Origin: Candidatus Latescibacterota bacterium
Lineage (GTDB): Bacteria; Latescibacterota; UBA2968; UBA8231
Reading direction: 5' to 3'
DNA length: 64,000 nt
Assembly: GCA_965206595.1 (NCBI GenBank)
Contig: OZ242214.1
Location: 1,280,001-1,344,000 of the forward strand
The position numbers and the translations under genes are program-made. Below are positions 1-64,000 of this stretch, one piece after another; positions within the stretch are counted from its first letter, which is position 1; every line of letters begins with the position of its first letter. The notes under the pieces are model-generated. The model was not told where the DNA came from, did no database searches, and saw only the letters and a program-made list of their open reading frames with translations.

Positions 1-1424
1 AGCACGGCGGCGGCGGCGAGCACGGCGACCGGCATGCCCCCGAGCTCGTAGGCGAGCGGCAGCATCGAGGGCAGCAGGATGGCCATCGTCGTCCACGAGG
101 TCCCGATCGCAAAAGCCACCAGTGCGGCCAGCAGGAAGGTCGCGACCGGAACGAGCCCGGGAGCCAGAGAACTCCCCAGCGCCGAGACCAGGTAGGCGCC
201 TGTACCGACCGCCTGGCAGGCCTCCTTTATCGCCCAGGCCAGCAAGAGGACGACGAGGGCGTGGCGGAAGCTGGCGATACCTCCGATCCAGGCCACGGCG
301 ACGCGGGCAGCGCCCAGGGGGCGGGCGCCAGCCGGCGAGCGGCGAGTGAGGGCGATTGCACAGGCCGCGGCGGTCCCCGCCATCGAGGCGAGGAACATCA
401 CCCGGGCACCGGCGGCATTGCTGAAGACGGCGATCCAGTAGCCGCCGTCGGCGAGAAAGAACCCCCCTCGGGCTGCCTGGACGGCAGGGGAATCCCACGC
501 ATCCCACTGCATGCCTCCGAGAACCCCGAAAATCACCAGACCGACGGGAACGGCCGCGATCCCCCAGTGAGGCTGCACCCCTGCGGGTGGCTTCAGGGAG
601 TCGCTCTTCTCGCCGGTCATCGGCCGTGCGCCCTGCCGCAGGACGGCACCCGAGGCCGCGGCGCGGCGCTCGGCCGCAAGCATGGGGCCGTAGTCGCGGC
701 GCATCAGCACGGTACAGGCGACCAGGACCAGGGACAGGAAGCAGTAGAACCGCGACGGCAGGGCGAGGAAGAACAGCTCGTACCCCGACACCCCGGTGTC
801 CAGCTCCTTCATCACCTCTTCTAACAGCCCGACCTCGTACCCGATCCAGGTGCTGATCAGCGCCAGGCCGGCCACCGGGGCGGCGGTGGAATCGACGATG
901 TAGGCGAGCTTCTCGCGCGACACTCGGAAGCCGTCGCAGATCGGGCGCATGGTAGTGCCCACCACGAGGGTGTTGGCGTAGTCGTCGAAGAAGATCGCCA
1001 TACCCATCAGGAAAGCGGCCAGCCGCGCCGAGCGGGCCCCTTGCGCCCGCCGGGCAAGCAGTTCGGCGATTCCCTGGGTCCCCCCCGCCAGAACGACTAC
1101 CCGGACCATGCCGACCAGAGTGGCCGTGAAGGCGAGTATGTAGAGCTGGAACGATTCCCTCAGCGGTGCCCATACGAAGTCGACGGCGGCGCGCTGGAGA
1201 ACGGCGAAGGGAAAGTCCCACCCCCCGGCTTCCGGCATGCTGATGGCGGCCGCGGCGACGATGGCGGTCGCCAGGCCCAGGGCAAGCCTGCCGGTGGCGA
1301 CCGCGGTGAGGATGGCGATCAGCGGTGGAAACAGACTCCAGCCGTTCTGTTCCCCGGCTTCCGGCAGCGCCGCTGATACCGCGATTCCGGCGAGCAGGGC
1401 GGCGGCATAACGAACCAGTCCCAT
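1..1424 (-). CDS. Na+/H+ antiporter NhaC-family protein (runs off the left edge)
   Basis: Manual translation of segments from ATG at 1424 (MGLVRYAAALL...). Contains FFDDYANTLVVGTTMRP...SREKLAYIVDSTAAP and AFAIGTSWTTMAIL, which are typical NhaC/COG1757 motifs. Absent from the ORF track because its stop lies outside the window. Confidence 0.9.
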   Translation of the reverse strand, partial: MGLVRYAAALLAGIAVSAALPEAGEQNGWSLFPPLIAILTAVATGRLALGLATAIVAAAAISMPEAGGWDFPFAVLQRAAVDFVWAPLRESFQLYILAFTATLVGMVRVVVLAGGTQGIAELLARRAQGARSARLAAFLMGMAIFFDDYANTLVVGTTMRPICDGFRVSREKLAYIVDSTAAPVAGLALISTWIGYEVGLLEEVMKELDTGVSGYELFFLALPSRFYCFLSLVLVACTVLMRRDYGPMLAAERRAAASGAVLRQGARPMTGEKSDSLKPPAGVQPHWGIAAVPVGLVIFGVLGGMQWDAWDSPAVQAARGGFFLADGGYWIAVFSNAAGARVMFLASMAGTAAACAIALTRRSPAGARPLGAARVAVAWIGGIASFRHALVVLLLAWAIKEACQAVGTGAYLVSALGSSLAPGLVPVATFLLAALVAFAIGTSWTTMAILLPSMLPLAYELGGMPVAVLAAAAV

Positions 1425-1615
1425 GGTGTTCCTGGGGGTGATTCCATTCACAGGTTAGCGCGGCGTCGATCCCGGAGGAATGGCTCCGGGATTCTCCAGT
1501 TTCCAACCAGCGGGCCGTGGGTATCGACCGTACGTCAATGGGCGCAGACAACCCATTGGGCTCGGTCCGTTTTTTAGCAATGCACCCGAGACAGGCCGAT
1601 TCGGTGACTGGTGGG

Positions 1616-3511
1616 TTATCGGTCGGAGGGCAGGGATTCTATCTCCCCCTCGGGCACCGTGGACATCTCGAGTTTGAAGGCGAGGAGATAGATCATCACG
1701 CAGCCACAAATCCACCATGCGATCTGCCATACCCAGAGGGTGGGGATGCCGAAAGACCACTCGGCGGGGTCGGTCTGGTTGCCGAGTACGGCGAACGGCC
1801 CGATGGCGAACAGGAACCAGACGACCACCAGACCCCAGACTGGAAGCCTCCACTTCCGCTTTTCGGGCGGCAGCGCCGTGTGCTGCGCGATGAAGCGGTG
1901 ATAGCGGTCGCGGTGCTCTGCTTCGGCCGCGGTTTTCGGTTGCGTGAAGGCACTGACCGCGACCGTCAACAGCAGGTTCACGAGGATCCCCCAACCGGCG
2001 CTGTGGATCGTCAGCGGGTAGCGCCCGATGCCGATCAGGCCTCCGAGCTCGGTCACGTAGGTGAAGGTGACGGCGAGCAGACCCCCGATCAGGCCGCAGA
2101 CCACGCCGGCGGAGGTGAAGAAGCGGATGTAGCAGATGCCGAGAAGCGCCGGCCACATCTGGAGACCGTAAGAGACCGCGGCTCCCCCCAGAAGCACGAG
2201 CAGGTCGCCGCTGGCGAGCCCGACAATCAGGGCGAGGGTGATGACGACGGCGACGGTTATTCGGCCGACCAGGACCTGGGTCCGGTGCGAGGCTTCCCGG
2301 TTGAGGAAGTGGCGGTAGAGATCCCGGGTGACGATGCCGCTCGCCGTCGACATGTAAGCCGCCCCCGTCGACTGCATGGCGGCGAGGGCGCAGACGGCGA
2401 GCAGCCCGACGAGCCAGGGAAAGCCGTCGGACAGGGTCGATATGAGGTAGGGGACGAGGTAGTCGGAGATCGGTTTGCCGGCGTCGTTCACCGGGATCCC
2501 GAGCCTTTCGACTCCCGGCAGTAAGCCGCGGTCGAGGATGGCGCCGCCGAGTCCCTGGAAGGCGGTGAAGAAGAAGAGGATGGCGCCGATCACGACGGAG
2601 GAGGCGAAAACCTGCTGCCAGGGAAAGGGCCGGGGATCGCGGTTGGAAAAGGCCCACATGGAAAAAGCAGGGGCCGACTGTATGCCCATCAGGGCGAACA
2701 TGTAGGTCATGATCATCAGCCCGGTCCAGGGACCGCCCGAGAGATCCCAGAACATGGTGCCGGCCCGTTCGAGAAACGAATCCGACTCCGGCCGGGTTGG
2801 AATGGCGACCATGTCGCGGCTTTGCGCGGCGAGGCCTGCGAGGCCGCGTTCGAAGTTTGCCCAGCCGCCCACGAGGTCGAGGGCGACGAAGCCGAGGATG
2901 ACGATGCCGAGGGCGAGAAAGATGCACTAGGCGCAGTCGACGTAGGCGACCGAGCGCAGGCCTCCGGAGGCGACGTAGAGGAAGACGACGATCGACAGCA
3001 GGATCGCCCCCCCCTCGATATTGCCGATTACGGTGGCTTCGAGGGCGGTGCCCTCGACGAGGCGTTTGAACAGGATTCCGGAGGCACGCAGCTGGATTCC
3101 CAGGTACGGCACCGAGAAGACCATGGCGACGACGACGGTGAGCACCCGCATCCAGTCGCTGCGGTAGTAGTCGCTGAACATCTCCCCCGGGGTGATATAC
3201 CCGTAGCGTTTGCCGAGAAGCCACTGCCGCTTGAGGAAGATCACGCCGGTGAGCGGGATCGTTATCGCGTAGAAGGAGGCGAAGGCGTAGGGAAGGCCGA
3301 CGCCGTAGATCGTGCCGGGATGGCCGACGAAGGTCCAGCCGCTGAAGGAGGTGGCCGTGGCGGCGAGGACGAAAACCCATAACCCGATGCTGCGGCCGGC
3401 TATGAAGTAGTCGCTGGCGGTGCGCGCCTGGCGGGCACCCTTCAACCCCCAGAAAATGCAGTATGCCCAGTACCCCAGAATGAAAAGCAACAGCCAACCG
3501 AGCTTTTCCAC
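1616..3511 (-). pseudogene. Sodium:solute symporter (SSS) family gene interrupted by one in-frame TAG at 2927-2929
   Basis: ORFs 2927..3511 (DYFIAGR, ATSFSGWTFVGHPG) and 1616..2872 (AAMQST) share a frame. The junction reads VAYVDCA*CIFLALGIVILG. Confidence 0.8.
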
Positions 3512-3515
3512 GGGT

Positions 3516-3608
3516 TCAGCAGCGCACTGGCCGGGTTGCAGCTCCGGCGTCGGGGTCGATTACGGTCGTTACGGTCGTTACGGTCGTGAGGAGGGTGGCG
3601 GTGGGCAT
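3516..3608 (-). CDS. Possible 30-aa Thr/Val-rich upstream ORF (leader peptide)
   Basis: MPTATLLTTVTTVTTVIDPDAGAATRPVRC. GAGGAG lies 9 nt upstream of the ATG, and the stop is 4 nt before the SSS GTG. Confidence 0.35.
   Translation of the reverse strand: MPTATLLTTVTTVTTVIDPDAGAATRPVRC
3561..3587. repeat. 9-bp tandem repeat (tacggtcgt) x3
   Basis: Directly visible in the sequence. Confidence 0.9.
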
Positions 3609-3772
3609 GCTGACGATCTCCTCTTTCACCGCGGCGACGTCGTTTCTGCAGCCTGTACCGGATAGGAGAGCAGCTGCCTTGTCCCGGCACGGACCCGAGT
3701 TTTCCGGGATGGTTGCTGCTTCCCTGGAGCACGGACCCCTTCGAGGAGGGATCCTCGGAGGTGGGCAGGGCA

Positions 3773-4699
3773 CTAGTTCGGGCGGCGCAGGTGCCAGAAC
3801 AGGTTGGTCACCCGCCAGCTGCCTCCCCGTTTGCTCAGGGTCCACAGAACGTGGCGGTCGGCCGAGTGGGTCGCATCCCCCAGGGTGTGGCCTACGGTGA
3901 CCTTCTCGCGGGCGACGGCGAGGGCCTCGGTGCCGGAAGCGCCCATGCTGGTGTGGACGATCTCGCGCTCGATGTCGTAGGTCGTCAGCTCGAGCCGGTT
4001 GTCGAGCCACTCCTTCCAGACTTTCTCGCCGCTGAACACGACGATCCACGAAGCCGGGGTGATCAGGCCATAGGCGTCGACGACGGTGATCTTGTCGTCG
4101 TAAACTCCAGAAAGGGATCCGGAGCTGCCGTCACGCCAACCCTGGGCCTCTTCCTTGAGGAACTCCTCCAGTTCCGCGTCCACCCCAGCGTCGCCGGCAA
4201 AGCGGCCGGCGGTGCTGTCGCCGATATCGTGGATGAAACCGGTGGCGAACCATTCCTCGTCCCGCTTCTCGAAAAACCACAGGTCGTTGACCCAGTACTG
4301 GCTGGCGGTACCGGAAGCGCGTTCGCTGACGGAGCCCGAGTCGACGACGGCGACGAAGGCCCTGCCCCCGAGGACGTTGACCAGCAGGTAGGTGCGCTGG
4401 ATGTCGTACTTGCTGGCCCGCAGATCTTCCTCCAGCGCCCGGGCGTAATCTGAGGCGGACTCGTGCACGACCCTCCAGCCGACAGGGTCGATCCGTCCGC
4501 CTCCGTCGTAGACGACGAACCGCTTTTCGTCGTACGCAGAGGCCATCAGCTCGACGTTTCCCCGGCGGCGGCCGGAGAGCTCCTTGCCCAGGGCCTGGTG
4601 TATCAGCAACGTCGCCGCGGCATCGGCAAAGGCGGTCGCGGGAACGCAGAAGGCGATCAGAAAGAACAGGCGGCAGTTCGCGAGGGTGGCGGAGATCAT
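3773..4699 (-). CDS. Secreted hypothetical protein with two tandem NTF2/SnoaL-like domains
   Basis: Signal peptide ending ATAFA. Internal duplication (AYDEKRFVVYD..P.GWRVV...KYDIQR versus VYDDKITVVDA..P.SWIVV...TYDIER) with KRDEEW/KRGGSW end strands. ATGA overlap with the upstream gene. Confidence 0.65.
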   Translation of the reverse strand: MISATLANCRLFFLIAFCVPATAFADAAATLLIHQALGKELSGRRRGNVELMASAYDEKRFVVYDGGGRIDPVGWRVVHESASDYARALEEDLRASKYDIQRTYLLVNVLGGRAFVAVVDSGSVSERASGTASQYWVNDLWFFEKRDEEWFATGFIHDIGDSTAGRFAGDAGVDAELEEFLKEEAQGWRDGSSGSLSGVYDDKITVVDAYGLITPASWIVVFSGEKVWKEWLDNRLELTTYDIEREIVHTSMGASGTEALAVAREKVTVGHTLGDATHSADRHVLWTLSKRGGSWRVTNLFWHLRRPN

Positions 4700-5928
4700 G
4701 AGGAACCTCCGAGCTGCCCGAGGGCCCATTCGGCGTAGTAGGCGACGGTGGCATCGTCGTCGTCGACCAGGGAGGCGAGCTGCTCGCGAGCCTCCGGAGT
4801 AGCGATCCTGCCGAGGGCGATTACTGCGTTGTAGCGGACTTCCGAAGAGCTGTCGGAAACCGCGTCGCGAAGTTGCGGGACCGCGGCGAGAACCCGGGCC
4901 TGGCCGAGGACCTGGGCCGCCCCGGAGCGGGCGAGCTGTTCGTCGTCCGACAAGGTTGCGATCAGGCGCTCCTCGACCGCCCCGGAGCTGCGTTGCACTT
5001 CGATCAGCGATTTCACCGCGTTGACGCGCAGGATGGGATCGGTGCTGCCCATCGAGGCAAAGAGGAAATCGGTTCCGCCCTCGTCACCGAGCCGTGACAT
5101 CGAGGCCGAGGCGTTGAAGCGGACGAGGTTGCTCGGATCGTCGAGAAGCCTGGAAAGAGCGCCTATTGCCCCGGGATTGCCGACGTTGCCGAGGGCCTGC
5201 GCCGAGCGCATGCGGATGTCCGGATCGTCGGATTCCAGCTGTAGCAGCAGGCGTTCCTCCACGACGCTCAAGGAAGAGGAGATCTCCTCGCGGTACGGGC
5301 TGCCGGAGGCGAACAGCTCGACCAGAAGGGGAACCCCGAAATAGTTGGTCCGGCGCAACTCCTCGATGGCGATCTTCGCGAGCGCGGGGTCGGTCTCGGT
5401 GGCGAGGGCGGCGTGCACTACTCCGGCGCCGGAAGCTTCGTTCATCTTCACCAGGGCCATCGCCGTGTAGAGGCGGATGACCGGATCCCCTTCGGCTTCG
5501 AAGAGCGCCTTCAGGGCCGTGACCGCCGGCTGGTTGTACCCCAGTTCCCCGACCGCCCTGAGACTGGCGACCCGCTCGGCGAAGGTGTATGTCCCCGCCG
5601 CGGTCCGGGGGTGAATCTGTGCCGACGCAGCCTTGTGTTTGATGCGCCCCAACACGACCGTGGCGCCGGTTCGCGTCTGCTCGATCTCGGCGCGGAATTC
5701 CCGGTAGTCCTTGCCCTTGTATTTCGCGGGGTCGAGAAGAACCATCAGCTGGCGCGCCGCGGGGCGCCCGATGGCGACCAGCTCGTCGACCGCCTGGTTC
5801 CAGCCTTCCGAATCGATCTGGTTGGCGGCGAGAACCTCGATCTGTTCAGCGACTTCCTGCTCGGTTGTCGTGCAGCCGATCCCCAAGGCCATCGAGGCCA
5901 GGGCGAACAAAATCCGTGTCCTGATCAT
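4696..5928 (-). CDS. HEAT/PBS-repeat lipoprotein
   Basis: Lipobox LGIGC after a hydrophobic stretch. Repeated D...vR..A..ALg motifs. Confidence 0.85.
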   Translation of the reverse strand: MIRTRILFALASMALGIGCTTTEQEVAEQIEVLAANQIDSEGWNQAVDELVAIGRPAARQLMVLLDPAKYKGKDYREFRAEIEQTRTGATVVLGRIKHKAASAQIHPRTAAGTYTFAERVASLRAVGELGYNQPAVTALKALFEAEGDPVIRLYTAMALVKMNEASGAGVVHAALATETDPALAKIAIEELRRTNYFGVPLLVELFASGSPYREEISSSLSVVEERLLLQLESDDPDIRMRSAQALGNVGNPGAIGALSRLLDDPSNLVRFNASASMSRLGDEGGTDFLFASMGSTDPILRVNAVKSLIEVQRSSGAVEERLIATLSDDEQLARSGAAQVLGQARVLAAVPQLRDAVSDSSSEVRYNAVIALGRIATPEAREQLASLVDDDDATVAYYAEWALGQLGGSS

Positions 5929-6113
5929 GGGCTCGAAATCACTCGACGTTGTCGGGCTGGAAGTGTGAAAGTAGCTTTGCGGGCAAGGGCTCAAGCACGG
6001 GAATCTGCTCTGCCACCGGCTTCCTGGCCGGCTTGATGCGGATATACAGTAAGAGGCTCCAGAATGAAGGGTCGTAATCTAAATCGCTCCCAAGGCAGGA
6101 GCAACCGGATACC

Positions 6114-6629
6114 GTGATCAGCGGCATCCACTGGCTGGACTGGACCGCCCTGGGGCTGGTCGCCCTCCTCGGCTTCCGCGGCTATCGGCAGGGGCTCATC
6201 CTCCAGTTGGCGACGTTCCTGGCCATAGGCCTCGGTCTTCTCGGCGGACTCCATCTCCAGGACGCCGCCCTGCCGCTGCTGCCGGACTTCGAAATGCCCC
6301 GGCTCCGGTTCGCGGCCAGCTTCGCCCTCGTGTTCGCCTCGATCGCCCTCAGCGTGAACGTCGTCTCCCGGCTGCTGCGCAAGGCGGTGCACGCCCTGTT
6401 CCTGGGATGGATCGACCGCCTGCTCGGAGGGGTTTTCGGAGTGCTGGTCGGGCTGCAGGTTCTGCTCGCGGCCGTGCTGCTGATCGGCCGCTACCTGCCG
6501 AAGGGGGTCGGCTGGCTGCAGGAGAGCGTGGTTGCCCCGGGGATGTTGGCCATCAGCGCCCGCCTGCTGCCGCTGCTGCCGCAACAGTTCACACGGTTTT
6601 TCGAACATCGCTTCGGCGACCTGATCTGA
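6114..6629 (+). CDS. cvpA: CvpA family (colicin V production) membrane protein
   Basis: LD...GYRQGLI at the N-terminus and LGWIDRLLGGVFG. Confidence 0.9.
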   Translation: MISGIHWLDWTALGLVALLGFRGYRQGLILQLATFLAIGLGLLGGLHLQDAALPLLPDFEMPRLRFAASFALVFASIALSVNVVSRLLRKAVHALFLGWIDRLLGGVFGVLVGLQVLLAAVLLIGRYLPKGVGWLQESVVAPGMLAISARLLPLLPQQFTRFFEHRFGDLI

Positions 6630-6637
6630 GGTCCCAG

Positions 6638-8917
6638 TTACGGGGCGACCGCGGAAAAAAGCGTATAGGCCGTAGTCCAGTGCACCTTGCGCCCGTTGAG
6701 CTGGCGCTCGAACAGGCCCCGCACCAGCCGCAACGAGGCGTTGTCGAGCTGCCGGTGCAGATAGCGCGCAAAGGTCGGGTGTTTCTCCCCGCCCGGGTTG
6801 AACCAGTGGCCGAGTTGCCGCATTGCGATCCGCCGCACTGTCGTCCGCTCTTCGGTCGCCCACTCCACCGTCTCGAACCCCGCCTCCTGCAGCAGCCGTT
6901 TCAGGTCGCCCTCCACCCAGTTGACCCGCGGGTTGTCGGGGTCGTCGTAAATCGCCTTTTCGGCGCTGACCACGCGCTCCCTCAACCCCTCTTCCAGCTC
7001 GCCGAGATCGACTAGCCGACACAGGCGCTGGGCCCGCCGCTGCACCACCTCCCACAGCCGCAGCCGGCACCCCGGCGCGGCGAGGCCGCGAAGCTGGCGG
7101 GCGATCTTCTCCTTATCCCCCGAGAAACCGGCGGCGTTGCGGCCGATGATCGCCTCGAAGCGGATGCCGGGGTCCGCGGCTTCGAGGGCAGGGCCGAGGT
7201 CCTCGATGGCGGCCTCGAGAACATGTGGACGATCCAGCTCTTCCAAGTGGGCGGCGGCCAGCTCTCGCAGACCCACCGCGGAAGGGGCGTCGATGCAGAC
7301 CGACCATACCGTTCCCTCGGGGACCCGGCGCAAAGCCTCCCAGGTCAGCAAGCCGGAGCCGGCTGCCAGGTCGAGGACCCTGTCGTGGCGCTCGAGTCCG
7401 AGGGAGTGGAAGACCGCTTCCCGAAGATGGCCGTTGAGGGCGCCGGTCTCGCCTCCGGCGCGTTCCAGCCACTGGTCGCGGGCGCTGTCCGCGGGCGAAT
7501 GGGACAGGTGTTCGGGCGCCGGCAGGTCGGGACTGCCGCTCTCCATAACCGCGGCGAGCTGTAGCTCCCGGCGCCGCACCACCGAGGTGCGGATTGCCGC
7601 TTCGTGCCCCTGGTCGGAGGGCTGGTAGAAGACGCGTCCCTGGAGATTGGCGGGCAGGTACTGCTGGGCGACCCAGTGGTCGCGGTAGGCGTGCGGGTAG
7701 AGGTAGCCCTCCCCGTGGCCGAATCCCTCGCTGTCTCGATTGGCGTCCTTGAGATGGTTGGGGACCTCGTCTTCGCGCTCCTTCTCGACCGCGGCGAGGG
7801 CGTCGAAGAAGGCCATGGAGGAGTTGCTCTTGGGAGCGGTCGCCAGGTGCAGCGCCGCCTGAGACAAGGCGAAGCGGCCTTCGGGCAGGCCTACCCGGTC
7901 GAAGGCCTCGGCCGCGGCGACGACCAGCGGCAAGGCGCCCGGGTCGGCGATGCCGACGTCCTCGCTGGCGAAGATGATCATGCGGCGAAAGAGGAATCGC
8001 GGGTCCTCCCCGGCGTAGACCATGCGGGCGAGCCAGTACAAGGTGGCGTCCGGGTCGGAACCCCGCATCGACTTGATGAAGGCGCTGATCGAGTCGAAGT
8101 GGTAGTCCCCTTCCTTGTCGTAGAGAACCGCCCGCCTCTGGATCGACTCTTCGGCGACGGCGAGATTGATGTGCACGCGGCCGTCGCTCGGGGCGGTAGT
8201 CTCGACGGCGAGCTCGAGGGCGTTGAGCAGCGCCCGGGCGTCGCCGTTGGCGACGTCGACGAGATGGGCAAGGGCGTCGTCGTCAACGGTCAGGCCCTCG
8301 AGGCCTCCGTACCCGCGGGGATCGGTCAGGGCGTTGCGCGCCACCGCGTCGAGGTCGCTCTCGGTCAGGGACTTGAGCTGGAACAGGCGGCTGCGGGAGA
8401 CCAGCGGCCTGTTGACGGCGAAGTACGGGTTTTCCGTGGTGGCCCCGATCAGGATGACGGTGCCATTCTCGACCCAGGGCAGGAGCGCGTCCTGCTGGGC
8501 CTTGTTGAAGCGGTGGACCTCGTCGATGAAGAGGATGGTGCGCTGGCCGTGCAGGTGGCGGAGGTCCTTGGCCTCGTCGATAGCCTGCCGGATGTCGGCG
8601 ACCCCTGCGAGCACGGCGTTGATGGTGATGAAATGGGAGCGCGTAGTGTTGGCGATGACATGGGCGAGGGTGGTCTTGCCGGTTCCCGGTGGGCCGTAGA
8701 AGATGAGAGAGGAGAGCTGGTCGGCCTGGATGGCGCGGCGCAGCAGCCGTCCGCGCCCGAGGATGTGCTCCTGGCCGACGAAGTCGTCGAGCGCCGCGGG
8801 GCGCAGGCGCGCCGCCAGCGGCTGTTCGTGCTCTAGCTGTTCGCGGCGTCCCGCGGCGAAGAGGTCGAGGTCGGGGGCGCTGCGTCTGGGTCGCTGTTCC
8901 GGCATGGATTCCGGCAT
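6638..8917 (-). CDS. rarA: Replication-associated recombination protein RarA/MgsA with a C-terminal methyltransferase-like extension
   Basis: PLAARLRP, GPPGTGKT, FIDEVHRFNKAQQD, GATTENP, SAFIKSMRGSDPDA; C-terminal VLDLAAGSG. Start at 8917 or 8905. Confidence 0.9.
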   Translation of the reverse strand: MPESMPEQRPRRSAPDLDLFAAGRREQLEHEQPLAARLRPAALDDFVGQEHILGRGRLLRRAIQADQLSSLIFYGPPGTGKTTLAHVIANTTRSHFITINAVLAGVADIRQAIDEAKDLRHLHGQRTILFIDEVHRFNKAQQDALLPWVENGTVILIGATTENPYFAVNRPLVSRSRLFQLKSLTESDLDAVARNALTDPRGYGGLEGLTVDDDALAHLVDVANGDARALLNALELAVETTAPSDGRVHINLAVAEESIQRRAVLYDKEGDYHFDSISAFIKSMRGSDPDATLYWLARMVYAGEDPRFLFRRMIIFASEDVGIADPGALPLVVAAAEAFDRVGLPEGRFALSQAALHLATAPKSNSSMAFFDALAAVEKEREDEVPNHLKDANRDSEGFGHGEGYLYPHAYRDHWVAQQYLPANLQGRVFYQPSDQGHEAAIRTSVVRRRELQLAAVMESGSPDLPAPEHLSHSPADSARDQWLERAGGETGALNGHLREAVFHSLGLERHDRVLDLAAGSGLLTWEALRRVPEGTVWSVCIDAPSAVGLRELAAAHLEELDRPHVLEAAIEDLGPALEAADPGIRFEAIIGRNAAGFSGDKEKIARQLRGLAAPGCRLRLWEVVQRRAQRLCRLVDLGELEEGLRERVVSAEKAIYDDPDNPRVNWVEGDLKRLLQEAGFETVEWATEERTTVRRIAMRQLGHWFNPGGEKHPTFARYLHRQLDNASLRLVRGLFERQLNGRKVHWTTAYTLFSAVAP

Positions 8918-8989
8918 CGGGCAAAGGCTGTACCTTACTTGGAGACGAAGGTAACGGAGCGCGAATGGCCCAACAATTCGGAAGGGATA

Positions 8990-10012
8990 ATGCTGGCCAT
9001 CGACCAGACCGGGATTGAAACGGAGGAGCAGCTGATCGGGCAGCTGACGGCACCGGCCCCCGCGGTGGTGCGGGCCGCGGCCGCTCTCGACGGGCCGGTG
9101 ATGGTACTCGGCGCCGGCGGCAAGATGGGGCCGACCCTGGCCGAGCTGCTCGTCAGGGCCGGGGCGGAAGTGATCGCCGTGTCCCGCTTTTACCAACCGG
9201 GTCTGCGGGAATATCTCGGGGGCGTCGGAGTCGGGACGATTGCCGCGGACCTGATGGAGGAGGGATCCCTGCAGTCGCTGCCCGATGCCGGGCAGGTGCT
9301 CCTGCTCGCCGGCCACAAGTTCGGCTCCACGGGGGACCCCGCGGCGACCTGGGCGGTCAACGCCGAGCTGCCGGGCGGCGTCGTCTCGCGCTATCGCGAC
9401 GCCCGCGTAATCTACCTGAGCAGCGGCAACGTGTACCCGTTCACCGAGGCCGGGGGCGGCGGCTCCAGGGAAACAGACCCGGTCGGCCCGGTCGGGGAGT
9501 ACGCGCAGTCGCGCCTGGGGGGAGAGCGCCTCGCCGAGTACGCGGCATTGAAATACGGCACCGCGCTGCTCACGGTGCGTCTCTTCTACGCGACCGAGCT
9601 GCGCTACGGCATAATCCGCGACATAGCCGAGCGCGTGCACGCCGGCGAGCCGGTCGACCTGACGACGGGGCACGTCAACCAGATCTGGCAGGGGGACGCC
9701 ATCGCCTGGCTGGCGCGCTCCTTTCCGCTCTGCTCCCACCCGCCGGAGGTCATCAACATGACCGGACCGGCGGTGCTGTCGGTGCGCGCCATCGCCGCCG
9801 CGGCGGGGGCCGAGATGGGGCGACAGCCGGTGTTCGCCGGCAGCGAAGCCGAGACCTCCCTTCTCGGCAATGCCGGCAGGCTGATCGAGCTACTGGGGCC
9901 CCCGGAGATTCCGGTGGAAACGATGATCCGGTGGACGGCCCGCTGGGTCGCCCGGGGCGGGTGCAGCCTCGGAAAGCCGACGCAATACGAAGTGCGCTCC
10001 GGGCAGTTCTGA
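8990..10012 (+). CDS. NAD-dependent epimerase/dehydratase
   Basis: GAGGKMG Rossmann motif, SSGNVY, EYAQSRLGGE. Confidence 0.85.
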   Translation: MLAIDQTGIETEEQLIGQLTAPAPAVVRAAAALDGPVMVLGAGGKMGPTLAELLVRAGAEVIAVSRFYQPGLREYLGGVGVGTIAADLMEEGSLQSLPDAGQVLLLAGHKFGSTGDPAATWAVNAELPGGVVSRYRDARVIYLSSGNVYPFTEAGGGGSRETDPVGPVGEYAQSRLGGERLAEYAALKYGTALLTVRLFYATELRYGIIRDIAERVHAGEPVDLTTGHVNQIWQGDAIAWLARSFPLCSHPPEVINMTGPAVLSVRAIAAAAGAEMGRQPVFAGSEAETSLLGNAGRLIELLGPPEIPVETMIRWTARWVARGGCSLGKPTQYEVRSGQF

Positions 10013-10035
10013 AGGGGGGCGAGGAAAGCCGCGGA

Positions 10036-11337
10036 ATGAAGGCGCACGTCCGCTACACCGAAACGCTGAGGGGAACACTGAATCCCCCGTCGTCGAAGAA
10101 CTACACGACCCGCTACCTGCTGGCCGCGGCCCTGGCCGAGGGGGAGAGCCGCGTTTATTTCCCCGCCCGCAGCGAGGATTCCGAGGCGCTTCTGAGATGC
10201 CTGCGGGCCCTGGGCGCGGGAATCGAGGAAGAGGCGGACGGCGAAGGGCGCCGGCACCTGCGCATCCGCGGATTCGGCAAGCACCCCCGCCAGGCCGGCA
10301 CCCTGAATGCCGGCAATGCCGGCGCCGTCACCCGCTTCCTGATGGCGATCGGGTCCCTGCTCCCCGAGGTCCGCTTCGAAACCGACTACGCAGGATCGCT
10401 CGGACAGCGGCCGCACGGAGACCTGCTGGCAGCGCTCGCGCAGCTCGGGGCGCGTTCGCAGTCGGACCAGGGAATGCTGCCGGTCACGATCCGCGGCGGC
10501 CGCCTGCGCGGCGGCAGGGTGCAGGTCAGCGGAGCCCTGAGCTCTCAGTTCCTGAGCGCGCTGCTGTTCCTGGCGCCGTTGATCGGCGAGGAGGTCGTGA
10601 TCGAGGTCGTCGACAAGCTGGTTTCGAAGCCCCTGGTGCGGACCACGCTGGAAGTGCTGGCGGCAGCAGGCATCGAAATCGCCGCTCGGGAGGATCTCAT
10701 GCGCTTCGAGATTCCCGGCGGGCAGCAGTACCGGCCGGGAGAGTACTCCGTGAACGGGGACTATCCCTCGGCGGCGGCGGTGCTGGCCGCCGCCGCCGTC
10801 ACCGACAGCGAGATCGCCGTCGAGCGCCTCTTCGAAGACCGGCAGGGGGAGCGCGCCATCATCGAGGTGCTGCGCGGTTTCGGGGTCGGCGTGCAGTACG
10901 ACGGCCGCACCGTGAAGACCGGGAAGCACCTGGGCCTGCGCGGAATCGAGTTCGACGGCGACACCGCCACCGACATGGTCCTGGCGCTGCTGCCGATGGC
11001 GGCTCTGGCGTCGGGTGAGACCCGCGTGTTCGGCGTCGGCAACCTGCGCCTGAAGGAGTGCGACCGCATCTCCGTCCCGGTGCGGGAGCTGCAGCGGATC
11101 GGCGTCGACTGCGAAGAGGGGGCCTCTGAGATCGTCGTCAGGGGGAACCCCGGTGGCTACGAAGGGGGATTCGAGGTAGACACCCACGAGGATCACCGCG
11201 TCGCGCAGATGCTGGCGGTGCTGGGCCTGCGCTGCCGCAGGGGGTTGACCCTCGCCGACGCCGACACCGTCGCCAAGTCCTACCCGGCCTTCTTCGACGA
11301 CCTGATCGCCCTCGGAGCCCGCATCGAACTCCGCTGA
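10036..11337 (+). CDS. aroA: 3-phosphoshikimate 1-carboxyvinyltransferase (EPSP synthase)
   Basis: PSSKNYTTR, GNAG, SSQFLSA, RLKECDRI, DHR, KSYPAF. Confidence 0.95.
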   Translation: MKAHVRYTETLRGTLNPPSSKNYTTRYLLAAALAEGESRVYFPARSEDSEALLRCLRALGAGIEEEADGEGRRHLRIRGFGKHPRQAGTLNAGNAGAVTRFLMAIGSLLPEVRFETDYAGSLGQRPHGDLLAALAQLGARSQSDQGMLPVTIRGGRLRGGRVQVSGALSSQFLSALLFLAPLIGEEVVIEVVDKLVSKPLVRTTLEVLAAAGIEIAAREDLMRFEIPGGQQYRPGEYSVNGDYPSAAAVLAAAAVTDSEIAVERLFEDRQGERAIIEVLRGFGVGVQYDGRTVKTGKHLGLRGIEFDGDTATDMVLALLPMAALASGETRVFGVGNLRLKECDRISVPVRELQRIGVDCEEGASEIVVRGNPGGYEGGFEVDTHEDHRVAQMLAVLGLRCRRGLTLADADTVAKSYPAFFDDLIALGARIELR

Positions 11338-11642
11338 CATGAAATTCCGGGTAAAGCGGATCCCGCCCTTCTTCCGGCGAAACGACCTCATCCGGCCCTT
11401 GTGCTGATTTCAGGCGAAAAGACTCCATTTGGCCGGGCAGATGGTACGGCACCTTCGACCGGGTGGACCACCGCGGCATACCTGAACCCGGGTGCATCCT
11501 CCTTCCTGTTCGGAAACGCTCCCGTCCCCTCGCTCTCGCCGCCTTCTGTTTCGATAGATTGCCCCCCTGCCATCCGGGTGCTGCCATCGCCCCGCCTTCG
11601 CAGCTTCAGAAAGGGATGGATTGACATGCCGACTTCCGGAAG

Positions 11643-12785
11643 GTGCGACTGGTGAAGATTACCGGAGTCCGTGTTCTCGAGGTCGAGGCCTCACGCCGCG
11701 GCAACTGGATCCTCGTCGAGGTGCGGACCGACGCCGGGTTGACGGGAATCGGCGAGGCGAGCCAGAGCGGCAACGATCGCCTCGTTAAGGAGAACCTCCT
11801 GCAGCTCGGGGAGCGGCTCGCCGGCGCCGACCCGACCCAGCCCGAGGTGATCTGGGAACGGCTGACGCGCTCGAGCGACATTTTCGCAGACGGCGCCGGA
11901 CGGGTAGCTGCGACCGCGGTGAGCGCCATCGATCAGGCGCTTTGGGATATCGCCGGGAAGGCGCTCGAGGTTCCGGTCTGGCGCCTGCTGGGGGGCAGGC
12001 GACGCGAGCGAGTGCGGCTCTACGCCAACCTCAACCGCGGTACCCGCGACCGCTCGGTCGAGGGGTTCGCGCGGGCGGCCGGGGCGGCGGTCGAGGCCGG
12101 CTTCCGCGCCGTCAAGTGCACCCCGTTCGACGAGATCAGGCACGACCGGCTCGACCGCGACGGAGTGGAGGAGGACCTCGATCTCGGCGTTGCCCGTATA
12201 GCCGCCTCCCGGGAAGCGGTCGGTCCCGGGGTCGATCTGCTCGTTGACTGCCACTGCCGTTTCAACCTCGCGCTGGCGCGCAAGGTCGCCGAAAAGGTGC
12301 GCGCTCTCGACCTCTACTGGTTCGAGGAACCGCTGCCGCGAGACCAGGTCGGGGAGATGCGCTCGCTGCGCGAGTCCTCCGGGCTGACCCTCGCCGGAGG
12401 GGAGGGGTTCTTCGGGCGCGAGGGGTTCTGGGAATACGTCAGTCAGGGAGCGGTCGACGTCATCATGCCGGACGTCAAGCATGCCGGCGGCATCAGCGAG
12501 TGCCGGCGCATCGCCGCCCTGGCGGAGACGCGGAACATTCCGGTGGCTCCGCACAGTCCGGCCGGACCGGTGTCGACGATCGCCGGGGTCCACCTGGCCG
12601 CGTCGATCCGGAACTTCCTGATCCTGGAGTACGCCTTCGGCGAGGTGCCGTGGCGCGAGCAGCTGATTGCGCCTCCGGAGCGCATCGAAGGCGGTTTCAT
12701 GCGTCTGCCGGAGGGCCCGGGATTTGGGGTGGAGCTCGATCAGGAGACCGTCCGGGCACACTTGGCATGGGAGGGGTTCTCGTGA
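11643..12785 (+). CDS. Mandelate racemase/muconate lactonizing enzyme family acid-sugar dehydratase (DgoD-like)
   Basis: SAIDQALWDIAGK...LLGG, metal ligands in DCH, EEP and GE, and APH. Start may be 11652. Confidence 0.9.
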   Translation: MRLVKITGVRVLEVEASRRGNWILVEVRTDAGLTGIGEASQSGNDRLVKENLLQLGERLAGADPTQPEVIWERLTRSSDIFADGAGRVAATAVSAIDQALWDIAGKALEVPVWRLLGGRRRERVRLYANLNRGTRDRSVEGFARAAGAAVEAGFRAVKCTPFDEIRHDRLDRDGVEEDLDLGVARIAASREAVGPGVDLLVDCHCRFNLALARKVAEKVRALDLYWFEEPLPRDQVGEMRSLRESSGLTLAGGEGFFGREGFWEYVSQGAVDVIMPDVKHAGGISECRRIAALAETRNIPVAPHSPAGPVSTIAGVHLAASIRNFLILEYAFGEVPWREQLIAPPERIEGGFMRLPEGPGFGVELDQETVRAHLAWEGFS

Positions 12786-14956
12786 AAAAATCTGCTATTC
12801 CCGTTGCCGCAGTAGCCGTACTGGCGGGCTTGTTTTCCGCCGCCGAGGGGATCGAACCCGACCGCCACCCGGTGCGGGCGGAGCTGGTCGCCAGCCGCGC
12901 ATCGGTACGGGCGGGGGAGCCGTTCGAGCTCGGGGTGAGACTCGAGATCGACGAGGGGTGGCACACCTACTGGCGCTACGCCGGCTCCGCGGGAGCGCCG
13001 AGCCGTGTCGACTGGAGGCTGCCGCCGGGACTGCAGGCGGGGGAACTGCGCTGGGAGGTGCCGCAGAAATACGACGAGCAGGGCCTGGTCGTGTACGGGT
13101 ACGCCGGCGAGACCATGCTCAGCGCCGAGGTCAGCGGGGTACCGCAGGCCGCGGATTCCCTCGCCATCGCCGCCGAGGTAGGCTGGCTGGTCTGCCGCGA
13201 GCTTTGCATCCCCGGCGACACCCTGCTGACTCTGATGCTGCCGCTTGCCGGTGCCGGGTCAGCCGCCAACGAGGATCTCTTCGAACGGCACCGCCAGCTC
13301 TTTCCCTTGCCCTGGGAGGGCCCGGCCGAGCCGGTGCGCCTGCAGCACCGGGTCGAAGACGGGCCGGAGGGCGGGGAAACGGTGGCCCTGACCATCACCC
13401 CGCAGGGAGGGGATGTCGCAGTCGACGGCGCCACCCCGGACTTCTACCCGATCGAAGGGGAGGGTTTCTGGCTCGATCCCCCTTCGCGCCGCCTCGATTC
13501 CACCACTTCCCAGGTGCATCTGCGGCTGAACCTGTACCTCGAGGGAGAGGAAAGGCCTGGCGAGTTGATGGGAGTGGTGGTGTACGAGAGGCCCGGGGAT
13601 CGGCGCCCCTCATACAAGACCGTCACTCTCGATCTCGCGGCCGGCCGCCGAACCGGCCTGTCGGCACTGGAGTTCACCGGCGCCCAGCCTTCCGCGGCGG
13701 ACTCTCTTCCTGCGTACCTGTTCTTCGCCCTGATCGGCGGGCTGATCCTCAACCTGATGCCCTGCGTCTTTCCGGTGATCTCGCTGAAGGTGCTGGGGTT
13801 CGTGTCGCAGGCCGGCGAGTCGCGCGCCCGCGCCCGGCAGCTCGGGCTGGCGTTCTCGGCAGGAGTGGTGGCGACCTTCCTCGGTCTCGCCGCCGCGGTC
13901 CTGCTGCTGAAGTCGGGTGGGGACCAGATCGGCTGGGGATTCCAGTTCCAGTCGCCGGCGTTCGTCATCTTCCTCTGCGCCCTGGTGTTCCTGTTGAGCC
14001 TGAGCCTGTTCGGCCTGATAACCGTGCGCATCGCCGTAGGGCAGGGGAATCTCGGGGGACTCGCAGACGGGGAGGGGCTCGCCGGCAACTTTTTCAACGG
14101 CGTCCTCGCGACGATCCTGGCGACCCCCTGCACCGCCCCCTTTCTGGGCACTGCCCTCGGGTTTGCCTTCAGCCAGAGCGCCGGGGTCACCGTGGGGATC
14201 TTCCTGGTGACCGGACTGGGAATGGCGCTTCCGTACGTCCTGCTCGCGGTGGAGCCGGGCTGGCTCCGCTTCCTGCCGCGGCCCGGTCCCTGGATGGAGC
14301 GCTTCAAGCAGCTGATGGGGTTCCTGCTGGCGGCCACGGCGCTGTGGCTGCTGTGGGTGCTCGGCAAGCAGCTCGGCGTTGAAGCGGTGATATGGACCGC
14401 CGCCTTCCTGCTGGCCCTGGCGATGGCGGCGTGGATCCCGGGGCAGTGGATCGACCTGCGCAGCTCGGGGAGGCAGCGGGCCGGCGCCTGGGTGGCTGCA
14501 GCGGCCGTAATCCTGGCCTCCTACGCGGTTTTTCTGCACCCCCTGCTGGCCGCGGAACGGCAGCTTACCGAGGCGTCCGCCACGGAGTCGGCCGGGTGGC
14601 TCGATTTTTCGCAAAACGAGGTGGAAGCCCAGGTAGCCGCGGGCCGCCACGTCTTCATCGATTTCACCGCGGAGTGGTGCTGGACCTGCAAGGTCAACAA
14701 ACGGGCGGTGCTCGACACCGAGGAGGTGCGCGACCGGTTCTCGCGGCTGGACGTCGCCCTCGTGCGCGCCGACTGGACGAACCGCAATCCGGAGATCGCC
14801 GGCCTGTTGAGGGCCTTCGGGCGCTCGGGAGTCCCGCTCTACGTGATTTTCCCCGGCGGCCGCATCGATGCCCCCCTGGTACTGCCCGAGGTGATTACCA
14901 CCGGAATCCTCTTCGATGCCCTTGAGGAGGCGGAAAAAAGGCGTACACAGGGCTGA
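12782..14956 (+). CDS. dsbD: Protein-disulfide reductase DsbD family (N-domain, TM domain, thioredoxin)
   Basis: Signal peptide; GWHTYW; VCRELCIP; LNLMPCVFPV; ATPCTAP; TAEWCWTC. GTG overlaps the previous stop. Confidence 0.92.
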   Translation: MKKSAIPVAAVAVLAGLFSAAEGIEPDRHPVRAELVASRASVRAGEPFELGVRLEIDEGWHTYWRYAGSAGAPSRVDWRLPPGLQAGELRWEVPQKYDEQGLVVYGYAGETMLSAEVSGVPQAADSLAIAAEVGWLVCRELCIPGDTLLTLMLPLAGAGSAANEDLFERHRQLFPLPWEGPAEPVRLQHRVEDGPEGGETVALTITPQGGDVAVDGATPDFYPIEGEGFWLDPPSRRLDSTTSQVHLRLNLYLEGEERPGELMGVVVYERPGDRRPSYKTVTLDLAAGRRTGLSALEFTGAQPSAADSLPAYLFFALIGGLILNLMPCVFPVISLKVLGFVSQAGESRARARQLGLAFSAGVVATFLGLAAAVLLLKSGGDQIGWGFQFQSPAFVIFLCALVFLLSLSLFGLITVRIAVGQGNLGGLADGEGLAGNFFNGVLATILATPCTAPFLGTALGFAFSQSAGVTVGIFLVTGLGMALPYVLLAVEPGWLRFLPRPGPWMERFKQLMGFLLAATALWLLWVLGKQLGVEAVIWTAAFLLALAMAAWIPGQWIDLRSSGRQRAGAWVAAAAVILASYAVFLHPLLAAERQLTEASATESAGWLDFSQNEVEAQVAAGRHVFIDFTAEWCWTCKVNKRAVLDTEEVRDRFSRLDVALVRADWTNRNPEIAGLLRAFGRSGVPLYVIFPGGRIDAPLVLPEVITTGILFDALEEAEKRRTQG

Positions 14957-14968
14957 GCCGGAAAGCTG

Positions 14969-15979
14969 ATGGCGGAGGAAGAACGGATCATGAAGACTAC
15001 GGTTGTGGGCAGTTACCCGATCCCGGACTGGCTGGCGGCGATGCCGTCGAGGCAGGCGCTCGCGGACGCCATGGCCGTCGTTCTCAAGACTCAGGAGCTC
15101 GCCGGCATCGACGTAGTCGCCGACGGCGAGCTCTCCCGTTTCGACGTCAACCACCCGGAAACCAACGGCATGATCGATTACTTCGTGCGGCCGCTGGAGA
15201 ACGTGCGCGGCGAGATCACCCGGGCCGACGCCGCGGAATTTCGCAGGAATGAAGGAATGTCGTATCGCGCCCGGCCCAGCGCCGTCGTCGAGGGCCCGCT
15301 GGCCGAGGGCACCCTCGACCTGCCGGGGGATTTCCGGCTCGCCCGCGGCCTCACCGCCCGCCCCCTGAAGTTCACCCTGACCGGGCCCCACATGCTGGCC
15401 AAGACCCTTCTCGACCGGCATTACCGCTCGACCCCGGAGCTGTGTCTGGCCCTGGCCGAAGTCCTCGCCGGCCAGGTTGCGGAGATCGACGCCGACGTGG
15501 TCCAGGTGGACGAGGCCAACCTCCCGGGTCATCCGCAGGAGTGGAGGTGGGCGCTCGAAGGGATCAACCGCATCCTCGACGCGGTGCCGAAGACGCCGGC
15601 CGTGCACCTCTGCTTCGGCAACTACGGCGGCCAGTCGATCCAGAAGGGAACCTGGGAGCAGCTTGTCGACTACCTGAGCAGCCTGCACTGCGACCACGTG
15701 CTGCTCGAGCTCGCCCACCGCGGCAATTGCGAGCTCCCCCACCTCGGGCGGGTCGACCCGAAAATCCGCTTCGGCCTCGGGGTCGTCGACATCAAGTCGA
15801 CCGTCGTCGAGAGCGCCGACCTCATCGCCGCCCGCATCGAGGAGGCGGCTGCGGCGGTCGGCGAGGAGCGCATCGCCTTCGTCAACCCGGACTGCGGCCT
15901 GTGGATGCTCAAGCGGTCGGTGGCCGACCGCAAGATCGAAGCCCTCGTCGCCGGACGGGATGCGTTCGCGGGCAACTGA
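14969..15979 (+). CDS. Cobalamin-independent methionine synthase II family protein (single barrel)
   Basis: TTVVGSYP, DGE, QVDE, HLCFGN, NPDCG. Confidence 0.85.
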   Translation: MAEEERIMKTTVVGSYPIPDWLAAMPSRQALADAMAVVLKTQELAGIDVVADGELSRFDVNHPETNGMIDYFVRPLENVRGEITRADAAEFRRNEGMSYRARPSAVVEGPLAEGTLDLPGDFRLARGLTARPLKFTLTGPHMLAKTLLDRHYRSTPELCLALAEVLAGQVAEIDADVVQVDEANLPGHPQEWRWALEGINRILDAVPKTPAVHLCFGNYGGQSIQKGTWEQLVDYLSSLHCDHVLLELAHRGNCELPHLGRVDPKIRFGLGVVDIKSTVVESADLIAARIEEAAAAVGEERIAFVNPDCGLWMLKRSVADRKIEALVAGRDAFAGN

Positions 15980-16032
15980 GCGGTCGCTCGGGGACTGCCA
16001 GTGTTCGGCGCGCGCAGGCACCAGCTTCGCAA

Positions 16033-16911
16033 GTGACCTCCGTTTCCGTCGTCGTTCCGGTGTTCAACCGCAGGGAGCTCGTGGCCCGGGCCCTGGAATC
16101 GGTATCGGCCCAGACCTTCACCGACTACGAGATCATCGTCGTCGACGACGCCTCGACGGATGCTACCTGGGAGTACCTCGGATCCGAATGGAAGGAAGCG
16201 CCGCTGCGGCGGCTGCGGCACCGGATCAACTCGGGGGTGTCCGCGGCGCGCAACACCGCTATCGAGGCGGCTCGCGGAGACTGGATCGCCTTGCTCGATT
16301 CCGACGACGAGTGGATGCCGGAGAAGCTCGAAGTACAGATGGCGGCCCTCGCGGAAAGCGGCTTGGCGGTCTGCCACACCGACGAGATCTGGATCCGCAA
16401 CGGCGTGCGCGTGAACCCGCACAAGCACCACGCCAAGCAGGGCGGCCGCATCTTCCAGCACGCCCTGCCGCGGTGCATCATCTCCCCCTCCTCCCTCCTG
16501 CTGCGGCGCTCGGTTTTCGACGCCATCGGCCTGTTCGACGAATCGCTGCCGGCCTGCGAGGACTACGAGCTGTTTCTCAGGCTGACCTGCCGCTTCGAGG
16601 TGGTCTACCTCGAGCAGAAGCTCACCGTCAAGTACGGAGGTCACGCAGACCAGCTGTCGCGGGCGCACCCGGCCATGGACCGGTTTCGCGTCCGCGCCCT
16701 CGACCGCCTGCTGGCGGACGCGACCGCGCCGTTGTCGGCCGAAGAGCGGGCAGCGGCGCGCGACACCCTGATCCGCAAGGCCGCTATCGTCCGCGACGGC
16801 GCCGTCAAGCGCGGCAATACCGGCCTGCAGGAAGCAATGGCGGAATACCTGTCGCGCTGGGGGCCGCTGCCGGCGAGGACTGCCTCCCAGGATCCTGAGA
16901 CCGTTCCATAA
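16033..16911 (+). CDS. Glycosyltransferase family 2
   Basis: VSVVVPVFNR, VVDDASTD, GVSAARN, LDSDD, CEDYEL. Confidence 0.92.
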   Translation: MTSVSVVVPVFNRRELVARALESVSAQTFTDYEIIVVDDASTDATWEYLGSEWKEAPLRRLRHRINSGVSAARNTAIEAARGDWIALLDSDDEWMPEKLEVQMAALAESGLAVCHTDEIWIRNGVRVNPHKHHAKQGGRIFQHALPRCIISPSSLLLRRSVFDAIGLFDESLPACEDYELFLRLTCRFEVVYLEQKLTVKYGGHADQLSRAHPAMDRFRVRALDRLLADATAPLSAEERAAARDTLIRKAAIVRDGAVKRGNTGLQEAMAEYLSRWGPLPARTASQDPETVP

Positions 16912-17074
16912 CGGGGTGGTTCCTGGGCGACGGATCGCCAACAGATCGTGGGGACCGGGCGGATCTGGCCAGGAGTTCTTGTTGCTGTATCGGTCCGGGG
17001 GGTGGGTCGGTTCCCGGCAGCACCGTCCTTCGCCGGGGATTCCCGGGCACGCAGCCACTGATTCTCCAAGGCCG

Positions 17075-18094
17075 CTAGTGCAGCTCGAACAGGTTCTCGA
17101 AGTAGCGCCCGCAGTCGCACAACGTCACCGGAACGTTACAGCGCCGCTCGATCTCCGCGATCAGCCCCCGGACCGGAGGGGTCAGTCCGGCCGCGCAGCA
17201 CGCGCCCTCGACGGCGCGGTCGAAGTGGTCGCAGAAGGTCAGCGCTACCGCGGTCGGGCCGTTGAGCATGACCGCCTCCTCGAGGTGCTCCCACGAGATG
17301 CCCGCGGCCTTGCGCCGGCGCCTGCCGCTGGTGACCCCGTGTTCGACGATCCCCCGCTCTTCCACCGCGGCCTCCGGCAGCTGCAGCGGCAGCGGGCCGG
17401 CTCCGACCCGGCTCGGCAGCGCCTTGATGACGAGCACGACCTCGCCGATGTGCCGCCAGCTGAGACCGGCGTCGTCGGCCAATGCTGCGGCGGTGCAGTT
17501 GTCGCTGGTGCAGAAGGGGTAGTCGGGAGTCAGGGCGAGCGACAGGTGGCTGCCCTGGCTGCCCTCGATCACCACCGTCTCCCCGGCGGCGCAGGCGGTG
17601 TTCAGCTCGCGCGCCACGTCCGCGGTCAGCGGCGCCAGCTCCTCGATGTCCCGGGCCTGCCGCGCCCTGCGCATGACGAACTCGGCCCTGGCGACGCCGC
17701 TGCCGCTGGCGACCGTGCCGATGCCGGTCAGGTGAGGGTCCGCGGCCTCGCGCTCGCGGTATTCCGGCAGGATGACGGGACAGCGGTAGTCGACGCGGAC
17801 GCGGCCGGAGAGCCGAAAGGCGGCATCGTGTCGGGCGATCTCGGACGTCAGCTTCTGCGGGTCGACGGCGACGCCGCTGCCGACCCGCAGCCCGGTGCCG
17901 GGGTCGAGGAATCCGCAGGGGAGCTGGTGGGTGCGGATTTCGCGGCCGTCCTCGAAATGGACGCTGTGGCCGGCGTTGGTTCCGGTGCCGGCGCGGACGC
18001 AGTACGCGGCCCGGTGCTTCCGGGACAGCCAGGCCGAGACCTTGCCCTTTCCCGAATCCCCCCAGAAGGCGTCGACGACGATGATTGCGCTCAT
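17075..18094 (-). CDS. purA: Adenylosuccinate synthetase, short archaeal-type (339 aa), divergent
   Basis: WGDSGKGK, GTNAGHSV, EGSQG, YPFCTS, SRVGAGP, GVTSGRRR, TFCD. Confidence 0.8.
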   Translation of the reverse strand: MSAIIVVDAFWGDSGKGKVSAWLSRKHRAAYCVRAGTGTNAGHSVHFEDGREIRTHQLPCGFLDPGTGLRVGSGVAVDPQKLTSEIARHDAAFRLSGRVRVDYRCPVILPEYREREAADPHLTGIGTVASGSGVARAEFVMRRARQARDIEELAPLTADVARELNTACAAGETVVIEGSQGSHLSLALTPDYPFCTSDNCTAAALADDAGLSWRHIGEVVLVIKALPSRVGAGPLPLQLPEAAVEERGIVEHGVTSGRRRRKAAGISWEHLEEAVMLNGPTAVALTFCDHFDRAVEGACCAAGLTPPVRGLIAEIERRCNVPVTLCDCGRYFENLFELH

Positions 18095-18131
18095 TCCCCG
18101 TTCTCCTGAATCCAGTTCGCGTTGACTTCGC

Positions 18132-18151
18132 CGAGCGGCGCGCGCCGCTCG
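18132..18151. repeat. Perfect 20-bp palindrome cgagcggcgcgcgccgctcg in the purA 5' region
   Basis: Self-complementary on direct inspection. Confidence 0.8.
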
Positions 18152-18177
18152 CAAACCAGGATACCGTTCGGGCGAGC

Positions 18178-18192
18178 ATAATCAAAATTTAT
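18178..18192. promoter_or_regulatory. Candidate LysR recognition box ATAA-N7-TTAT (T-N11-A)
   Basis: Lies in an AT-rich patch between the divergent purA and LysR genes. Confidence 0.6.
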
Positions 18193-18238
18193 ATATTTCA
18201 TGAATACCATAATTATTGAATATCAAGGGAGCGATGAG

Positions 18239-19132
18239 ATGGAGCTGCATCAACTGCAGGGTTTTTTCGAGGTGGCGCGCGAGGGAAGCTTCACCCGCGC
18301 TGCCGACAAGCTCTACCTGACGCAGCCGGCGATCAGCCTGCAGCTCAAGGGGCTCGAGGAGGAGCTGGGGGAGACGCTGTTCGAGCGCCGCCGCCGCAAC
18401 GCCCGGCTGACCCCGGCGGGGGAGATCCTGTTCCGGCGGGCAAAGGCGGTGTTCGACGAGCTCGCCGCCGCCCGCGCCGAGATCGAGGGCCTGCGGCAGG
18501 TGTTGCGGGGGAGGCTGGTGATCGGCACGAGCGACACAAACTGCTCGTACGTGCTGCCGCCCGTGCTGCGGGGATTCCGCGACCGCTATCCCGAGGTCGA
18601 GATCGACATACGCAACAAGATGTCGTCCGAGGTGGGGCGCATGGTGCTCGGGGACGAGGTCGACCTCGGGTTGGCGACTCTGCCGGTGCGCCATCGCAGC
18701 CTCGTAAACGAGGTCCTGTTCGCGCGCCGCGACGTCCTTATCTGCCGGCCCGACCACGAGCTGGCGGGGAAGCGCTCGACGACGCTGAAAACAGTGGCGG
18801 CGCAGCCGCTGCTGGCGCTCGAGCAGGGGAGCACGACGCGGAAACTGATGGACGAGATGTTCCTGCGCGCCGGTCTCGACATCGAGGTGGCGATGAACCT
18901 CGGCAGCATCGAGGTGCTGAAAAGGTTCGTGGAGATCGGGCTCGGGCTAGCCTTGGTGCCGGAGGTGGCGGTCGCCGCGGAGACCGCGGCGGGAAGGCTG
19001 GCCGCGGTGCCTGTGGCCGGGTTGCCGGCCCGGGACATCGGCCTCGTAGAGCACAAGGGGCGCAGCCGTTCGGCGGCGGCGGCGGCCTTCGTCGAGATGC
19101 TGCAGGCGCAGCTTTCGGGAAAGAAGCTGTGA
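18239..19132 (+). CDS. LysR-family transcriptional regulator
   Basis: SFTRAADKLYLTQPAISLQLKGLEEELGETLFER helix-turn-helix. Confidence 0.95.
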   Translation: MELHQLQGFFEVAREGSFTRAADKLYLTQPAISLQLKGLEEELGETLFERRRRNARLTPAGEILFRRAKAVFDELAAARAEIEGLRQVLRGRLVIGTSDTNCSYVLPPVLRGFRDRYPEVEIDIRNKMSSEVGRMVLGDEVDLGLATLPVRHRSLVNEVLFARRDVLICRPDHELAGKRSTTLKTVAAQPLLALEQGSTTRKLMDEMFLRAGLDIEVAMNLGSIEVLKRFVEIGLGLALVPEVAVAAETAAGRLAAVPVAGLPARDIGLVEHKGRSRSAAAAAFVEMLQAQLSGKKL

Positions 19133-19400
19133 TGATGGGGCGAACCCGTGAAGGGCATCCCTCGAGGGGCTGTCTGCATCGGTCCCGGCGGCTGCGCCTG
19201 CGTCCGGCCCGTTGCCCTCGGTCGGAGGGCTTCCCTCGCCAAACCGTCAGGGTTCCCGGGTTACGGCCTTGGCAATCCCGTCCAGGTGGCCGGGGAGGGA
19301 TGGCACCGAGGTAAAGGCGCGACACTCACGCTCGGGATCGAAGTGCCCGGCAGGGGCCCAGCCGTCACCTGCCGGGCAAAACGCCTATCTGGAATAACCG

Positions 19401-21110
19401 TCAGCCTGCTTTGGCGGCGGCCTGCGCGATCCTGTCGAGGGCGCCGGGAACGTCGGCGCCGAGGTGAAGACGCAGCACCCGGCGTCCGGCGTCGACGAGG
19501 GCCTGGCGGTCGCCGCGGGCCTGCGCAGCCTTCAGCACCCCGAAGGACATGGCCGATTCCGGGCTCCCGGCACGGTCCGGTATGGCCGCGTCCTCGGCGT
19601 CGTCGCAGGTGAGCTGCAGGAACAGCCCGTGACCGGCGTCCCCCTTGTGCAACTGCCCCGTCGAGTGCAGAAAGCGCGGCCCGTACCCGGCGGTGACCGC
19701 CATTCCGGTGCGCTCCCGTATCGCCAGCCGCAGGCGCTCGAGGGCGGCATCGGTCGCTGCGTCCGGGGGGAGCCAGGCCTGCAGGCAGACATAGCTGCGC
19801 CGCTGCGCCGCGGTCGAGGCCGCGGCGAACATGGCGGACAGCGCATCTTCCAGGCAGGAAGCCTCCGGGCCGGCCCCGTAGATCCCCAGGTCGCCGTCGA
19901 CGACGGCGGATTCCTCGGGCGGCAGGGTGCGGTCGCGGCGGTAGGCTTCCGTCATCTCCCCGGCCAGCTTCTTGGCCGCTTCGACGTCCGGCTGGTCGTA
20001 GGGGTTGATCCCGAGCAGGTGGCCGGCGACGATGGTGGCGATCTCCCAGATGACGAACTGCCCCGCGACGTCGAAGGCATCGTCGATGTTGAGGGGGATC
20101 ACCGGGTGCCCCGCGGCCGCAAGGGCTTCCAGCCTGGCGTCGAGGGCCGAATCGCCGGCAAGCCGCAAGCGGACGAACAGCCTGTCGCCGGCGTACTGCT
20201 CCGGCCCGGAGAGCGCTTCGCCGGCGACAGGGAGGATCCCTTTGCCCTCCTTGCCGGTGCTCTCGGCGAGCAGCTGTTCGATCCATGCCCCCAGCGGCGC
20301 AAGGGCGGGAGAGGCGACAAGGGTCAGCTTGTCGCGCCCGGCGAGGGCGCCGCTGGCGATGGCGGCTCCGAGAAAGAGACCGGGGTTGTCCTCTGTGGAA
20401 CGGCACTGCTCGACCGCTTCCCGCGCCCTCTCCAACAGGCGTTCGACGTCGATGCCGGCCAGACGCGCCGGCACCATCCCGAAGAACGAAAGCGCCGAAT
20501 AGCGGCCGCCGATGTCGGGGTCGTTGAGGAAGAGGTGGCGGAAGCCGAGGCCGCGGGCCAGCTCCTCGAGGCCGCTGCCGGGGTCGGTGATGGCGATGAA
20601 ATGATCCCCGGCTCTCCCCGGTCCGAGGGCATCGCCGAGAAGGTTGTAGAAGTACTTGAGGAAGGAGATGGTCTCGACCGTGCCCCCCGACTTGGTGGCG
20701 GCGATGAAGAGGGTCCGCGACGGGTCGAGCCGGCGAGCCTGCGCGAGCGCCGCGGCCGGGTCCGTGCTGTCGAGCACGGCGAGGTCGAGATGTCCGCGGG
20801 CGAAGCCGAAGATTCTGCGCATGACTTCAGGCGCCAGGCTCGATCCCCCCATTCCGAGGAGAAGGGCATGGGTGTAGCCGGCGGCGCGGACGGCCTCCAC
20901 CACCGGGTCGATTTCGCGAATCTTCTGCACCATGGCATCGGGGCTGTCCATCCAGCCCATGCGGTTGCCGACCTCGGCCGGATCGGGTGACCAGAGGGAG
21001 TGGTCCTTGTTCCACATGCGTTCGACGACGGAATTCTCGCGCATGCGGATCAGGGCGGTCCGCACAGGCTCGGAAAGGCTGGCGAGGTGAGAACTCGAAA
21101 TGCCGTTCAA
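19401..21110 (-). CDS. pgi: Glucose-6-phosphate isomerase (stand-alone, Tal-Pgi-type PGI domain)
   Basis: GMGGSSL, KSGGTVET, IGGRYSALS, AESTGK, DQPDVEAAK, GPRFLHSTGQLHKG. TTG start preceded by GGAG. Confidence 0.88.
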   Translation of the reverse strand: MNGISSSHLASLSEPVRTALIRMRENSVVERMWNKDHSLWSPDPAEVGNRMGWMDSPDAMVQKIREIDPVVEAVRAAGYTHALLLGMGGSSLAPEVMRRIFGFARGHLDLAVLDSTDPAAALAQARRLDPSRTLFIAATKSGGTVETISFLKYFYNLLGDALGPGRAGDHFIAITDPGSGLEELARGLGFRHLFLNDPDIGGRYSALSFFGMVPARLAGIDVERLLERAREAVEQCRSTEDNPGLFLGAAIASGALAGRDKLTLVASPALAPLGAWIEQLLAESTGKEGKGILPVAGEALSGPEQYAGDRLFVRLRLAGDSALDARLEALAAAGHPVIPLNIDDAFDVAGQFVIWEIATIVAGHLLGINPYDQPDVEAAKKLAGEMTEAYRRDRTLPPEESAVVDGDLGIYGAGPEASCLEDALSAMFAAASTAAQRRSYVCLQAWLPPDAATDAALERLRLAIRERTGMAVTAGYGPRFLHSTGQLHKGDAGHGLFLQLTCDDAEDAAIPDRAGSPESAMSFGVLKAAQARGDRQALVDAGRRVLRLHLGADVPGALDRIAQAAAKAG

Positions 21111-21553
21111 CTAGTCAATCTCCGCAAGCAGGTGGTGGCGAATGCCTTGAAAAAAGTAGGCCGCGATCATGGCCGTCTCCATTTTCTCAACTGCGGAACA
21201 GGTCTCCTTTCCGCGTTGACAGAAACTCCGAGGGGATTAGTGGTGGATGGAGGAGGGCAGGCAGGTAATTCCGGTTTCAATTGACGGGACGATTTCTTGA
21301 CTGGAAAAGATGGGCGGAATAGATTCGGATCTTTAAGCCATCACAGGGGTTTTTTCTATCGGCACGGTCCTCCCTTCCGCCGCCTGTGAACGAATCGGCA
21401 GCTGAACGCACCGGGCTTCGCTAAAAAAAACAGCCTTTCAAATTTTAAGAATCGGTTGAATGAAGAGACAGGCAGTAAGCGGTGTGGGGAAAGGGCTGTA
21501 TTTCTTCACCTGAAATCGAATCACTCAACTCAACAGAGGGAGAAACTGCAAAA

Positions 21554-22147
21554 ATGAGTATTCTGCACGAAGGCTGGAAACGCAGCTTCGATGTCTACGA
21601 CCGCATCAGGGAGCTGGGAATCGATCTGGGTTCCAAGGGCGAGTCGGTCTCCGACCCGAAAGGGCGGCGTATCGCCAGCGTGACCTTTACTCCGTCCGGC
21701 CTGGTTTTCACTTCGGGAACAGGGGGCGGACAGGGGGCCATGGCCGACGATGACGCCGACATCGAGCGTGGCTACGAAGCCGGCCGGGAGGCGGGAATCA
21801 GCCATCTGACGAGTCTGCACTGGGCGCTGGATCCCGAGGGCACGCTGAACGACGTCTGGTACTGCGTCAAATGCATCGGCATGGTCAACTCCCCTGGAGG
21901 GGGGATCTTTACCAAGTCGCCGGGTGTCGTCGACGGCTACTCCACCCTGTTTCACGACGTCTTCGGCGGGCCGCTGTCGAGCTCGGCCACGGACGGCCTG
22001 GACTCGTCGCTGTCGGGGTGGCATGCGCGCAGCGCCGTTGCCGGGTTCGACCTGCCTGGCGGGATTACCATAGAGCCGGAGATGATCTTTCAGATCGACC
22101 CCGAGCTGGCGACCCGCATCATCAGGGAACGCGGGCCGCACGTGTGA
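21554..22147 (+). CDS. RidA/YjgF-like (endoribonuclease L-PSP/chorismate mutase-like fold) protein
   Basis: RIRELGIDL, LVFTSG, VKCIGMVNS, VVDGYSTLF..VFG, HARSAV...LP...IEPE. Confidence 0.75.
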   Translation: MSILHEGWKRSFDVYDRIRELGIDLGSKGESVSDPKGRRIASVTFTPSGLVFTSGTGGGQGAMADDDADIERGYEAGREAGISHLTSLHWALDPEGTLNDVWYCVKCIGMVNSPGGGIFTKSPGVVDGYSTLFHDVFGGPLSSSATDGLDSSLSGWHARSAVAGFDLPGGITIEPEMIFQIDPELATRIIRERGPHV

Positions 22148-22395
22148 GCAACAATAAGATGAACCTCGAAGTTTTTGCCGAAGGCGAGGATTTCTACTCG
22201 CGGGGACCCGGCACCGCTCCACCGCTGCGCTGGATGCAGGATGAGGGGCACTGGGTCTGCACACCCCGGGATATCCCAGGAAGTGCAACCCAGGTCGAGG
22301 TTGCGAACCTGCCTGTCGAGCTGCAGGAGGAAATGCTGGCGTACGCGGCGCGGTCGGCTACCGCGGGGCTGCAGTACCGCAATCCGATGAATTGA
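22144..22395 (+). CDS. Small hypothetical protein (~83 aa)
   Basis: GTGA overlap with the RidA-like stop and protein-like composition. No recognised motif. Confidence 0.5.
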   Translation: MSNNKMNLEVFAEGEDFYSRGPGTAPPLRWMQDEGHWVCTPRDIPGSATQVEVANLPVELQEEMLAYAARSATAGLQYRNPMN

Positions 22396-22459
22396 CCGCT
22401 GCTTCCGGGGTGGTTGTGACGGTATTTGAGGACCTCTGTACGCTAGCTGACGATAGACA

Positions 22460-22535
<76 letters not shown>

Positions 22536-22538
22536 GGT

Positions 22539-22574
22539 AAGGGTCCGGTCGCGACATGCGAGCGGACCCTTTTT
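22539..22574 (+). terminator. Rho-independent terminator after the tRNA
   Basis: aagggtccg...cggaccctt stem followed by a T-tract. Confidence 0.8.
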
Positions 22575-22798
22575 CTTGCAAGCCGATGAGGGCGGCGGCG
22601 GTATGAAGTTCCTCAGGGTCCTGCAGGAAACTTATGGGGAGCAACTCGATTTCCGAACCGTTCCATTAAAGTTTTCTTGGGGCCGAAGGCTTCCGGTGAG
22701 GTATAAAAAATAGTGAAGTATCCGTCCCCGCCTGACCGCTCCTTTCTCCCCGGAAGCAACGGCCACCGATCGGAGGCCATACTGTCGGCTGGAGGGTT

Positions 22799-23581
22799 TC
22801 ACTCCCCTGGTCGCAGCAGGCAGTCGTCGTGCAGCGATTCGATCGGCCTGAAGTCGCGGTGGGCGATCCACTCGGCTCGTTTGAACCTGCGGATGTGGTT
22901 GTCGACGCGGCACAGGCTGAGATAGACGATCACCCGTCCCCAGGGGCTTATGTTCGGGGGCGAGGCGTGCACGATGTTCGAGTGGAACATCAGGACGGCG
23001 CCCGCCTTCCCTTTGGGCGCCTCGATCCCCCCTTCGTCAGTCAGCCGGGCAACCGTTTCCTGGTCGAGAGTCCACAGCGGATACGAGGTCGTCAGGGTAT
23101 CGTGGCCCGCCTCGATCACTCCCTGTCTGTGGCTGCGGGGGATGATGTATAAAGGGCCGTTGAACTCGCTCACCTCGTCGAGGAAGACCGCAATGTTCAT
23201 CGCCCTCGGTTCCGGCATCCCGTCGTCCCGCGCCCAGGTTCCGTAGTCCTGGTGCCACTGCCAGACATCGCCGCTGAAGGCCGCCTTGCCGTTGATCTTG
23301 TACTGGTGCATGTACACTGGTCCGTCGAGGAGTTGCATAACCGGACCGATCAGGCGCGGATGGCGCTCCAGGCGGGCGAAGACCTCGTTGTAGGTATGGG
23401 CGGCGAACGCCGTGCGCACGGCCTCCCCATCCTTCTCGCGCCAGACCTCCTCCCGGTGCATGGAGAAGATTACAGGCAGCTCGGCTTTCAGGACCGCGAT
23501 CTCTTCGGGGGCAAACAGATTGGGGAGGAACACCCAGCCTTCGGTTGCGAATTGAAGCAGCTGGTCTTCGTTCAATTTCAT
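22799..23581 (-). CDS. PhyH-family Fe(II)/2OG dioxygenase (proline/ectoine hydroxylase-like)
   Basis: YKINGK..WQWHQDYGTW..DGMPEPR, IPRSH, distal H (IVHAS), R (GRVIV). Confidence 0.9.
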   Translation of the reverse strand: MKLNEDQLLQFATEGWVFLPNLFAPEEIAVLKAELPVIFSMHREEVWREKDGEAVRTAFAAHTYNEVFARLERHPRLIGPVMQLLDGPVYMHQYKINGKAAFSGDVWQWHQDYGTWARDDGMPEPRAMNIAVFLDEVSEFNGPLYIIPRSHRQGVIEAGHDTLTTSYPLWTLDQETVARLTDEGGIEAPKGKAGAVLMFHSNIVHASPPNISPWGRVIVYLSLCRVDNHIRRFKRAEWIAHRDFRPIESLHDDCLLRPGE

Positions 23582-23898
23582 CGGAGAGCAAAGCTCCTTT
23601 TTTCGAGCCCGATCTGATTCCGCGGCACCATCGGATGCAGAATGAAGCTCCCCGGCGCCGGGGCGGAAACCGGGGCCGGGGTGGTGTCGATAACAGGGGC
23701 GGAGAAGGGAGCCGGCGCAGGTTGCAAATCGGTTGATCCCCTGGCGCGCCTGGAATATGTTGGTGGCGTCTCCTCTTAAATCAATGGCCCCCCAAAACCC
23801 GTGGCAACGGAAGTTCGCCCCTGCCTGTCTCGCCGCCGTAACAGCCGCGGAGTGACGGCCGATCCAGGGCACGGGATTCAGCCTCCGGGCACTCGAAA

Positions 23899-24789
23899 AT
23901 GAACACGCGCGCGACCTACGATCTGCACCTTCACAGCTACTGGAGCCACGACGCCTCCGCGGCTCCTGAGAGCCACCTGCGCCGGGCGCGGGAGCTCGGG
24001 GTTCGCTGGATCGCCCTCACCGAGCATTACCACCTCGATTCGCTCGCGGAACTACTCGAAGCCGCGGCCGGCTACCCGGAAGTGACCCCGATCCCCGCGG
24101 CGGAGCTGACCGTCGAGACCTCGATCGGGGAGGTCGATCTTCTCTGCTACGGGTTCCCGCTTTCGCAACCACCGGAGCTGCGGGAGCTGCTGCACACCTA
24201 CAGGGAATGGCGGACCGAGATGGGCCGGTCCCTCGTCAGGGGCCTGCGCGAGCAGGGTTGCGACATCGACGAGAGCGGCCTCATGGACCTCGCCAGAACC
24301 TACCGTCGTTCGGATGTCGTCGACCGGCACGGACTCACGCAGGTAAAGGGGGAGGCGCTGCGTCGATACCTGCTGGAAACCGGCATGATCGGTAGCGATG
24401 ACGAGTTCGCCGGGTTCCGGGCCAGGGCAAAGCAGCTGGGAGGGGCGCCTTCGTATCCCCCAGTGGCCGAGGTGGTTCCCGCGGTCAGGGGATTGGGAGC
24501 GGTGGTGTCGATCGCCCACCCCCACGACAGCTTCGACCAGGGGGACCGCACCCGCATGGACGCCCTGCGGGAGGAGATCGGTTTCGACGGCATCGAGTGC
24601 GCCCATCCCATGGTCCCGCCGGAGTTCACCCCGTTCTACCGGGCCTACTGCGTCGACAACGGACTGGTGTCGACCGGCGGCTCCGATTCCCACACCGAGG
24701 CCGACATCGAAGCGGGTTTCGCCGGTCACGCGGGAGCAGACGAGTGGTTAGAGGAGCTGCTCGAGCGCCTGCCCGCCGCCCGGAAGTAA
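23899..24789 (+). CDS. PHP-domain metal-dependent phosphoesterase
   Basis: DLHLHS, ALTEH, AAELT, IAHP, GGSDSH. Confidence 0.88.
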   Translation: MNTRATYDLHLHSYWSHDASAAPESHLRRARELGVRWIALTEHYHLDSLAELLEAAAGYPEVTPIPAAELTVETSIGEVDLLCYGFPLSQPPELRELLHTYREWRTEMGRSLVRGLREQGCDIDESGLMDLARTYRRSDVVDRHGLTQVKGEALRRYLLETGMIGSDDEFAGFRARAKQLGGAPSYPPVAEVVPAVRGLGAVVSIAHPHDSFDQGDRTRMDALREEIGFDGIECAHPMVPPEFTPFYRAYCVDNGLVSTGGSDSHTEADIEAGFAGHAGADEWLEELLERLPAARK

Positions 24790-24839
24790 CCGAGCCGTCC
24801 CGAGGCCTCGGGCCCGGGAGCGGCGTACTATCCCGCGGC

Positions 24840-27800
24840 ATGGGGGCCGCTGGCCACCTGTTCGCCGCCGCCCTCTGCCTTTCGCTCGCCGCGGCCGCGG
24901 CCGCCGACCAGGCCGCCCGGCTCACCGCCGACATAGAATTCCTGACCTCGAACGGCTCGCGCGCCGTCGGTTATCCGGGCGCCGCCGCGGCTGCCGGTCG
25001 GATCGAAGACCGCTTCCGCGATCTCGGGCTGACCGACGTGCGCCGCCGGGAGTACCGGGTCGGAATGCCGGTGGACCGCGGCGCCTCCCTCGCGGTCGAA
25101 GAGACCGGCCTGTCGATTCCCCTCCTGTGCATGTGGCCCAACCTCGTGCGCACCCCCACCCTTCCGCCCGCAGGCCTGCGCCTGCCGCTGGTGTACGCCG
25201 GCGGCGGCGAGTGGGCGGAGCTGAACGGGCGCGAGCTCGAGGGCCGCGCCGTTCTCATGGAGTTCAACAGCGGTCTGAACTGGATGCGACCCGCCTCCCT
25301 CGGGGCCGCTGCCGTGCTCTTCATCGAGCCGGAGGAGACGACCGCCAGGGAGGCCCAGCGCAAGTACGCGGTCGCCCCTCTCGATGTTCCGCGCTTCTGG
25401 ATCGACAGCCGCTCCGGGAAGCGGCTGCGCCGGCGCCTCGATGAAAAAGGGGAGCTGGCGGTAACCCTGCGCGGGCGCATGGACTGGGAGATGCGCCCGG
25501 CGTGGAACCTGACCGCGTTTCTGGAGGGCGCCGACCCGGAGCTCGCCGGAGAGACGGTGGTGCTGCAGGCTTACTACGACGCCGCCTCGGTGGTTCCCGC
25601 CCTGGCCCCGGGAGCGACCGCTGCGTGCGGGATCGCCGCCCTGCTCGAAACCGCGCTCCATCTCGTCGAGCAGCGTCCTGCGCACAGCGTCCTCTTTCTC
25701 GCCACCTCCGCCCATTACCAGGCGCAGCAGGGGATCGTCGACTTCGTCAACCGGCGCGCCCGCACTCACGAGGAGTACTCCGCCCGCTACGGGGAACCGC
25801 TCGACATAAGCCTTTTCGTCGGATTCGACCTCTCCGGGGGCAGCGACCAGCTGGGGGTATGGAACAACCTGTCCGGCGACGAGCTGCGCCGCTTCTTCCT
25901 CCCGTACTCCCGCGTCTTCATGGCCCACGGGGAAGCGGCCGCAGGGGAGCTGGGACGGGATGCCGAGCGCGCCTTCTTCAACGGCGTCAGTCCGGTCCGC
26001 GGCAGGAGCTGGGAATCGCTCGCACCGGGGGGAATCAACCCCGACGCGGGATGGGTTCACGCCGCGGGAGTGCCTGCCCTCACTCTGGCCACGGTCAACG
26101 ACGGCCGGCAGTCGGAGTCCACCCCACTCGACCGCGCCGTCGACATCGGCAACCTCGACCGCCAGGTGGAGCTGCTGAAGCGGACGCTCGCCGGGGTCCT
26201 CAACAATCCCGAGCTGTCCTCCGGGCGCGCGGCCCTGGCCGGGGTCGTCAAGGACCGGATGCGGGATCTCCTCGTCCAGGCGCGGCAGTATCCCAGGCGC
26301 AGCCAGACTCCCGACCGTCCGGTGCCGGGCGCCCTGGCAGTGCTCAACACCTACGACAAGCAGGAGACCGGCGTTCACGGGCAGCGGGTGGCAATCGCCG
26401 ACGGAGACGGCAACGCCGTCTTCAGGGGGATTCCCTCCACCGCGGAGAAGCTCGCCGCCTTCGAGCTCGACCCGAAATCGGGGGCGATCCTCGCGGCGCC
26501 CGACCTCGCCAAGCGCGCCTCCCAGCACCACGGGAAACCGCTGCCCACCGGTTATCTCAGGGCCGCGGCGAACCGGTCGATAAACATCCGGACGATCGTG
26601 CTGTTCAAGACCCGGGGCCGCGAGATCTACTCCCTCATCAGTCCGCGGTCGCTGCTGGGGTACGGGGCTCCGACGGTCATGAACCAGGGCGGCGCCGAGC
26701 CGCGGCAGTACGGGTTCCTGCTCAGCAAATACCCGGAAGAACCTGCCGGAGTCCTGTTCGGTCCGGCCCTGGGAGGCGAGGAGAACCGCCTGCGGTTCTT
26801 CTTCGGCGGGCTGCTGGAACAGCGGCTGCTGCTGCTGAACAGCAAGGGGCACGGCAGCGAGGAGGAGGCCCGCGGCATCGGCTACTCCCTGGGGGAGGAA
26901 GCCCTCACCCGGCTGACGGAGAAAGCGGCGCGCGACATGTGGCGGCTCGACGAGCAGCGGCTCGTGAAGCTCCGCGAGCACTCGATCGGCAGCCGCAGTC
27001 TCGAGCGCCTGCACCAGGGCGCCGGGGAGCTGCTGGAGGAGGCCGCCGCGGCGGCCGCGGAGCTGCGCTGGGACCGCTACGTCGCCAGGGCGCGCGAAGC
27101 CCTCGGCCTCGAGGCGTGCGTCTATCCCCGGATCCTCGAGACCCTCAACGACGTGATCAAGGGGATGGTCTTCTTCCTGGCGCTGGTGGTTCCCGCGGCC
27201 TTCTTCGGCGAGCGCCTGTTCTTCGCCGCCGCCGACATCCGCCGGCAGCTCCTCGGACTGGCGGTGCTGGTGCTGCTGATCTGGATGATCCTCTCGCAGG
27301 TGCACCCCGCCTTCGACATCGCCCACCCGCTGGTGATCGTGCTGGCGTTTACGATCATGGCCATGGCCATCCTGGTGCTTTGGATGGTCAGCGCCCGTTT
27401 CAACAAGACCGCGGCCGAATACCGGTCCCGGGTGGCGCAGGTGCACAAGGCGGACGTATCGCGGTTCGGCGCGGCCTACGTCGCCTTCATGCTCGGCATT
27501 TCGAACATGAGGCGCCGCAAGCTGCGCACGGCGATGACGCTGATCACCCTGACGCTGCTGACCTTCTCGGTGCTGTCGTTCACCTCGTTCGAGGACCGTG
27601 TCCGCTTCGTGGCGATGCCTGCTCCCTTCGAAGGGGAGCGCCAGGGCCTGCTGATCCGCGACCGCAACTGGGGGATGCTGAGCTACCCCGCCTGGGACTA
27701 CGCGCGGTCCCACTTCGGAGCCGCCGCGGTCCTGGTTCCGCGCTACTGGCATTCCGGCCACAAGGGGAGCGCCAGCTACGTCGAGGTGCGCCGCGGGAAG

Positions 27801-30800
27801 AGGGTTGCCCGCGCCCTCGGAATGATCGGGCTCGCCCCCGGCGAGCGCCTGGTGACCGGGGTCGACCGCTGCCTCGTCGCCGGCAGCTTCTTCGAAGAGG
27901 GGGACGAGGAGACCTGCCTGCTGCCGGATGAAATGGCGGATGCCCTCGGCATCTCCGCCGCGGACGCCGGCTCGGTCCGCGTCCGCGTTTTCGGCCGCGA
28001 CCTCCTGGTGCGGGGGATCTTCTCCGCCGCGGCTCTCGACGACCTGCGCGACCTCGACGGCGGCAGCCTGACCCCGATCGACACCCGCGTCGCCGCCTTC
28101 GACCCGCTCGACCAGCTGCTGGAGGCGGCGGAGGAGGAGGGGGGGGAGGAAGCGGCAGTGGTTGAGATGACAGCCGCCCTGCACCTGCCGGCTGCCAACG
28201 TCCTTATCACCCCGCACCGGACGCAGCAGGACTTCGGGGGGTCTCTTCACTCGGTGGCGGCGCGCTTCCGCGAAGATTCACGGCCGGTCGAGCTCATCGA
28301 GAAGTACCTGCTGCGCGTCGCCGCCTTCATGTACGCCGGAATCCCCGACGACGCCGGCGGCATCTCCGTGTACCGCTACAGCTCCGTCGGGCTGACCTCG
28401 GTCCAGGGGCTGGGAGCGCTGGCGATACCGGCGGTGATCGCGGCGATGATCGTCCTCAACGCCATGCTCGGCGCCGTGTACGAGCGCTTCCGCGAAATCG
28501 GCATCTACTCCTCGGTCGGCCTGGCTCCCGTCCACATCTCCGTGCTCTTCCTCGCCGAGGCGACGGTGTACGCCATTCTCGGGGTGACCATGGGGTACCT
28601 CTTGGGACAGGGGCTCGGAAAGCTGCTGATCGCCCTCGACATGCTCTCGGGGATCACCCTCAACTACTCCTCCGTCTCCGCGGTGGTCGCCGCCATCTCG
28701 GTGATGGCCATCGTGCTGCTGTCGACACTCTACCCGGCGCGGGTGGCGGCCAGGGTGGCGGTCCCCGAAGCCGTCCGGCGCTGGCGCCCCCCGGATCCGG
28801 ACGGGGACCGGTGGGTCTTTGCGTTTCCCTTCAACGTCAGCGAGTCCGAGGCCGCGGCAACCTGCGGCTTCCTGCACTCCTTCTTCGCCGCCCACGGCGG
28901 CGCCGTCGGCGGCAGGATGTACACCGAGGGGCTCGCCCTGCAGCGGCGGCAGACCCCGGCCGGGGCGTCGTACAGCATCGACTTCCGCATGTGGCTGTCT
29001 CCGTACGACCTCGGGGTGAGCGAGAAGGTGCGCCTCGAGCTGACCCCCGCGGCAGATGCCCCGGGGCTGTACGCGATCGCCGTGGAGATCGAGCGCGTCA
29101 GCGGCGAGCAGCTGAACTGGCGCCGCCTCAACGGCCCGTTCTTCAAGGTGCTGCGCCGGCAGCTGTTGATCTGGAACACCCTGCCGGCCGAAACCCGCGG
29201 CGGGCACCGGCACACCGCCCAGCGGCTGCTGGAGGCCGGGAAGCAGGAAGAGTCGGAATCTCCGGGGCCGCGACTCGCCGCAGTCCCGGGCGAAGACCCT
29301 GGGGAAACCGGCGAACAGCGCCGGTCGCCGTTCTCCTGGCGGGCAATCGCCATCGGCGCCGCCGGCGCCGCGGCGGTCGGGGTGGGGGCTCCCTACTGCG
29401 TCTTCATGCTCAAAGGGTCCTGGATGGCGATCAACAGCACGGTGCCGATCGCCATCTTCTACTTCTTCATCGTCGTCGTCATCGCCAACGTGATCCTGGG
29501 TCTTGTGGCGAGGAGGTGGGAGCTCCCCAAGGCGGACCTGATCCTGGTCTACGTCATGCTGACCATGGCCGCGGCGGTACCCAACCAGGCCTTCGTCGGC
29601 TACGTCATCCCCTGTATCGCCGGATTCTTCTACTACGCCACCCCGGAAAACAAGTGGTTGGACATGTACCTGGCCGACGTCCCGGAGTGGATGGTCCCCG
29701 ACATCGCCGCCGCGGAGCTGTTGCACGAGGGCCTGCCGCCGGGGGAGCCGGTTCCCTGGCAGGGCTGGGCGGAGCCGCTGACCTGGTGGTACCTCTTCTT
29801 CCTCGCCCTGAGCCTGATGATGATCTGCCTCAACGTGATCCTCCACCGGCAGTGGTCGGTTCACGAGCGGCTCGAGTACCCGATGGTGCAGGTGCCGCTG
29901 CACATGATAGAGCGCTCGCAGGGGGCCTTCGCACCGCTCGGTCCCTTCTTCAGGAACCGCTGGGCCTGGATCGGATTTCTCGTGCCGTTCCTGCTGCTCG
30001 GCCTGGGCGGGCTGCAGCACTACTTCCCGGCGGTTCCCGTCTTCAGCCCGAGCTTCGGCGCCCTGTCGCTGATGGACGGCGCCTTCATTCTCAAGTTCCA
30101 CACCAACTACGCCTGGGTCGGGATTTCCTATCTCGTCAATCTCGATGTCACCATGAGCATCTGGGTCTTCTGGATTCTCGGGGTGTTGCAGAAGGCGCTG
30201 TTGGGCAAATTCGGGGTCGCCCCGACCGAGACCCTGAGCTTCTACTCGCTGCACTCGGCCGACCTCGCCCACCAGGCGACCGGGGCCTGCTGGGTCTTCG
30301 TCGCCTGGGGCCTGTGGGTCGCCAGGCGCCACCTGAAGCAGGTGCTGTCCAACGCCTTCGGGCGCCGGGCGGTCGACGACTCGGAAGAGCTGATCTCCTA
30401 CCGCGCTGCGGTCCTCGGGTTCGCCGCCAGCCTCCTGTTCATCGGCGCCTGGCTGTGGAGGTCGGGGATGCCGCTGGTGGTGCTGCCGATGTTTCTCGTC
30501 TCGGCGCTGATCTTCTACATCCTGGTGACCCGCGTGGTGGCGACCGCCGGGGTGGCCACGGCGCGCTCGCCGATGATCTCGGCGTTCGTCGTCATCTCCG
30601 GCCTCGGCAGCGCCTTCATCGGCACCAAGGGCCTGGTGGCGCTGACCTTCACCTATCTGTGGCACTCGGAGATGCGCCTGTTTCCGATGGTGGTGTGCGC
30701 CCAGAACCTCAAGCTCGCCGAGACCGTCCGCGGCCCCAAGGGGAGGCTGTTCTGGGCGATCTGCATCGCCCTCGTGGTCAGCCTGCTGGCGGCGACCTGG

Positions 30801-31244
30801 ATCATCCTGCATCTCTGTTACACGTACGGCGGCATCAACCTGCACACCTTCTTCATGCAGAGTCAGTCGATTCGCCTTTTCAACGACATGGCCAGGCATA
30901 TCCAGCACCCGGTCGGCCCGGACCTGCGAGGATGGGGGTTCACCGGCATCGGCGCCGCCATCGAAGCCGGCCTGATCTATGCACAACAGCGCTTCTTCTG
31001 GTGGCCCCTGCACCCGGTCGGCTTCGTGATCGCCAACGGCTGGCTGACCAGCCAGATCTGGTTCGCCGTCTTTCTCGGATGGCTGGCGAAGTTCGTCATC
31101 ATGAGGAACGGCGGCATGCAGGTGTTTCTCGCGGCGCGTCCCTTCTTCATCGGGCTGATTCTCGGGGAGGCGACCGCGGCCGGAACCTGGCTGGTGGTCG
31201 ACTATCTCGCCGGCAGCACCGGAAACCAGCTCACCCAGATGTAG
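24840..31244 (+). CDS. ~2134-aa fusion: signal peptide + PA/M28-like (degenerate) ectodomain + MacB/FtsX permease + DUF6785/DUF6784-like multipass domain
   Basis: SRAVGYPG; LVYAGGG..ELEGRAVL (PA); VVLQAYYD..APGA (M28-like); NMRRRKLRT and VYERFREIGIYSSVGL (FtsX); RQWSVHERLEYP and WWPLHPVGF (DUF6785/6784-like). Confidence 0.85.
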   Translation: MGAAGHLFAAALCLSLAAAAAADQAARLTADIEFLTSNGSRAVGYPGAAAAAGRIEDRFRDLGLTDVRRREYRVGMPVDRGASLAVEETGLSIPLLCMWPNLVRTPTLPPAGLRLPLVYAGGGEWAELNGRELEGRAVLMEFNSGLNWMRPASLGAAAVLFIEPEETTAREAQRKYAVAPLDVPRFWIDSRSGKRLRRRLDEKGELAVTLRGRMDWEMRPAWNLTAFLEGADPELAGETVVLQAYYDAASVVPALAPGATAACGIAALLETALHLVEQRPAHSVLFLATSAHYQAQQGIVDFVNRRARTHEEYSARYGEPLDISLFVGFDLSGGSDQLGVWNNLSGDELRRFFLPYSRVFMAHGEAAAGELGRDAERAFFNGVSPVRGRSWESLAPGGINPDAGWVHAAGVPALTLATVNDGRQSESTPLDRAVDIGNLDRQVELLKRTLAGVLNNPELSSGRAALAGVVKDRMRDLLVQARQYPRRSQTPDRPVPGALAVLNTYDKQETGVHGQRVAIADGDGNAVFRGIPSTAEKLAAFELDPKSGAILAAPDLAKRASQHHGKPLPTGYLRAAANRSINIRTIVLFKTRGREIYSLISPRSLLGYGAPTVMNQGGAEPRQYGFLLSKYPEEPAGVLFGPALGGEENRLRFFFGGLLEQRLLLLNSKGHGSEEEARGIGYSLGEEALTRLTEKAARDMWRLDEQRLVKLREHSIGSRSLERLHQGAGELLEEAAAAAAELRWDRYVARAREALGLEACVYPRILETLNDVIKGMVFFLALVVPAAFFGERLFFAAADIRRQLLGLAVLVLLIWMILSQVHPAFDIAHPLVIVLAFTIMAMAILVLWMVSARFNKTAAEYRSRVAQVHKADVSRFGAAYVAFMLGISNMRRRKLRTAMTLITLTLLTFSVLSFTSFEDRVRFVAMPAPFEGERQGLLIRDRNWGMLSYPAWDYARSHFGAAAVLVPRYWHSGHKGSASYVEVRRGKRVARALGMIGLAPGERLVTGVDRCLVAGSFFEEGDEETCLLPDEMADALGISAADAGSVRVRVFGRDLLVRGIFSAAALDDLRDLDGGSLTPIDTRVAAFDPLDQLLEAAEEEGGEEAAVVEMTAALHLPAANVLITPHRTQQDFGGSLHSVAARFREDSRPVELIEKYLLRVAAFMYAGIPDDAGGISVYRYSSVGLTSVQGLGALAIPAVIAAMIVLNAMLGAVYERFREIGIYSSVGLAPVHISVLFLAEATVYAILGVTMGYLLGQGLGKLLIALDMLSGITLNYSSVSAVVAAISVMAIVLLSTLYPARVAARVAVPEAVRRWRPPDPDGDRWVFAFPFNVSESEAAATCGFLHSFFAAHGGAVGGRMYTEGLALQRRQTPAGASYSIDFRMWLSPYDLGVSEKVRLELTPAADAPGLYAIAVEIERVSGEQLNWRRLNGPFFKVLRRQLLIWNTLPAETRGGHRHTAQRLLEAGKQEESESPGPRLAAVPGEDPGETGEQRRSPFSWRAIAIGAAGAAAVGVGAPYCVFMLKGSWMAINSTVPIAIFYFFIVVVIANVILGLVARRWELPKADLILVYVMLTMAAAVPNQAFVGYVIPCIAGFFYYATPENKWLDMYLADVPEWMVPDIAAAELLHEGLPPGEPVPWQGWAEPLTWWYLFFLALSLMMICLNVILHRQWSVHERLEYPMVQVPLHMIERSQGAFAPLGPFFRNRWAWIGFLVPFLLLGLGGLQHYFPAVPVFSPSFGALSLMDGAFILKFHTNYAWVGISYLVNLDVTMSIWVFWILGVLQKALLGKFGVAPTETLSFYSLHSADLAHQATGACWVFVAWGLWVARRHLKQVLSNAFGRRAVDDSEELISYRAAVLGFAASLLFIGAWLWRSGMPLVVLPMFLVSALIFYILVTRVVATAGVATARSPMISAFVVISGLGSAFIGTKGLVALTFTYLWHSEMRLFPMVVCAQNLKLAETVRGPKGRLFWAICIALVVSLLAATWIILHLCYTYGGINLHTFFMQSQSIRLFNDMARHIQHPVGPDLRGWGFTGIGAAIEAGLIYAQQRFFWWPLHPVGFVIANGWLTSQIWFAVFLGWLAKFVIMRNGGMQVFLAARPFFIGLILGEATAAGTWLVVDYLAGSTGNQLTQM

Positions 31245-31250
31245 CCGCCG

Positions 31251-32957
31251 ATGGCCGAGTACCTGACACGACAGGGGCGGGGAACCGCGGCACCGCTGGC
31301 CGCGGTCGGACTGGTGTACCTGCTGACCCTGTTCTGCTTCGAGCGGGACGGCCTGTGGACCACGGACAACGCCGCCAAGTTCCTGCAGGTGCGGGCCCTG
31401 CTGCAGAGCGGCTTCGCCAGCTTCGCCATTCCCTGGCCCGGCAGGAGCATCGACCCGGAGTTCATATACAATCCCATGCCGTTCCACTTCTCGTCGGTGC
31501 GCGACGGCGAGCTGTACTCCGTGTTCTCTCCCGTCTTCGCCATGGTGTCCGCGGTTCCGTACGCGCTCCTCGGCTACTGGGGGCTCTACCTGCTGCCGTT
31601 CGCCTCGGCGCTGCTGATGCTGCGGGCGGTCGCCGGGCTCTGCGCTGTATGCGGCGGAGGCGCCAGGGCCCGGCAGGCCGCGGTCCTGATCGCCGGCCTC
31701 GCCACCCCGGTCTGGTTCTACGGCGTCGCTTTCTGGGAACACTGCGCAGCCGCCTGTCTCTGCCTGTGGGCGCTGCTGTTCTTCGCCCGCTTCGTCGATG
31801 CCGGCGCGACCCGGGATCTCGTGCGCGGCGCCGTCCTCGTCAGCCTCGCGGTCTATCTCAGGGACGATCTCTATCTGCTGTGCGCGCTGCTGGCCCTGGC
31901 CGCCCTTGCGGCCCGGAGATCGAGGTGGCTGCAAACGGCGCTCTGGTGCGGTGGCACCATGGCGGTCTGCCTGGCACCGCTCTGGATCTGGCAGTGGCGG
32001 CAGATGGGCAGCCCGCTCGGACAGCACCTGTCGACCCACCTCGTCTCGTCGGAGGGAATCCTGGGGCACCTCCTCGACAGGCCGAAGGTCTTCTACAACC
32101 TGCTGGTGGCCGCGACCCCGGCGCCGATCGTCTCGATCTTCCTCTCCGCCCCGTTCCTCTACGCCTGGCTGCGCCGCCCGGGGTTCGGCGCCTCCGGCTA
32201 TCGCACCGCCCTTCCCCTGTACGGCGCCGCGGCGACGGCCAGCGCCCTGCTCGCCTTCGCAGGCTACTTCCTCTTCGACAGCCCCCTGGCCTATCTCCTG
32301 GCCTCGTCGAACAGCCTGTTCGCGGCCGCGCCTCTGGCGATCCTCGCCTTCCCGCGCTGCGGCGAAGAGGGACGGGTGCGCCGATGGCTGGCGCACCTGG
32401 CGATCGCCTACGCGGCGCTCTACGCCGTCGCCGCCCCCGACCTCGGCTCCTCCGGCCTGCACTGGGGCAATCGCTTCCTGCTCCTCCTCTACCCGGTCTG
32501 GTCGCTGCTGGCCGCGGTCAACCTCGAGCAGTGGCTGCGGCTGGAAGGCGGCGGCTGGAGATCCTGGAGGTCCTGGAGCCTCGCCGCGGTGGTCGCCGTC
32601 AGCGTCGGGGCGCAGCTGTTCTCCGTCGAGCTGCTGCGCCGCAAGAAGGAGTTCTCCCACCGGCTCAACGACTTCGTCGCGGCGAGCCCGGAGCAGGTGG
32701 TGCTGACGAGCGAGCGCTGGGCAGGGCACGAGCTCCATCGCGTCTTCTACGACAAGCCGGTCTTCTACGTCGAGTATTCCCATGCCATGGACGCCCTGCG
32801 GCAGAAGCTGAAGCAGGCCGGGTACGACAGCTTCCTGTTCCTGACGCGCCGGCAGGGAGTAGTCTGGCCGGCGCCCCCGGTCGCAATCGGGGACGGCGGT
32901 TTGAACTGGTACGGGATGAGGGCATTTTCAGGCAGCACGTCGGCGCGGCCGCGATAA
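31251..32957 (+). CDS. Multipass membrane GT-C-like glycosyltransferase (LA_3751/PMT-like)
   Basis: About 12 hydrophobic segments, WTTDNAAKFLQ in the first loop, FWEH, WGNRFLL. Confidence 0.65.
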   Translation: MAEYLTRQGRGTAAPLAAVGLVYLLTLFCFERDGLWTTDNAAKFLQVRALLQSGFASFAIPWPGRSIDPEFIYNPMPFHFSSVRDGELYSVFSPVFAMVSAVPYALLGYWGLYLLPFASALLMLRAVAGLCAVCGGGARARQAAVLIAGLATPVWFYGVAFWEHCAAACLCLWALLFFARFVDAGATRDLVRGAVLVSLAVYLRDDLYLLCALLALAALAARRSRWLQTALWCGGTMAVCLAPLWIWQWRQMGSPLGQHLSTHLVSSEGILGHLLDRPKVFYNLLVAATPAPIVSIFLSAPFLYAWLRRPGFGASGYRTALPLYGAAATASALLAFAGYFLFDSPLAYLLASSNSLFAAAPLAILAFPRCGEEGRVRRWLAHLAIAYAALYAVAAPDLGSSGLHWGNRFLLLLYPVWSLLAAVNLEQWLRLEGGGWRSWRSWSLAAVVAVSVGAQLFSVELLRRKKEFSHRLNDFVAASPEQVVLTSERWAGHELHRVFYDKPVFYVEYSHAMDALRQKLKQAGYDSFLFLTRRQGVVWPAPPVAIGDGGLNWYGMRAFSGSTSARPR

Positions 32958-33012
32958 CCGGAACCGAACCGGCGGCTGCCCACCCCATAGAATGAAACCG
33001 GGAGGAGATCAC

Positions 33013-34107
33013 GTGACCGAACGCAGATTCATCCGCACCAGCGACCGCGATCTCGTCAGGGTCGGCGTCCTCACCGGAAACGGCGGCCACACCCTGAACA
33101 TCTGGGGCGAGAAGATGAACCCCACCGGCGATTTCATCCGCACCACCGGGATGATCCTGACCCACGTCTGGAGCGTGCGCCCGCAGTTCGCCGCGCAGGT
33201 GGCCGGCAAGTTCCGGGAGACCGTCGCCGTCGAGGATCCGCGCGACATGATCGGCCAGGTCGACGGCGTCATCGTCGACGACATCACCGCCATCTCCCTC
33301 TACCCGGTGCTGGCGCGGCCGTTTCTCGAAGCCGGGATACCGACCTTCGTCAACCGCCCCTTCGCCACCTCCCTGGCCAAGGGCCGCGAGATGATCGCCT
33401 GCGCCGAAAAGCACGGCGCCGCCCTGTACACGATGTCGTCCTGGGAGGCATCGGAGAGCATCGGCGACCTGCGGCTCAAGCTGGCCAACATGGGGGCGAT
33501 CAAGGGGTACGTCGCCCACAATTCCGCCAGCGACTACTACTCCCACGGCCTGCACGGGGTCTGGTACATACACGCCGCCTTCAGGGAGGAGATCGCAAAG
33601 GGCCGGGTGCGGCTGGCCGCGGCGGCGTATCACACGCAGGACTGGCGCACCCCGGGGGGCGTGATCGTCTTCGAGCACGAGGGCCCCGGAGGCCCCTTCC
33701 ACGGGGCCCTGCACCAGGTCTCGGGAGCGGACGGGGCCGGGTACATGCGCGTCCTGGGGCCCCCGGAGTTCGGCGACGCCGAGGGCCGCGTCCCGGCGAG
33801 CGCCCAGCATTTCATGTACAACACCTGGAACTCCGCGCAGCTCGTCCTCCAGGAGATGTTCGAGACCGGGACAGCGCCGGAAACCGGGGAGGCGTTGATG
33901 GAGAAGCTGCGCATGTTCCTGCTCCCCTTCTACTCCGTCCTCGAGAAGGGGGGGGAAATGGCCCGGCTGGAGGAGATCGAGAACTGGGAGCTGCCGCGGC
34001 CGTCGGAGCCGCTGATGAGGGACGGCCACCCGACCGACAGCGCCTTCCAGGTCCTCTACAGCGACGACGAGATCGAGGCGGTCGCCCGCCGGCTCGGAGG
34101 GGCTTGA
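33013..34107 (+). CDS. Gfo/Idh/MocA-like oxidoreductase
   Basis: DMIGQVDGVI...PFLEAGIPTFVNRPFA, YYSHGLH. GGAGGAG RBS before the GTG. Confidence 0.7.
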   Translation: MTERRFIRTSDRDLVRVGVLTGNGGHTLNIWGEKMNPTGDFIRTTGMILTHVWSVRPQFAAQVAGKFRETVAVEDPRDMIGQVDGVIVDDITAISLYPVLARPFLEAGIPTFVNRPFATSLAKGREMIACAEKHGAALYTMSSWEASESIGDLRLKLANMGAIKGYVAHNSASDYYSHGLHGVWYIHAAFREEIAKGRVRLAAAAYHTQDWRTPGGVIVFEHEGPGGPFHGALHQVSGADGAGYMRVLGPPEFGDAEGRVPASAQHFMYNTWNSAQLVLQEMFETGTAPETGEALMEKLRMFLLPFYSVLEKGGEMARLEEIENWELPRPSEPLMRDGHPTDSAFQVLYSDDEIEAVARRLGGA

Positions 34108-34503
34108 GGAATCGGCCCGGTGCGGATCCCGTGCCCCCGAAATATCCGGTTGGGCGCGGTCGCCCGGTGGCGCAGCTAGGGGAGAACATGGTTGGCGGCG
34201 GTCTTTCGAGATGGGACGAGGCCGCGGAGTCGGTGCGGGTCGAGAAGCTCGAGCTCCCGGGTGCGTTATTCGCGGGAGGGGTGAGGTCGAGGCTGTCGAA
34301 CCGCTGGGGCTGGGAAACCGGTGTTGGAGCCGGCTCGCAACTACAGGTTGCATGGGATGCAATTGCCGCTGGAAGAGGGGCCGGTAACATGCCTTCCTCG
34401 AGGCCCGGCTCGGCAAGCCGTCTGCGGTACTGGAGTTCCCCTCCCATCTGGTTTCCAAGAGCGCTGGCCGCATGAACACTCCACCTGGCCGTCGCGTCAA
34501 ATA

Positions 34504-34563
34504 TTGACGATTGACCTGGGAAGATTATTATGCGTCTTGAACATAATGTTCGAGACACATAAT
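34504..34563 (+). promoter_or_regulatory. sigma70-like promoter (TTGACG-N16-TATTAT) overlapped by a 37-bp inverted repeat (candidate operator)
   Basis: Arms attatgcgtcttgaacat (34527-34544) and atgttcgagacacataat (34546-34563) are 16/18 complementary and end 11 nt before the ATG. Confidence 0.7.
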
Positions 34564-34574
34564 ATGCCCGTACC

Positions 34575-35951
34575 ATGCGCCTCGAGTTTCTGAACAGAAC
34601 GCGGGAAGTCGACCGACTGACCAGGGCCCTCGTCGCCGAAGAGCCCGGCTTCATTGTGGTCTTCGGCAGGCGTCGATGCGGCAAGTCGACTCTTTTACAG
34701 CAGGTAATGCGCCCGGGCGATATCTACTACGCCGCGGACCTGCGCGAAGCTTCTCTGCAACTCCCTGCTCTTGCCGGGGAAGTGGCCCGGTCCATTCCGG
34801 GCTTCGCCGAGGTCGATTACCCGTCCTGGCCGGCCCTGCTCCGGACCCTGGACGCCCGCGCCGACCGCGGCACCTGCCTGGTCCTGGACGAGTTCTCCTA
34901 CCTGGTTCAGATCTCCCCCGAACTGCCAAGCCTGCTGCAGAAGTTCATCGACGACCGCGGCCGCCGTATCCACCTGACCATCTGCGGTTCCTCCCAGGGG
35001 ATGATGCAGGGCCTGATCCTCGATGCGGCGGCCCCCCTGTACGGCCGGGCGAGCCAGGTGCTGGCCATCGGTCCCCTTGCCCCCTTCTGGATTCAGCAAG
35101 CCCTCGAGGTTCGCGGTATCGAGGCGGTGGAACAGTATGCGGTCTGGGGGGGAGTGCCGCGCTACTGGGAGCTGGCCCGGGGATGCACCGGCCTGCAGGA
35201 GGCCATCGAGGAGCTGGTGCTCGACAGGTACGGCGTCCTTCACGGCGAACCGGAGCGCCTGCTGCTCGACGACATGCGCAGCGCCGTGCAGGCAAACTCC
35301 CTGCTGTCGCTTATCGCCAACGGCAGCCACCGGCTCTCCGAAATCGCGGGACGCCTGGGAAAGCCCGCAGGACACCTGGCCCGCCCCCTCGCCCAGCTGA
35401 TCGAGCTGGGGTATATCCGGCGGGAAGTCCCCTTCGGCGAGACCACCAAGTCGACCAAGCGCTCCCTGTACAAGCTGAACGACCCGTTTCTGATCTTCTG
35501 GTACAGGTACGTTCAGCCCAACCGGTCGCTGTTGGAACGCGACATGATCGACGATGTGTCCCGCGCCATCGGGCAAACCTTCGCGCACCACGTCGCCGAT
35601 ATATGGGAGGATCTTGCCCGCCTGTCCACGGCCTCTCTGCCGGTCGGGGGCATCCGCTGGGAACCCGCCCAACGGTGGTGGGGACGCGGCCTGGACGGGC
35701 AGCAGATGGAGATCGACCTGGTCGCGGAGGATCTGGAGGGTGAGGCCTTGTTGCTGGGCGAGGCCAAATGGCGGGAGGGGCCGGACCAGGGCGCGATTTT
35801 CGAACGTTTGCGCAACTGCGCTGAGAACTTTCCCCGGGCAAGGGGAAGGAAGGTGATTCTTGGGGCCTGGTTAAAGCAGGGTGGCGGAGCGAAAGCCCGG
35901 CCAGGGGAATTTGTCGTCGATCCTGGGGCAACGCTGGCGGTGCTGCGCTGA
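34575..35951 (+). CDS. COG1672-type AAA ATPase with wHTH and DUF234/PD-(D/E)XK C-terminus
   Basis: FLNRTRE, GRRRCGKS, VLDEF, GGVPRY, DPFLIFW, EIDLV...GEAKW. Confidence 0.88.
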   Translation: MRLEFLNRTREVDRLTRALVAEEPGFIVVFGRRRCGKSTLLQQVMRPGDIYYAADLREASLQLPALAGEVARSIPGFAEVDYPSWPALLRTLDARADRGTCLVLDEFSYLVQISPELPSLLQKFIDDRGRRIHLTICGSSQGMMQGLILDAAAPLYGRASQVLAIGPLAPFWIQQALEVRGIEAVEQYAVWGGVPRYWELARGCTGLQEAIEELVLDRYGVLHGEPERLLLDDMRSAVQANSLLSLIANGSHRLSEIAGRLGKPAGHLARPLAQLIELGYIRREVPFGETTKSTKRSLYKLNDPFLIFWYRYVQPNRSLLERDMIDDVSRAIGQTFAHHVADIWEDLARLSTASLPVGGIRWEPAQRWWGRGLDGQQMEIDLVAEDLEGEALLLGEAKWREGPDQGAIFERLRNCAENFPRARGRKVILGAWLKQGGGAKARPGEFVVDPGATLAVLR

Positions 35952-36101
35952 GATGGAGATCACAAGGATGCGGATCGGCTGACGGACGGCTCGATATGCA
36001 GGTATGGGGCCCGTGACTATGTCCTGACCAAGGCAGCCATCTGTCGCCGGAATCGGATACGAAATGAGATTACGAGATGGAAGGTCAGGCGCTGCAGGAC
36101 G

Positions 36102-37499
36102 TCAGGTCTTGCTGTTTCCTGTCTCGATCTCGTTGATAATCGGTATAGCCTTCTCAGCAATTTCAATAAACGTGTTTACAAAGTAGCTCGTGATTTCCCC
36201 GCCGTTATCCTGGCATTCCTTATGCAATTCCGGGACCAGTGAGTACCAATTCTCCCGGTCCTTTTCAACATAGTCCCCCCATGGCGACATAGGAGTTATT
36301 CTGGCAGAGCCAAGCTCGTCCTTTAGTTTCCTTTCAAGAAGCTGTCGTCGTTCCTTATCCACCTTCACCATTTTCCCTACCGGCATTGGACTAAATACGC
36401 CAATGTACCAGCCATTTGGCCCCTTACGCTGATTGCTCAGCGAAATATGGGTGTTCAGAATGGATCCTCCTCCTTTATACTGGACCCAACAGGTTCGGTA
36501 CATTCCGATGAAATTTGCAAAACTGGTGTCATCCTTATAGTTCTGATCGACCGGTAGGTCACCGACAAAATCCTTGAGTATTTCACTCTCTCTTTTCGCC
36601 TGCTTGGTCGCGGAATATAGTTGCTTAAAAAATTCCCAGCACACTTTTTTCCTGATGGCAGGCCAAGACTCGTAAACTTTTACAGCGGTTCTCATATTGT
36701 CCTGATCTGACATCACGAAGTCCCGGATCGCGTCGGCTTCGATATCGGTAGTCATGGTTTGGCCTCCAAATTTCCTTTGGCAGAATGTCTCCGCATCGCG
36801 AAGAAACCAGCGCAACCGTTCCACATCGCAGTTCTTACGGCTTTCTCCGAGCCAGTCGGCGAGCGAATGAGAAAGGCGAAAGTCATTGAGTTCGTCCTCT
36901 ACCTCCTCATGACTTCTGTTTCTGTAGTACGGCATGATGGCAAAGCGGCCTTTCCACTTCTCGTTCAGCTCATCCTTGTGGATGCTCCACTCTGAGGGTT
37001 CTTCACCTGTGGGTGAGAGGTAAATCAAAAGAAACCGTTCCTCGTATTCTTCCTCAAGGTATTCGAGGTAGTCCTTGACCTGGTTTTCCTGATCGTGGGC
37101 ATAGGGTTTGTTCTCGATAGCCAGACAGTACTTTCCATCGGGGCCATGGATTTCAACGACCACGTCAATTTGCCTCCCCTCCTCAGTCCTCTGCTCGCGG
37201 ACAACGGAAGTTCTCCTGTCAAGATCTGGCCAGTTTTTTAGAGGCTCGTGAAAGCTCTTGAAATTCGCCAGGAACGTCCGGAGAAACAGCGCTCCCTGAC
37301 CATGGCTCGCTTCAGGGTTGAACAGATCCGCAATAATCCGGGAAAGTCCCAATTCATTGGTCTTCAAGTAGTCGAGCACGTTGAATCTGCGCGCCAGGTT
37401 TCGGTCGAGCTCGTGTTCTAAAACCCTCGCAGTCTTCAGTCGAGGGGCCAACTCGTCAAAGAAGCGTTTTATCTCCATGAGGTTGTATTTTCCTTGCAT
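36102..37499 (-). CDS. PD-(D/E)XK nuclease family protein (PDDEXK_4-like)
   Basis: NELGLSRIIADLFNP..SHGQG, RQIDVVV, IENKP..DQENQVKDY, IYLSP. Visibly lower GC than the flanks. Start at 37499 or 37478. Confidence 0.85.
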   Translation of the reverse strand: MQGKYNLMEIKRFFDELAPRLKTARVLEHELDRNLARRFNVLDYLKTNELGLSRIIADLFNPEASHGQGALFLRTFLANFKSFHEPLKNWPDLDRRTSVVREQRTEEGRQIDVVVEIHGPDGKYCLAIENKPYAHDQENQVKDYLEYLEEEYEERFLLIYLSPTGEEPSEWSIHKDELNEKWKGRFAIMPYYRNRSHEEVEDELNDFRLSHSLADWLGESRKNCDVERLRWFLRDAETFCQRKFGGQTMTTDIEADAIRDFVMSDQDNMRTAVKVYESWPAIRKKVCWEFFKQLYSATKQAKRESEILKDFVGDLPVDQNYKDDTSFANFIGMYRTCWVQYKGGGSILNTHISLSNQRKGPNGWYIGVFSPMPVGKMVKVDKERRQLLERKLKDELGSARITPMSPWGDYVEKDRENWYSLVPELHKECQDNGGEITSYFVNTFIEIAEKAIPIINEIETGNSKT

Positions 37500-37530
37500 T
37501 CGGGAATTGGTTCCAGCCGATCGGATTCGT

Positions 37531-37881
37531 TCAATCGGATGCAAGGTGGAGAGGCAATGCAGCCCGCAACGCCTCGGTTACCCTGCGCTGGTCCTTCTCC
37601 TCCAGGCGCGCCAAGGTACCGAGGATGAGTCCTTTGTCAACCGCGAACAGCTTCATCCGCGCGGGGCAGGGTTTTCGCAAGCCGGCCTCCCTCCACTGCT
37701 CGAGGGACGTGTCGAGGTGCCAGGCGCTGCGGCTGGCGCTGGTGATCATCATGAGCAGGGTAGAGGCGTTTTTCCGGTTGAACGTCCGGTCGGACAGGAC
37801 CAGTGCCTTTCGGCGTTTGGAGCGGGGCAGGTCGCTGAACGGGAAAGGCATCTCGACGAGGTCGAAAGGGCTACAGGTCAT
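37531..37881 (-). CDS. mazF: PemK/MazF-family toxin
   Basis: DLVEMPFPFSD...KRRKALVLS...MITS...AGLRKP. Confidence 0.88.
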   Translation of the reverse strand: MTCSPFDLVEMPFPFSDLPRSKRRKALVLSDRTFNRKNASTLLMMITSASRSAWHLDTSLEQWREAGLRKPCPARMKLFAVDKGLILGTLARLEEKDQRRVTEALRAALPLHLASD

Positions 37882-38092
37882 CGTCTTCCCCGTCCTGCCA
37901 CTCCGTCAGGGTCGGCTCCAGGGCCCTGGCCCACTCCAGGTCGATTTTGGAAGCCTTGTGGATGCTGACCCTGTCCCCCTCCACTTCATAGGCAAGGGCG
38001 TCTCCCGGATGCAGGTCCAGGGAACGCCGAATGGCAACGGGAACCGTGGTCTGTCCCTTGGATGAGATTGTGCTGAATATGACCGGTTCCAT
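37871..38092 (-). CDS. AbrB/MazE-family antitoxin
   Basis: STISSKGQTTVPVAIRRSLDLHPGD and acidic tail L.EW..EDD. Overlaps the toxin start. Confidence 0.88.
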   Translation of the reverse strand: MEPVIFSTISSKGQTTVPVAIRRSLDLHPGDALAYEVEGDRVSIHKASKIDLEWARALEPTLTEWQDGEDDDL

Positions 38093-38219
38093 AAGTGGAA
38101 TTGACCTTAGAGGCAGGGAGAGTGGGTCCTCTTTGTGTGCTTTGCTCGTAAGGTGCCCTTGGTAGGAACCGCAAGTCCGCGGTTGGATGGCAATGCGAGG
38201 GGATTCCTTCCGGCCCGGG

Positions 38220-39062
38220 TCACCCGGCCGGCACCTCGACCGTCATCGGCACCTCCTCGACCGGCAGGCCGTTCTCCCGCGCCCACTCCTTCACCGTTTC
38301 CGGCAGGGCCTCACCGGGGACGCCCCCCAACAGCTGCTTCTCCACCGGGCCAGCATCCTCGGCGAGCTCGGCGTCCGGCAGCCGCAGGCTCGGATCGACG
38401 CGCATCCAGCGGTAGGCGTACCCGTAGATGACGACTTTGGAGACGCAGTCGCCGGTGTTGGGGGCGACGCTGGTGGAAGGTGCGGTTCTCGAACAGGACC
38501 GCGTCCCCCGCCCTCGGGGTGAGCTCGACCATGGCCGGCGGATCGACCTCCCCCTCCGGAATGCCGAGCGGCTCGCGGAGCCGGTGGCTGCCGCGTGCGA
38601 ACATGGTGATGCCGCAGCGCGGCCCGGGGAAATCGGTGAGGCAGTAGCAGACCTTGACGCCGGCGCGCACCTGTCCGTCGTGGCCGAGATCCGGGGTCAG
38701 TCCGATGTCGCGGTGCCAGGTGCGCAGCCCGCGGTCCTCGCTTTCGGGACCTTGTAGATGACGGCCGCGGTGTGCAGGTGGATGTTCGGGCTGAGGAGCT
38801 GGACGACGTACGGGACCGCCGGGGAGTGGGCGAGCAGCGGGCGCAGCCCGGGCTCCTGGACGACGCTGTCCCTGAGCTGCAGGTAGGCGCTGTCGGCGTC
38901 CGGCTTCTGGCGAAACCGCCCAGCCCGGAAATCGGCCATCAGTCGGTCTCCCGCTTCGGTACAGCGCGTGCGCTCGCTTTCGCTCAGCACCCCCGGGGCA
39001 TGGAGGTACCCGTCCCGCTCGAAGGAGCGGCGCCGGTCGCTGGAAAGGAAGGCCATATCCAT
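38220..39062 (-). pseudogene. PhyH-family dioxygenase with two frameshifts
   Basis: N-part (FERDGYL), middle part (WHRD...GSH...GDAVLFENRTFH) and C-part (PN..SKVVIYGYAYRW) occupy frames A/B/A, with shifts near 38745 and 38472. Confidence 0.8.
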
Positions 39063-39173
39063 CGGTGACAATTCCTCGTCGAGGTTGCCCGGACCCTGCC
39101 GGGGTGGCAAGATTCAGAACAGAAACCGAAAGCTCCAGGTAGGGGTAATTCCCAAAAAGGAAAGGAACAGTAA

Positions 39174-39962
39174 ATGATCGATACCCTGCTCATCGGGGGT
39201 AAGGGCCAGATCGGGTCGGGGCTGCGAATTTGGCTGCCGCGGCTCGACCCGGACTATGAAACCACCTCCGTCGACCTGCCGGGTGCGCCGGACAAGGCGC
39301 TGGAAGCGTCGGCGCAGAGCAACTTCGTCGAAATGGACGTCTGCGCCGATCCAGATGGTCTGCGCCGCCTGCTGGAGGGGCGCGATCTCGTCGTCTACCT
39401 CGCCCGCACCAGTCCGCTGCAGGCGATGAACTCCATGACGGATCTGGTCTTCGAGTCCGTGCGCGACGTCTGTCCGCAGGCCCTGCTCATCGGCTCGAGC
39501 TCGGTGCATGCGGTGGACGGGGCGTACTGGCCGTTCGACAGGGAGCCGTACGCGACGCTCGCGGCGCGCCGCTTCGATGAGCTCGAGTCGCCGCCCGAGC
39601 CGATCCCGGCGCGGATGGAAGCCTGCCCCGCCAGCGATTACGGGGAGGAGAAGGCGTACGTCGAGCGCTGGGCCGAGCGCTTCGCCGCCGAAGGGCTGGC
39701 CGCGGTCGCCACCAGGTGGGGTGGCGTCAACGTCCACAACCGGAATGTCGGGGAGATCGGGTACTTCACGGTCTGGTGCCACCAGGAGGATGCTGCGCGC
39801 ATGGTCGACAGCTGCTGCAAGGCCCACCGGGACGGCAGGCTGCGCAGCGGCGCCCACTACTTCGTCATTTCAGACAACAGGCACAACATCTTCGACATCG
39901 AGACCCCCCGGCGCGAGGTCGGGTACGCACCGGTTCACGACTCCGAGGTCTTCTTCGGGTAG
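39174..39962 (+). CDS. NAD-dependent epimerase/SDR (uronate dehydrogenase-like)
   Basis: GGKGQIG, SSVHAV, YGEEK (YxxxK), SDN, GYAP. Confidence 0.8.
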   Translation: MIDTLLIGGKGQIGSGLRIWLPRLDPDYETTSVDLPGAPDKALEASAQSNFVEMDVCADPDGLRRLLEGRDLVVYLARTSPLQAMNSMTDLVFESVRDVCPQALLIGSSSVHAVDGAYWPFDREPYATLAARRFDELESPPEPIPARMEACPASDYGEEKAYVERWAERFAAEGLAAVATRWGGVNVHNRNVGEIGYFTVWCHQEDAARMVDSCCKAHRDGRLRSGAHYFVISDNRHNIFDIETPRREVGYAPVHDSEVFFG

Positions 39963-39992
39963 CGGCGGTCACCAAAGGGCGGTAGAGGGCGG

Positions 39993-40156
39993 CAGGTCCC
40001 GGATCTCGCCAACGCCCTGTATCAGCCGGTCCGACTGTGGTAACGAAAGTCGTCGAAACAGGGGTCCGGTCCCGGATTTTCCGCAAGGCGCCTGAATCCG
40101 AGGGATGACCTGGTTCCCGGGGGGGTCACGGAAAAATTGCCAGGTCCCGGATCTCG
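39993..40156 (+). repeat. Three ~16-bp direct repeats (caggtcccggatctcg) spaced 73/75 bp
   Basis: Identical copies at 39993 and 40141, and a degenerate ccggtcccggattttc at 40066. Confidence 0.6.
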
Positions 40157-40223
40157 AGCGCATCCCCTCCGAACCGTAACCCTCAAAGCCGGCAGAGTGC
40201 CCGCGCCTTCCCCCGGTTCCGGC

Positions 40224-42830
40224 TCAGCGGTTCAGCCGGGGGCGCAGCTGGTCGACGTAATAGGAGGCCGTCCACTCCCGCGGGTTGATGCGCAGCGCCC
40301 GGGCGTAGGCAGCCAGCGCCTCCCGTCGCTCCTTCCGGTAGCGCAGCACGTCCCCCCGGATGACCTCCTCCCTGGCCCTGAACCAGGTGTCGAGGGTATC
40401 GCCGCGGGCCGGGGTCCAGGCGGGGTCGGCCAGTTCGAGCCAGGGGATGAGGTCGACCGGGCGTTGCTCGGTCTCGCGGGCGAGATCGAGCAGCACCATC
40501 CAGGTGGCTGCCCCGAATCCGCGCGGGCCGACGAAACTCAGGTGGGGATGGTCGTCGGTGTTTAGCGGGCCTTCACCGACGTACCTGCGATACGCTTCGG
40601 ACCCGAAAAAGAAACAGCCGAGGACGGCGAAGGGGCGGTCGAGGTCGACTTCCTCCAGGCTTTTGCGCACCGGGGGCGAGGCGAATTTCTCCATGAGCCG
40701 GCTGTAGGAGATCGACAGGGGGTCGAGGGTACCCACCATGATCGCGTAGTTGTTGGTGCGCCAGAGGCTGGCGTGGGGGAACACGGACTGGAAGGTCCGC
40801 AGGACGGTCTTGAAGTCCCCGACCGGAAGTCCGTGAAACGGCAGCCACTGCACGACGATGCCGCCCGGTTTCAGGCGCGACCGGCACAGCTCGTAGAACT
40901 CCCGTGTGTACAGCAGCCAGCTGTCGGTGCTGGTGGGATGGGTCGCGTCCCCGGTGATGACGTCGTAGCGGCGCCCGGTCCGCAGCAGGAAGTTGCGGCC
41001 GTCGTCGATGATCAGCTCGATGGGATGGTCGTCGAGACGCCCCAGGATCTGGTGATTGTAGGGGCCGAACTCCTTCCGCGCCGCCTCCACGACTTCCGGT
41101 ACGAGCTCGACGCACTGGATGCGGTCGACGTCGTGCTGCGCCACCGCCCCGAGGGCGATGCCCCCGCCCAGGGCCACGACAAGGACGTCCCGGGGGTCGG
41201 GATGCAGCAGCATCGGCAGGTGTCCGAGCAGGCGGAAGAGCTGGAAGGAACCGTAATCGGTGGGGACCTGTGCGCCGTTGTTGAGCAGCATCTTGCGGTA
41301 GCCGTCCCGCTTGCCGGTAATGGTGATGATTCCCTCGGCCCCTTCCTCGTAGAACAGCAGGCTGAACCCGGATTGCGTGGGACGGGACAGCTCTCGCATC
41401 CCCTCCCCGGGAGAAGCGATGATCACCGCGGCCGCGGCGGCCCCGGCCAGGGCCAGGGTTCCCAGCTTCCGTCCGGACCGAAGCAGGGGGTTGGCGGCGA
41501 TGGCCGCGGTCCCGACCAGCAGGTTGAGGCCGCCGAGCAGACGGAAGGTGCCCTCGGTGCCGAAGAGCGGGATCAGCAGGAGGCCGGCGGCGAGGGAGCC
41601 GGCGAAAGCCCCCAGGCTGTTGGCGGCGTTGACGTCACCGACGCCGCGGCCGACCTGCCGAAGGCTCCGGGTGCAGATGCGGCTCACTACGGGAAAGGAG
41701 GCTCCCATCAGCAGGGTCGGCACCAGCATGATGCCGAAGGCCATGGCGAAGATGCCGCCGCGGTAGCTCCACCAGGAGCCCGCCCCCTGGATCGCACCGA
41801 CCCAGTCGGAGGCGGCGGCGAAGAGGGCGACCGAGGCCATCCCCATGAGGCCGACGGCGATCTGGAAGCCCCCGAACATCGACAGCAGGTCGCGGCGACT
41901 GTCGAGAAGGAGGCCGCAGAGGAAGCTGCCGAGGCTGAGGCCGAGCAGGAACGCCATCAGCACGATGCCGAACTCGTAGTGGGAGTTTGCGGAGAAGGCG
42001 ACGATGAACAGGCGCACCCAGGCGACCTCGTAGGCGAGGGCGGCGAACCCCTGGAGGGCGAAGCCGAGGAGAACGGCCTTCAGCGCCAGGGGGGACAGGG
42101 GGATGGTCCCAGGCTCTGACGGCCCCGCTTGCGGAGCCGGCTCCGGGGCCCGTTCCCGGCTGTCCCCTTCCTCCTCCTCCTCACGCGGGCTCCGGACGCC
42201 GCGGCCGATCCAGCAGGCCAGCGATGCCACGAGCAGGTTGACCATGCCGACGGCGTAGCCGCTGCCCCGCAGGCCGAGCTCCTCCATCAGGAAGAAGGTG
42301 ACGCCGGCGACTCCGGCGACGGCCCCGAGGGTGTTGGCGGCGTAAAGCAGGCCGACGCCGCTGCCGAGTTTCCGGAAGCGCCGCACCGAGGACCTCGAGA
42401 TCACCGGCAGCGTCGCCCCCATGGCCGCGGTCGGGATCAGCAGCAGCCCGAAGGCGAGGGCGAAGCGGGCCGCGGCGAAGGCCGACGGGTTGTGCTCCGT
42501 CCACTCGGCCTCGGCCAGCCATCCGGTCGTTGCCAGCAGGTGGGGGAACAGGAAGGCGAAGAGGCCGACCCCGGCCTCGAGGCAGGCGAACACGAGAAGG
42601 GGCCTCCGCACGCCGTCGATCCAGCGTCCGAAGCAGAAACTGCCCAGGGCCAGGCCGGCCATGAAGGCGCTCAGCACCGTGCTCACCGCCGGGAGGGTGG
42701 CGCCGAAGACGACGATCAGCATGCGCGCCCACAGCACCTGGTATACCAGTCCGCACGCCCCCGAGAGCAGGAAGAGGGCCGGCAGCCCCCATACAGGTGA
42801 GGAGCCGGTGCGGTTGTTTTCTGCGTCCAC
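40224..42830 (-). CDS. Fused MFS/spermidine synthase-like protein with a C-terminal TPR
   Basis: SGACGLVYQVLW, MGATLP, YAANTLGA duplicated TM blocks; VELVPEV, DDGRNFL, YTREFY; ALAAYARALRINP. Confidence 0.9.
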   Translation of the reverse strand: MDAENNRTGSSPVWGLPALFLLSGACGLVYQVLWARMLIVVFGATLPAVSTVLSAFMAGLALGSFCFGRWIDGVRRPLLVFACLEAGVGLFAFLFPHLLATTGWLAEAEWTEHNPSAFAAARFALAFGLLLIPTAAMGATLPVISRSSVRRFRKLGSGVGLLYAANTLGAVAGVAGVTFFLMEELGLRGSGYAVGMVNLLVASLACWIGRGVRSPREEEEEGDSRERAPEPAPQAGPSEPGTIPLSPLALKAVLLGFALQGFAALAYEVAWVRLFIVAFSANSHYEFGIVLMAFLLGLSLGSFLCGLLLDSRRDLLSMFGGFQIAVGLMGMASVALFAAASDWVGAIQGAGSWWSYRGGIFAMAFGIMLVPTLLMGASFPVVSRICTRSLRQVGRGVGDVNAANSLGAFAGSLAAGLLLIPLFGTEGTFRLLGGLNLLVGTAAIAANPLLRSGRKLGTLALAGAAAAAVIIASPGEGMRELSRPTQSGFSLLFYEEGAEGIITITGKRDGYRKMLLNNGAQVPTDYGSFQLFRLLGHLPMLLHPDPRDVLVVALGGGIALGAVAQHDVDRIQCVELVPEVVEAARKEFGPYNHQILGRLDDHPIELIIDDGRNFLLRTGRRYDVITGDATHPTSTDSWLLYTREFYELCRSRLKPGGIVVQWLPFHGLPVGDFKTVLRTFQSVFPHASLWRTNNYAIMVGTLDPLSISYSRLMEKFASPPVRKSLEEVDLDRPFAVLGCFFFGSEAYRRYVGEGPLNTDDHPHLSFVGPRGFGAATWMVLLDLARETEQRPVDLIPWLELADPAWTPARGDTLDTWFRAREEVIRGDVLRYRKERREALAAYARALRINPREWTASYYVDQLRPRLNR

Positions 42831-43090
42831 GTGGATTCCGTCGTTGCGCCGGCGAAGGGGATCATCCCCTCGATATCATGCCCGCCGCGAAGGGCCTTCG
42901 GTCCACCCGGGGCAGGGCCGCTTCCCCCTGGCAACTCCCTGGACTGTTCCGGGGAGTTTCGCGGACGGCAGTTGAAAGCTCATTCAGCTAACATCCCTGG
43001 CGCAGCCAGGAGCTGCGGCCGATCTGCTCCGCCGGTGCCGCTTCCGAGCTGCCGCGCGAGCCGGTTTCGGAGCTGTGCCCGTCACCCGGT

Positions 43091-45010
43091 TCACCAGCGG
43101 ATGACGTCCCCGATCATGCCGGTGAAGTAGTCGACCACCATCCAGGCGCCGTGGCTGGTCACCTGCCCGAGGACCATGCCGAGGAACAGCGGCCTCAGCC
43201 TGCGGTAGAGGGGGGAGCCGCCGTAGCGCAGGATCAGGAGCTTGAGCAGCCAGGCGATGAACATGCTCGACCAGGCGAAGAACATCATGTAGGTGCCGCC
43301 CACCGGAAACCCGATCGGGTGCAGGGGCCACCACAGGAAGCGGTGCCGGAGCCAGGTCAGGGCGAGCATGGCCGCGGCGCCGGCCGCAGTGAAAGCGCCG
43401 CGCGGGCCGAAGAAATTCCAGTCGTCGACCGGCGTGGAGATCGCGGTGGCGACGTTGCGGAACGACCAGTCCCCCATGATGTGGTAGAACCAGTAATGCA
43501 GGTTGATGCCGCCGTACTCGTAGGCGATGGCGATGATGGTCCAGGCCGAGCTCGCCAGGCTCACGGCGATGGCGAGCATGATCGACCAGAACAGGACCGG
43601 GCCGCGAATCCCGGCGAGGTCGGCGAGCCGCGCGCCGTTGGCGACCGCGGCCATCAGGCTGATCTTGATGTCCCCTGCCCAGCCGTTGCACAACCCCAGC
43701 ACGGTCAGTCCCTGGGCGCCGATCGGCCCGTTGCCGAACGCCATGGCGGTGAACGCCGTCGGCGTCATCTGGGCGCGGCCGTACCCCATCCCCCCTTCGG
43801 CGACGATCTTGGTCAGCCCGAAGAAGACGACGAAGGAGATTCCCATCAGGAACACGGAGACGACCAGGGGCAGCCCCGCCTGGTTGAGGAACAGGACCGC
43901 GTACGCCGTCGCGGCCAGCAGAATCCAGACTGCGGTGCGGTGCCTGAGCAGCCCGTTCCCGTCTCCTTCGTCAGTCCGCGAGAAGGCGGCGCGAAACGCG
44001 GTTTTCAGGTGCCCTCTCGCCGTCCACAAGGCCACCGCGACGAGGGCGATCATTGCGCCCATCGCCTGCTGGGCGGAGGCGATCGACCCTTCGGTGTGCA
44101 TCAGGCGCAGCTCCGGCACCGAGTAGCCGAGGCGTCCGAACAGGGCGAGTTCGACGTAGTAGAACAGATAGAAGAACCACAGGCTGAAGGAAATCTCCAG
44201 GCTGAGGAAGTAGGTCAGGCCGATGACGATGAACCAGATGCTGAACAGCAGGTGGCGGACCTCGGGAAGGACCTCCACGGTCGTCGACAGGCTGATCCCG
44301 GACAGGCCGGTGGTGTAGCGGCTCAGGGCGTTGATGCCGAGCAGCACCATCGGAATGGAGAAGCCGATCCACATCGTCGAGTTTTTCAGGAACGGGTTGA
44401 TCCTCCCGCCGTCCTCCTGCACCATGTCGGCCGGCAGCTGCACGAGCGGGTAGACGAGGCGCTCGTGGTGGGCCCACTGCCGGTGCATGAGCGCCACCAT
44501 CGAGATCATCATCAGGTAGAGGGCCAGGACGAAGGAGCCCCAGGCGGCCAGGGGGACGAACCAGGCGTCCCAGGGAATCGGCTGCCCTTTTGGCAGCCCC
44601 TCGAAGAAGTAGAAGACGGCGAGGTCGTCCTGCGGTACCAGCCAGGATTTCAGGTGCGGGTGAATGAGCTCCGACCAGGCGTTCTCCGGCGTCGCGTAGT
44701 AGAAGACCTCGGCGAGAAAGGGGATCAGCTGCGCGGTCAGGCCGACCGTGGGAATGGCGGTGGCGACGATCATCATCGTGTAGACGAGGACGAGTTCCTG
44801 CGACGACAGGGCCCACTGGCGCCGCACCAGCACCAGCGGCGTGTTGTAGACCAGGATCAGGAGAAAGAGCAGCAGGATCGCCCCGCCCGAGATGAAGTCG
44901 CCGGTCCAGTTGAAGGTGCCCATGACGAGGACGCCGTACGACATGACGACGTTGATCACCAGGCACATCAGGGTGCCGATGAACAGGGCTTTGAGGGGAA
45001 ATCGTTTCAC
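43091..45010 (-). CDS. DUF6785/DUF6784-like multipass membrane protein (putative peptide transporter)
   Basis: FYYATPENAW, FEGLP...PWDAW, RQWAHHERLVYP, YEYGGINL, WWPLHPIGF. Paralog of the C-terminal third of 24840..31244. Confidence 0.8.
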   Translation of the reverse strand: MKRFPLKALFIGTLMCLVINVVMSYGVLVMGTFNWTGDFISGGAILLLFLLILVYNTPLVLVRRQWALSSQELVLVYTMMIVATAIPTVGLTAQLIPFLAEVFYYATPENAWSELIHPHLKSWLVPQDDLAVFYFFEGLPKGQPIPWDAWFVPLAAWGSFVLALYLMMISMVALMHRQWAHHERLVYPLVQLPADMVQEDGGRINPFLKNSTMWIGFSIPMVLLGINALSRYTTGLSGISLSTTVEVLPEVRHLLFSIWFIVIGLTYFLSLEISFSLWFFYLFYYVELALFGRLGYSVPELRLMHTEGSIASAQQAMGAMIALVAVALWTARGHLKTAFRAAFSRTDEGDGNGLLRHRTAVWILLAATAYAVLFLNQAGLPLVVSVFLMGISFVVFFGLTKIVAEGGMGYGRAQMTPTAFTAMAFGNGPIGAQGLTVLGLCNGWAGDIKISLMAAVANGARLADLAGIRGPVLFWSIMLAIAVSLASSAWTIIAIAYEYGGINLHYWFYHIMGDWSFRNVATAISTPVDDWNFFGPRGAFTAAGAAAMLALTWLRHRFLWWPLHPIGFPVGGTYMMFFAWSSMFIAWLLKLLILRYGGSPLYRRLRPLFLGMVLGQVTSHGAWMVVDYFTGMIGDVIRW

Positions 45011-45123
45011 CGCGGGCGGTCCGCCGGGGGGACGGGGGTTTGTGACGCAGGCGAGCGGGGAGTATGCTAGCCGGCCAACCGAAGAACGCCGGGGAAACTC
45101 GGCGACATGCGCGGGAAAGGAAA

Positions 45124-46026
45124 GTGGGTATCGCCAGGCGCGCGGTTCTCTACGGCGCTCCCATCCTGATCGGCCTCTACCTGCTGGCGCTGCTGGCCGC
45201 CCGGGTCCGCGGGCCGGTGCCGGCTCCCGGACATCCGTACTTCGCGGGCACCGGGTTTCTCGTCATCGCCCACCGCGGCGGAAGGGGGATGGGTCCGGAG
45301 AACACCCTGCCGCTGTTCCGGGAGGCGGCGGCGGCCGGGGCGGACGTCCTCGAGATGGACGTGCGCTTCAGCACCGACGGGGTGCTCGTCGTGCATCACG
45401 ACCGCACCGTCCGCCGTACCGCCGGGGGGGGCGGCCGCGTCGACTCGCTGACCGCGGCGCAGCTGTGGGAACTCGACGCCGGCTTCGCCTGGACCCGCGA
45501 CGGCAGGAGCTACCCGTTCCGCGGCAAGGGGTACCGGATCCCGCGGCTGGCGGAGGTGCTGCGCGCCTTTCCCGGTCAGCGCATGATGATCGAGCTCAAG
45601 CCGCGGCTGCGGCGCGCCGCCGAGGCCCTGTGCGGGGAGATCCGCGACGCCGGGATGCAGTACCGGGTGGCGGTCGCCGGCTTCGACGGAGACACGCTGG
45701 ACGCCTTCCGCGGCCTCTGCCCGGAGGTCGCCACTTCGGCCGGCGGCGGGGAGGTGATCGCCTGGAAGGCCCTGCACCTGCTCGGGCTGGGGAATCTCTA
45801 CGCTCCGGAGTTCGCGCTGTTTGCGGTGCCGGAGCGGATCGGGAGGTTGCGGCTCGTCGACCGCGGCTTCGCCTCAAGGGCCCGGGAGCGCAACCTGCCT
45901 GTGCAGGTCTGGACCGTGAATGAAACCGAAGATATGCAGCGGCTGATCGACCTCGGGGTGACCGGCATTCTGACCGACCGCCCGGTACGGCTGCTCGAGC
46001 TGCTGCGCGATAAAGGACTGAGATGA
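45124..46026 (+). CDS. Glycerophosphodiester phosphodiesterase
   Basis: IAHRGG..PENT, EMDV, HHD, IELK, WTVN, GILTDRP; N-terminal TM segment. Start uncertain (45064 or 45124). Confidence 0.92.
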   Translation: MGIARRAVLYGAPILIGLYLLALLAARVRGPVPAPGHPYFAGTGFLVIAHRGGRGMGPENTLPLFREAAAAGADVLEMDVRFSTDGVLVVHHDRTVRRTAGGGGRVDSLTAAQLWELDAGFAWTRDGRSYPFRGKGYRIPRLAEVLRAFPGQRMMIELKPRLRRAAEALCGEIRDAGMQYRVAVAGFDGDTLDAFRGLCPEVATSAGGGEVIAWKALHLLGLGNLYAPEFALFAVPERIGRLRLVDRGFASRARERNLPVQVWTVNETEDMQRLIDLGVTGILTDRPVRLLELLRDKGLR

Positions 46027-46733
46027 AGGACGAAGTGCTGGTAGCGAACGGCCTGACCAAGACCTACCGGAGCGGCAACCGCTCCTCCCCCCTCACCGTG
46101 CTCAGCGACGTCAGCTTCTCGGTGCCGCGCGGCTCCACCTGCGCCGTGGTCGGCCCCTCGGGAAGCGGCAAGACCACCCTGCTCGGGCTGTGCGCCGGCC
46201 TCGACCGCGCCTCCTCGGGATCGGTGGTGCTCGACGGCATGGCCCTCGATGAACTCGACGAGGACCAGCGCGCCCGCCTGCGCAACGAGAAGGTGGGGTT
46301 CGTGTTCCAGACCTTTCAGCTGGTGCCGACCCTGACGGCGCTCGAGAACGTGTCGGTGCCGCTCGAGCTGCGGGGTGAAAAGGGAGTCGAAGCCCAGGCG
46401 CGCGAGCTGCTCGAGCGTGTCGGACTCGGCCACCGCACCGGCCATTACCCGGCGCAGCTCTCCGGCGGGGAGCAGCAGCGGGCCGGGCTGGCGCGCGCCT
46501 TCATCAACCGGCCGCGGATCCTGTTCGCCGACGAGCCGACCGGCAATCTCGATACCGAGACCGGCGGGGTCGTCGCCGACCTGATGTTCAACCTCAACGA
46601 GGAGGCGGGCACCGCGCTGGTGCTGGTGACCCACGACCTCGAGCTGGCCGGGAGGGCAGGACGGGTTATCCGCCTGCACGGCGGCCGTATCGCCGAGGAC
46701 TCCGGGCCCCCCGGCGGGACGGTGAGCGCCTGA
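46023..46733 (+). CDS. ybbA: ABC transporter ATP-binding protein (YbbA-like)
   Basis: GPSGSGKT, LSGGEQQR, ADEPTGNLD, VTHD. Confidence 0.9.
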   Translation: MKDEVLVANGLTKTYRSGNRSSPLTVLSDVSFSVPRGSTCAVVGPSGSGKTTLLGLCAGLDRASSGSVVLDGMALDELDEDQRARLRNEKVGFVFQTFQLVPTLTALENVSVPLELRGEKGVEAQARELLERVGLGHRTGHYPAQLSGGEQQRAGLARAFINRPRILFADEPTGNLDTETGGVVADLMFNLNEEAGTALVLVTHDLELAGRAGRVIRLHGGRIAEDSGPPGGTVSA

Positions 46734-49264
46734 TGGACTGGGTTCTGCGCATGGCCTGGCGGGACAGCCGCGGCCGCCGCGGCCGGCTGCTCCTGCACAC
46801 CGCTTCCATCGCCGTGGGGATCGCCGCCCTGACCGGGCTGCGCGGGTTCTCGCGCACCATGGAGAGGAACGTCGACGAGCAGGCGGCCACTCTGATGGGG
46901 GCCGACGTCGAGATCGAGAGCCCCACCCCTTTCGAGGGGGAGCTGGGGGGTATCGTCGATTCGCTCGCCGCGCTCGGCGGCCGCAAAGCGGAGGAGGCGG
47001 AGATGAACTCGATGGTCCTGTTCCCGGCTTCCGGCGGCAGCCGGCTTGCCCGGGTGCGCGCCCTGCAGGGGGGATTCCCGTTCTACGGCGAGCTCGGCAC
47101 CGACCCTCCTGAAGCCGCGGCCGCCTGGCAGTCCGGGGGCATGGCCCTGGTCGACGACGGCATGATGCTGCAGTACGGCGTCGCCGTAGGCGACACCATC
47201 CGCGTCGGCCGCGAGAGCCTGGCGATCGCCGGCCGCCTGCTGAACCTGCCCGGGGAAACGGCCTTCCGCAGCGACCTGCAGCCGGTCGTCTTCATGCCGC
47301 TGAGCCGCATCGGGCAGACCGGGCTGATACAGCGGGGAAGCCGGGTGCGCTACCGCGCTCATTTCCAGCTGCCCGTAGGCACCGACGCCGCGGCCCTGTC
47401 CGCCTCCCTCGATGAGCGGCTCGAACGCTTCGACGCCGGCATCGAAACGGTGGAGGACCACAAGCGGCGCCTCGGGCGCACCCTGCGCAACCTCTACCGC
47501 TTCCTCGGCCTCGGCAGCTTCGTCGCCCTGCTGCTCGGGGCGGTCGGCGTCGCCAGCGCCATCCATGCCCACGTCGAGCAGAAGCTGGAGACCATCGCCG
47601 TTCTGCGCAGCCTCGGGGCCGCCTCCGGGGCCGCCCTGCGCATCTACCTCGTGCAGGCCTTCGCCATGGGGCTGATCGGCTCGCTGGCCGGGGCCGCGGC
47701 CGGCACCGCCCTGCTCTGGCGGCTGCCGGCCCTGCTCGCCGATTTCCTCCCGAAAGAGCTGGGAGAGCTGCAGGCGGCGCCGTCGCTGCCGGCCCTGGGC
47801 GAGGGCGTGGCCGCGGGTTCGGCCATCTCCCTGGTGTTCGCGGCCCTGCCGCTGCTCGCGGTGCGCCGGGTGTCGCCGCTGCTGGCGTTGCGCGCCTCGT
47901 ACGAGGCGGAGCCGGGCCGCAGCGACCGCCTCGCCCGCGCCCTGCTGCTGGGGCTGGCCGCCGGGGCCACCTTCCTGCTGGCATGGGCTCTCGCCGGGCG
48001 CCCGGACCACGCCCTCTACTTCGCCGGCGGAACCCTGGCGGCGCTGCTGCTGCTGGCGGCGACGGCGCGCCTCCTGCGCGGCGCCCTGCGCCGCTTCCTG
48101 CCCTCCTCCTGCGGCTACCTGCTGCGCCAGGGACTGGCAAATCTCTACCGCCCCCACAACCAGACCCTGCTGCTGCTGGCCAGTCTCGGCCTCGGCACCT
48201 TCCTCGTCGCCGCCCTCTACACGGCGCAGACCTCCATTCTCGGGCACGTCAACAGCGTCGCCGGCGGCCAGCGGCCGAACATGGTGCTGTTCGACATCCA
48301 GAGCGACCAGAAGGAAGCGGCCGCCGCCCTGGTGCGGGAGATGGGGATGCCGGTGATGCAGGAGGTCCCCGTGGTCGCCACGCGGCTGCGGGAGGTGAAG
48401 GGAAAAACAGTGGAGGAGCTTCTGAGGGACGGACCGCGCCGGGGGCGCTGGGCCCTGCGCCGCGAGTACCGCGTCACCTACCGCGATTCCACCACCGCAA
48501 CCGAGGAGATCGTCGCCGGGCAGTGGCGCGGGTCGGCCGCGGACACCGCCTTCATCTCTCTCGAGCGCAGGCTGGCGGAGGCGCTCGACGTCGCGATCGG
48601 GGACCGGCTCCTCTTCGACGTCCAGGGGGTCCCGGTCGAGGTCGTCGTCGGCAGCCTGCGGCAGGTCGAGTGGCAGCGCATCATGCCGAACTTCCTCGTC
48701 CTCTTTCCCGCCGGGGTCCTCGAGGAGGCGCCCCAGTTCCACGTTCTCGTCACCCGCTCCGGCGACGCCGAAACCCGCGCCGGGCTGCAGCGGCGGGCGG
48801 TCGGCGACTTTCCCAACGTATCGGTAATCGACCTCGACCTGGTCCTGATCACCGTCGACAAGGTGCTCGCCAAGGTCGCCGTGGTGGTGCGCTTCGTCGC
48901 CCTGTTCAGTATCGCCACCGGTCTCGCGGTGCTCGCCGCGGTGGTCACCGGCAGCCGTTTCCAGCGCCTGCGGGAAAGCGCCCTGCTGCGCACCCTGGGA
49001 GCCAGTCGCGGCCAGGTCGGGAAAATCCTGCTGATCGAGTACCTGCTCCTCGGCGGGCTCGCCGGGCTGGTCGGCTTGCTGCTGGCGATGGCCGGGGGCT
49101 GGGCCCTGGCGGCCTTCGTCTTCGAGGTCACCTTCGCGCCCTCCTGGCAGGCCCTGGGATTCGCCCTGATCGCCGTGCCGCTCTGCACCGTGCTCGCCGG
49201 CCTGCTCGGCAGCCGCGGCGTCCACCGGGCCCCGCCCCTCGAAGTGCTTCGGCAGGCAGACTGA
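46733..49264 (+). CDS. ybbP: ABC transporter permease (YbbP-like, duplicated FtsX)
   Basis: AWRDSR, FPFYG, IAVLRSLGA, FDIQ.DQ, ESALLRTLGA. Confidence 0.88.
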   Translation: MDWVLRMAWRDSRGRRGRLLLHTASIAVGIAALTGLRGFSRTMERNVDEQAATLMGADVEIESPTPFEGELGGIVDSLAALGGRKAEEAEMNSMVLFPASGGSRLARVRALQGGFPFYGELGTDPPEAAAAWQSGGMALVDDGMMLQYGVAVGDTIRVGRESLAIAGRLLNLPGETAFRSDLQPVVFMPLSRIGQTGLIQRGSRVRYRAHFQLPVGTDAAALSASLDERLERFDAGIETVEDHKRRLGRTLRNLYRFLGLGSFVALLLGAVGVASAIHAHVEQKLETIAVLRSLGAASGAALRIYLVQAFAMGLIGSLAGAAAGTALLWRLPALLADFLPKELGELQAAPSLPALGEGVAAGSAISLVFAALPLLAVRRVSPLLALRASYEAEPGRSDRLARALLLGLAAGATFLLAWALAGRPDHALYFAGGTLAALLLLAATARLLRGALRRFLPSSCGYLLRQGLANLYRPHNQTLLLLASLGLGTFLVAALYTAQTSILGHVNSVAGGQRPNMVLFDIQSDQKEAAAALVREMGMPVMQEVPVVATRLREVKGKTVEELLRDGPRRGRWALRREYRVTYRDSTTATEEIVAGQWRGSAADTAFISLERRLAEALDVAIGDRLLFDVQGVPVEVVVGSLRQVEWQRIMPNFLVLFPAGVLEEAPQFHVLVTRSGDAETRAGLQRRAVGDFPNVSVIDLDLVLITVDKVLAKVAVVVRFVALFSIATGLAVLAAVVTGSRFQRLRESALLRTLGASRGQVGKILLIEYLLLGGLAGLVGLLLAMAGGWALAAFVFEVTFAPSWQALGFALIAVPLCTVLAGLLGSRGVHRAPPLEVLRQAD

Positions 49265-49314
49265 CCGACTTCGACCCTGAATTGGTGGTGCAAACGACCC
49301 ATGGCATGGGGGGA

Positions 49315-50076
49315 CTACCCGTTCGACTCTCCCGCCAGGCGGCGCAGCAGCGGTTCGAGCGAAGCCCACACCACCGCGGCGACGCGGGCGTGTCCGGCCG
49401 CGTTCGGATGGATGCCGTCGGCCGACATCAGCTCCGGGTCTCCGCCCACCCCTTCGAGCAGGAACGGGATCAGCAGGGCCCCGCTCTGCTGGGCGAGACG
49501 GGGAAAGAGGTCGCGGAAGCGGCCGGTGTAGTCCGGTCCGAGGTTGGGGGGAAGCTGCATGCCGGCGATCACCAACTCGACCCCGGGGTTGTTCTGCCGC
49601 GCCCGCGCGAGAATCGCGGCGAGGTTGCTCTCCGTCTGCTGCAGCGGCAGACCGCGCAGCCCGTCGTTGCCCCCCAGCTCGAGGACGAAGACATCGACCG
49701 GCCGCCGCAGGACCCAGTCGACACGGCGCAGCCCCGCGGCGCTGGTCTCGCCGTCGAGGCCGGCGTTGACGACGCGGAAGTTCCACCCCAGCGAGTCGAT
49801 GCGGCTCTGCACGAGGGCGGGGTAGGCCTGCTCCCTCCCGAGGCCGTACCCCGAGGTCAGGCTGTCGCCGAAGAAGAGGATGGTGCGCGCGCTGTCCGCG
49901 GAGGCCACTGCGGCGGTTGGGGTATCGGCAAGGCAGGGGAAAGCCGCGACCAGGGCGCAGAGGGCGAGGAGCCCGAGGGAGAGGAACCTCCGTGGCGCCC
50001 GCGTTCCGGGTCGGGCCTTACGGCCGCGGATTCCCGCGCTGGTTAGCCCAGGGGTTCTGATTCTGCTTGATCGCAC
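49315..50076 (-). CDS. tesA: Arylesterase/thioesterase I (SGNH/GDSL)
   Basis: GDSLT, NAGLDGET, ELGGNDGLRG, DGIHPN. Start uncertain. Confidence 0.88.
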   Translation of the reverse strand: MRSSRIRTPGLTSAGIRGRKARPGTRAPRRFLSLGLLALCALVAAFPCLADTPTAAVASADSARTILFFGDSLTSGYGLGREQAYPALVQSRIDSLGWNFRVVNAGLDGETSAAGLRRVDWVLRRPVDVFVLELGGNDGLRGLPLQQTESNLAAILARARQNNPGVELVIAGMQLPPNLGPDYTGRFRDLFPRLAQQSGALLIPFLLEGVGGDPELMSADGIHPNAAGHARVAAVVWASLEPLLRRLAGESNG

Positions 50077-50353
50077 TCGCCCGTCTCGATATCCGGGATG
50101 GCTGTGGTGCCGGCCTCCAAGGCCGGCGGATCGTCCGAGGGACGGCGCGTTTTCTTCCGCCCCGGGGACCGGTGAAGGTGATTGGTTATCATTGAAGGAA
50201 TGATATGGAGACGACGTTGGAGAACCCACCCCGTTCCTCGGGCAGGTCAATTGGACCTGATTCCGGCCAAAAATTCCGATGCGATCAAGCCGATGGGCCG
50301 GATTGATCGCAGGTCTCCGGGATTTCCATCAGAACTGAGTGTGGAGGAGAGAT

Positions 50354-50638
50354 GTGACTAGACCGACAGAAGCAGAGGCACGAGATGGCTACCGAATCTG
50401 GCTACGCTACTCAGACGGCGCCGCCGGAGAGCTGGACCTATCTCATCTTGCTGGACGGGGTGTATTCGAAGCCTGGAACGACCGCGCCTGCTTCGAGGCC
50501 GTCCACATAGGTCCTGCCGGAGGGATCGCCTGGGGACAGGAAATCGAACTGTGTCCCGATGCCCTGTATATGCAACTGACTGGCAAGTCCGTTGAAAAAG
50601 TGATGTTTGGGGCATGGGCTCTGCTGGAAGATGCCTGA
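50354..50638 (+). CDS. DUF2442-family protein (DhiA-like antitoxin)
   Basis: YRIWLRYSDG..GELDL...GVF...W...ELCPDALY; GGAGGAG RBS. Confidence 0.85.
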   Translation: MTRPTEAEARDGYRIWLRYSDGAAGELDLSHLAGRGVFEAWNDRACFEAVHIGPAGGIAWGQEIELCPDALYMQLTGKSVEKVMFGAWALLEDA

Positions 50639-50891
50639 AATCTCCCGATTCTATGGAATCGTTATTCGGATGTATTTCGATGACCATGCACCTCCTCATT
50701 TCCACGCGACGTATGGTGAAGAAGAGGCTGTGGTCGGAATCGATAGTTTGGCCGTATTGCATGGGCATCTTTCTCCAAGGGCGCTTGGGCTGGTGGCAGA
50801 GTGGGCTTCCATGCATCAAGAAGAGCTGCGAGAAGCCTGGAATCGCGCGAAGCAGCTCAAATCTCCAGGAAAGATTGCACCGTTGAATTGA
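50631..50891 (+). CDS. DUF4160-family protein (DhiT-like toxin)
   Basis: MPEISRFYGIVIRMYFDDHAPPHFHA...EWASMHQEEL..IAPL. Confidence 0.9.
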   Translation: MPEISRFYGIVIRMYFDDHAPPHFHATYGEEEAVVGIDSLAVLHGHLSPRALGLVAEWASMHQEELREAWNRAKQLKSPGKIAPLN

Positions 50892-51049
50892 GTCGGAGCT
50901 AAACGATAGACCATAACCTCACGAGCACCCATCCCGGGTCCATCATTCCGAGAAACCCGCCGGGGGTCGCAACCGCTGACCGGTTCGTCCAGGCGGCCAT
51001 CCACCCCTCTGCTGCCAAAGCCTCGACAAGCCAGGGAACCCGCGGCTGC

Positions 51050-51145
51050 GATGAAGTGCCGGAGCGCAGACTGCTTGTCGGCGACGACGGTATCGAGGTC
51101 GCCGAGTTCCTTTCGAAACCGGTGGAGCACTGGGTGTGTCCGTGA
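51050..51145 (+). pseudogene. Orphan C-terminal fragment resembling COG1373/DUF4143 ATPases
   Basis: ...RRLLVGDDGIEVAEFLSKPVEHWVCP*, recognised from recall of this family's C-terminus. No upstream ORF. Confidence 0.4.
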
Positions 51146-51169
51146 CCGATTCGCACAGGGTTCAATGAG

Positions 51170-51499
51170 ATGAGCAGCGAAACGCCCGCAACCCGTCCTG
51201 ACGGCGAGATCGCCGTCTACGAAACACCGGATGGCGAAGTGCGTGTGGACGTTCGCGTTGGGCAAGAAACCGTTTGGCTGACCCAACGGCAGATGGCGCA
51301 AGTTTTCGACACCACTCCCGAGAACGTCCAGATGCACTTGCGTAACGTATTCTCCAGTGGGGAGTTGGAGGCAGAGGCAACTACCAAGGATTTCTTGGTA
51401 GTTCGAACCGAGGGGCAGGGCGGTTCACAAATGACGGGGCCACATCAATTCGCGAAGCCGCCGCTTGCGCCGCCGGCCACAGGAGACCGGAATGGATGA
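51170..51499 (+). pseudogene. Truncated RhuM/Fic-associated N-terminal DNA-binding fragment
   Basis: EIAVYETPDG...ETVWLTQRQMAQVF..HLRNVFSSGEL..TTKDFLVVRTEG. Similarity ends near 51415. Confidence 0.8.
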
Positions 51500-52301
51500 G
51501 GACCTGCTGATTCTCGAGCCAGGACAGAAGCGGTTCTTCGACGACAACGGGTACCTGCTGCTGCCCGGCTTCTACAGGGCAGCCCAAATGGGGGAGATGC
51601 GGCGGCAGTACCACGAGCTGGTCACCGACACCGGCGAGCGGCCGAGGAACATGAGCTACTCCTTCATGGAGCCGGTCGCCGGGTACCCTCCCGACCGGTT
51701 CAACCCGAAGAACGTCGTCGGCATGATGGACCAGACCTTGGCCGGCGACTACTGGTTCGACCAGTTCACCGAGCCGCGGATCGTGTCGGTGATGGTCGAC
51801 CTGCTCGGGCCGAACCTCGACTTCCACAACGGCAAGATCCGCAACAAGCCGCCGGGATTCGCCAACACCCAGGGCTGGCACCAGGACTGGCCGTACGAGC
51901 TGCACACCGAGCCCGACCTCGCCGCGGCGATCACCTACCTCGACGCCACCGACGCCGGGGCCGGGGCCACCGAGGTGGTTCCGGGAAGCCACCTCGACGG
52001 CTTCCTGCCGACCGCGGAAGGCGGGCCGACCCTGGTGCAGGAAGAGGTGCCGGAGGAGAGGCGCGCGGTCATCAGGGCGCAACCCGGGGACGTGGCGATC
52101 ATCCACGTCCTGGCGGTGCACCGGGCCGGAAACAACAACACCTCGACGAGCCGCAACGCCATCATCAACGAGTACAAGACCGCGGAGACCATAGACCGCT
52201 GGAACAACCGCTGCGCCTTCGCCGGACTGCCGCTGGCGCGCAACCGCAAGCTGCTGATGCCGCGCGTCAGCGAAGCGGGGAAGGACAGCCGAAAGGGATA
52301 G
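51492..52301 (+). CDS. PhyH-family Fe(II)/2OG dioxygenase
   Basis: FDDNGYL, KPP..WHQD, VPGSH, HRAG.N..SR. Confidence 0.92.
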   Translation: MDEDLLILEPGQKRFFDDNGYLLLPGFYRAAQMGEMRRQYHELVTDTGERPRNMSYSFMEPVAGYPPDRFNPKNVVGMMDQTLAGDYWFDQFTEPRIVSVMVDLLGPNLDFHNGKIRNKPPGFANTQGWHQDWPYELHTEPDLAAAITYLDATDAGAGATEVVPGSHLDGFLPTAEGGPTLVQEEVPEERRAVIRAQPGDVAIIHVLAVHRAGNNNTSTSRNAIINEYKTAETIDRWNNRCAFAGLPLARNRKLLMPRVSEAGKDSRKG

Positions 52302-52306
52302 CCGAC

Positions 52307-53473
52307 ATGACACAGAGTTGGGAGCGAAGCGACAACGAGGTCCTCGCCACGCTGCAGGACGTGGTGGCGATAGAAAGCGTCAACCCCGCGCTGCCCGGGG
52401 GCCGGGAGGGGGAAGGGGGCATGGTCGAGTACCTGTCCGGCTTCTTCGACGGCGTCGGGTTGCCGTTCGAGCTGTCGGAGGCGCTGCCGGGCCGCCGCAA
52501 CCTCGTTGCCCGGCTCGAGGGGGAAGACCCGGAGCGGGCGCTGCTGTTCGAGTGCCACATGGACACCGCTTCCGTCGAGGTGATGTCGATTCCCCCGTTC
52601 GAGCCGCACATCCGGGACGGCCTGATGTACGGACGCGGCTCCGCGGACACCAAGGCCGGGGGCGTCGCCATGATGCACGCCATGCTGCGCTTGGCCGAGG
52701 CGGGGGAGAAACCGCCGCGCACCATCATCTACGCCGGCTCGGTCGACGAGGAGTACCTGATGAGGGGCGCGCGCCACCTCGCCGGACGCATCGAGGTCGA
52801 GGCCGCGGTCATCGCCGAGCCGACCGACCTCGCGGTGATCCGCGGCCACAAGGGAGTGGTCCGCTTCCACGTCGCCGTCAACGGCAAGGCCGCGCACAGC
52901 TCCAAGCCCTGGCTCGGGGTCAACGCCATCTCGGGGATGGCGCGGCTGGTCACCCGCCTCGAGCAGGTGATCGGCGCCGACTACGCCTCCCGCAACGATC
53001 CCCTGCTCGGCAGCCCGACCCTGAACGTCGGCGTCATCGAGGGGGGCATGCAGGTCAACTTCGTGCCGGACAGCTGCCGCATCGAGGTCGACGTGCGCAC
53101 CATACCGGGGCAGACCGCGGAGGAGGTGACGGCGCAGTTCGCCGCGGCGGTCGCGGAAGTGGAGGGAATCGACGCCGTCCTCGAGGAACCGTCCATCACC
53201 CTGGGAGCCCTGGGTACCGCCGAGGACGCGGAGATCGTGCAGAGCGCGGCCGCCGCCTGCCGCGAGGTCCGGGGGGAGGCGGAAATCGCCGGGGTGCCGT
53301 ACGCCACCGACGGCAGTCCGTTCGCCGACCGCGGCGTGCCGACCATCATCCTCGGGCCGGGCAGCATCGACCAGGCCCACGGCGCCGTCGAGTGGATCGA
53401 GTGCCGGCAGGTGATTCAGGCGGTCGAAGTGTACGAGCGGATCATGATGAGTCCGGGCAAGGGCTCGTCGTGA
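52307..53473 (+). CDS. M20 ArgE/DapE-family deacylase
   Basis: HMDT, GRGSADTK, DEE, AEPT, HSS, N.VP, GPG..AH..E. Confidence 0.92.
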   Translation: MTQSWERSDNEVLATLQDVVAIESVNPALPGGREGEGGMVEYLSGFFDGVGLPFELSEALPGRRNLVARLEGEDPERALLFECHMDTASVEVMSIPPFEPHIRDGLMYGRGSADTKAGGVAMMHAMLRLAEAGEKPPRTIIYAGSVDEEYLMRGARHLAGRIEVEAAVIAEPTDLAVIRGHKGVVRFHVAVNGKAAHSSKPWLGVNAISGMARLVTRLEQVIGADYASRNDPLLGSPTLNVGVIEGGMQVNFVPDSCRIEVDVRTIPGQTAEEVTAQFAAAVAEVEGIDAVLEEPSITLGALGTAEDAEIVQSAAAACREVRGEAEIAGVPYATDGSPFADRGVPTIILGPGSIDQAHGAVEWIECRQVIQAVEVYERIMMSPGKGSS

Positions 53474-53529
53474 AGTAACTGGTCTACTGCGGCGACGCTT
53501 GGATTCGGGGGCTCGGCTTGGAAGCTCGC

Positions 53530-54642
53530 TTATTCGCGGCGAGACCCAACCGTCCTGCGGCGCAGTGTGCGCTCGGCGAGAAACTCCGGGTCGGGAGCCG
53601 GCAGGCCTTCGGTGAAGGGCTTGAAGACGCAGCCCTCCGCCAGCTCCATCGCCGGCTGTGAAAGGTCTTGGCGGTAGAAGCGGGAGGAGGGGAACAGGTC
53701 CCCCGGGTAGGTGAAGTTCTCCAGGGTCGCCAGCTCGACGCAGATCGAGCCCCCGAGGGCGCTCTCCAGCATGCCGCCGACCCAGACCGGAATGCCGGCG
53801 TCCCGGGCCATGTCGTGCACTGCCAGGGCGTTGGCAAGGCCCCCGATCCTTCCTGGCTTGATGTTGATGTAGCGGCAGGCCCCGATGCGGATCGCCTGCT
53901 CCGCGGCGCGCACGTCGACGATGGTCTCGTCGAGACAGATCGGGGTGCCGATCCGCTTGGCGAGCTCGGCGTGATCGAGGAGGTCGTTGTAGTGAAGGGG
54001 CTGCTCGATGAAGGCGAGCCCCATGCCGTCGATGGCCTTGAAGAAGGGGAGGTCGTCGAGGCTGTACCCCGAGTTGCAGTCGATGTGGAAGGTCATGTCC
54101 GGGAAGGTCGAGGTGACGACCTGCAGCATCTCGAGGTCCCAGCCCGGGGCCGCTTTCAGCTTGATGCGCGGGAAGCCGGCGTCGACGGCCTTCTGAATGT
54201 TTCCGAGGAGCATGTCGTAGGAATCCTGGATGCCGAAGTCGGCGCCGGCGGCCACGTCCCGCGTCTGTCCGCCGAGCAGCCGGTGCAGGGGGGTTCCGGT
54301 GATCCGGCTCTGCAGCGTCCACCAGCCGATCTCGATGGCCGCCTTGGCGAAGCTGTTCCCCTTGAAGATCGCCAGCCGCTGGTTGAGGTCGGCGGCGGTG
54401 TCGAACTCGCGCCCTGCCACCCAGGGCCCCATCACCTCGGAGACGTGGTAGAAGACCGACCCGGCGCTCTCGTTGAGATAGGTCGGCGCGAAGAAGGGGG
54501 TGCTCTCCGACCAGGCGGCGTGCTCGCCGCTGGTCAACTCGACGAGCACCGAGTGGATGTCGGCGTCCTCGCCGTAGGCGGTGCGCCATGGATAGATCAG
54601 GGGCATCACCGCGTAGTACACGTCTAGTCTGTCGATCCGCAT
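53530..54642 (-). CDS. menC: o-succinylbenzoate synthase / N-acylamino acid racemase (OSBS/NSAR)
   Basis: RIKLK, DCN, EQP, DET, NIKPGRIGG, GGMLE, PGD..S.R. Confidence 0.88.
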   Translation of the reverse strand: MRIDRLDVYYAVMPLIYPWRTAYGEDADIHSVLVELTSGEHAAWSESTPFFAPTYLNESAGSVFYHVSEVMGPWVAGREFDTAADLNQRLAIFKGNSFAKAAIEIGWWTLQSRITGTPLHRLLGGQTRDVAAGADFGIQDSYDMLLGNIQKAVDAGFPRIKLKAAPGWDLEMLQVVTSTFPDMTFHIDCNSGYSLDDLPFFKAIDGMGLAFIEQPLHYNDLLDHAELAKRIGTPICLDETIVDVRAAEQAIRIGACRYINIKPGRIGGLANALAVHDMARDAGIPVWVGGMLESALGGSICVELATLENFTYPGDLFPSSRFYRQDLSQPAMELAEGCVFKPFTEGLPAPDPEFLAERTLRRRTVGSRRE

Positions 54643-54897
54643 CTGCCTGCTCCCGGTTTTTCAGCCTTTGCCGCGCCGGGCTTTCCTCTGCGTGGGGCGC
54701 AAGAAGGGGCGCTCCCGCCGTGCAGCGATCCGGCGCGTTCCATGAGGTCAGCCGATAAAGGCGTTTTCCCGGGCAGGGTCAAGCGGTGCCCATGAGGGGC
54801 GCTTCTTGACCTCGGCGGCGAATCGGGCCGTATCATTCCCTGCGGGCGGGGCGTCCTGCCCTTGCCCGATTCTCTAACGAACCGACGGAGGTGACGG

Positions 54898-55761
54898 ATG
54901 ATCGTCGATACGCATGTGCACATCTGGGAGATCCCCCCCAAGGCCCCGGTGGGCCCGACGGCGCCGCGCTGGTCGAGTCTTCCGGACGAGCCGGCGACCG
55001 CGGAGCTGCTGCTCGAGGACATGGACGCCAACGGCGTCGACTGGACCGTCCTCGTGCAGACCTCCTTCTCGACCTGGGACAACGGCTACCTCGCCGACAG
55101 CGCCCGCAAGTACCCCGACCGCTTCGTCGTCCACGGCCTCGTCGACCCGCTGGCCCCCGACAACGCCGGGACCGCGGCCTACTGGATGGACGAGCGCGGC
55201 CTCGCCGGCTTCCGCTTTCACCCGATGTACTACCGGACCGACGACCCGGCCGAGGGCAGCATCCTGACGCGGCCCGAGAACGAAGCGATGTTCGCGGCGA
55301 TAGCGGAGCGCCGCGGCATAATCCAGGTCCACGCCTTCCCCGAGCACGCCGGCCAGCTCGACTACGCCGCGTCCCGCTGGCCGCAGATCACCTGGCTTAT
55401 CGATCACATGATGTACCCGCAGCCGCAGTGGGCTGAGGAGAACTGGGCGCCGTACGACCCGGTGCTGGCCCTGGCCGACCACCCCAACGTCGGCATCAAG
55501 ATCTCCGACGTGCACAACCGCTCGCAGCAGGAGTTCCCGCACGCCGACATGTTGCCGGTGGTTCGCAAGGCGGTGGAGGCCTTCGGCGCGGACCGCATTC
55601 TCTGGGGCACCGGGTACCCGGGGGATCTCCGCGTCAAGCACGGCTGGCCGACGCTGCGGGATGAGCTGCGCATCGTCGAGGAGGCGTTCGACTTTCTCAG
55701 CCCGGAGGAACGCTCCGGAATGCTGGGGGAGAACGCGGCGCGGATCTGGGGGCTGAAATGA
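54898..55761 (+). CDS. Amidohydrolase_2 family protein
   Basis: DTHVH, VLVQ..DNGY, IDH, IKIS, FGADRILWGTGYP. Confidence 0.9.
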   Translation: MIVDTHVHIWEIPPKAPVGPTAPRWSSLPDEPATAELLLEDMDANGVDWTVLVQTSFSTWDNGYLADSARKYPDRFVVHGLVDPLAPDNAGTAAYWMDERGLAGFRFHPMYYRTDDPAEGSILTRPENEAMFAAIAERRGIIQVHAFPEHAGQLDYAASRWPQITWLIDHMMYPQPQWAEENWAPYDPVLALADHPNVGIKISDVHNRSQQEFPHADMLPVVRKAVEAFGADRILWGTGYPGDLRVKHGWPTLRDELRIVEEAFDFLSPEERSGMLGENAARIWGLK

Positions 55762-55765
55762 GCGT

Positions 55766-55783
55766 CAGGGACCCCTGATGGAC
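55766..55783 (+). repeat. Left copy of direct repeat cagggacccctgatggac
   Basis: Matches 61648-61664 except for one extra C. Confidence 0.7.
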
Positions 55784-55838
55784 TGCGGAATCAAAATTTC
55801 ACGCCGGAAAGTACGTGCATTTCTTGAACTTGCCCGAC

Positions 55839-58800
55839 CTAACCGTTGGACGTCCTCAACACATCGCGCATGAGCTCCCTGGCCGGCCGGATGCGATTAG
55901 TGAGAATGTCCAGCGCGAAACGTGGTGGCCCCGAGCGCCGACACTCCGCGGCCAGCAACTCCTCTGCCAGGTCCTGGGTTTGCCCTTTCGATGTCGACGC
56001 CAAAAGCCGGACGGTTGACGCGCGAACACTTGGCTCATCATTGTCCATGGCGAACTGTCGAAGAGTTTCCACAACCTCGGGATCTCGTTTCAATCGCGCT
56101 TGGAATGCGTCCAACGCATCCTCGGGGAAATCCCATGGACTTGACGCCGGCCTCGTGACGAACCGGGCAAGGGCTGTAGCTACTTGTTCGCGTGTTCCTT
56201 GTGCACTCAGCAGCCAGAGTTGGGCGCCGACATGGAATCCGCGCCACCTCTGTCTCTCCACAAGATTTCCGTATTCGCGTACCACTATCTCGTGATCCGG
56301 CCAGTGGGATGCCAATCCGACCAGTGCGCCTCCCCGCGACCGCAGATTGTCGCTGGACGCAATAATCGCTGCGACAGCGGAAGAATCTTCGGAGAACTGC
56401 GCCGCCAGACATTTCGACGCTACGACCACGGTTCGGGCATCAGATAAGTGAGTAGGGTTCTGTTCGTCGAACTCCCCTGTCAAGACCCGTTTGCAGCAAT
56501 CCAGTAGCAGCGAGCTGCCGGGTCTGAGGCGTGACAGAGCCGCCAGCCCGGAAGCCTCCAGCACCACAGACTCGTCCCCGCAGTATGCGAGGAATCTCGT
56601 CCTCAAGAGGGATGAGCGGCTTAGGTAGGGTACAAACGCCCTCCAGAAGCCGGCAGGATCGTCGTTCCATCGGCTAAGGCGACTAACTGGAAAGCCCCCC
56701 GTCGCCCTTTCCAGTTCCTCCCATCGCTCTGCCGCCAGTTCAAGAACTGGTGCATAGTCCCTGAACTGATGCACGAGGTCAATTCGGAGGGCCTCGTCGC
56801 CGCGTTCTTCCTTCGCATCTGCGAAGACGTCGAAGCGCCCGAGGGCCAGCAGGCCGCCGAAAGCCGCCGCGCGCAGTTCGTCGTAGTGGGGCCCGATCGC
56901 GTGGAGTTGGTCGCGCAGGACTTCCGTTCTACCCTGAGCCTCGCCGGGTGTTGTGAGCGCAGCATAGGAAAGTCCGATCGTCGCTTGGATCATTGCATGT
57001 TCGTCCGTCTCCAGTTCGCACTGTTGCAGCGCCTCCCGCAACGCATTGTCATCGAAGCGTTGGCTTGCCCTCCTCGCAATGTATCGGCGAAACACCGTCG
57101 GAAGCGGCGCCGCACGCTGCAGTATCAACGGTGCGATCTCCGGGTCGCTGCCGTAGACGCCTGCCATTGCCACCAGAGGGGACGATGGCTCCCGTAGACG
57201 CTCCAATGCGAACTCCCTTACCCTCGGATCGGAGTGAAACCGGGCGATCAGTCCGCCTTCGCCCCTGAACCTGACCGGAGACTTCCTGATATGAGGAAGG
57301 ATTGCGGACACAGCCTCCCCGTCGTCGATCTCGTTTCCGAGGGTGGCAAACCCTTCTATCACGAAGTCCGTGCGCGAGACCTCCGGAAGGTCACAGATCT
57401 CCTTCAGCAGTCGAAAGCTCTCGTCGACCGAACGGACAATCGCCGGTAAGTGATGGGCAATGTGCTGCCGTTCTTCGGGTGGGATCCGCGGGAGCGGTTC
57501 CAGGACAGCAGTAACCTCGGGATCGTCGATCCCCCAGCCATGTAGCAGGCTCCAGACCGGCCAGAATCGCAATTCGCCCGTTTCGGCCGCCCACCTCAGC
57601 ATTGCCCGCTTGGACGCGTCGCTCCTGAGAATCGCGGCCACCTGCGCCACTTCGTGGGGGAGACTCGAGGATTCCTTCTCCTCGAACCAAGTCTCGACGG
57701 CCCTACGCACGTTCGCATGTTCGGACAGGATCGGCTCCAGAAGTTCGTCCTCCGGTCGCGTTCCCCTGAACGGGAAGTAGTCGCCCCTTTCTATTTCCTC
57801 CTGTACCCAGCGGGGCACGCGGGGATCTTCCCGATGGAGCCTCATGAGCATCGATCGGGCGTTTTCGTTGCTGATGTCGTACTTCGGTGGGCCGCGCCAG
57901 CCCACGACCGCCCAACAAGCGTCGTGCAATTCGCCATCGTCCGCCCAGTCCGCGACCAGCGCGTCCATAATCTCCGCGGTGAGGCTGCCCTTGAACCTAT
58001 TCCAACCCGTGCCCAAGGTGCGCAGCAGCGAATCCCTCCCCTCATCACCTCGGCGACCGCGGCGGTACAACGCCAGGGTGGCTACCGTTCGAATTTGAAT
58101 GCTCGGCGAACGCTCAGCCTCGTGCAGCCAGTCGTCCAGACCATCGACGGACGGCCAGCCCCGGCTCAGTGCATCAAGCACCGCCGCCGTCACCCAAGGG
58201 TTCACGGACTCGTGACTGAGTGCGATCAGGCGGCACTCAACCTCGGGGCTCCTACCAAAAGCCCTCGCGAGACTCGCTGCGGCCGCCAGCTGGTTGCTGT
58301 CCCCTTGGAGCACGAGCTGCAGCGTCTGGGCAAGTTCCTTCGTCGGCGGCCACCGACCGAGCTGTGCGTGAAGGTCCGCTTGCCACTCGGTGACCCCGGG
58401 CCACCATCTCGCAAGCCGTGTGACTATCGCCTCGCCGATGGGGCCGGCGCGCGGACCATCCAACGCCAAGCCCAGCAACTCGAGCCCTTCGGTGTCATCC
58501 GTCCCCGCTTCAATCCGACTCAGGCTGTCAAGAGCCGCCTGCCGACCGACCGCCCCCGAGACAGACGCCGTTGCGAACGCGCCGTCCGCGAGCAGCCGCC
58601 GCCGATCCGTCGAGTCCGGTTCCCCCTCTCGTTCGTCCAGTATCGCATCGAGTATCCGCTCCACGTCGGCCCTGCGCTTTAGGGATTGGAGCAGCGCAAG
58701 AATGGCGCCGCGCCAGCGCGGCTCGCCCGCATGGCTGGACACGAACTCAACTTGGTCTTCCAGCGTTCGGGTGGCGAGTTCCAAACCTGCGAGGTGTTCA

Positions 58801-60776
58801 CGAAACGCAGCATGGCAGAACGCGAGTTCCTCCGGACCACACTCGACTAGCAAGCCCGAGGTGTCCGCATCGACGTCCGTCAGTTCCCCCGCCCCGAGTC
58901 GGGCCTGCTCCCTAGACCACGCGGGTCCGCCGTCCGAATCAGCCAAGAAATCCTCGATGATCCGCCGGGCATCGCCGCGATCAATCCCGGCGTCCGCGCC
59001 CCGTACCTGAACCTCGAAAGCCAGCTTCGCTAGAGCTTCGCTGCGAACGTCGTCGGTCGAGAACATGCGGGTTCGTGGTTTCACCTCGGCGGCGGCCGTC
59101 GCACGCCGATTGGGATGCACCTCCAAGAGGATTTCGATGAGTTTCTGAAACAACTGGAATCGTGTGTTCGGTAGGATGATCTGGCGCGCCGCCACCGAGA
59201 GCATCCCGTGGAGCAGCAACGGATTGCCTGCGAGAGACTGCAGGCGACCGTTATGCTCCAGTTGCTGGAAGAACTGCTCGACCCGAAGCGCGACGGGAGT
59301 TGCCACGCTATCGTCCTCGCTCAGGAGCTTGGTCGCGAGGTCGCGCTGTTGGCGCGGGTGCAACTCCACCAGTCGCGCAGTGTTCCAGTGACCGCTCATG
59401 GGGCCCAGGCGGCGCAGCCCGGCCGGGCGCGCGGTCGCTATGGTGAACACGTCGTGGGTGCGAGCGAAGGTTTCGATCGTGGCGAGCGTCGTCCGCGCGG
59501 CCTGTGCGTCGCTGTACTCGTCCAGACCGTCTATCAGCAGCACCAGTCTCTCGTCGAATAGCGCTTCGATAAAGGAGTTCTCCAGTTCGCTTTGGGGTAC
59601 AAACGCCCTGAACGTCTCTCGGATTACCTCCGCCAACCCCACCTCGCGTTGTTCCTTTGCCGCGAGGCGGCTCCAGAGTGCAAAAGGGATGAGCAAAGGT
59701 ATGCGCGCCCCGAGCCGGTCATGGACCCCAGGGAACAGTTCTGGAGTGCGCACCAAGTCGAGAGCCAGGCACCGCAGAACCGTGCTCTTGCCCGAACCGG
59801 GCGCGCCCGAGAGCAGCAGCGCTCGCTCGCCCTGCAACAGCCAGTCGTCGAACGCAACGGAAGGGGCCACGGACGGTTCGCTCGGCGGTCTGCGGGAACC
59901 GGCGGGTTTCCCGGGGTCGCCGTACTTGTCGAACTTCCAGGCATCATCATCCTGTCCGGGCGCTTCGGTGGGCAAGTCCTCCGGCTCCAGCGACGGTTCG
60001 AGAAACGGATTGGCCGGATCGACATTGGGGACGACGAAGCGCTTGCGGATGTCGCGCGCATCCCGCCGCGCCGGGTCAACATTCAACCCCGGGTCGAGTT
60101 GCTGGCTCCGCGCGTCGTAGGTCTCCGCCAGACGTCTCCGCAGTGCAATCACGCGTTGCACCTCCAACGGACGTTTCAGGCTCGCCGTGACCTCCTCGCC
60201 AGCAAAGGCAACGAGCCAGCTCCGACCGAAAAAGTCGTCGACGATCTCCGGATGGGTCCTTAGCTTCTCGCTGAGTTGGGTACCGTCGACACCTTCAAAC
60301 ACGATGCCTTGTTCAAGAAGCCGTGCGGCCTGTGCCTCGATCGTGTCCTGCAGCGCGGTGTCCGCGAGGCTTGCACGGACGCAAAAGACGAAGCGCTCCG
60401 CCGACGCAGCCCAACTTCCCATGAGGAAGTCGTCGACAGCGCTCTCGATGTCGGGCGTGCCCACGTCCTTCCGATTTCGGGCTTGCCAACAGATGTGTCC
60501 ACCGCCAGTTAGACGCGCATAGACGTCGATACCCTCCTGAGCTTGACCGGGTCGCCCGTACCGCGCGCAATACACCACGTCGGAATTCTGGCGCGCCAAG
60601 CGGAACACAAGCCGTTCGAAGTCTTGCCAGGAGAGCTGGTCATAAGGCAATTCCGGAATCCGGGTTTCTGCCGGGGGGGCCTTGACGACCGAATCCGGAA
60701 GCTCCAGGAGACAAGCGGGGGCCGTCTGGGCCCCTGAAGGCACGATCGCGTCCTGCAAAGCTCGACTACCTCCCAA
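55839..60776 (-). CDS. NLR-like STAND protein: N-terminal Mrr/REase-like domain + NACHT NTPase + long helical-repeat C-terminus
   Basis: LSWQDFERL...YGRPGQAQEGIDV...WQAR; GAPGSGKS; LLIDGLDE; TARP; GNPLLL; FCHAAFREHLA. Start uncertain. Confidence 0.88.
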   Translation of the reverse strand: MGGSRALQDAIVPSGAQTAPACLLELPDSVVKAPPAETRIPELPYDQLSWQDFERLVFRLARQNSDVVYCARYGRPGQAQEGIDVYARLTGGGHICWQARNRKDVGTPDIESAVDDFLMGSWAASAERFVFCVRASLADTALQDTIEAQAARLLEQGIVFEGVDGTQLSEKLRTHPEIVDDFFGRSWLVAFAGEEVTASLKRPLEVQRVIALRRRLAETYDARSQQLDPGLNVDPARRDARDIRKRFVVPNVDPANPFLEPSLEPEDLPTEAPGQDDDAWKFDKYGDPGKPAGSRRPPSEPSVAPSVAFDDWLLQGERALLLSGAPGSGKSTVLRCLALDLVRTPELFPGVHDRLGARIPLLIPFALWSRLAAKEQREVGLAEVIRETFRAFVPQSELENSFIEALFDERLVLLIDGLDEYSDAQAARTTLATIETFARTHDVFTIATARPAGLRRLGPMSGHWNTARLVELHPRQQRDLATKLLSEDDSVATPVALRVEQFFQQLEHNGRLQSLAGNPLLLHGMLSVAARQIILPNTRFQLFQKLIEILLEVHPNRRATAAAEVKPRTRMFSTDDVRSEALAKLAFEVQVRGADAGIDRGDARRIIEDFLADSDGGPAWSREQARLGAGELTDVDADTSGLLVECGPEELAFCHAAFREHLAGLELATRTLEDQVEFVSSHAGEPRWRGAILALLQSLKRRADVERILDAILDEREGEPDSTDRRRLLADGAFATASVSGAVGRQAALDSLSRIEAGTDDTEGLELLGLALDGPRAGPIGEAIVTRLARWWPGVTEWQADLHAQLGRWPPTKELAQTLQLVLQGDSNQLAAAASLARAFGRSPEVECRLIALSHESVNPWVTAAVLDALSRGWPSVDGLDDWLHEAERSPSIQIRTVATLALYRRGRRGDEGRDSLLRTLGTGWNRFKGSLTAEIMDALVADWADDGELHDACWAVVGWRGPPKYDISNENARSMLMRLHREDPRVPRWVQEEIERGDYFPFRGTRPEDELLEPILSEHANVRRAVETWFEEKESSSLPHEVAQVAAILRSDASKRAMLRWAAETGELRFWPVWSLLHGWGIDDPEVTAVLEPLPRIPPEERQHIAHHLPAIVRSVDESFRLLKEICDLPEVSRTDFVIEGFATLGNEIDDGEAVSAILPHIRKSPVRFRGEGGLIARFHSDPRVREFALERLREPSSPLVAMAGVYGSDPEIAPLILQRAAPLPTVFRRYIARRASQRFDDNALREALQQCELETDEHAMIQATIGLSYAALTTPGEAQGRTEVLRDQLHAIGPHYDELRAAAFGGLLALGRFDVFADAKEERGDEALRIDLVHQFRDYAPVLELAAERWEELERATGGFPVSRLSRWNDDPAGFWRAFVPYLSRSSLLRTRFLAYCGDESVVLEASGLAALSRLRPGSSLLLDCCKRVLTGEFDEQNPTHLSDARTVVVASKCLAAQFSEDSSAVAAIIASSDNLRSRGGALVGLASHWPDHEIVVREYGNLVERQRWRGFHVGAQLWLLSAQGTREQVATALARFVTRPASSPWDFPEDALDAFQARLKRDPEVVETLRQFAMDNDEPSVRASTVRLLASTSKGQTQDLAEELLAAECRRSGPPRFALDILTNRIRPARELMRDVLRTSNG

Positions 60777-61050
60777 TCACGGCTCGGACGTAACCTCCGC
60801 ACCGGGCGCTGCACGTACTCGATCGCCGCGCAGGTCGCAATCCCTCCCGAAGACACTTCACCGCAGCACCGCGCCCTGCGCTGGCAGGATGATTGAAGTG
60901 CTTTAGTTCCCGCCGTTGGCGGGCTTCGATGGATCCTCTGCGCCGCTTCGATTTCGCCGCCCGTAGGCGGACACCAAAAGCGGGTCCACCTCCGATCACG
61001 CACTCTTGCCGATGACCGATGAAATTGACAGGCGGTCGACGCCGAAGGGT

Positions 61051-61078
61051 TACCGCGCACACATACCGCGCACACATA
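61051..61078. repeat. 13-bp tandem repeat (taccgcgcacaca) x2, bracketed by GTTACC/GGTAAC
   Basis: Directly visible in the sequence. Confidence 0.8.
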
Positions 61079-61102
61079 TGGTAACAAGTGGGCGCCCCAG
61101 AG

Positions 61103-61152
61103 TAGGCCAAGAGCAATCACCCGTTCATAGGCCAAGAGCAATCACCCGTTCA
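61103..61152. repeat. Perfect 25-bp tandem repeat (taggccaagagcaatcacccgttca) x2
   Basis: Directly visible in the sequence. Confidence 0.92.
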
Positions 61153-61319
61153 AATGTAGAGCCCTAAGCGCACGACAGCACCTTAGAGCGCTGTCTCCGT
61201 AAATTCGGCGCACAATACGACCCGCACATGGACGACCTTGGTCGAGGCCCCGAATCGCCACCGTGGCAAGTCTGAGGCATCTGCGGAGGCGACCAGCGAG
61301 TCGAGCGCTCCGTCCTGCG

Positions 61320-61505
61320 CCCATCGCCTGGGCTGGGCGCTGCTTGCCCGCGTGTTTCTGCCGACCCCAGCGAATGCGCAGCCTGTGGCGGGCGCCTGAA
61401 ACCATCGCCGCTCTGACCGATCCCGCCTCGATCCGGACCTACCTGCAGGGAGTAGGGCTGCCGGCGTGGGCCCCGCCTCAGCCGCTGTTGGATTTCGCCG
61501 TCTGA
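61320..61505 (+). mobile_element. Degenerate C-terminal remnant of an IS91/ISCR-like (Y2) transposase
   Basis: Across frameshifts it reads WALLARVF.ADPSECAACGGRLK.IAALTDPASIRTYLQGVGLP. Confidence 0.65.
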
Positions 61506-61647
61506 CCTCCTTCGCGATGGGCTCCCGGCACCGGTGAGCCGTACGGAGGAGTGCGCCCTCAAGTACCAGATCGACCCCTGAAACGGGCCGAAATCAAATT
61601 TACTCTGAGCCTTCTCAAACGATTCTGGAGGACGATAAGCGATTCAC

Positions 61648-61664
61648 CAGGGACCCTGATGGAC
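61648..61664 (+). repeat. Right copy of direct repeat cagggaccctgatggac
   Basis: See 55766-55783. Confidence 0.7.
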
Positions 61665-61666
61665 CC

Positions 61667-61810
61667 TTGCGCACGTTCTCAGCGAACGGCATAGTACCGA
61701 TATGTGCCCTGATCACGTGCCCCAGATCTCGGGCCCGGCGCCCCGAGACGTGGCGTTTAGCTACGCCTTCGGATACATCCAGGCGATCATAACAAGCCGT
61801 GAATCACCTG
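61667..61810 (+). pseudogene. C-terminal remnant of a mannonate dehydratase (UxuA)-like gene
   Basis: CPDHVP...VAFSYAFGYIQAII matches the UxuA PDH / GY C-terminal motif. The 5' part is absent. Confidence 0.55.
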
Positions 61811-61905
61811 CCCTGAGCACTGGCCATGGGCGTGGCATTGCCGGGTCGCCGGTCTTCAGCAACGCGTCGCCGCGTCTGCGTTAGTGTGGTTCGGAGGAGA
61901 GCGGT

Positions 61906-63435
61906 ATGACCGTGCCCGCATTCATTGCCTATTCGAAAGAGAGCGCCTACAAGCGGATCGATCACAAGAAGCAACTGTTTCTCGACAACGACGTCATCGG
62001 GGTAGTCAAGAACGTCAAGCGCAGCGTCCACGAGCCGGCCAAATTCGAGGGCAATCCCGTGATAGAGCAGGACCGGCCGTGGGAGAAGTTCGCCTACTTC
62101 CGAACCTCCAGCTACACGGTGCTCTACGACGAGCGAGACGGGTTGTTCAAATGCTGGTACGAAGATCTGCCCACAGGCCACTCCAACTTCGCGCGGTTTC
62201 TATATGCGGTCTCCCAAGACGGAGTCAACTGGACAAAACCTGAGATCGGGATCGTTGAGGATGGCCGCAAGACAAACATCATCTGGCGAGTCCCGGAGGG
62301 GGGCATTCATTCAGCCTCGATTCTGATAGACCCCAACGAGTCCGACCCCGCTCGCCGCTTCAAGTCCGTCTTTTGCTACGAGAGGCCCAACCTGAATGTG
62401 CCCAAGCGCACGACGATGGCGACGACCTTCAGCGATGGTCTGTCGCTGGCTTTCTCGGCCGACGGAACCAACTGGACTCCCTACGAGGACAACCCCGTCA
62501 TCACTGAATACGGCAGCGACGTGGAAATCCTCACCTGGGACCCCATCGATGAGCAGTACGTAATGAACTGCCGCGCCATACACGTCGCCGATAGTCCCAA
62601 TCCCGCCACTGACAGTTGGTTCCTGCCCTACGCCCCCGACCAGCCCCACGGCGTCTACAGTCCCAGGCGCAAGGTGTCGCGGGTGGTCAGCGACGACTGC
62701 ATTCACTGGTCGGCCCCGGTGATAATCTCCGAGCCCGGTCCGGACGACGATATCCAGGAGAGCCATTATGGCCTGACGCCCTGGCGGGTGGACGATTACC
62801 ACCTGGGGTTCCTGATGGTCTTCCACCAAGTGGACAACACCCTGCATTTCGAGTTGGTCCACAGCCTCGACGGCTTGAACTGGAAGCGCCTGACACCCGG
62901 ACGCTCGGTGATTCCCCGCGGCGAGCCCGGCACCTACGACTCGCTGATGATCGAGTGTCCCAGCCCCTTCGTGACAGTTGGAGACGAGCATTGGATCTAC
63001 TATGGCGGCTCCTCCATGCACCACGACTACTACGGTCATCCGCAGGTGCGCGGCGTTCCCGAGACGAGCCGACATCCCAAGGCCAGGACGCACCTGGGGC
63101 TGGCCAAGATCCGAGTGGACGGGTGGGTTGCACTTGAGGCCGGGTTGCGGGAGGGCTACGTCGAGACCAAACCCATCTACTCAGAGGGCTCGAAGCTCAT
63201 CATCAACGCCAGGTGCAACACCGACGGCTACGTCGCCGTCGAGGTGATGGATAACTGGAACAACGTCTGGCCCGGGTTCACCCGCGGGGAATGTGATGTC
63301 TTCAACGGGGACAGCGTAGACCACGTGGTGTCCTGGGAGGGCCGGTCAGAGGTGAACGAGGTCCCGTGGTGCGTTAAGTTGCGCTTCTGGATGAGGAATG
63401 CGGAACTCTACTCGTTCCGCATCGCCGACGAATAG
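61906..63435 (+). CDS. Five-bladed beta-propeller glycoside hydrolase-like protein (GH32/43/130-like)
   Basis: KQLFLD, NPVI..DRPWE, repeated S.DG.nW boxes, RVDGW, LIINA, ELYSF. Confidence 0.75.
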   Translation: MTVPAFIAYSKESAYKRIDHKKQLFLDNDVIGVVKNVKRSVHEPAKFEGNPVIEQDRPWEKFAYFRTSSYTVLYDERDGLFKCWYEDLPTGHSNFARFLYAVSQDGVNWTKPEIGIVEDGRKTNIIWRVPEGGIHSASILIDPNESDPARRFKSVFCYERPNLNVPKRTTMATTFSDGLSLAFSADGTNWTPYEDNPVITEYGSDVEILTWDPIDEQYVMNCRAIHVADSPNPATDSWFLPYAPDQPHGVYSPRRKVSRVVSDDCIHWSAPVIISEPGPDDDIQESHYGLTPWRVDDYHLGFLMVFHQVDNTLHFELVHSLDGLNWKRLTPGRSVIPRGEPGTYDSLMIECPSPFVTVGDEHWIYYGGSSMHHDYYGHPQVRGVPETSRHPKARTHLGLAKIRVDGWVALEAGLREGYVETKPIYSEGSKLIINARCNTDGYVAVEVMDNWNNVWPGFTRGECDVFNGDSVDHVVSWEGRSEVNEVPWCVKLRFWMRNAELYSFRIADE

Positions 63436-63487
63436 TTTAAGCAACCCAGCCAGACATTGTGCGAATCTCCTTGTTCTATTCGTGACT

Positions 63488-64000
63488 TCAGATCCGTGTC
63501 CGCCCTTGATAGATGAGAGGATGAACAATCCCGACCTCCTCTATCCCAGCGTTGAGGTCGTCCGGGAGTACCCCACGAAGCGCAGCAGACATATTGAATT
63601 CGACTTCTTGGAGATTACTGAAACCAACAACGATGGACTGTTGCTTTTGCTCTGAAAGCATCCAGCGGATACAGAGTTCCGCCATGGGAATATCAGCGTC
63701 CGCATGAAGGTCAAGGAACCTGAAATAGGACGCCTTGAATATCTCGTCCATCCAATCGGGAGGACTCTCCCGCCATGCGTTTTGGGGAACGGCAAGCCAA
63801 CCTTTCATCAATGGTGCACCGATCACAACGCCTGCCTGTAGGTCTTGAGCAGTCGGGAACAGGAATTCAACAGCATTCCTGAAAACCGGGTTGAACTGAT
63901 GCGCTGTCATGACAGAATCAACCTTGATCACTTTCAGGATTCGCGCCAACACGCGTGCATTCTTAGCCGTCAATCCGATAAAACGGGCCTTGCCGCTACG
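63488..64000 (-). CDS. Aldo/keto reductase (5' end outside the window)
   Basis: GKARFIGLT, GAPLMKGWL, AELCIRW, IVVG..N..EV..N. Confidence 0.8.
   Translation of the reverse strand, partial: RSGKARFIGLTAKNARVLARILKVIKVDSVMTAHQFNPVFRNAVEFLFPTAQDLQAGVVIGAPLMKGWLAVPQNAWRESPPDWMDEIFKASYFRFLDLHADADIPMAELCIRWMLSEQKQQSIVVGFSNLQEVEFNMSAALRGVLPDDLNAGIEEVGIVHPLIYQGRTRI

Follow-up and report, generated by a model that had tools for sequence, protein, structure and literature searches.

A Latescibacterota protein that joins an M28-like head, an FtsX-type module and a permease of the OPT/Yellow-Stripe fold

We have identified a giant gene, P0002, in Candidatus Latescibacterota bacterium. It is a real gene, and its product is a covalent union of two partners from a membrane module conserved through Latescibacterota. 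The first partner is a 'giant FtsX' protein made up of a head, a beta-rich domain, a stalk, three transmembrane (TM) helices, an FtsX module and a cytoplasmic domain, and the second is a permease of the OPT/Yellow-Stripe fold (Pfam DUF6785+DUF6784). The exported head has the M28 alpha/beta fold but lacks its di-zinc site. Because these parts are encoded by neighbouring genes in related bacteria, the head, FtsX module and permease very likely function together as a single undescribed membrane machine; no account of an M28-FtsX + DUF6785/6784 module was found in the literature searched. We read the machine as a receptor-assisted secondary transporter without a dedicated ATPase, with a probability of about 0.5.

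The gene, its fusion joint and its neighbours

The window analyzed here is a 64,000-nt stretch of OZ242214.1 (positions 1,280,001 to 1,344,000; assembly GCA_965206595.1). P0002 is a single open frame at 24840-31244 (+) that encodes 2134 aa, with an ATG at 24840 and a stop codon ending at 31244. Our ORF and domain checks agree with the initial annotation, which had proposed an uninterrupted ORF of ~2134 aa with this domain order and whose block coordinates were all correct to within a few tens of bases. TM and hydrophobic segments were placed by hydropathy. The features, in window coordinates, are as follows:

24840..31244, +: P0002, whole gene, a fusion protein (ORF check)
24846..24902, +: N-terminal hydrophobic segment, aa 3-21, signal peptide or membrane anchor (hydropathy; model pLDDT 54-63)
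24897..26234, +: PA + M28-fold head, aa ~20-465, metal site remodelled (profile, Foldseek, VIA)
25566..25733, +: replaced metal/catalytic motifs, aa 243-298, with Y245/Y246/D247, T260 and H292/Y293 (HMMER, MAFFT)
26247..26879, +: second outer domain, beta-rich, aa ~470-680 (model strands E474-E665)
26913..27149, +: helical stalk into the membrane, aa ~692-770 (model helices H692-713, H719-740, H744-789)
27153..27389, +: three extra TM helices ahead of the FtsX module, aa 772-850 (hydropathy; near-invariant columns in the family alignment)
27477..28739, +: single MacB/FtsX-type module, aa ~880-1300 (Pfam FtsX; profile matches)
28779..29261, +: cytoplasmic alpha/beta domain, aa ~1314-1474 (model; conserved whether the protein is fused or split)
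29262..29333, +: low-confidence linker at the fusion joint, aa ~1475-1498 (pLDDT < 50, model residues 166-181)
29334..31217, +: OPT/Yellow-Stripe-fold permease, aa 1499-2126 (Pfam, Foldseek, VIA)
31251..32957, +: downstream gene, 568 aa, LA_3751/LA_3752-type putative membrane glycosyltransferase (NF047440, E 8.5e-57)

The fused form is rare (3/80 related loci, and 1 among the best 150 DUF6785 cluster representatives), as would be expected if the long ORF came from mis-assembly or from a stop codon lost in one assembly, but that explanation is exceedingly improbable. The ~29250-29330 junction, where read support had been proposed as a check, is bridged by a 6089-nt contig from runs X7/X8 that spans 28600-30000 with no differences, and a 512-nt contig from run X11 of a second study spans 29061-29534 and so crosses the joint. 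Eleven of the 120 homologues listed are also fused (2105-2146 aa, 46-94% identity), each on its own contig, and nine of them are only 46-50% identical to P0002; two of the fused loci, L010 and L011, belong to assemblies other than this one. Moreover, GC3 is 0.89 along the entire P0002 ORF. The fusion is not an artefact.

The initial annotation had interpreted P0002 as a Rosetta-stone fusion, which the wider gene order bears out: a DUF6785/6784 gene is fused to or adjoins the M28-FtsX gene in 66/80 related loci. Besides the fused loci, it directly precedes the M28-FtsX gene on the same strand in 60/80 and directly follows it in 3/80. It is within 10 kb and non-adjacent in 4/80, namely L012 (at 421 nt), L063 (opposite strand), and L014 and L018 (both about 3 kb downstream, with one gene between). 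In the other loci, the upstream sequence is too short to judge (5/80), no DUF6785/6784 gene was seen (3/80), or the anchor gene is cut (2/80). Within the source genome, either a DUF6785-type protein or a second (~880 aa) multipass protein is fused to four of the five giant paralogues or follows them.

The M28-like head

No Pfam family, PF04389 included, matched the P0002 head at E <= 1; many homologues carry a precomputed PF04389 match. A family profile of the head matched 2ek8 (E 6.9e-13, 50.1 bits) and BSAP 6hc6 (E 2.8e-11), with weaker matches to the Vibrio aminopeptidase (E 1.1e-4) and nicalin (E 9.5e-4, 19.8 bits) and no match to nicastrin at E <= 1. The AlphaFold model of aa 1-790 has a pLDDT of 89.4. 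Its head aligned in VIA with BSAP (Z 27.6, 379/406 residues including the PA domain) and with the Aeromonas aminopeptidase (Z 27.1, 260/291), and in Foldseek with 2ek8 (E 8.1e-24); active bacterial PA-M28 enzymes top both lists (best 50 of each). Bacterial PA-domain M28 aminopeptidases (B. subtilis BSAP/YwaD, Aneurinibacillus 2EK8, P. aeruginosa PaAP) are thus the best profile and structure matches of the head, PA insert included.

A specific kinship of the head with nicalin and nicastrin, and with it a role in membrane-protein handling, had been suggested. Like the head, these proteins and the transferrin receptor (Z 24.4 against the head model in VIA) have an M28 fold that carries a PA-type insert and has lost its active site, and the head resembles nicalin in being an M28-fold outer domain on multipass membrane partners. 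Nicalin chains were moreover the sole PDB matches of a single-sequence search with the head (E 0.42 and 0.83, aa 222-273), but we rejected them as signs of kinship, as they coincide with the motif that M28 proteins in general have around the bridging Asp. The family profile favours active PA-M28 enzymes by many orders of magnitude in E value over nicalin, and the best structural matches among those listed are active bacterial PA-M28 enzymes. Partners and topology also differ, the gene partners of the head being a transporter-fold protein and an FtsX module, neither insertase nor protease. We dropped the kinship, which is now very improbable, because the head is no closer in sequence to nicalin or nicastrin than to generic M28 proteins, the rule that the initial annotation had set in advance.

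The metal site was examined with HMMER alignments to 2ek8 and BSAP and a MAFFT alignment that included four true M28 peptidases encoded in the source genome. The three replacements read earlier from the sequence (AHxD>AYYD, GAxDN>GATAA, EExG>AHYQ) are all present. Four of the five zinc ligands are replaced in P0002: Y245 stands at the Zn-His position, T260 at the bridging Asp position, Y293 at the Glu-ligand position and A403 at the second His position. The catalytic Glu position is occupied by H292, which is invariant in a 37-row alignment. Only D247 and D330 (the Asp of the NxD motif) are kept, and D330 alone among the zinc ligands. As judged from these alignments, the head is unable to form a classical two-zinc aminopeptidase centre, and it differs from the PA-M28 aminopeptidases both in these replacements and in being tethered to a membrane machine. 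Y245, D247, H292, D330 and W341 are invariant or near-invariant among the 37 sequences; therefore, the pocket is under constraint.

The remodelled head, with its invariant pocket residues, may be a receptor for capturing substrate or for gating, not a classical aminopeptidase. Against a receptor role, the head might have kept enzyme activity through another metal centre: Y245, a Glu at position 260 (in most members), H292 and D330 would together make a new metal or acid-base centre, which would trim a periplasmic substrate whose product the fused permease takes up. The invariant pocket residues fit such an enzyme, as do the invariant His at the catalytic Glu position, the E151H mutant of the Aeromonas enzyme that is called 'functional' in the title of PDB entry 2anp, and the Glu found at the bridging position in 102/115 pattern-matched homologues (120 examined). 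P0002 itself, however, has Thr there, leaving four of five ligands gone, and aromatic residues occupy two ligand positions (Y245, Y293). We consider retained enzyme activity improbable.

The membrane parts

The beta-rich outer domain, searched as aa 471-687, had no Pfam match at E <= 10. It is followed by the stalk and by the extra TM helices (aa 772-790, 804-822 and 832-850). The FtsX module begins with TM1 (aa 899-917), continues with a periplasmic domain to about aa 1190 and ends with TM2-4 (aa 1195-1297). Pfam FtsX matched aa 1195-1305 (E 1.1e-10, 42 bits against a cut-off of 25.5), and profile searches returned MacB, LolC and YtrF chains (4e-9 to 3e-6), with MacB chains matched across profile positions 1134-1313. 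The coupling-helix motif E-R-F-R-E-I-G occupies aa 1215-1221 and is present in 105/120 homologues. P0002 thus shares with type VII ABC permeases (MacB, LolC/LolE, FtsX, YtrF) the Pfam FtsX domain, the coupling-helix motif and a four-helix module whose TM1 and TM2 flank a large periplasmic domain. Unlike them, it has no adjoining cis ATPase gene, nor do the relatives at the 80 loci, and it adds three TM helices and a ~770-residue outer assembly before the module, and a cytoplasmic domain and a fused 640-residue permease after it. The cytoplasmic domain (~160 aa) had no Pfam match and gave only middling structural matches (Z 7-9), to Aha1-C/START-like, KA1 and BamC-N folds.

The permease part contains at least 12 hydrophobic segments (aa 1503-2120). 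DUF6785 matched aa 1499-1997 (E 7.9e-113, 378.1 bits against a threshold of 25), and DUF6784 matched C-terminal to it, at aa 2032-2126 (E 3.2e-28, 98.3 bits against 26.4). At E <= 10, the Pfam OPT model PF03169 did not match the permease, and the DUF profile gave 0 matches among PDB sequences. The structural model, searched in VIA against 48,161 chains, aligned with HvYS1 7wsr_A (Z 23.6, rmsd 4.0, 556/600 aligned), the runner-up having a Z of 9.1; Foldseek returned HvYS1 7wst_A (E 1.1e-7, TM 0.69, probability 1.00), the next match having an E of 1e-2. The earlier guess that the last domain is OPT-like was therefore right: in the model, the last 640 residues of P0002 have the same fold as the OPT-family transporter Yellow Stripe 1 of barley. 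The fold is common to the OPT/YSL transporters (HvYS1, 7WSR/7WST; TC 2.A.67), but identity is 11-13%, the DUF6785/6784 permeases are bacterial, with about 38 full-length copies in the source genome, and a subset of them is tied to an FtsX-type partner.

Proposed transport role and source of energy

The absence of an adjacent ABC ATPase, already remarked on for P0002, holds across the family. The 15 kb on either side of P0002 hold no ABC_tran match, the nearest being at window positions 46101-46541 beside an ordinary double-FtsX gene, and the same distance around each of the five giants in the source genome is free of ABC ATPases. Among the 80 related loci, an ABC nucleotide-binding domain occurs within 10 kb in five and is adjacent in none. 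DUF6785 paralogues mostly stand alone without an ATPase (2/132 scanned neighbour ORFs are ABC_tran).

In the reading that we favour, the substrate would cross the membrane through the OPT-fold part. A proton-driven symport mechanism has been described for HvYS1 (PMC9691689), and by analogy the permease may be a proton-coupled importer of a small organic solute, with a peptide, a metal chelate or a glycan breakdown product as candidates; the initial annotation had raised peptide or glycopeptide uptake as a possible role. The stalk and FtsX module would transmit the head's state to the permease, and the machine would run without a dedicated ATPase. This last step is hard to reconcile with the docking motif of MacB-type proteins at aa 1215-1221, whose retention is difficult to explain if an ATPase never binds. 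In addition, the MacB/FtsX modules covered by reviews are ATP-driven mechanotransducers, and an orphan FtsE-like ATPase exists in the source genome and in relatives.

A tentative alternative, less likely than the reading above, is that an ABC ATPase encoded elsewhere, and shared by several giants, drives the FtsX module. Hydrolysis would move the dead peptidase-like outer domain, as in FtsEX-EnvC, and that domain would then activate or gate a partner, either the OPT-fold permease or a periplasmic enzyme. The LytM domain of EnvC is dead; this regulator is a protein in its own right with the M23 fold, and FtsE belongs to the system. P0002 is similar in design, with a peptidase-like domain lacking a catalytic metal site placed on a helical stalk above an FtsX module, whereas its regulator-like domain has an M28 fold, is fused in cis and has no linked ATPase. 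EnvC, described as a dead peptidase-type regulator on FtsX (PMC7668044), favours an ATP-driven machine, as does the retained coupling-helix motif. A candidate partner acting in trans is the orphan 250-aa ABC ATPase at C1:1463879-1464628, which is 52% identical to the FtsE-like one and lies between uvrB and a short-chain dehydrogenase gene with no permease gene alongside. Its orthologues (81-88%) occur in 5/5 sampled same-family genomes with no FtsX gene within 1.5 kb, and another family has two paralogues of the ATPase per genome, one beside FtsX and one not. However, gene linkage between ATPase and giant is absent, the orphan ATPase could serve something else, and the conserved cytoplasmic domain after TM4 might fill the docking side.

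Returning to the transporter without a dedicated ATPase, a bolder form would be a new class of importer in which the pseudo-aminopeptidase head captures the substrate and an ATPase-free MacB/FtsX module relays the signal or substrate to an OPT-fold, proton-driven permease. We consider this form unlikely. We know of no ATPase-free MacB/FtsX module; if true, it would be the first case of an FtsX-type mechanotransducer that does without ATP, and of an OPT-type transporter served by its own outer receptor.

The downstream 568-aa gene begins 7 nt past the P0002 stop and may belong to one operon with it. Its NF047440 score of 193 bits is below the cut-off of 200. A member of its cluster also lies 3' of the fused gene in locus L009.

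Fusion and gene neighbourhood

We have found FtsX-type and OPT-type modules joined: one giant gene fuses them, and in most of its relatives gene order ties them together. The joined modules carry a peptidase-like head whose zinc site is lost, and have no linked ATPase. The giant gene (24840-31244, + strand) is a single open frame of 2134 aa with a GC3 of 0.89 throughout. Its first plausible start is the ATG at 24840, 48 nt beyond the point where a PHP-family gene upstream stops; its own stop codon ends at 31244. Pfam searches and a hydropathy scan of the protein placed the block boundaries where the initial annotation had drawn them.

Domain layout of the giant protein (residues, strand, feature, source)
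aa 3-21, +, N-terminal hydrophobic segment, hydropathy scan
aa 772-850, +, three TM helices, hydropathy scan
aa 899-917, +, FtsX TM1 with the periplasmic domain after it, hydropathy scan
aa 1195-1297, +, FtsX TM2-4, hydropathy scan
aa 1195-1305, +, FtsX, Pfam
aa about 1300-1500, +, soluble stretch, hydropathy scan
last 640 residues, +, at least 12 hydrophobic segments, hydropathy scan
aa 1499-1997, +, DUF6785, Pfam
aa 2032-2126, +, DUF6784, Pfam

The fusion is real. Its junction at ~29250-29330 is bridged by Logan contigs that match 28600-30000 without difference; these come from sequencing runs X7 and X8 of a single sample, which may be the source. A 512-nt Logan contig of run X11, from a different study, also crosses the joint, since it covers 29061-29534. 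Among the best 120 homologues of aa 1-700, the fused architecture (FtsX, DUF6785 and DUF6784 in 2105-2146 aa) was found in 11, each on a separate contig, with identities of 94%, 87% and, for the other nine, 46-50%; the remaining 109 homologues, of 1368-1832 aa, are without DUF6785 or DUF6784. A search of 1.84 billion representatives with the DUF6785 profile matched 7818 representative clusters at E ≤ 1e-3, of which 2899 reached E ≤ 1e-30, and a C-terminal fusion was present in one of the best 150 cluster representatives (P0126, 2120 aa). Further candidate fusions were rejected: those in the related loci L070, L072 and L073 were spurious long open frames in high-GC DNA by a frame-and-stop test, and frames of 1962-3030 aa in the sampled genomes G110, G114, G165, G166 and G057 were not fusions to a DUF6785-type permease.

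In order to describe the neighbourhood of these genes, one genome per species was scanned. At least 496 relatives were found, of which the best 80 were taken with 10-kb flanks and classed by the frame-and-stop test, the gene for the M28-FtsX protein serving as the anchor of each locus. The initial annotation had read the fusion as a Rosetta stone, and the fused and directly adjacent genes in the table below bear this out. The pairing of the M28-like FtsX protein with OPT-fold permeases is conserved across the family.

Position of the DUF6785/6784 gene in 80 related loci
Fused: 3/80 (L009, L010, L011)
Directly upstream, same strand: 60/80
Directly downstream: 3/80 (L072-L074)
Near, not adjacent: 4/80 (L012, 421 nt upstream; L014 and L018, ~3 kb downstream past one gene; L063, 4.5 kb away on the opposite strand)
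No copy seen, upstream sequence shorter than 2.2 kb: 5/80
No copy seen, full flanks: 3/80 (L055, L056, L083)
Anchor gene cut: 2/80 (L022, L075; DUF gene just upstream in both)

We built a quick maximum-likelihood tree with 70 anchors; those cut to less than 1300 aa were left out, and so was L010, whose anchor escaped gene calling. The giant gene clusters with L009 and L011 (SH-aLRT 92, long branches), apart from the loci whose DUF gene lies downstream; the tree label "upstream" was assigned by default also to L031, L063, L067 and L084, which have a missing or different upstream side. The fusion may have arisen once, which would fit this tree.

A second partner, a multipass protein of ~880-1070 aa, lies directly after the anchor in 39 of the 77 loci with a called anchor gene, and 31 loci have both partners. 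One such protein, P0125 (L014:14407-17052, ~880 aa), had no Pfam or NCBIfam match, and the second-partner profile gave 0 matches in the PDB at E ≤ 10. It aligned weakly with the N-terminal part of the DUF6785 profile in hhalign (65% probability, E 6e-5, 196 columns). The second partner also has an acidic insert rich in D/E/G and a stretch rich in Cys. The genome itself encodes five giant M28-FtsX proteins: one is fused, a DUF6785 gene comes after another, the second partner comes after two more, and the fifth has neither partner in the 20 kb examined.

The module occurs widely in its phylum. A profile from A1, an alignment of 37 family sequences, matched all 168 sampled genomes in a survey that scored three matches per genome, with 155 at E ≤ 8.6e-89 and usually several copies. 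The weak matches in the other 13, all of one family (E 5e-7 to 2e-14), are most likely generic FtsX or M28. In six sequencing runs with the labels sponge, marine or plain metagenome, no more than 5-6% of the sampled words were present. We found no paper on DUF6785 or DUF6784, and none on an M28-FtsX/OPT-fold module among titles and the openings of abstracts.

Beside the fused genes, PhyH-type dioxygenase genes occur in all four loci (the window, L009, L010 and L011), PHP-type metallohydrolase genes in three (the window, L010 and L011) and FG-GAP/ASPIC genes in three (L009, L010 and L011). Other genes observed in the neighbourhood include the following:

31251-32957, +, multipass protein of 568 aa in the LA_3751/LA_3752 family of putative glycosyltransferases (193 bits, below the cut-off of 200), starting 7 nt beyond the giant stop; in L009, a gene of this cluster also comes after the fused gene
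40227-42830, -, 868-aa fusion of an MFS transporter and a spermine/spermidine-synthase domain; a similar fusion lies 5-6 genes downstream in 16 related loci

Genes for DnaJ-domain, CesT/YbjN-like, PspA/IM30 and amine-oxidase proteins were seen 2-5 genes downstream of the anchor in 17-24 loci (e.g. L024:18024-19135); PspA suggests a possible connection with membrane stress.

Predicted fold of the permease domain

DUF6785 and DUF6784, which form the last ~640 aa of the giant and a separate gene in most relatives, have the OPT/YSL fold, given their structural matches to barley Yellow Stripe 1 (HvYS1). The model of aa 1310-2134 was confident (pLDDT 89.6, pTM 0.85), with a low-confidence linker at the fusion joint. 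Its sole Foldseek match was HvYS1 (7wst_A; E 1.1e-7, probability 1.00, target-normalised TM 0.69), and the runner-up had E 1e-2 and TM 0.09. A VIA-align search of 48,161 representative chains, with no Foldseek filter applied, aligned 556 of 600 residues with HvYS1 (7wsr_A; Z 23.6, rmsd 4.0), followed by a runner-up at Z 9.1 that fell on the small cytoplasmic domain. The initial annotation had guessed at an OPT-like last domain, and the model agrees with it. Pfam OPT gave no match to this domain at E ≤ 10, and the DUF profile gave 0 matches in the PDB at E ≤ 10; sequence methods miss the OPT fold. Pfam DUF6785/DUF6784 thereby gains a first structural placement. HvYS1 is reported to be a proton-driven symporter that forms a homodimer, with an elevator-like model (PMC9691689).

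The permease family (PF20581) has undergone a very large expansion in this genome, with 47 places, ~38 of them full length. A second, stand-alone DUF6785/6784 paralogue was observed in the window at 43511-44995 (- strand). Around 37 paralogues, 142 ORFs occupy positions ±1 and ±2; a neighbour scan covered 132 of these, the ten longest being left out. It returned seven FG-GAP/ASPIC, five xylose-isomerase-like TIM barrel (two with UxuA), four enolase-superfamily, four PhyH, three BNR, two sulfatase, two GHL10, two Gfo/Idh/MocA, one GH32/43 and one DHDPS gene, together with nine transposase-like and two ABC_tran genes; many neighbours were without a match. This loose pattern hints at uptake tied to carbohydrate or sugar-acid catabolism, and sets no substrate for the fused copy.

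The M28-like head

The outer part of the giant is a PA+M28-fold head. Pfam M28 had no match in the giant protein at E ≤ 1, and a single-sequence PDB search returned nicalin as its sole match (aa 222-273), at non-significant E values of 0.42 and 0.83. The A1 profile was then searched against the PDB, and matched the Aneurinibacillus aminopeptidase 2ek8 at 6.9e-13, the B. subtilis aminopeptidase BSAP/YwaD (6hc6) at 2.8e-11, the Vibrio/Aeromonas aminopeptidase at 1.1e-4 and nicalin at 9.5e-4, and the alignments to 2ek8 and BSAP begin at the N-terminus, take in the PA insert and reach the Glu-Glu position. AlphaFold gave a confident model of aa 1-790 (pLDDT 89.4, pTM 0.87). Its top Foldseek ranks were 2ek8, BSAP, transferrin receptor 1, PaAP, 3iib and GCPII, and VIA-align gave Z scores of 27.6 for BSAP, 27.1 for the Aeromonas aminopeptidase, 24.4 for the transferrin receptor and 23.9 for GCPII. 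Nicalin and nicastrin were absent from the best 50 entries of both lists. By the profile search, the specific kinship with nicalin and nicastrin proposed in the initial annotation is not upheld, nicalin standing at 9.5e-4 against 6.9e-13 for 2ek8.

Metal-site residues were assigned by HMMER alignments and by alignment with four genuine M28 peptidases that this genome encodes. In these, and against 2ek8 and BSAP, the zinc and catalytic motifs of the head are replaced, as had been claimed: the zinc His by Y245, the bridging Asp by T260, the Glu ligand by Y293, the second His by A403 and the catalytic Glu by H292. One Asp ligand, D330, is retained. Y245, D247, H292 and D330 are invariant or almost so across the 37 sequences of A1. 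At the bridging position, the 115 homologues with a pattern match (of 120 examined) have Glu in 102, Asp in nine, Thr in two, Gly in one and Asn in one. From these replaced ligands and family-wide columns, the classical di-zinc centre has been lost throughout the family and the pocket has stayed conserved. The conserved pocket would be a working site of another kind, serving either binding or a changed chemistry.

In the model, the head is followed by a beta-rich domain (aa ~470-680), and three long helices (692-789) then lead into the first TM helix. P0071, P0118 and other homologues of ~1570-1630 aa have an insertion of ~100-130 residues in the M28-like domain after a conserved R-H-A-R stretch. 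Elsewhere in the window, a partial M28 match (52499-52786, + strand; profile positions 1-78, E 9.4e-10) was noted in a 657-aa open frame.

Coupling and energy supply

Chains of MacB, LolC, LolF, YtrF and FtsX are matched by the family profile, with E values between 4e-9 and 0.045. A coupling-helix motif, E-R-x-R-E-I-G, lies at aa 1215-1221 in the cytoplasmic loop past TM2 and is present in 105 of 120 homologues. After TM4, fused and split forms share a cytoplasmic domain of ~160 aa, confidently modelled, with best structural matches (Z 7-9) to Aha1-C/START-like, KA1 and BamC-N folds, too weak to name it after any of these. We hypothesize that the OPT-fold permease would be the translocation path, that the head may act as a receptor or gate, and that the FtsX part and stalk would couple the two.

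MacB/FtsX modules are regarded as force transmitters powered by ATP, and OPT transporters as proton symporters that work on their own. The module could be proton-driven without ATP, or ATP-driven via a shared orphan FtsE-like ATPase; we put the odds at roughly 5:3 in favour of the former. As first noted from the sequence, no ABC ATPase adjoins the giant gene: ABC_tran was absent within 15 kb of all five giants of the genome, and among the 80 related loci a nucleotide-binding domain was found within 10 kb in five (two of them MalK-type) and adjacent in none.

For the ATP-driven reading, all ABC ATPases of the genome were compared with those beside ordinary FtsX genes. Two resembled the FtsX-linked ones yet were without an FtsX neighbour. 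The first, at C1:3559322 on a contig of this genome, was rejected as an orphan because it adjoins an ABC-2 permease. The second (C1:1463879-1464628, or L128:5880-6629; 250 aa) is FtsE-like and lies between uvrB and a short-chain dehydrogenase gene, with no permease gene adjoining. Its orthologues, of 81-88% identity, are present in 5/5 sampled genomes of the same family, where the dehydrogenase neighbour is kept and no FtsX gene occurs within 1.5 kb. Genomes of another family each have two paralogues of this ATPase (53-58% identity), one adjoining an FtsX gene and the other not. The orphan is a candidate partner in trans of the giants, and nothing more.

The natural fusion sets a 1:1 subunit ratio of both partners and offers one polypeptide for expression and cryo-EM. 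It would allow one to test whether the FtsX module functions without ATP, the reading that we favour, or is served by the shared orphan ATPase. A normal pairing was observed 15 kb downstream of the giant gene:

46023-46730, +, ABC ATPase
47513-49234, +, double-FtsX ORF
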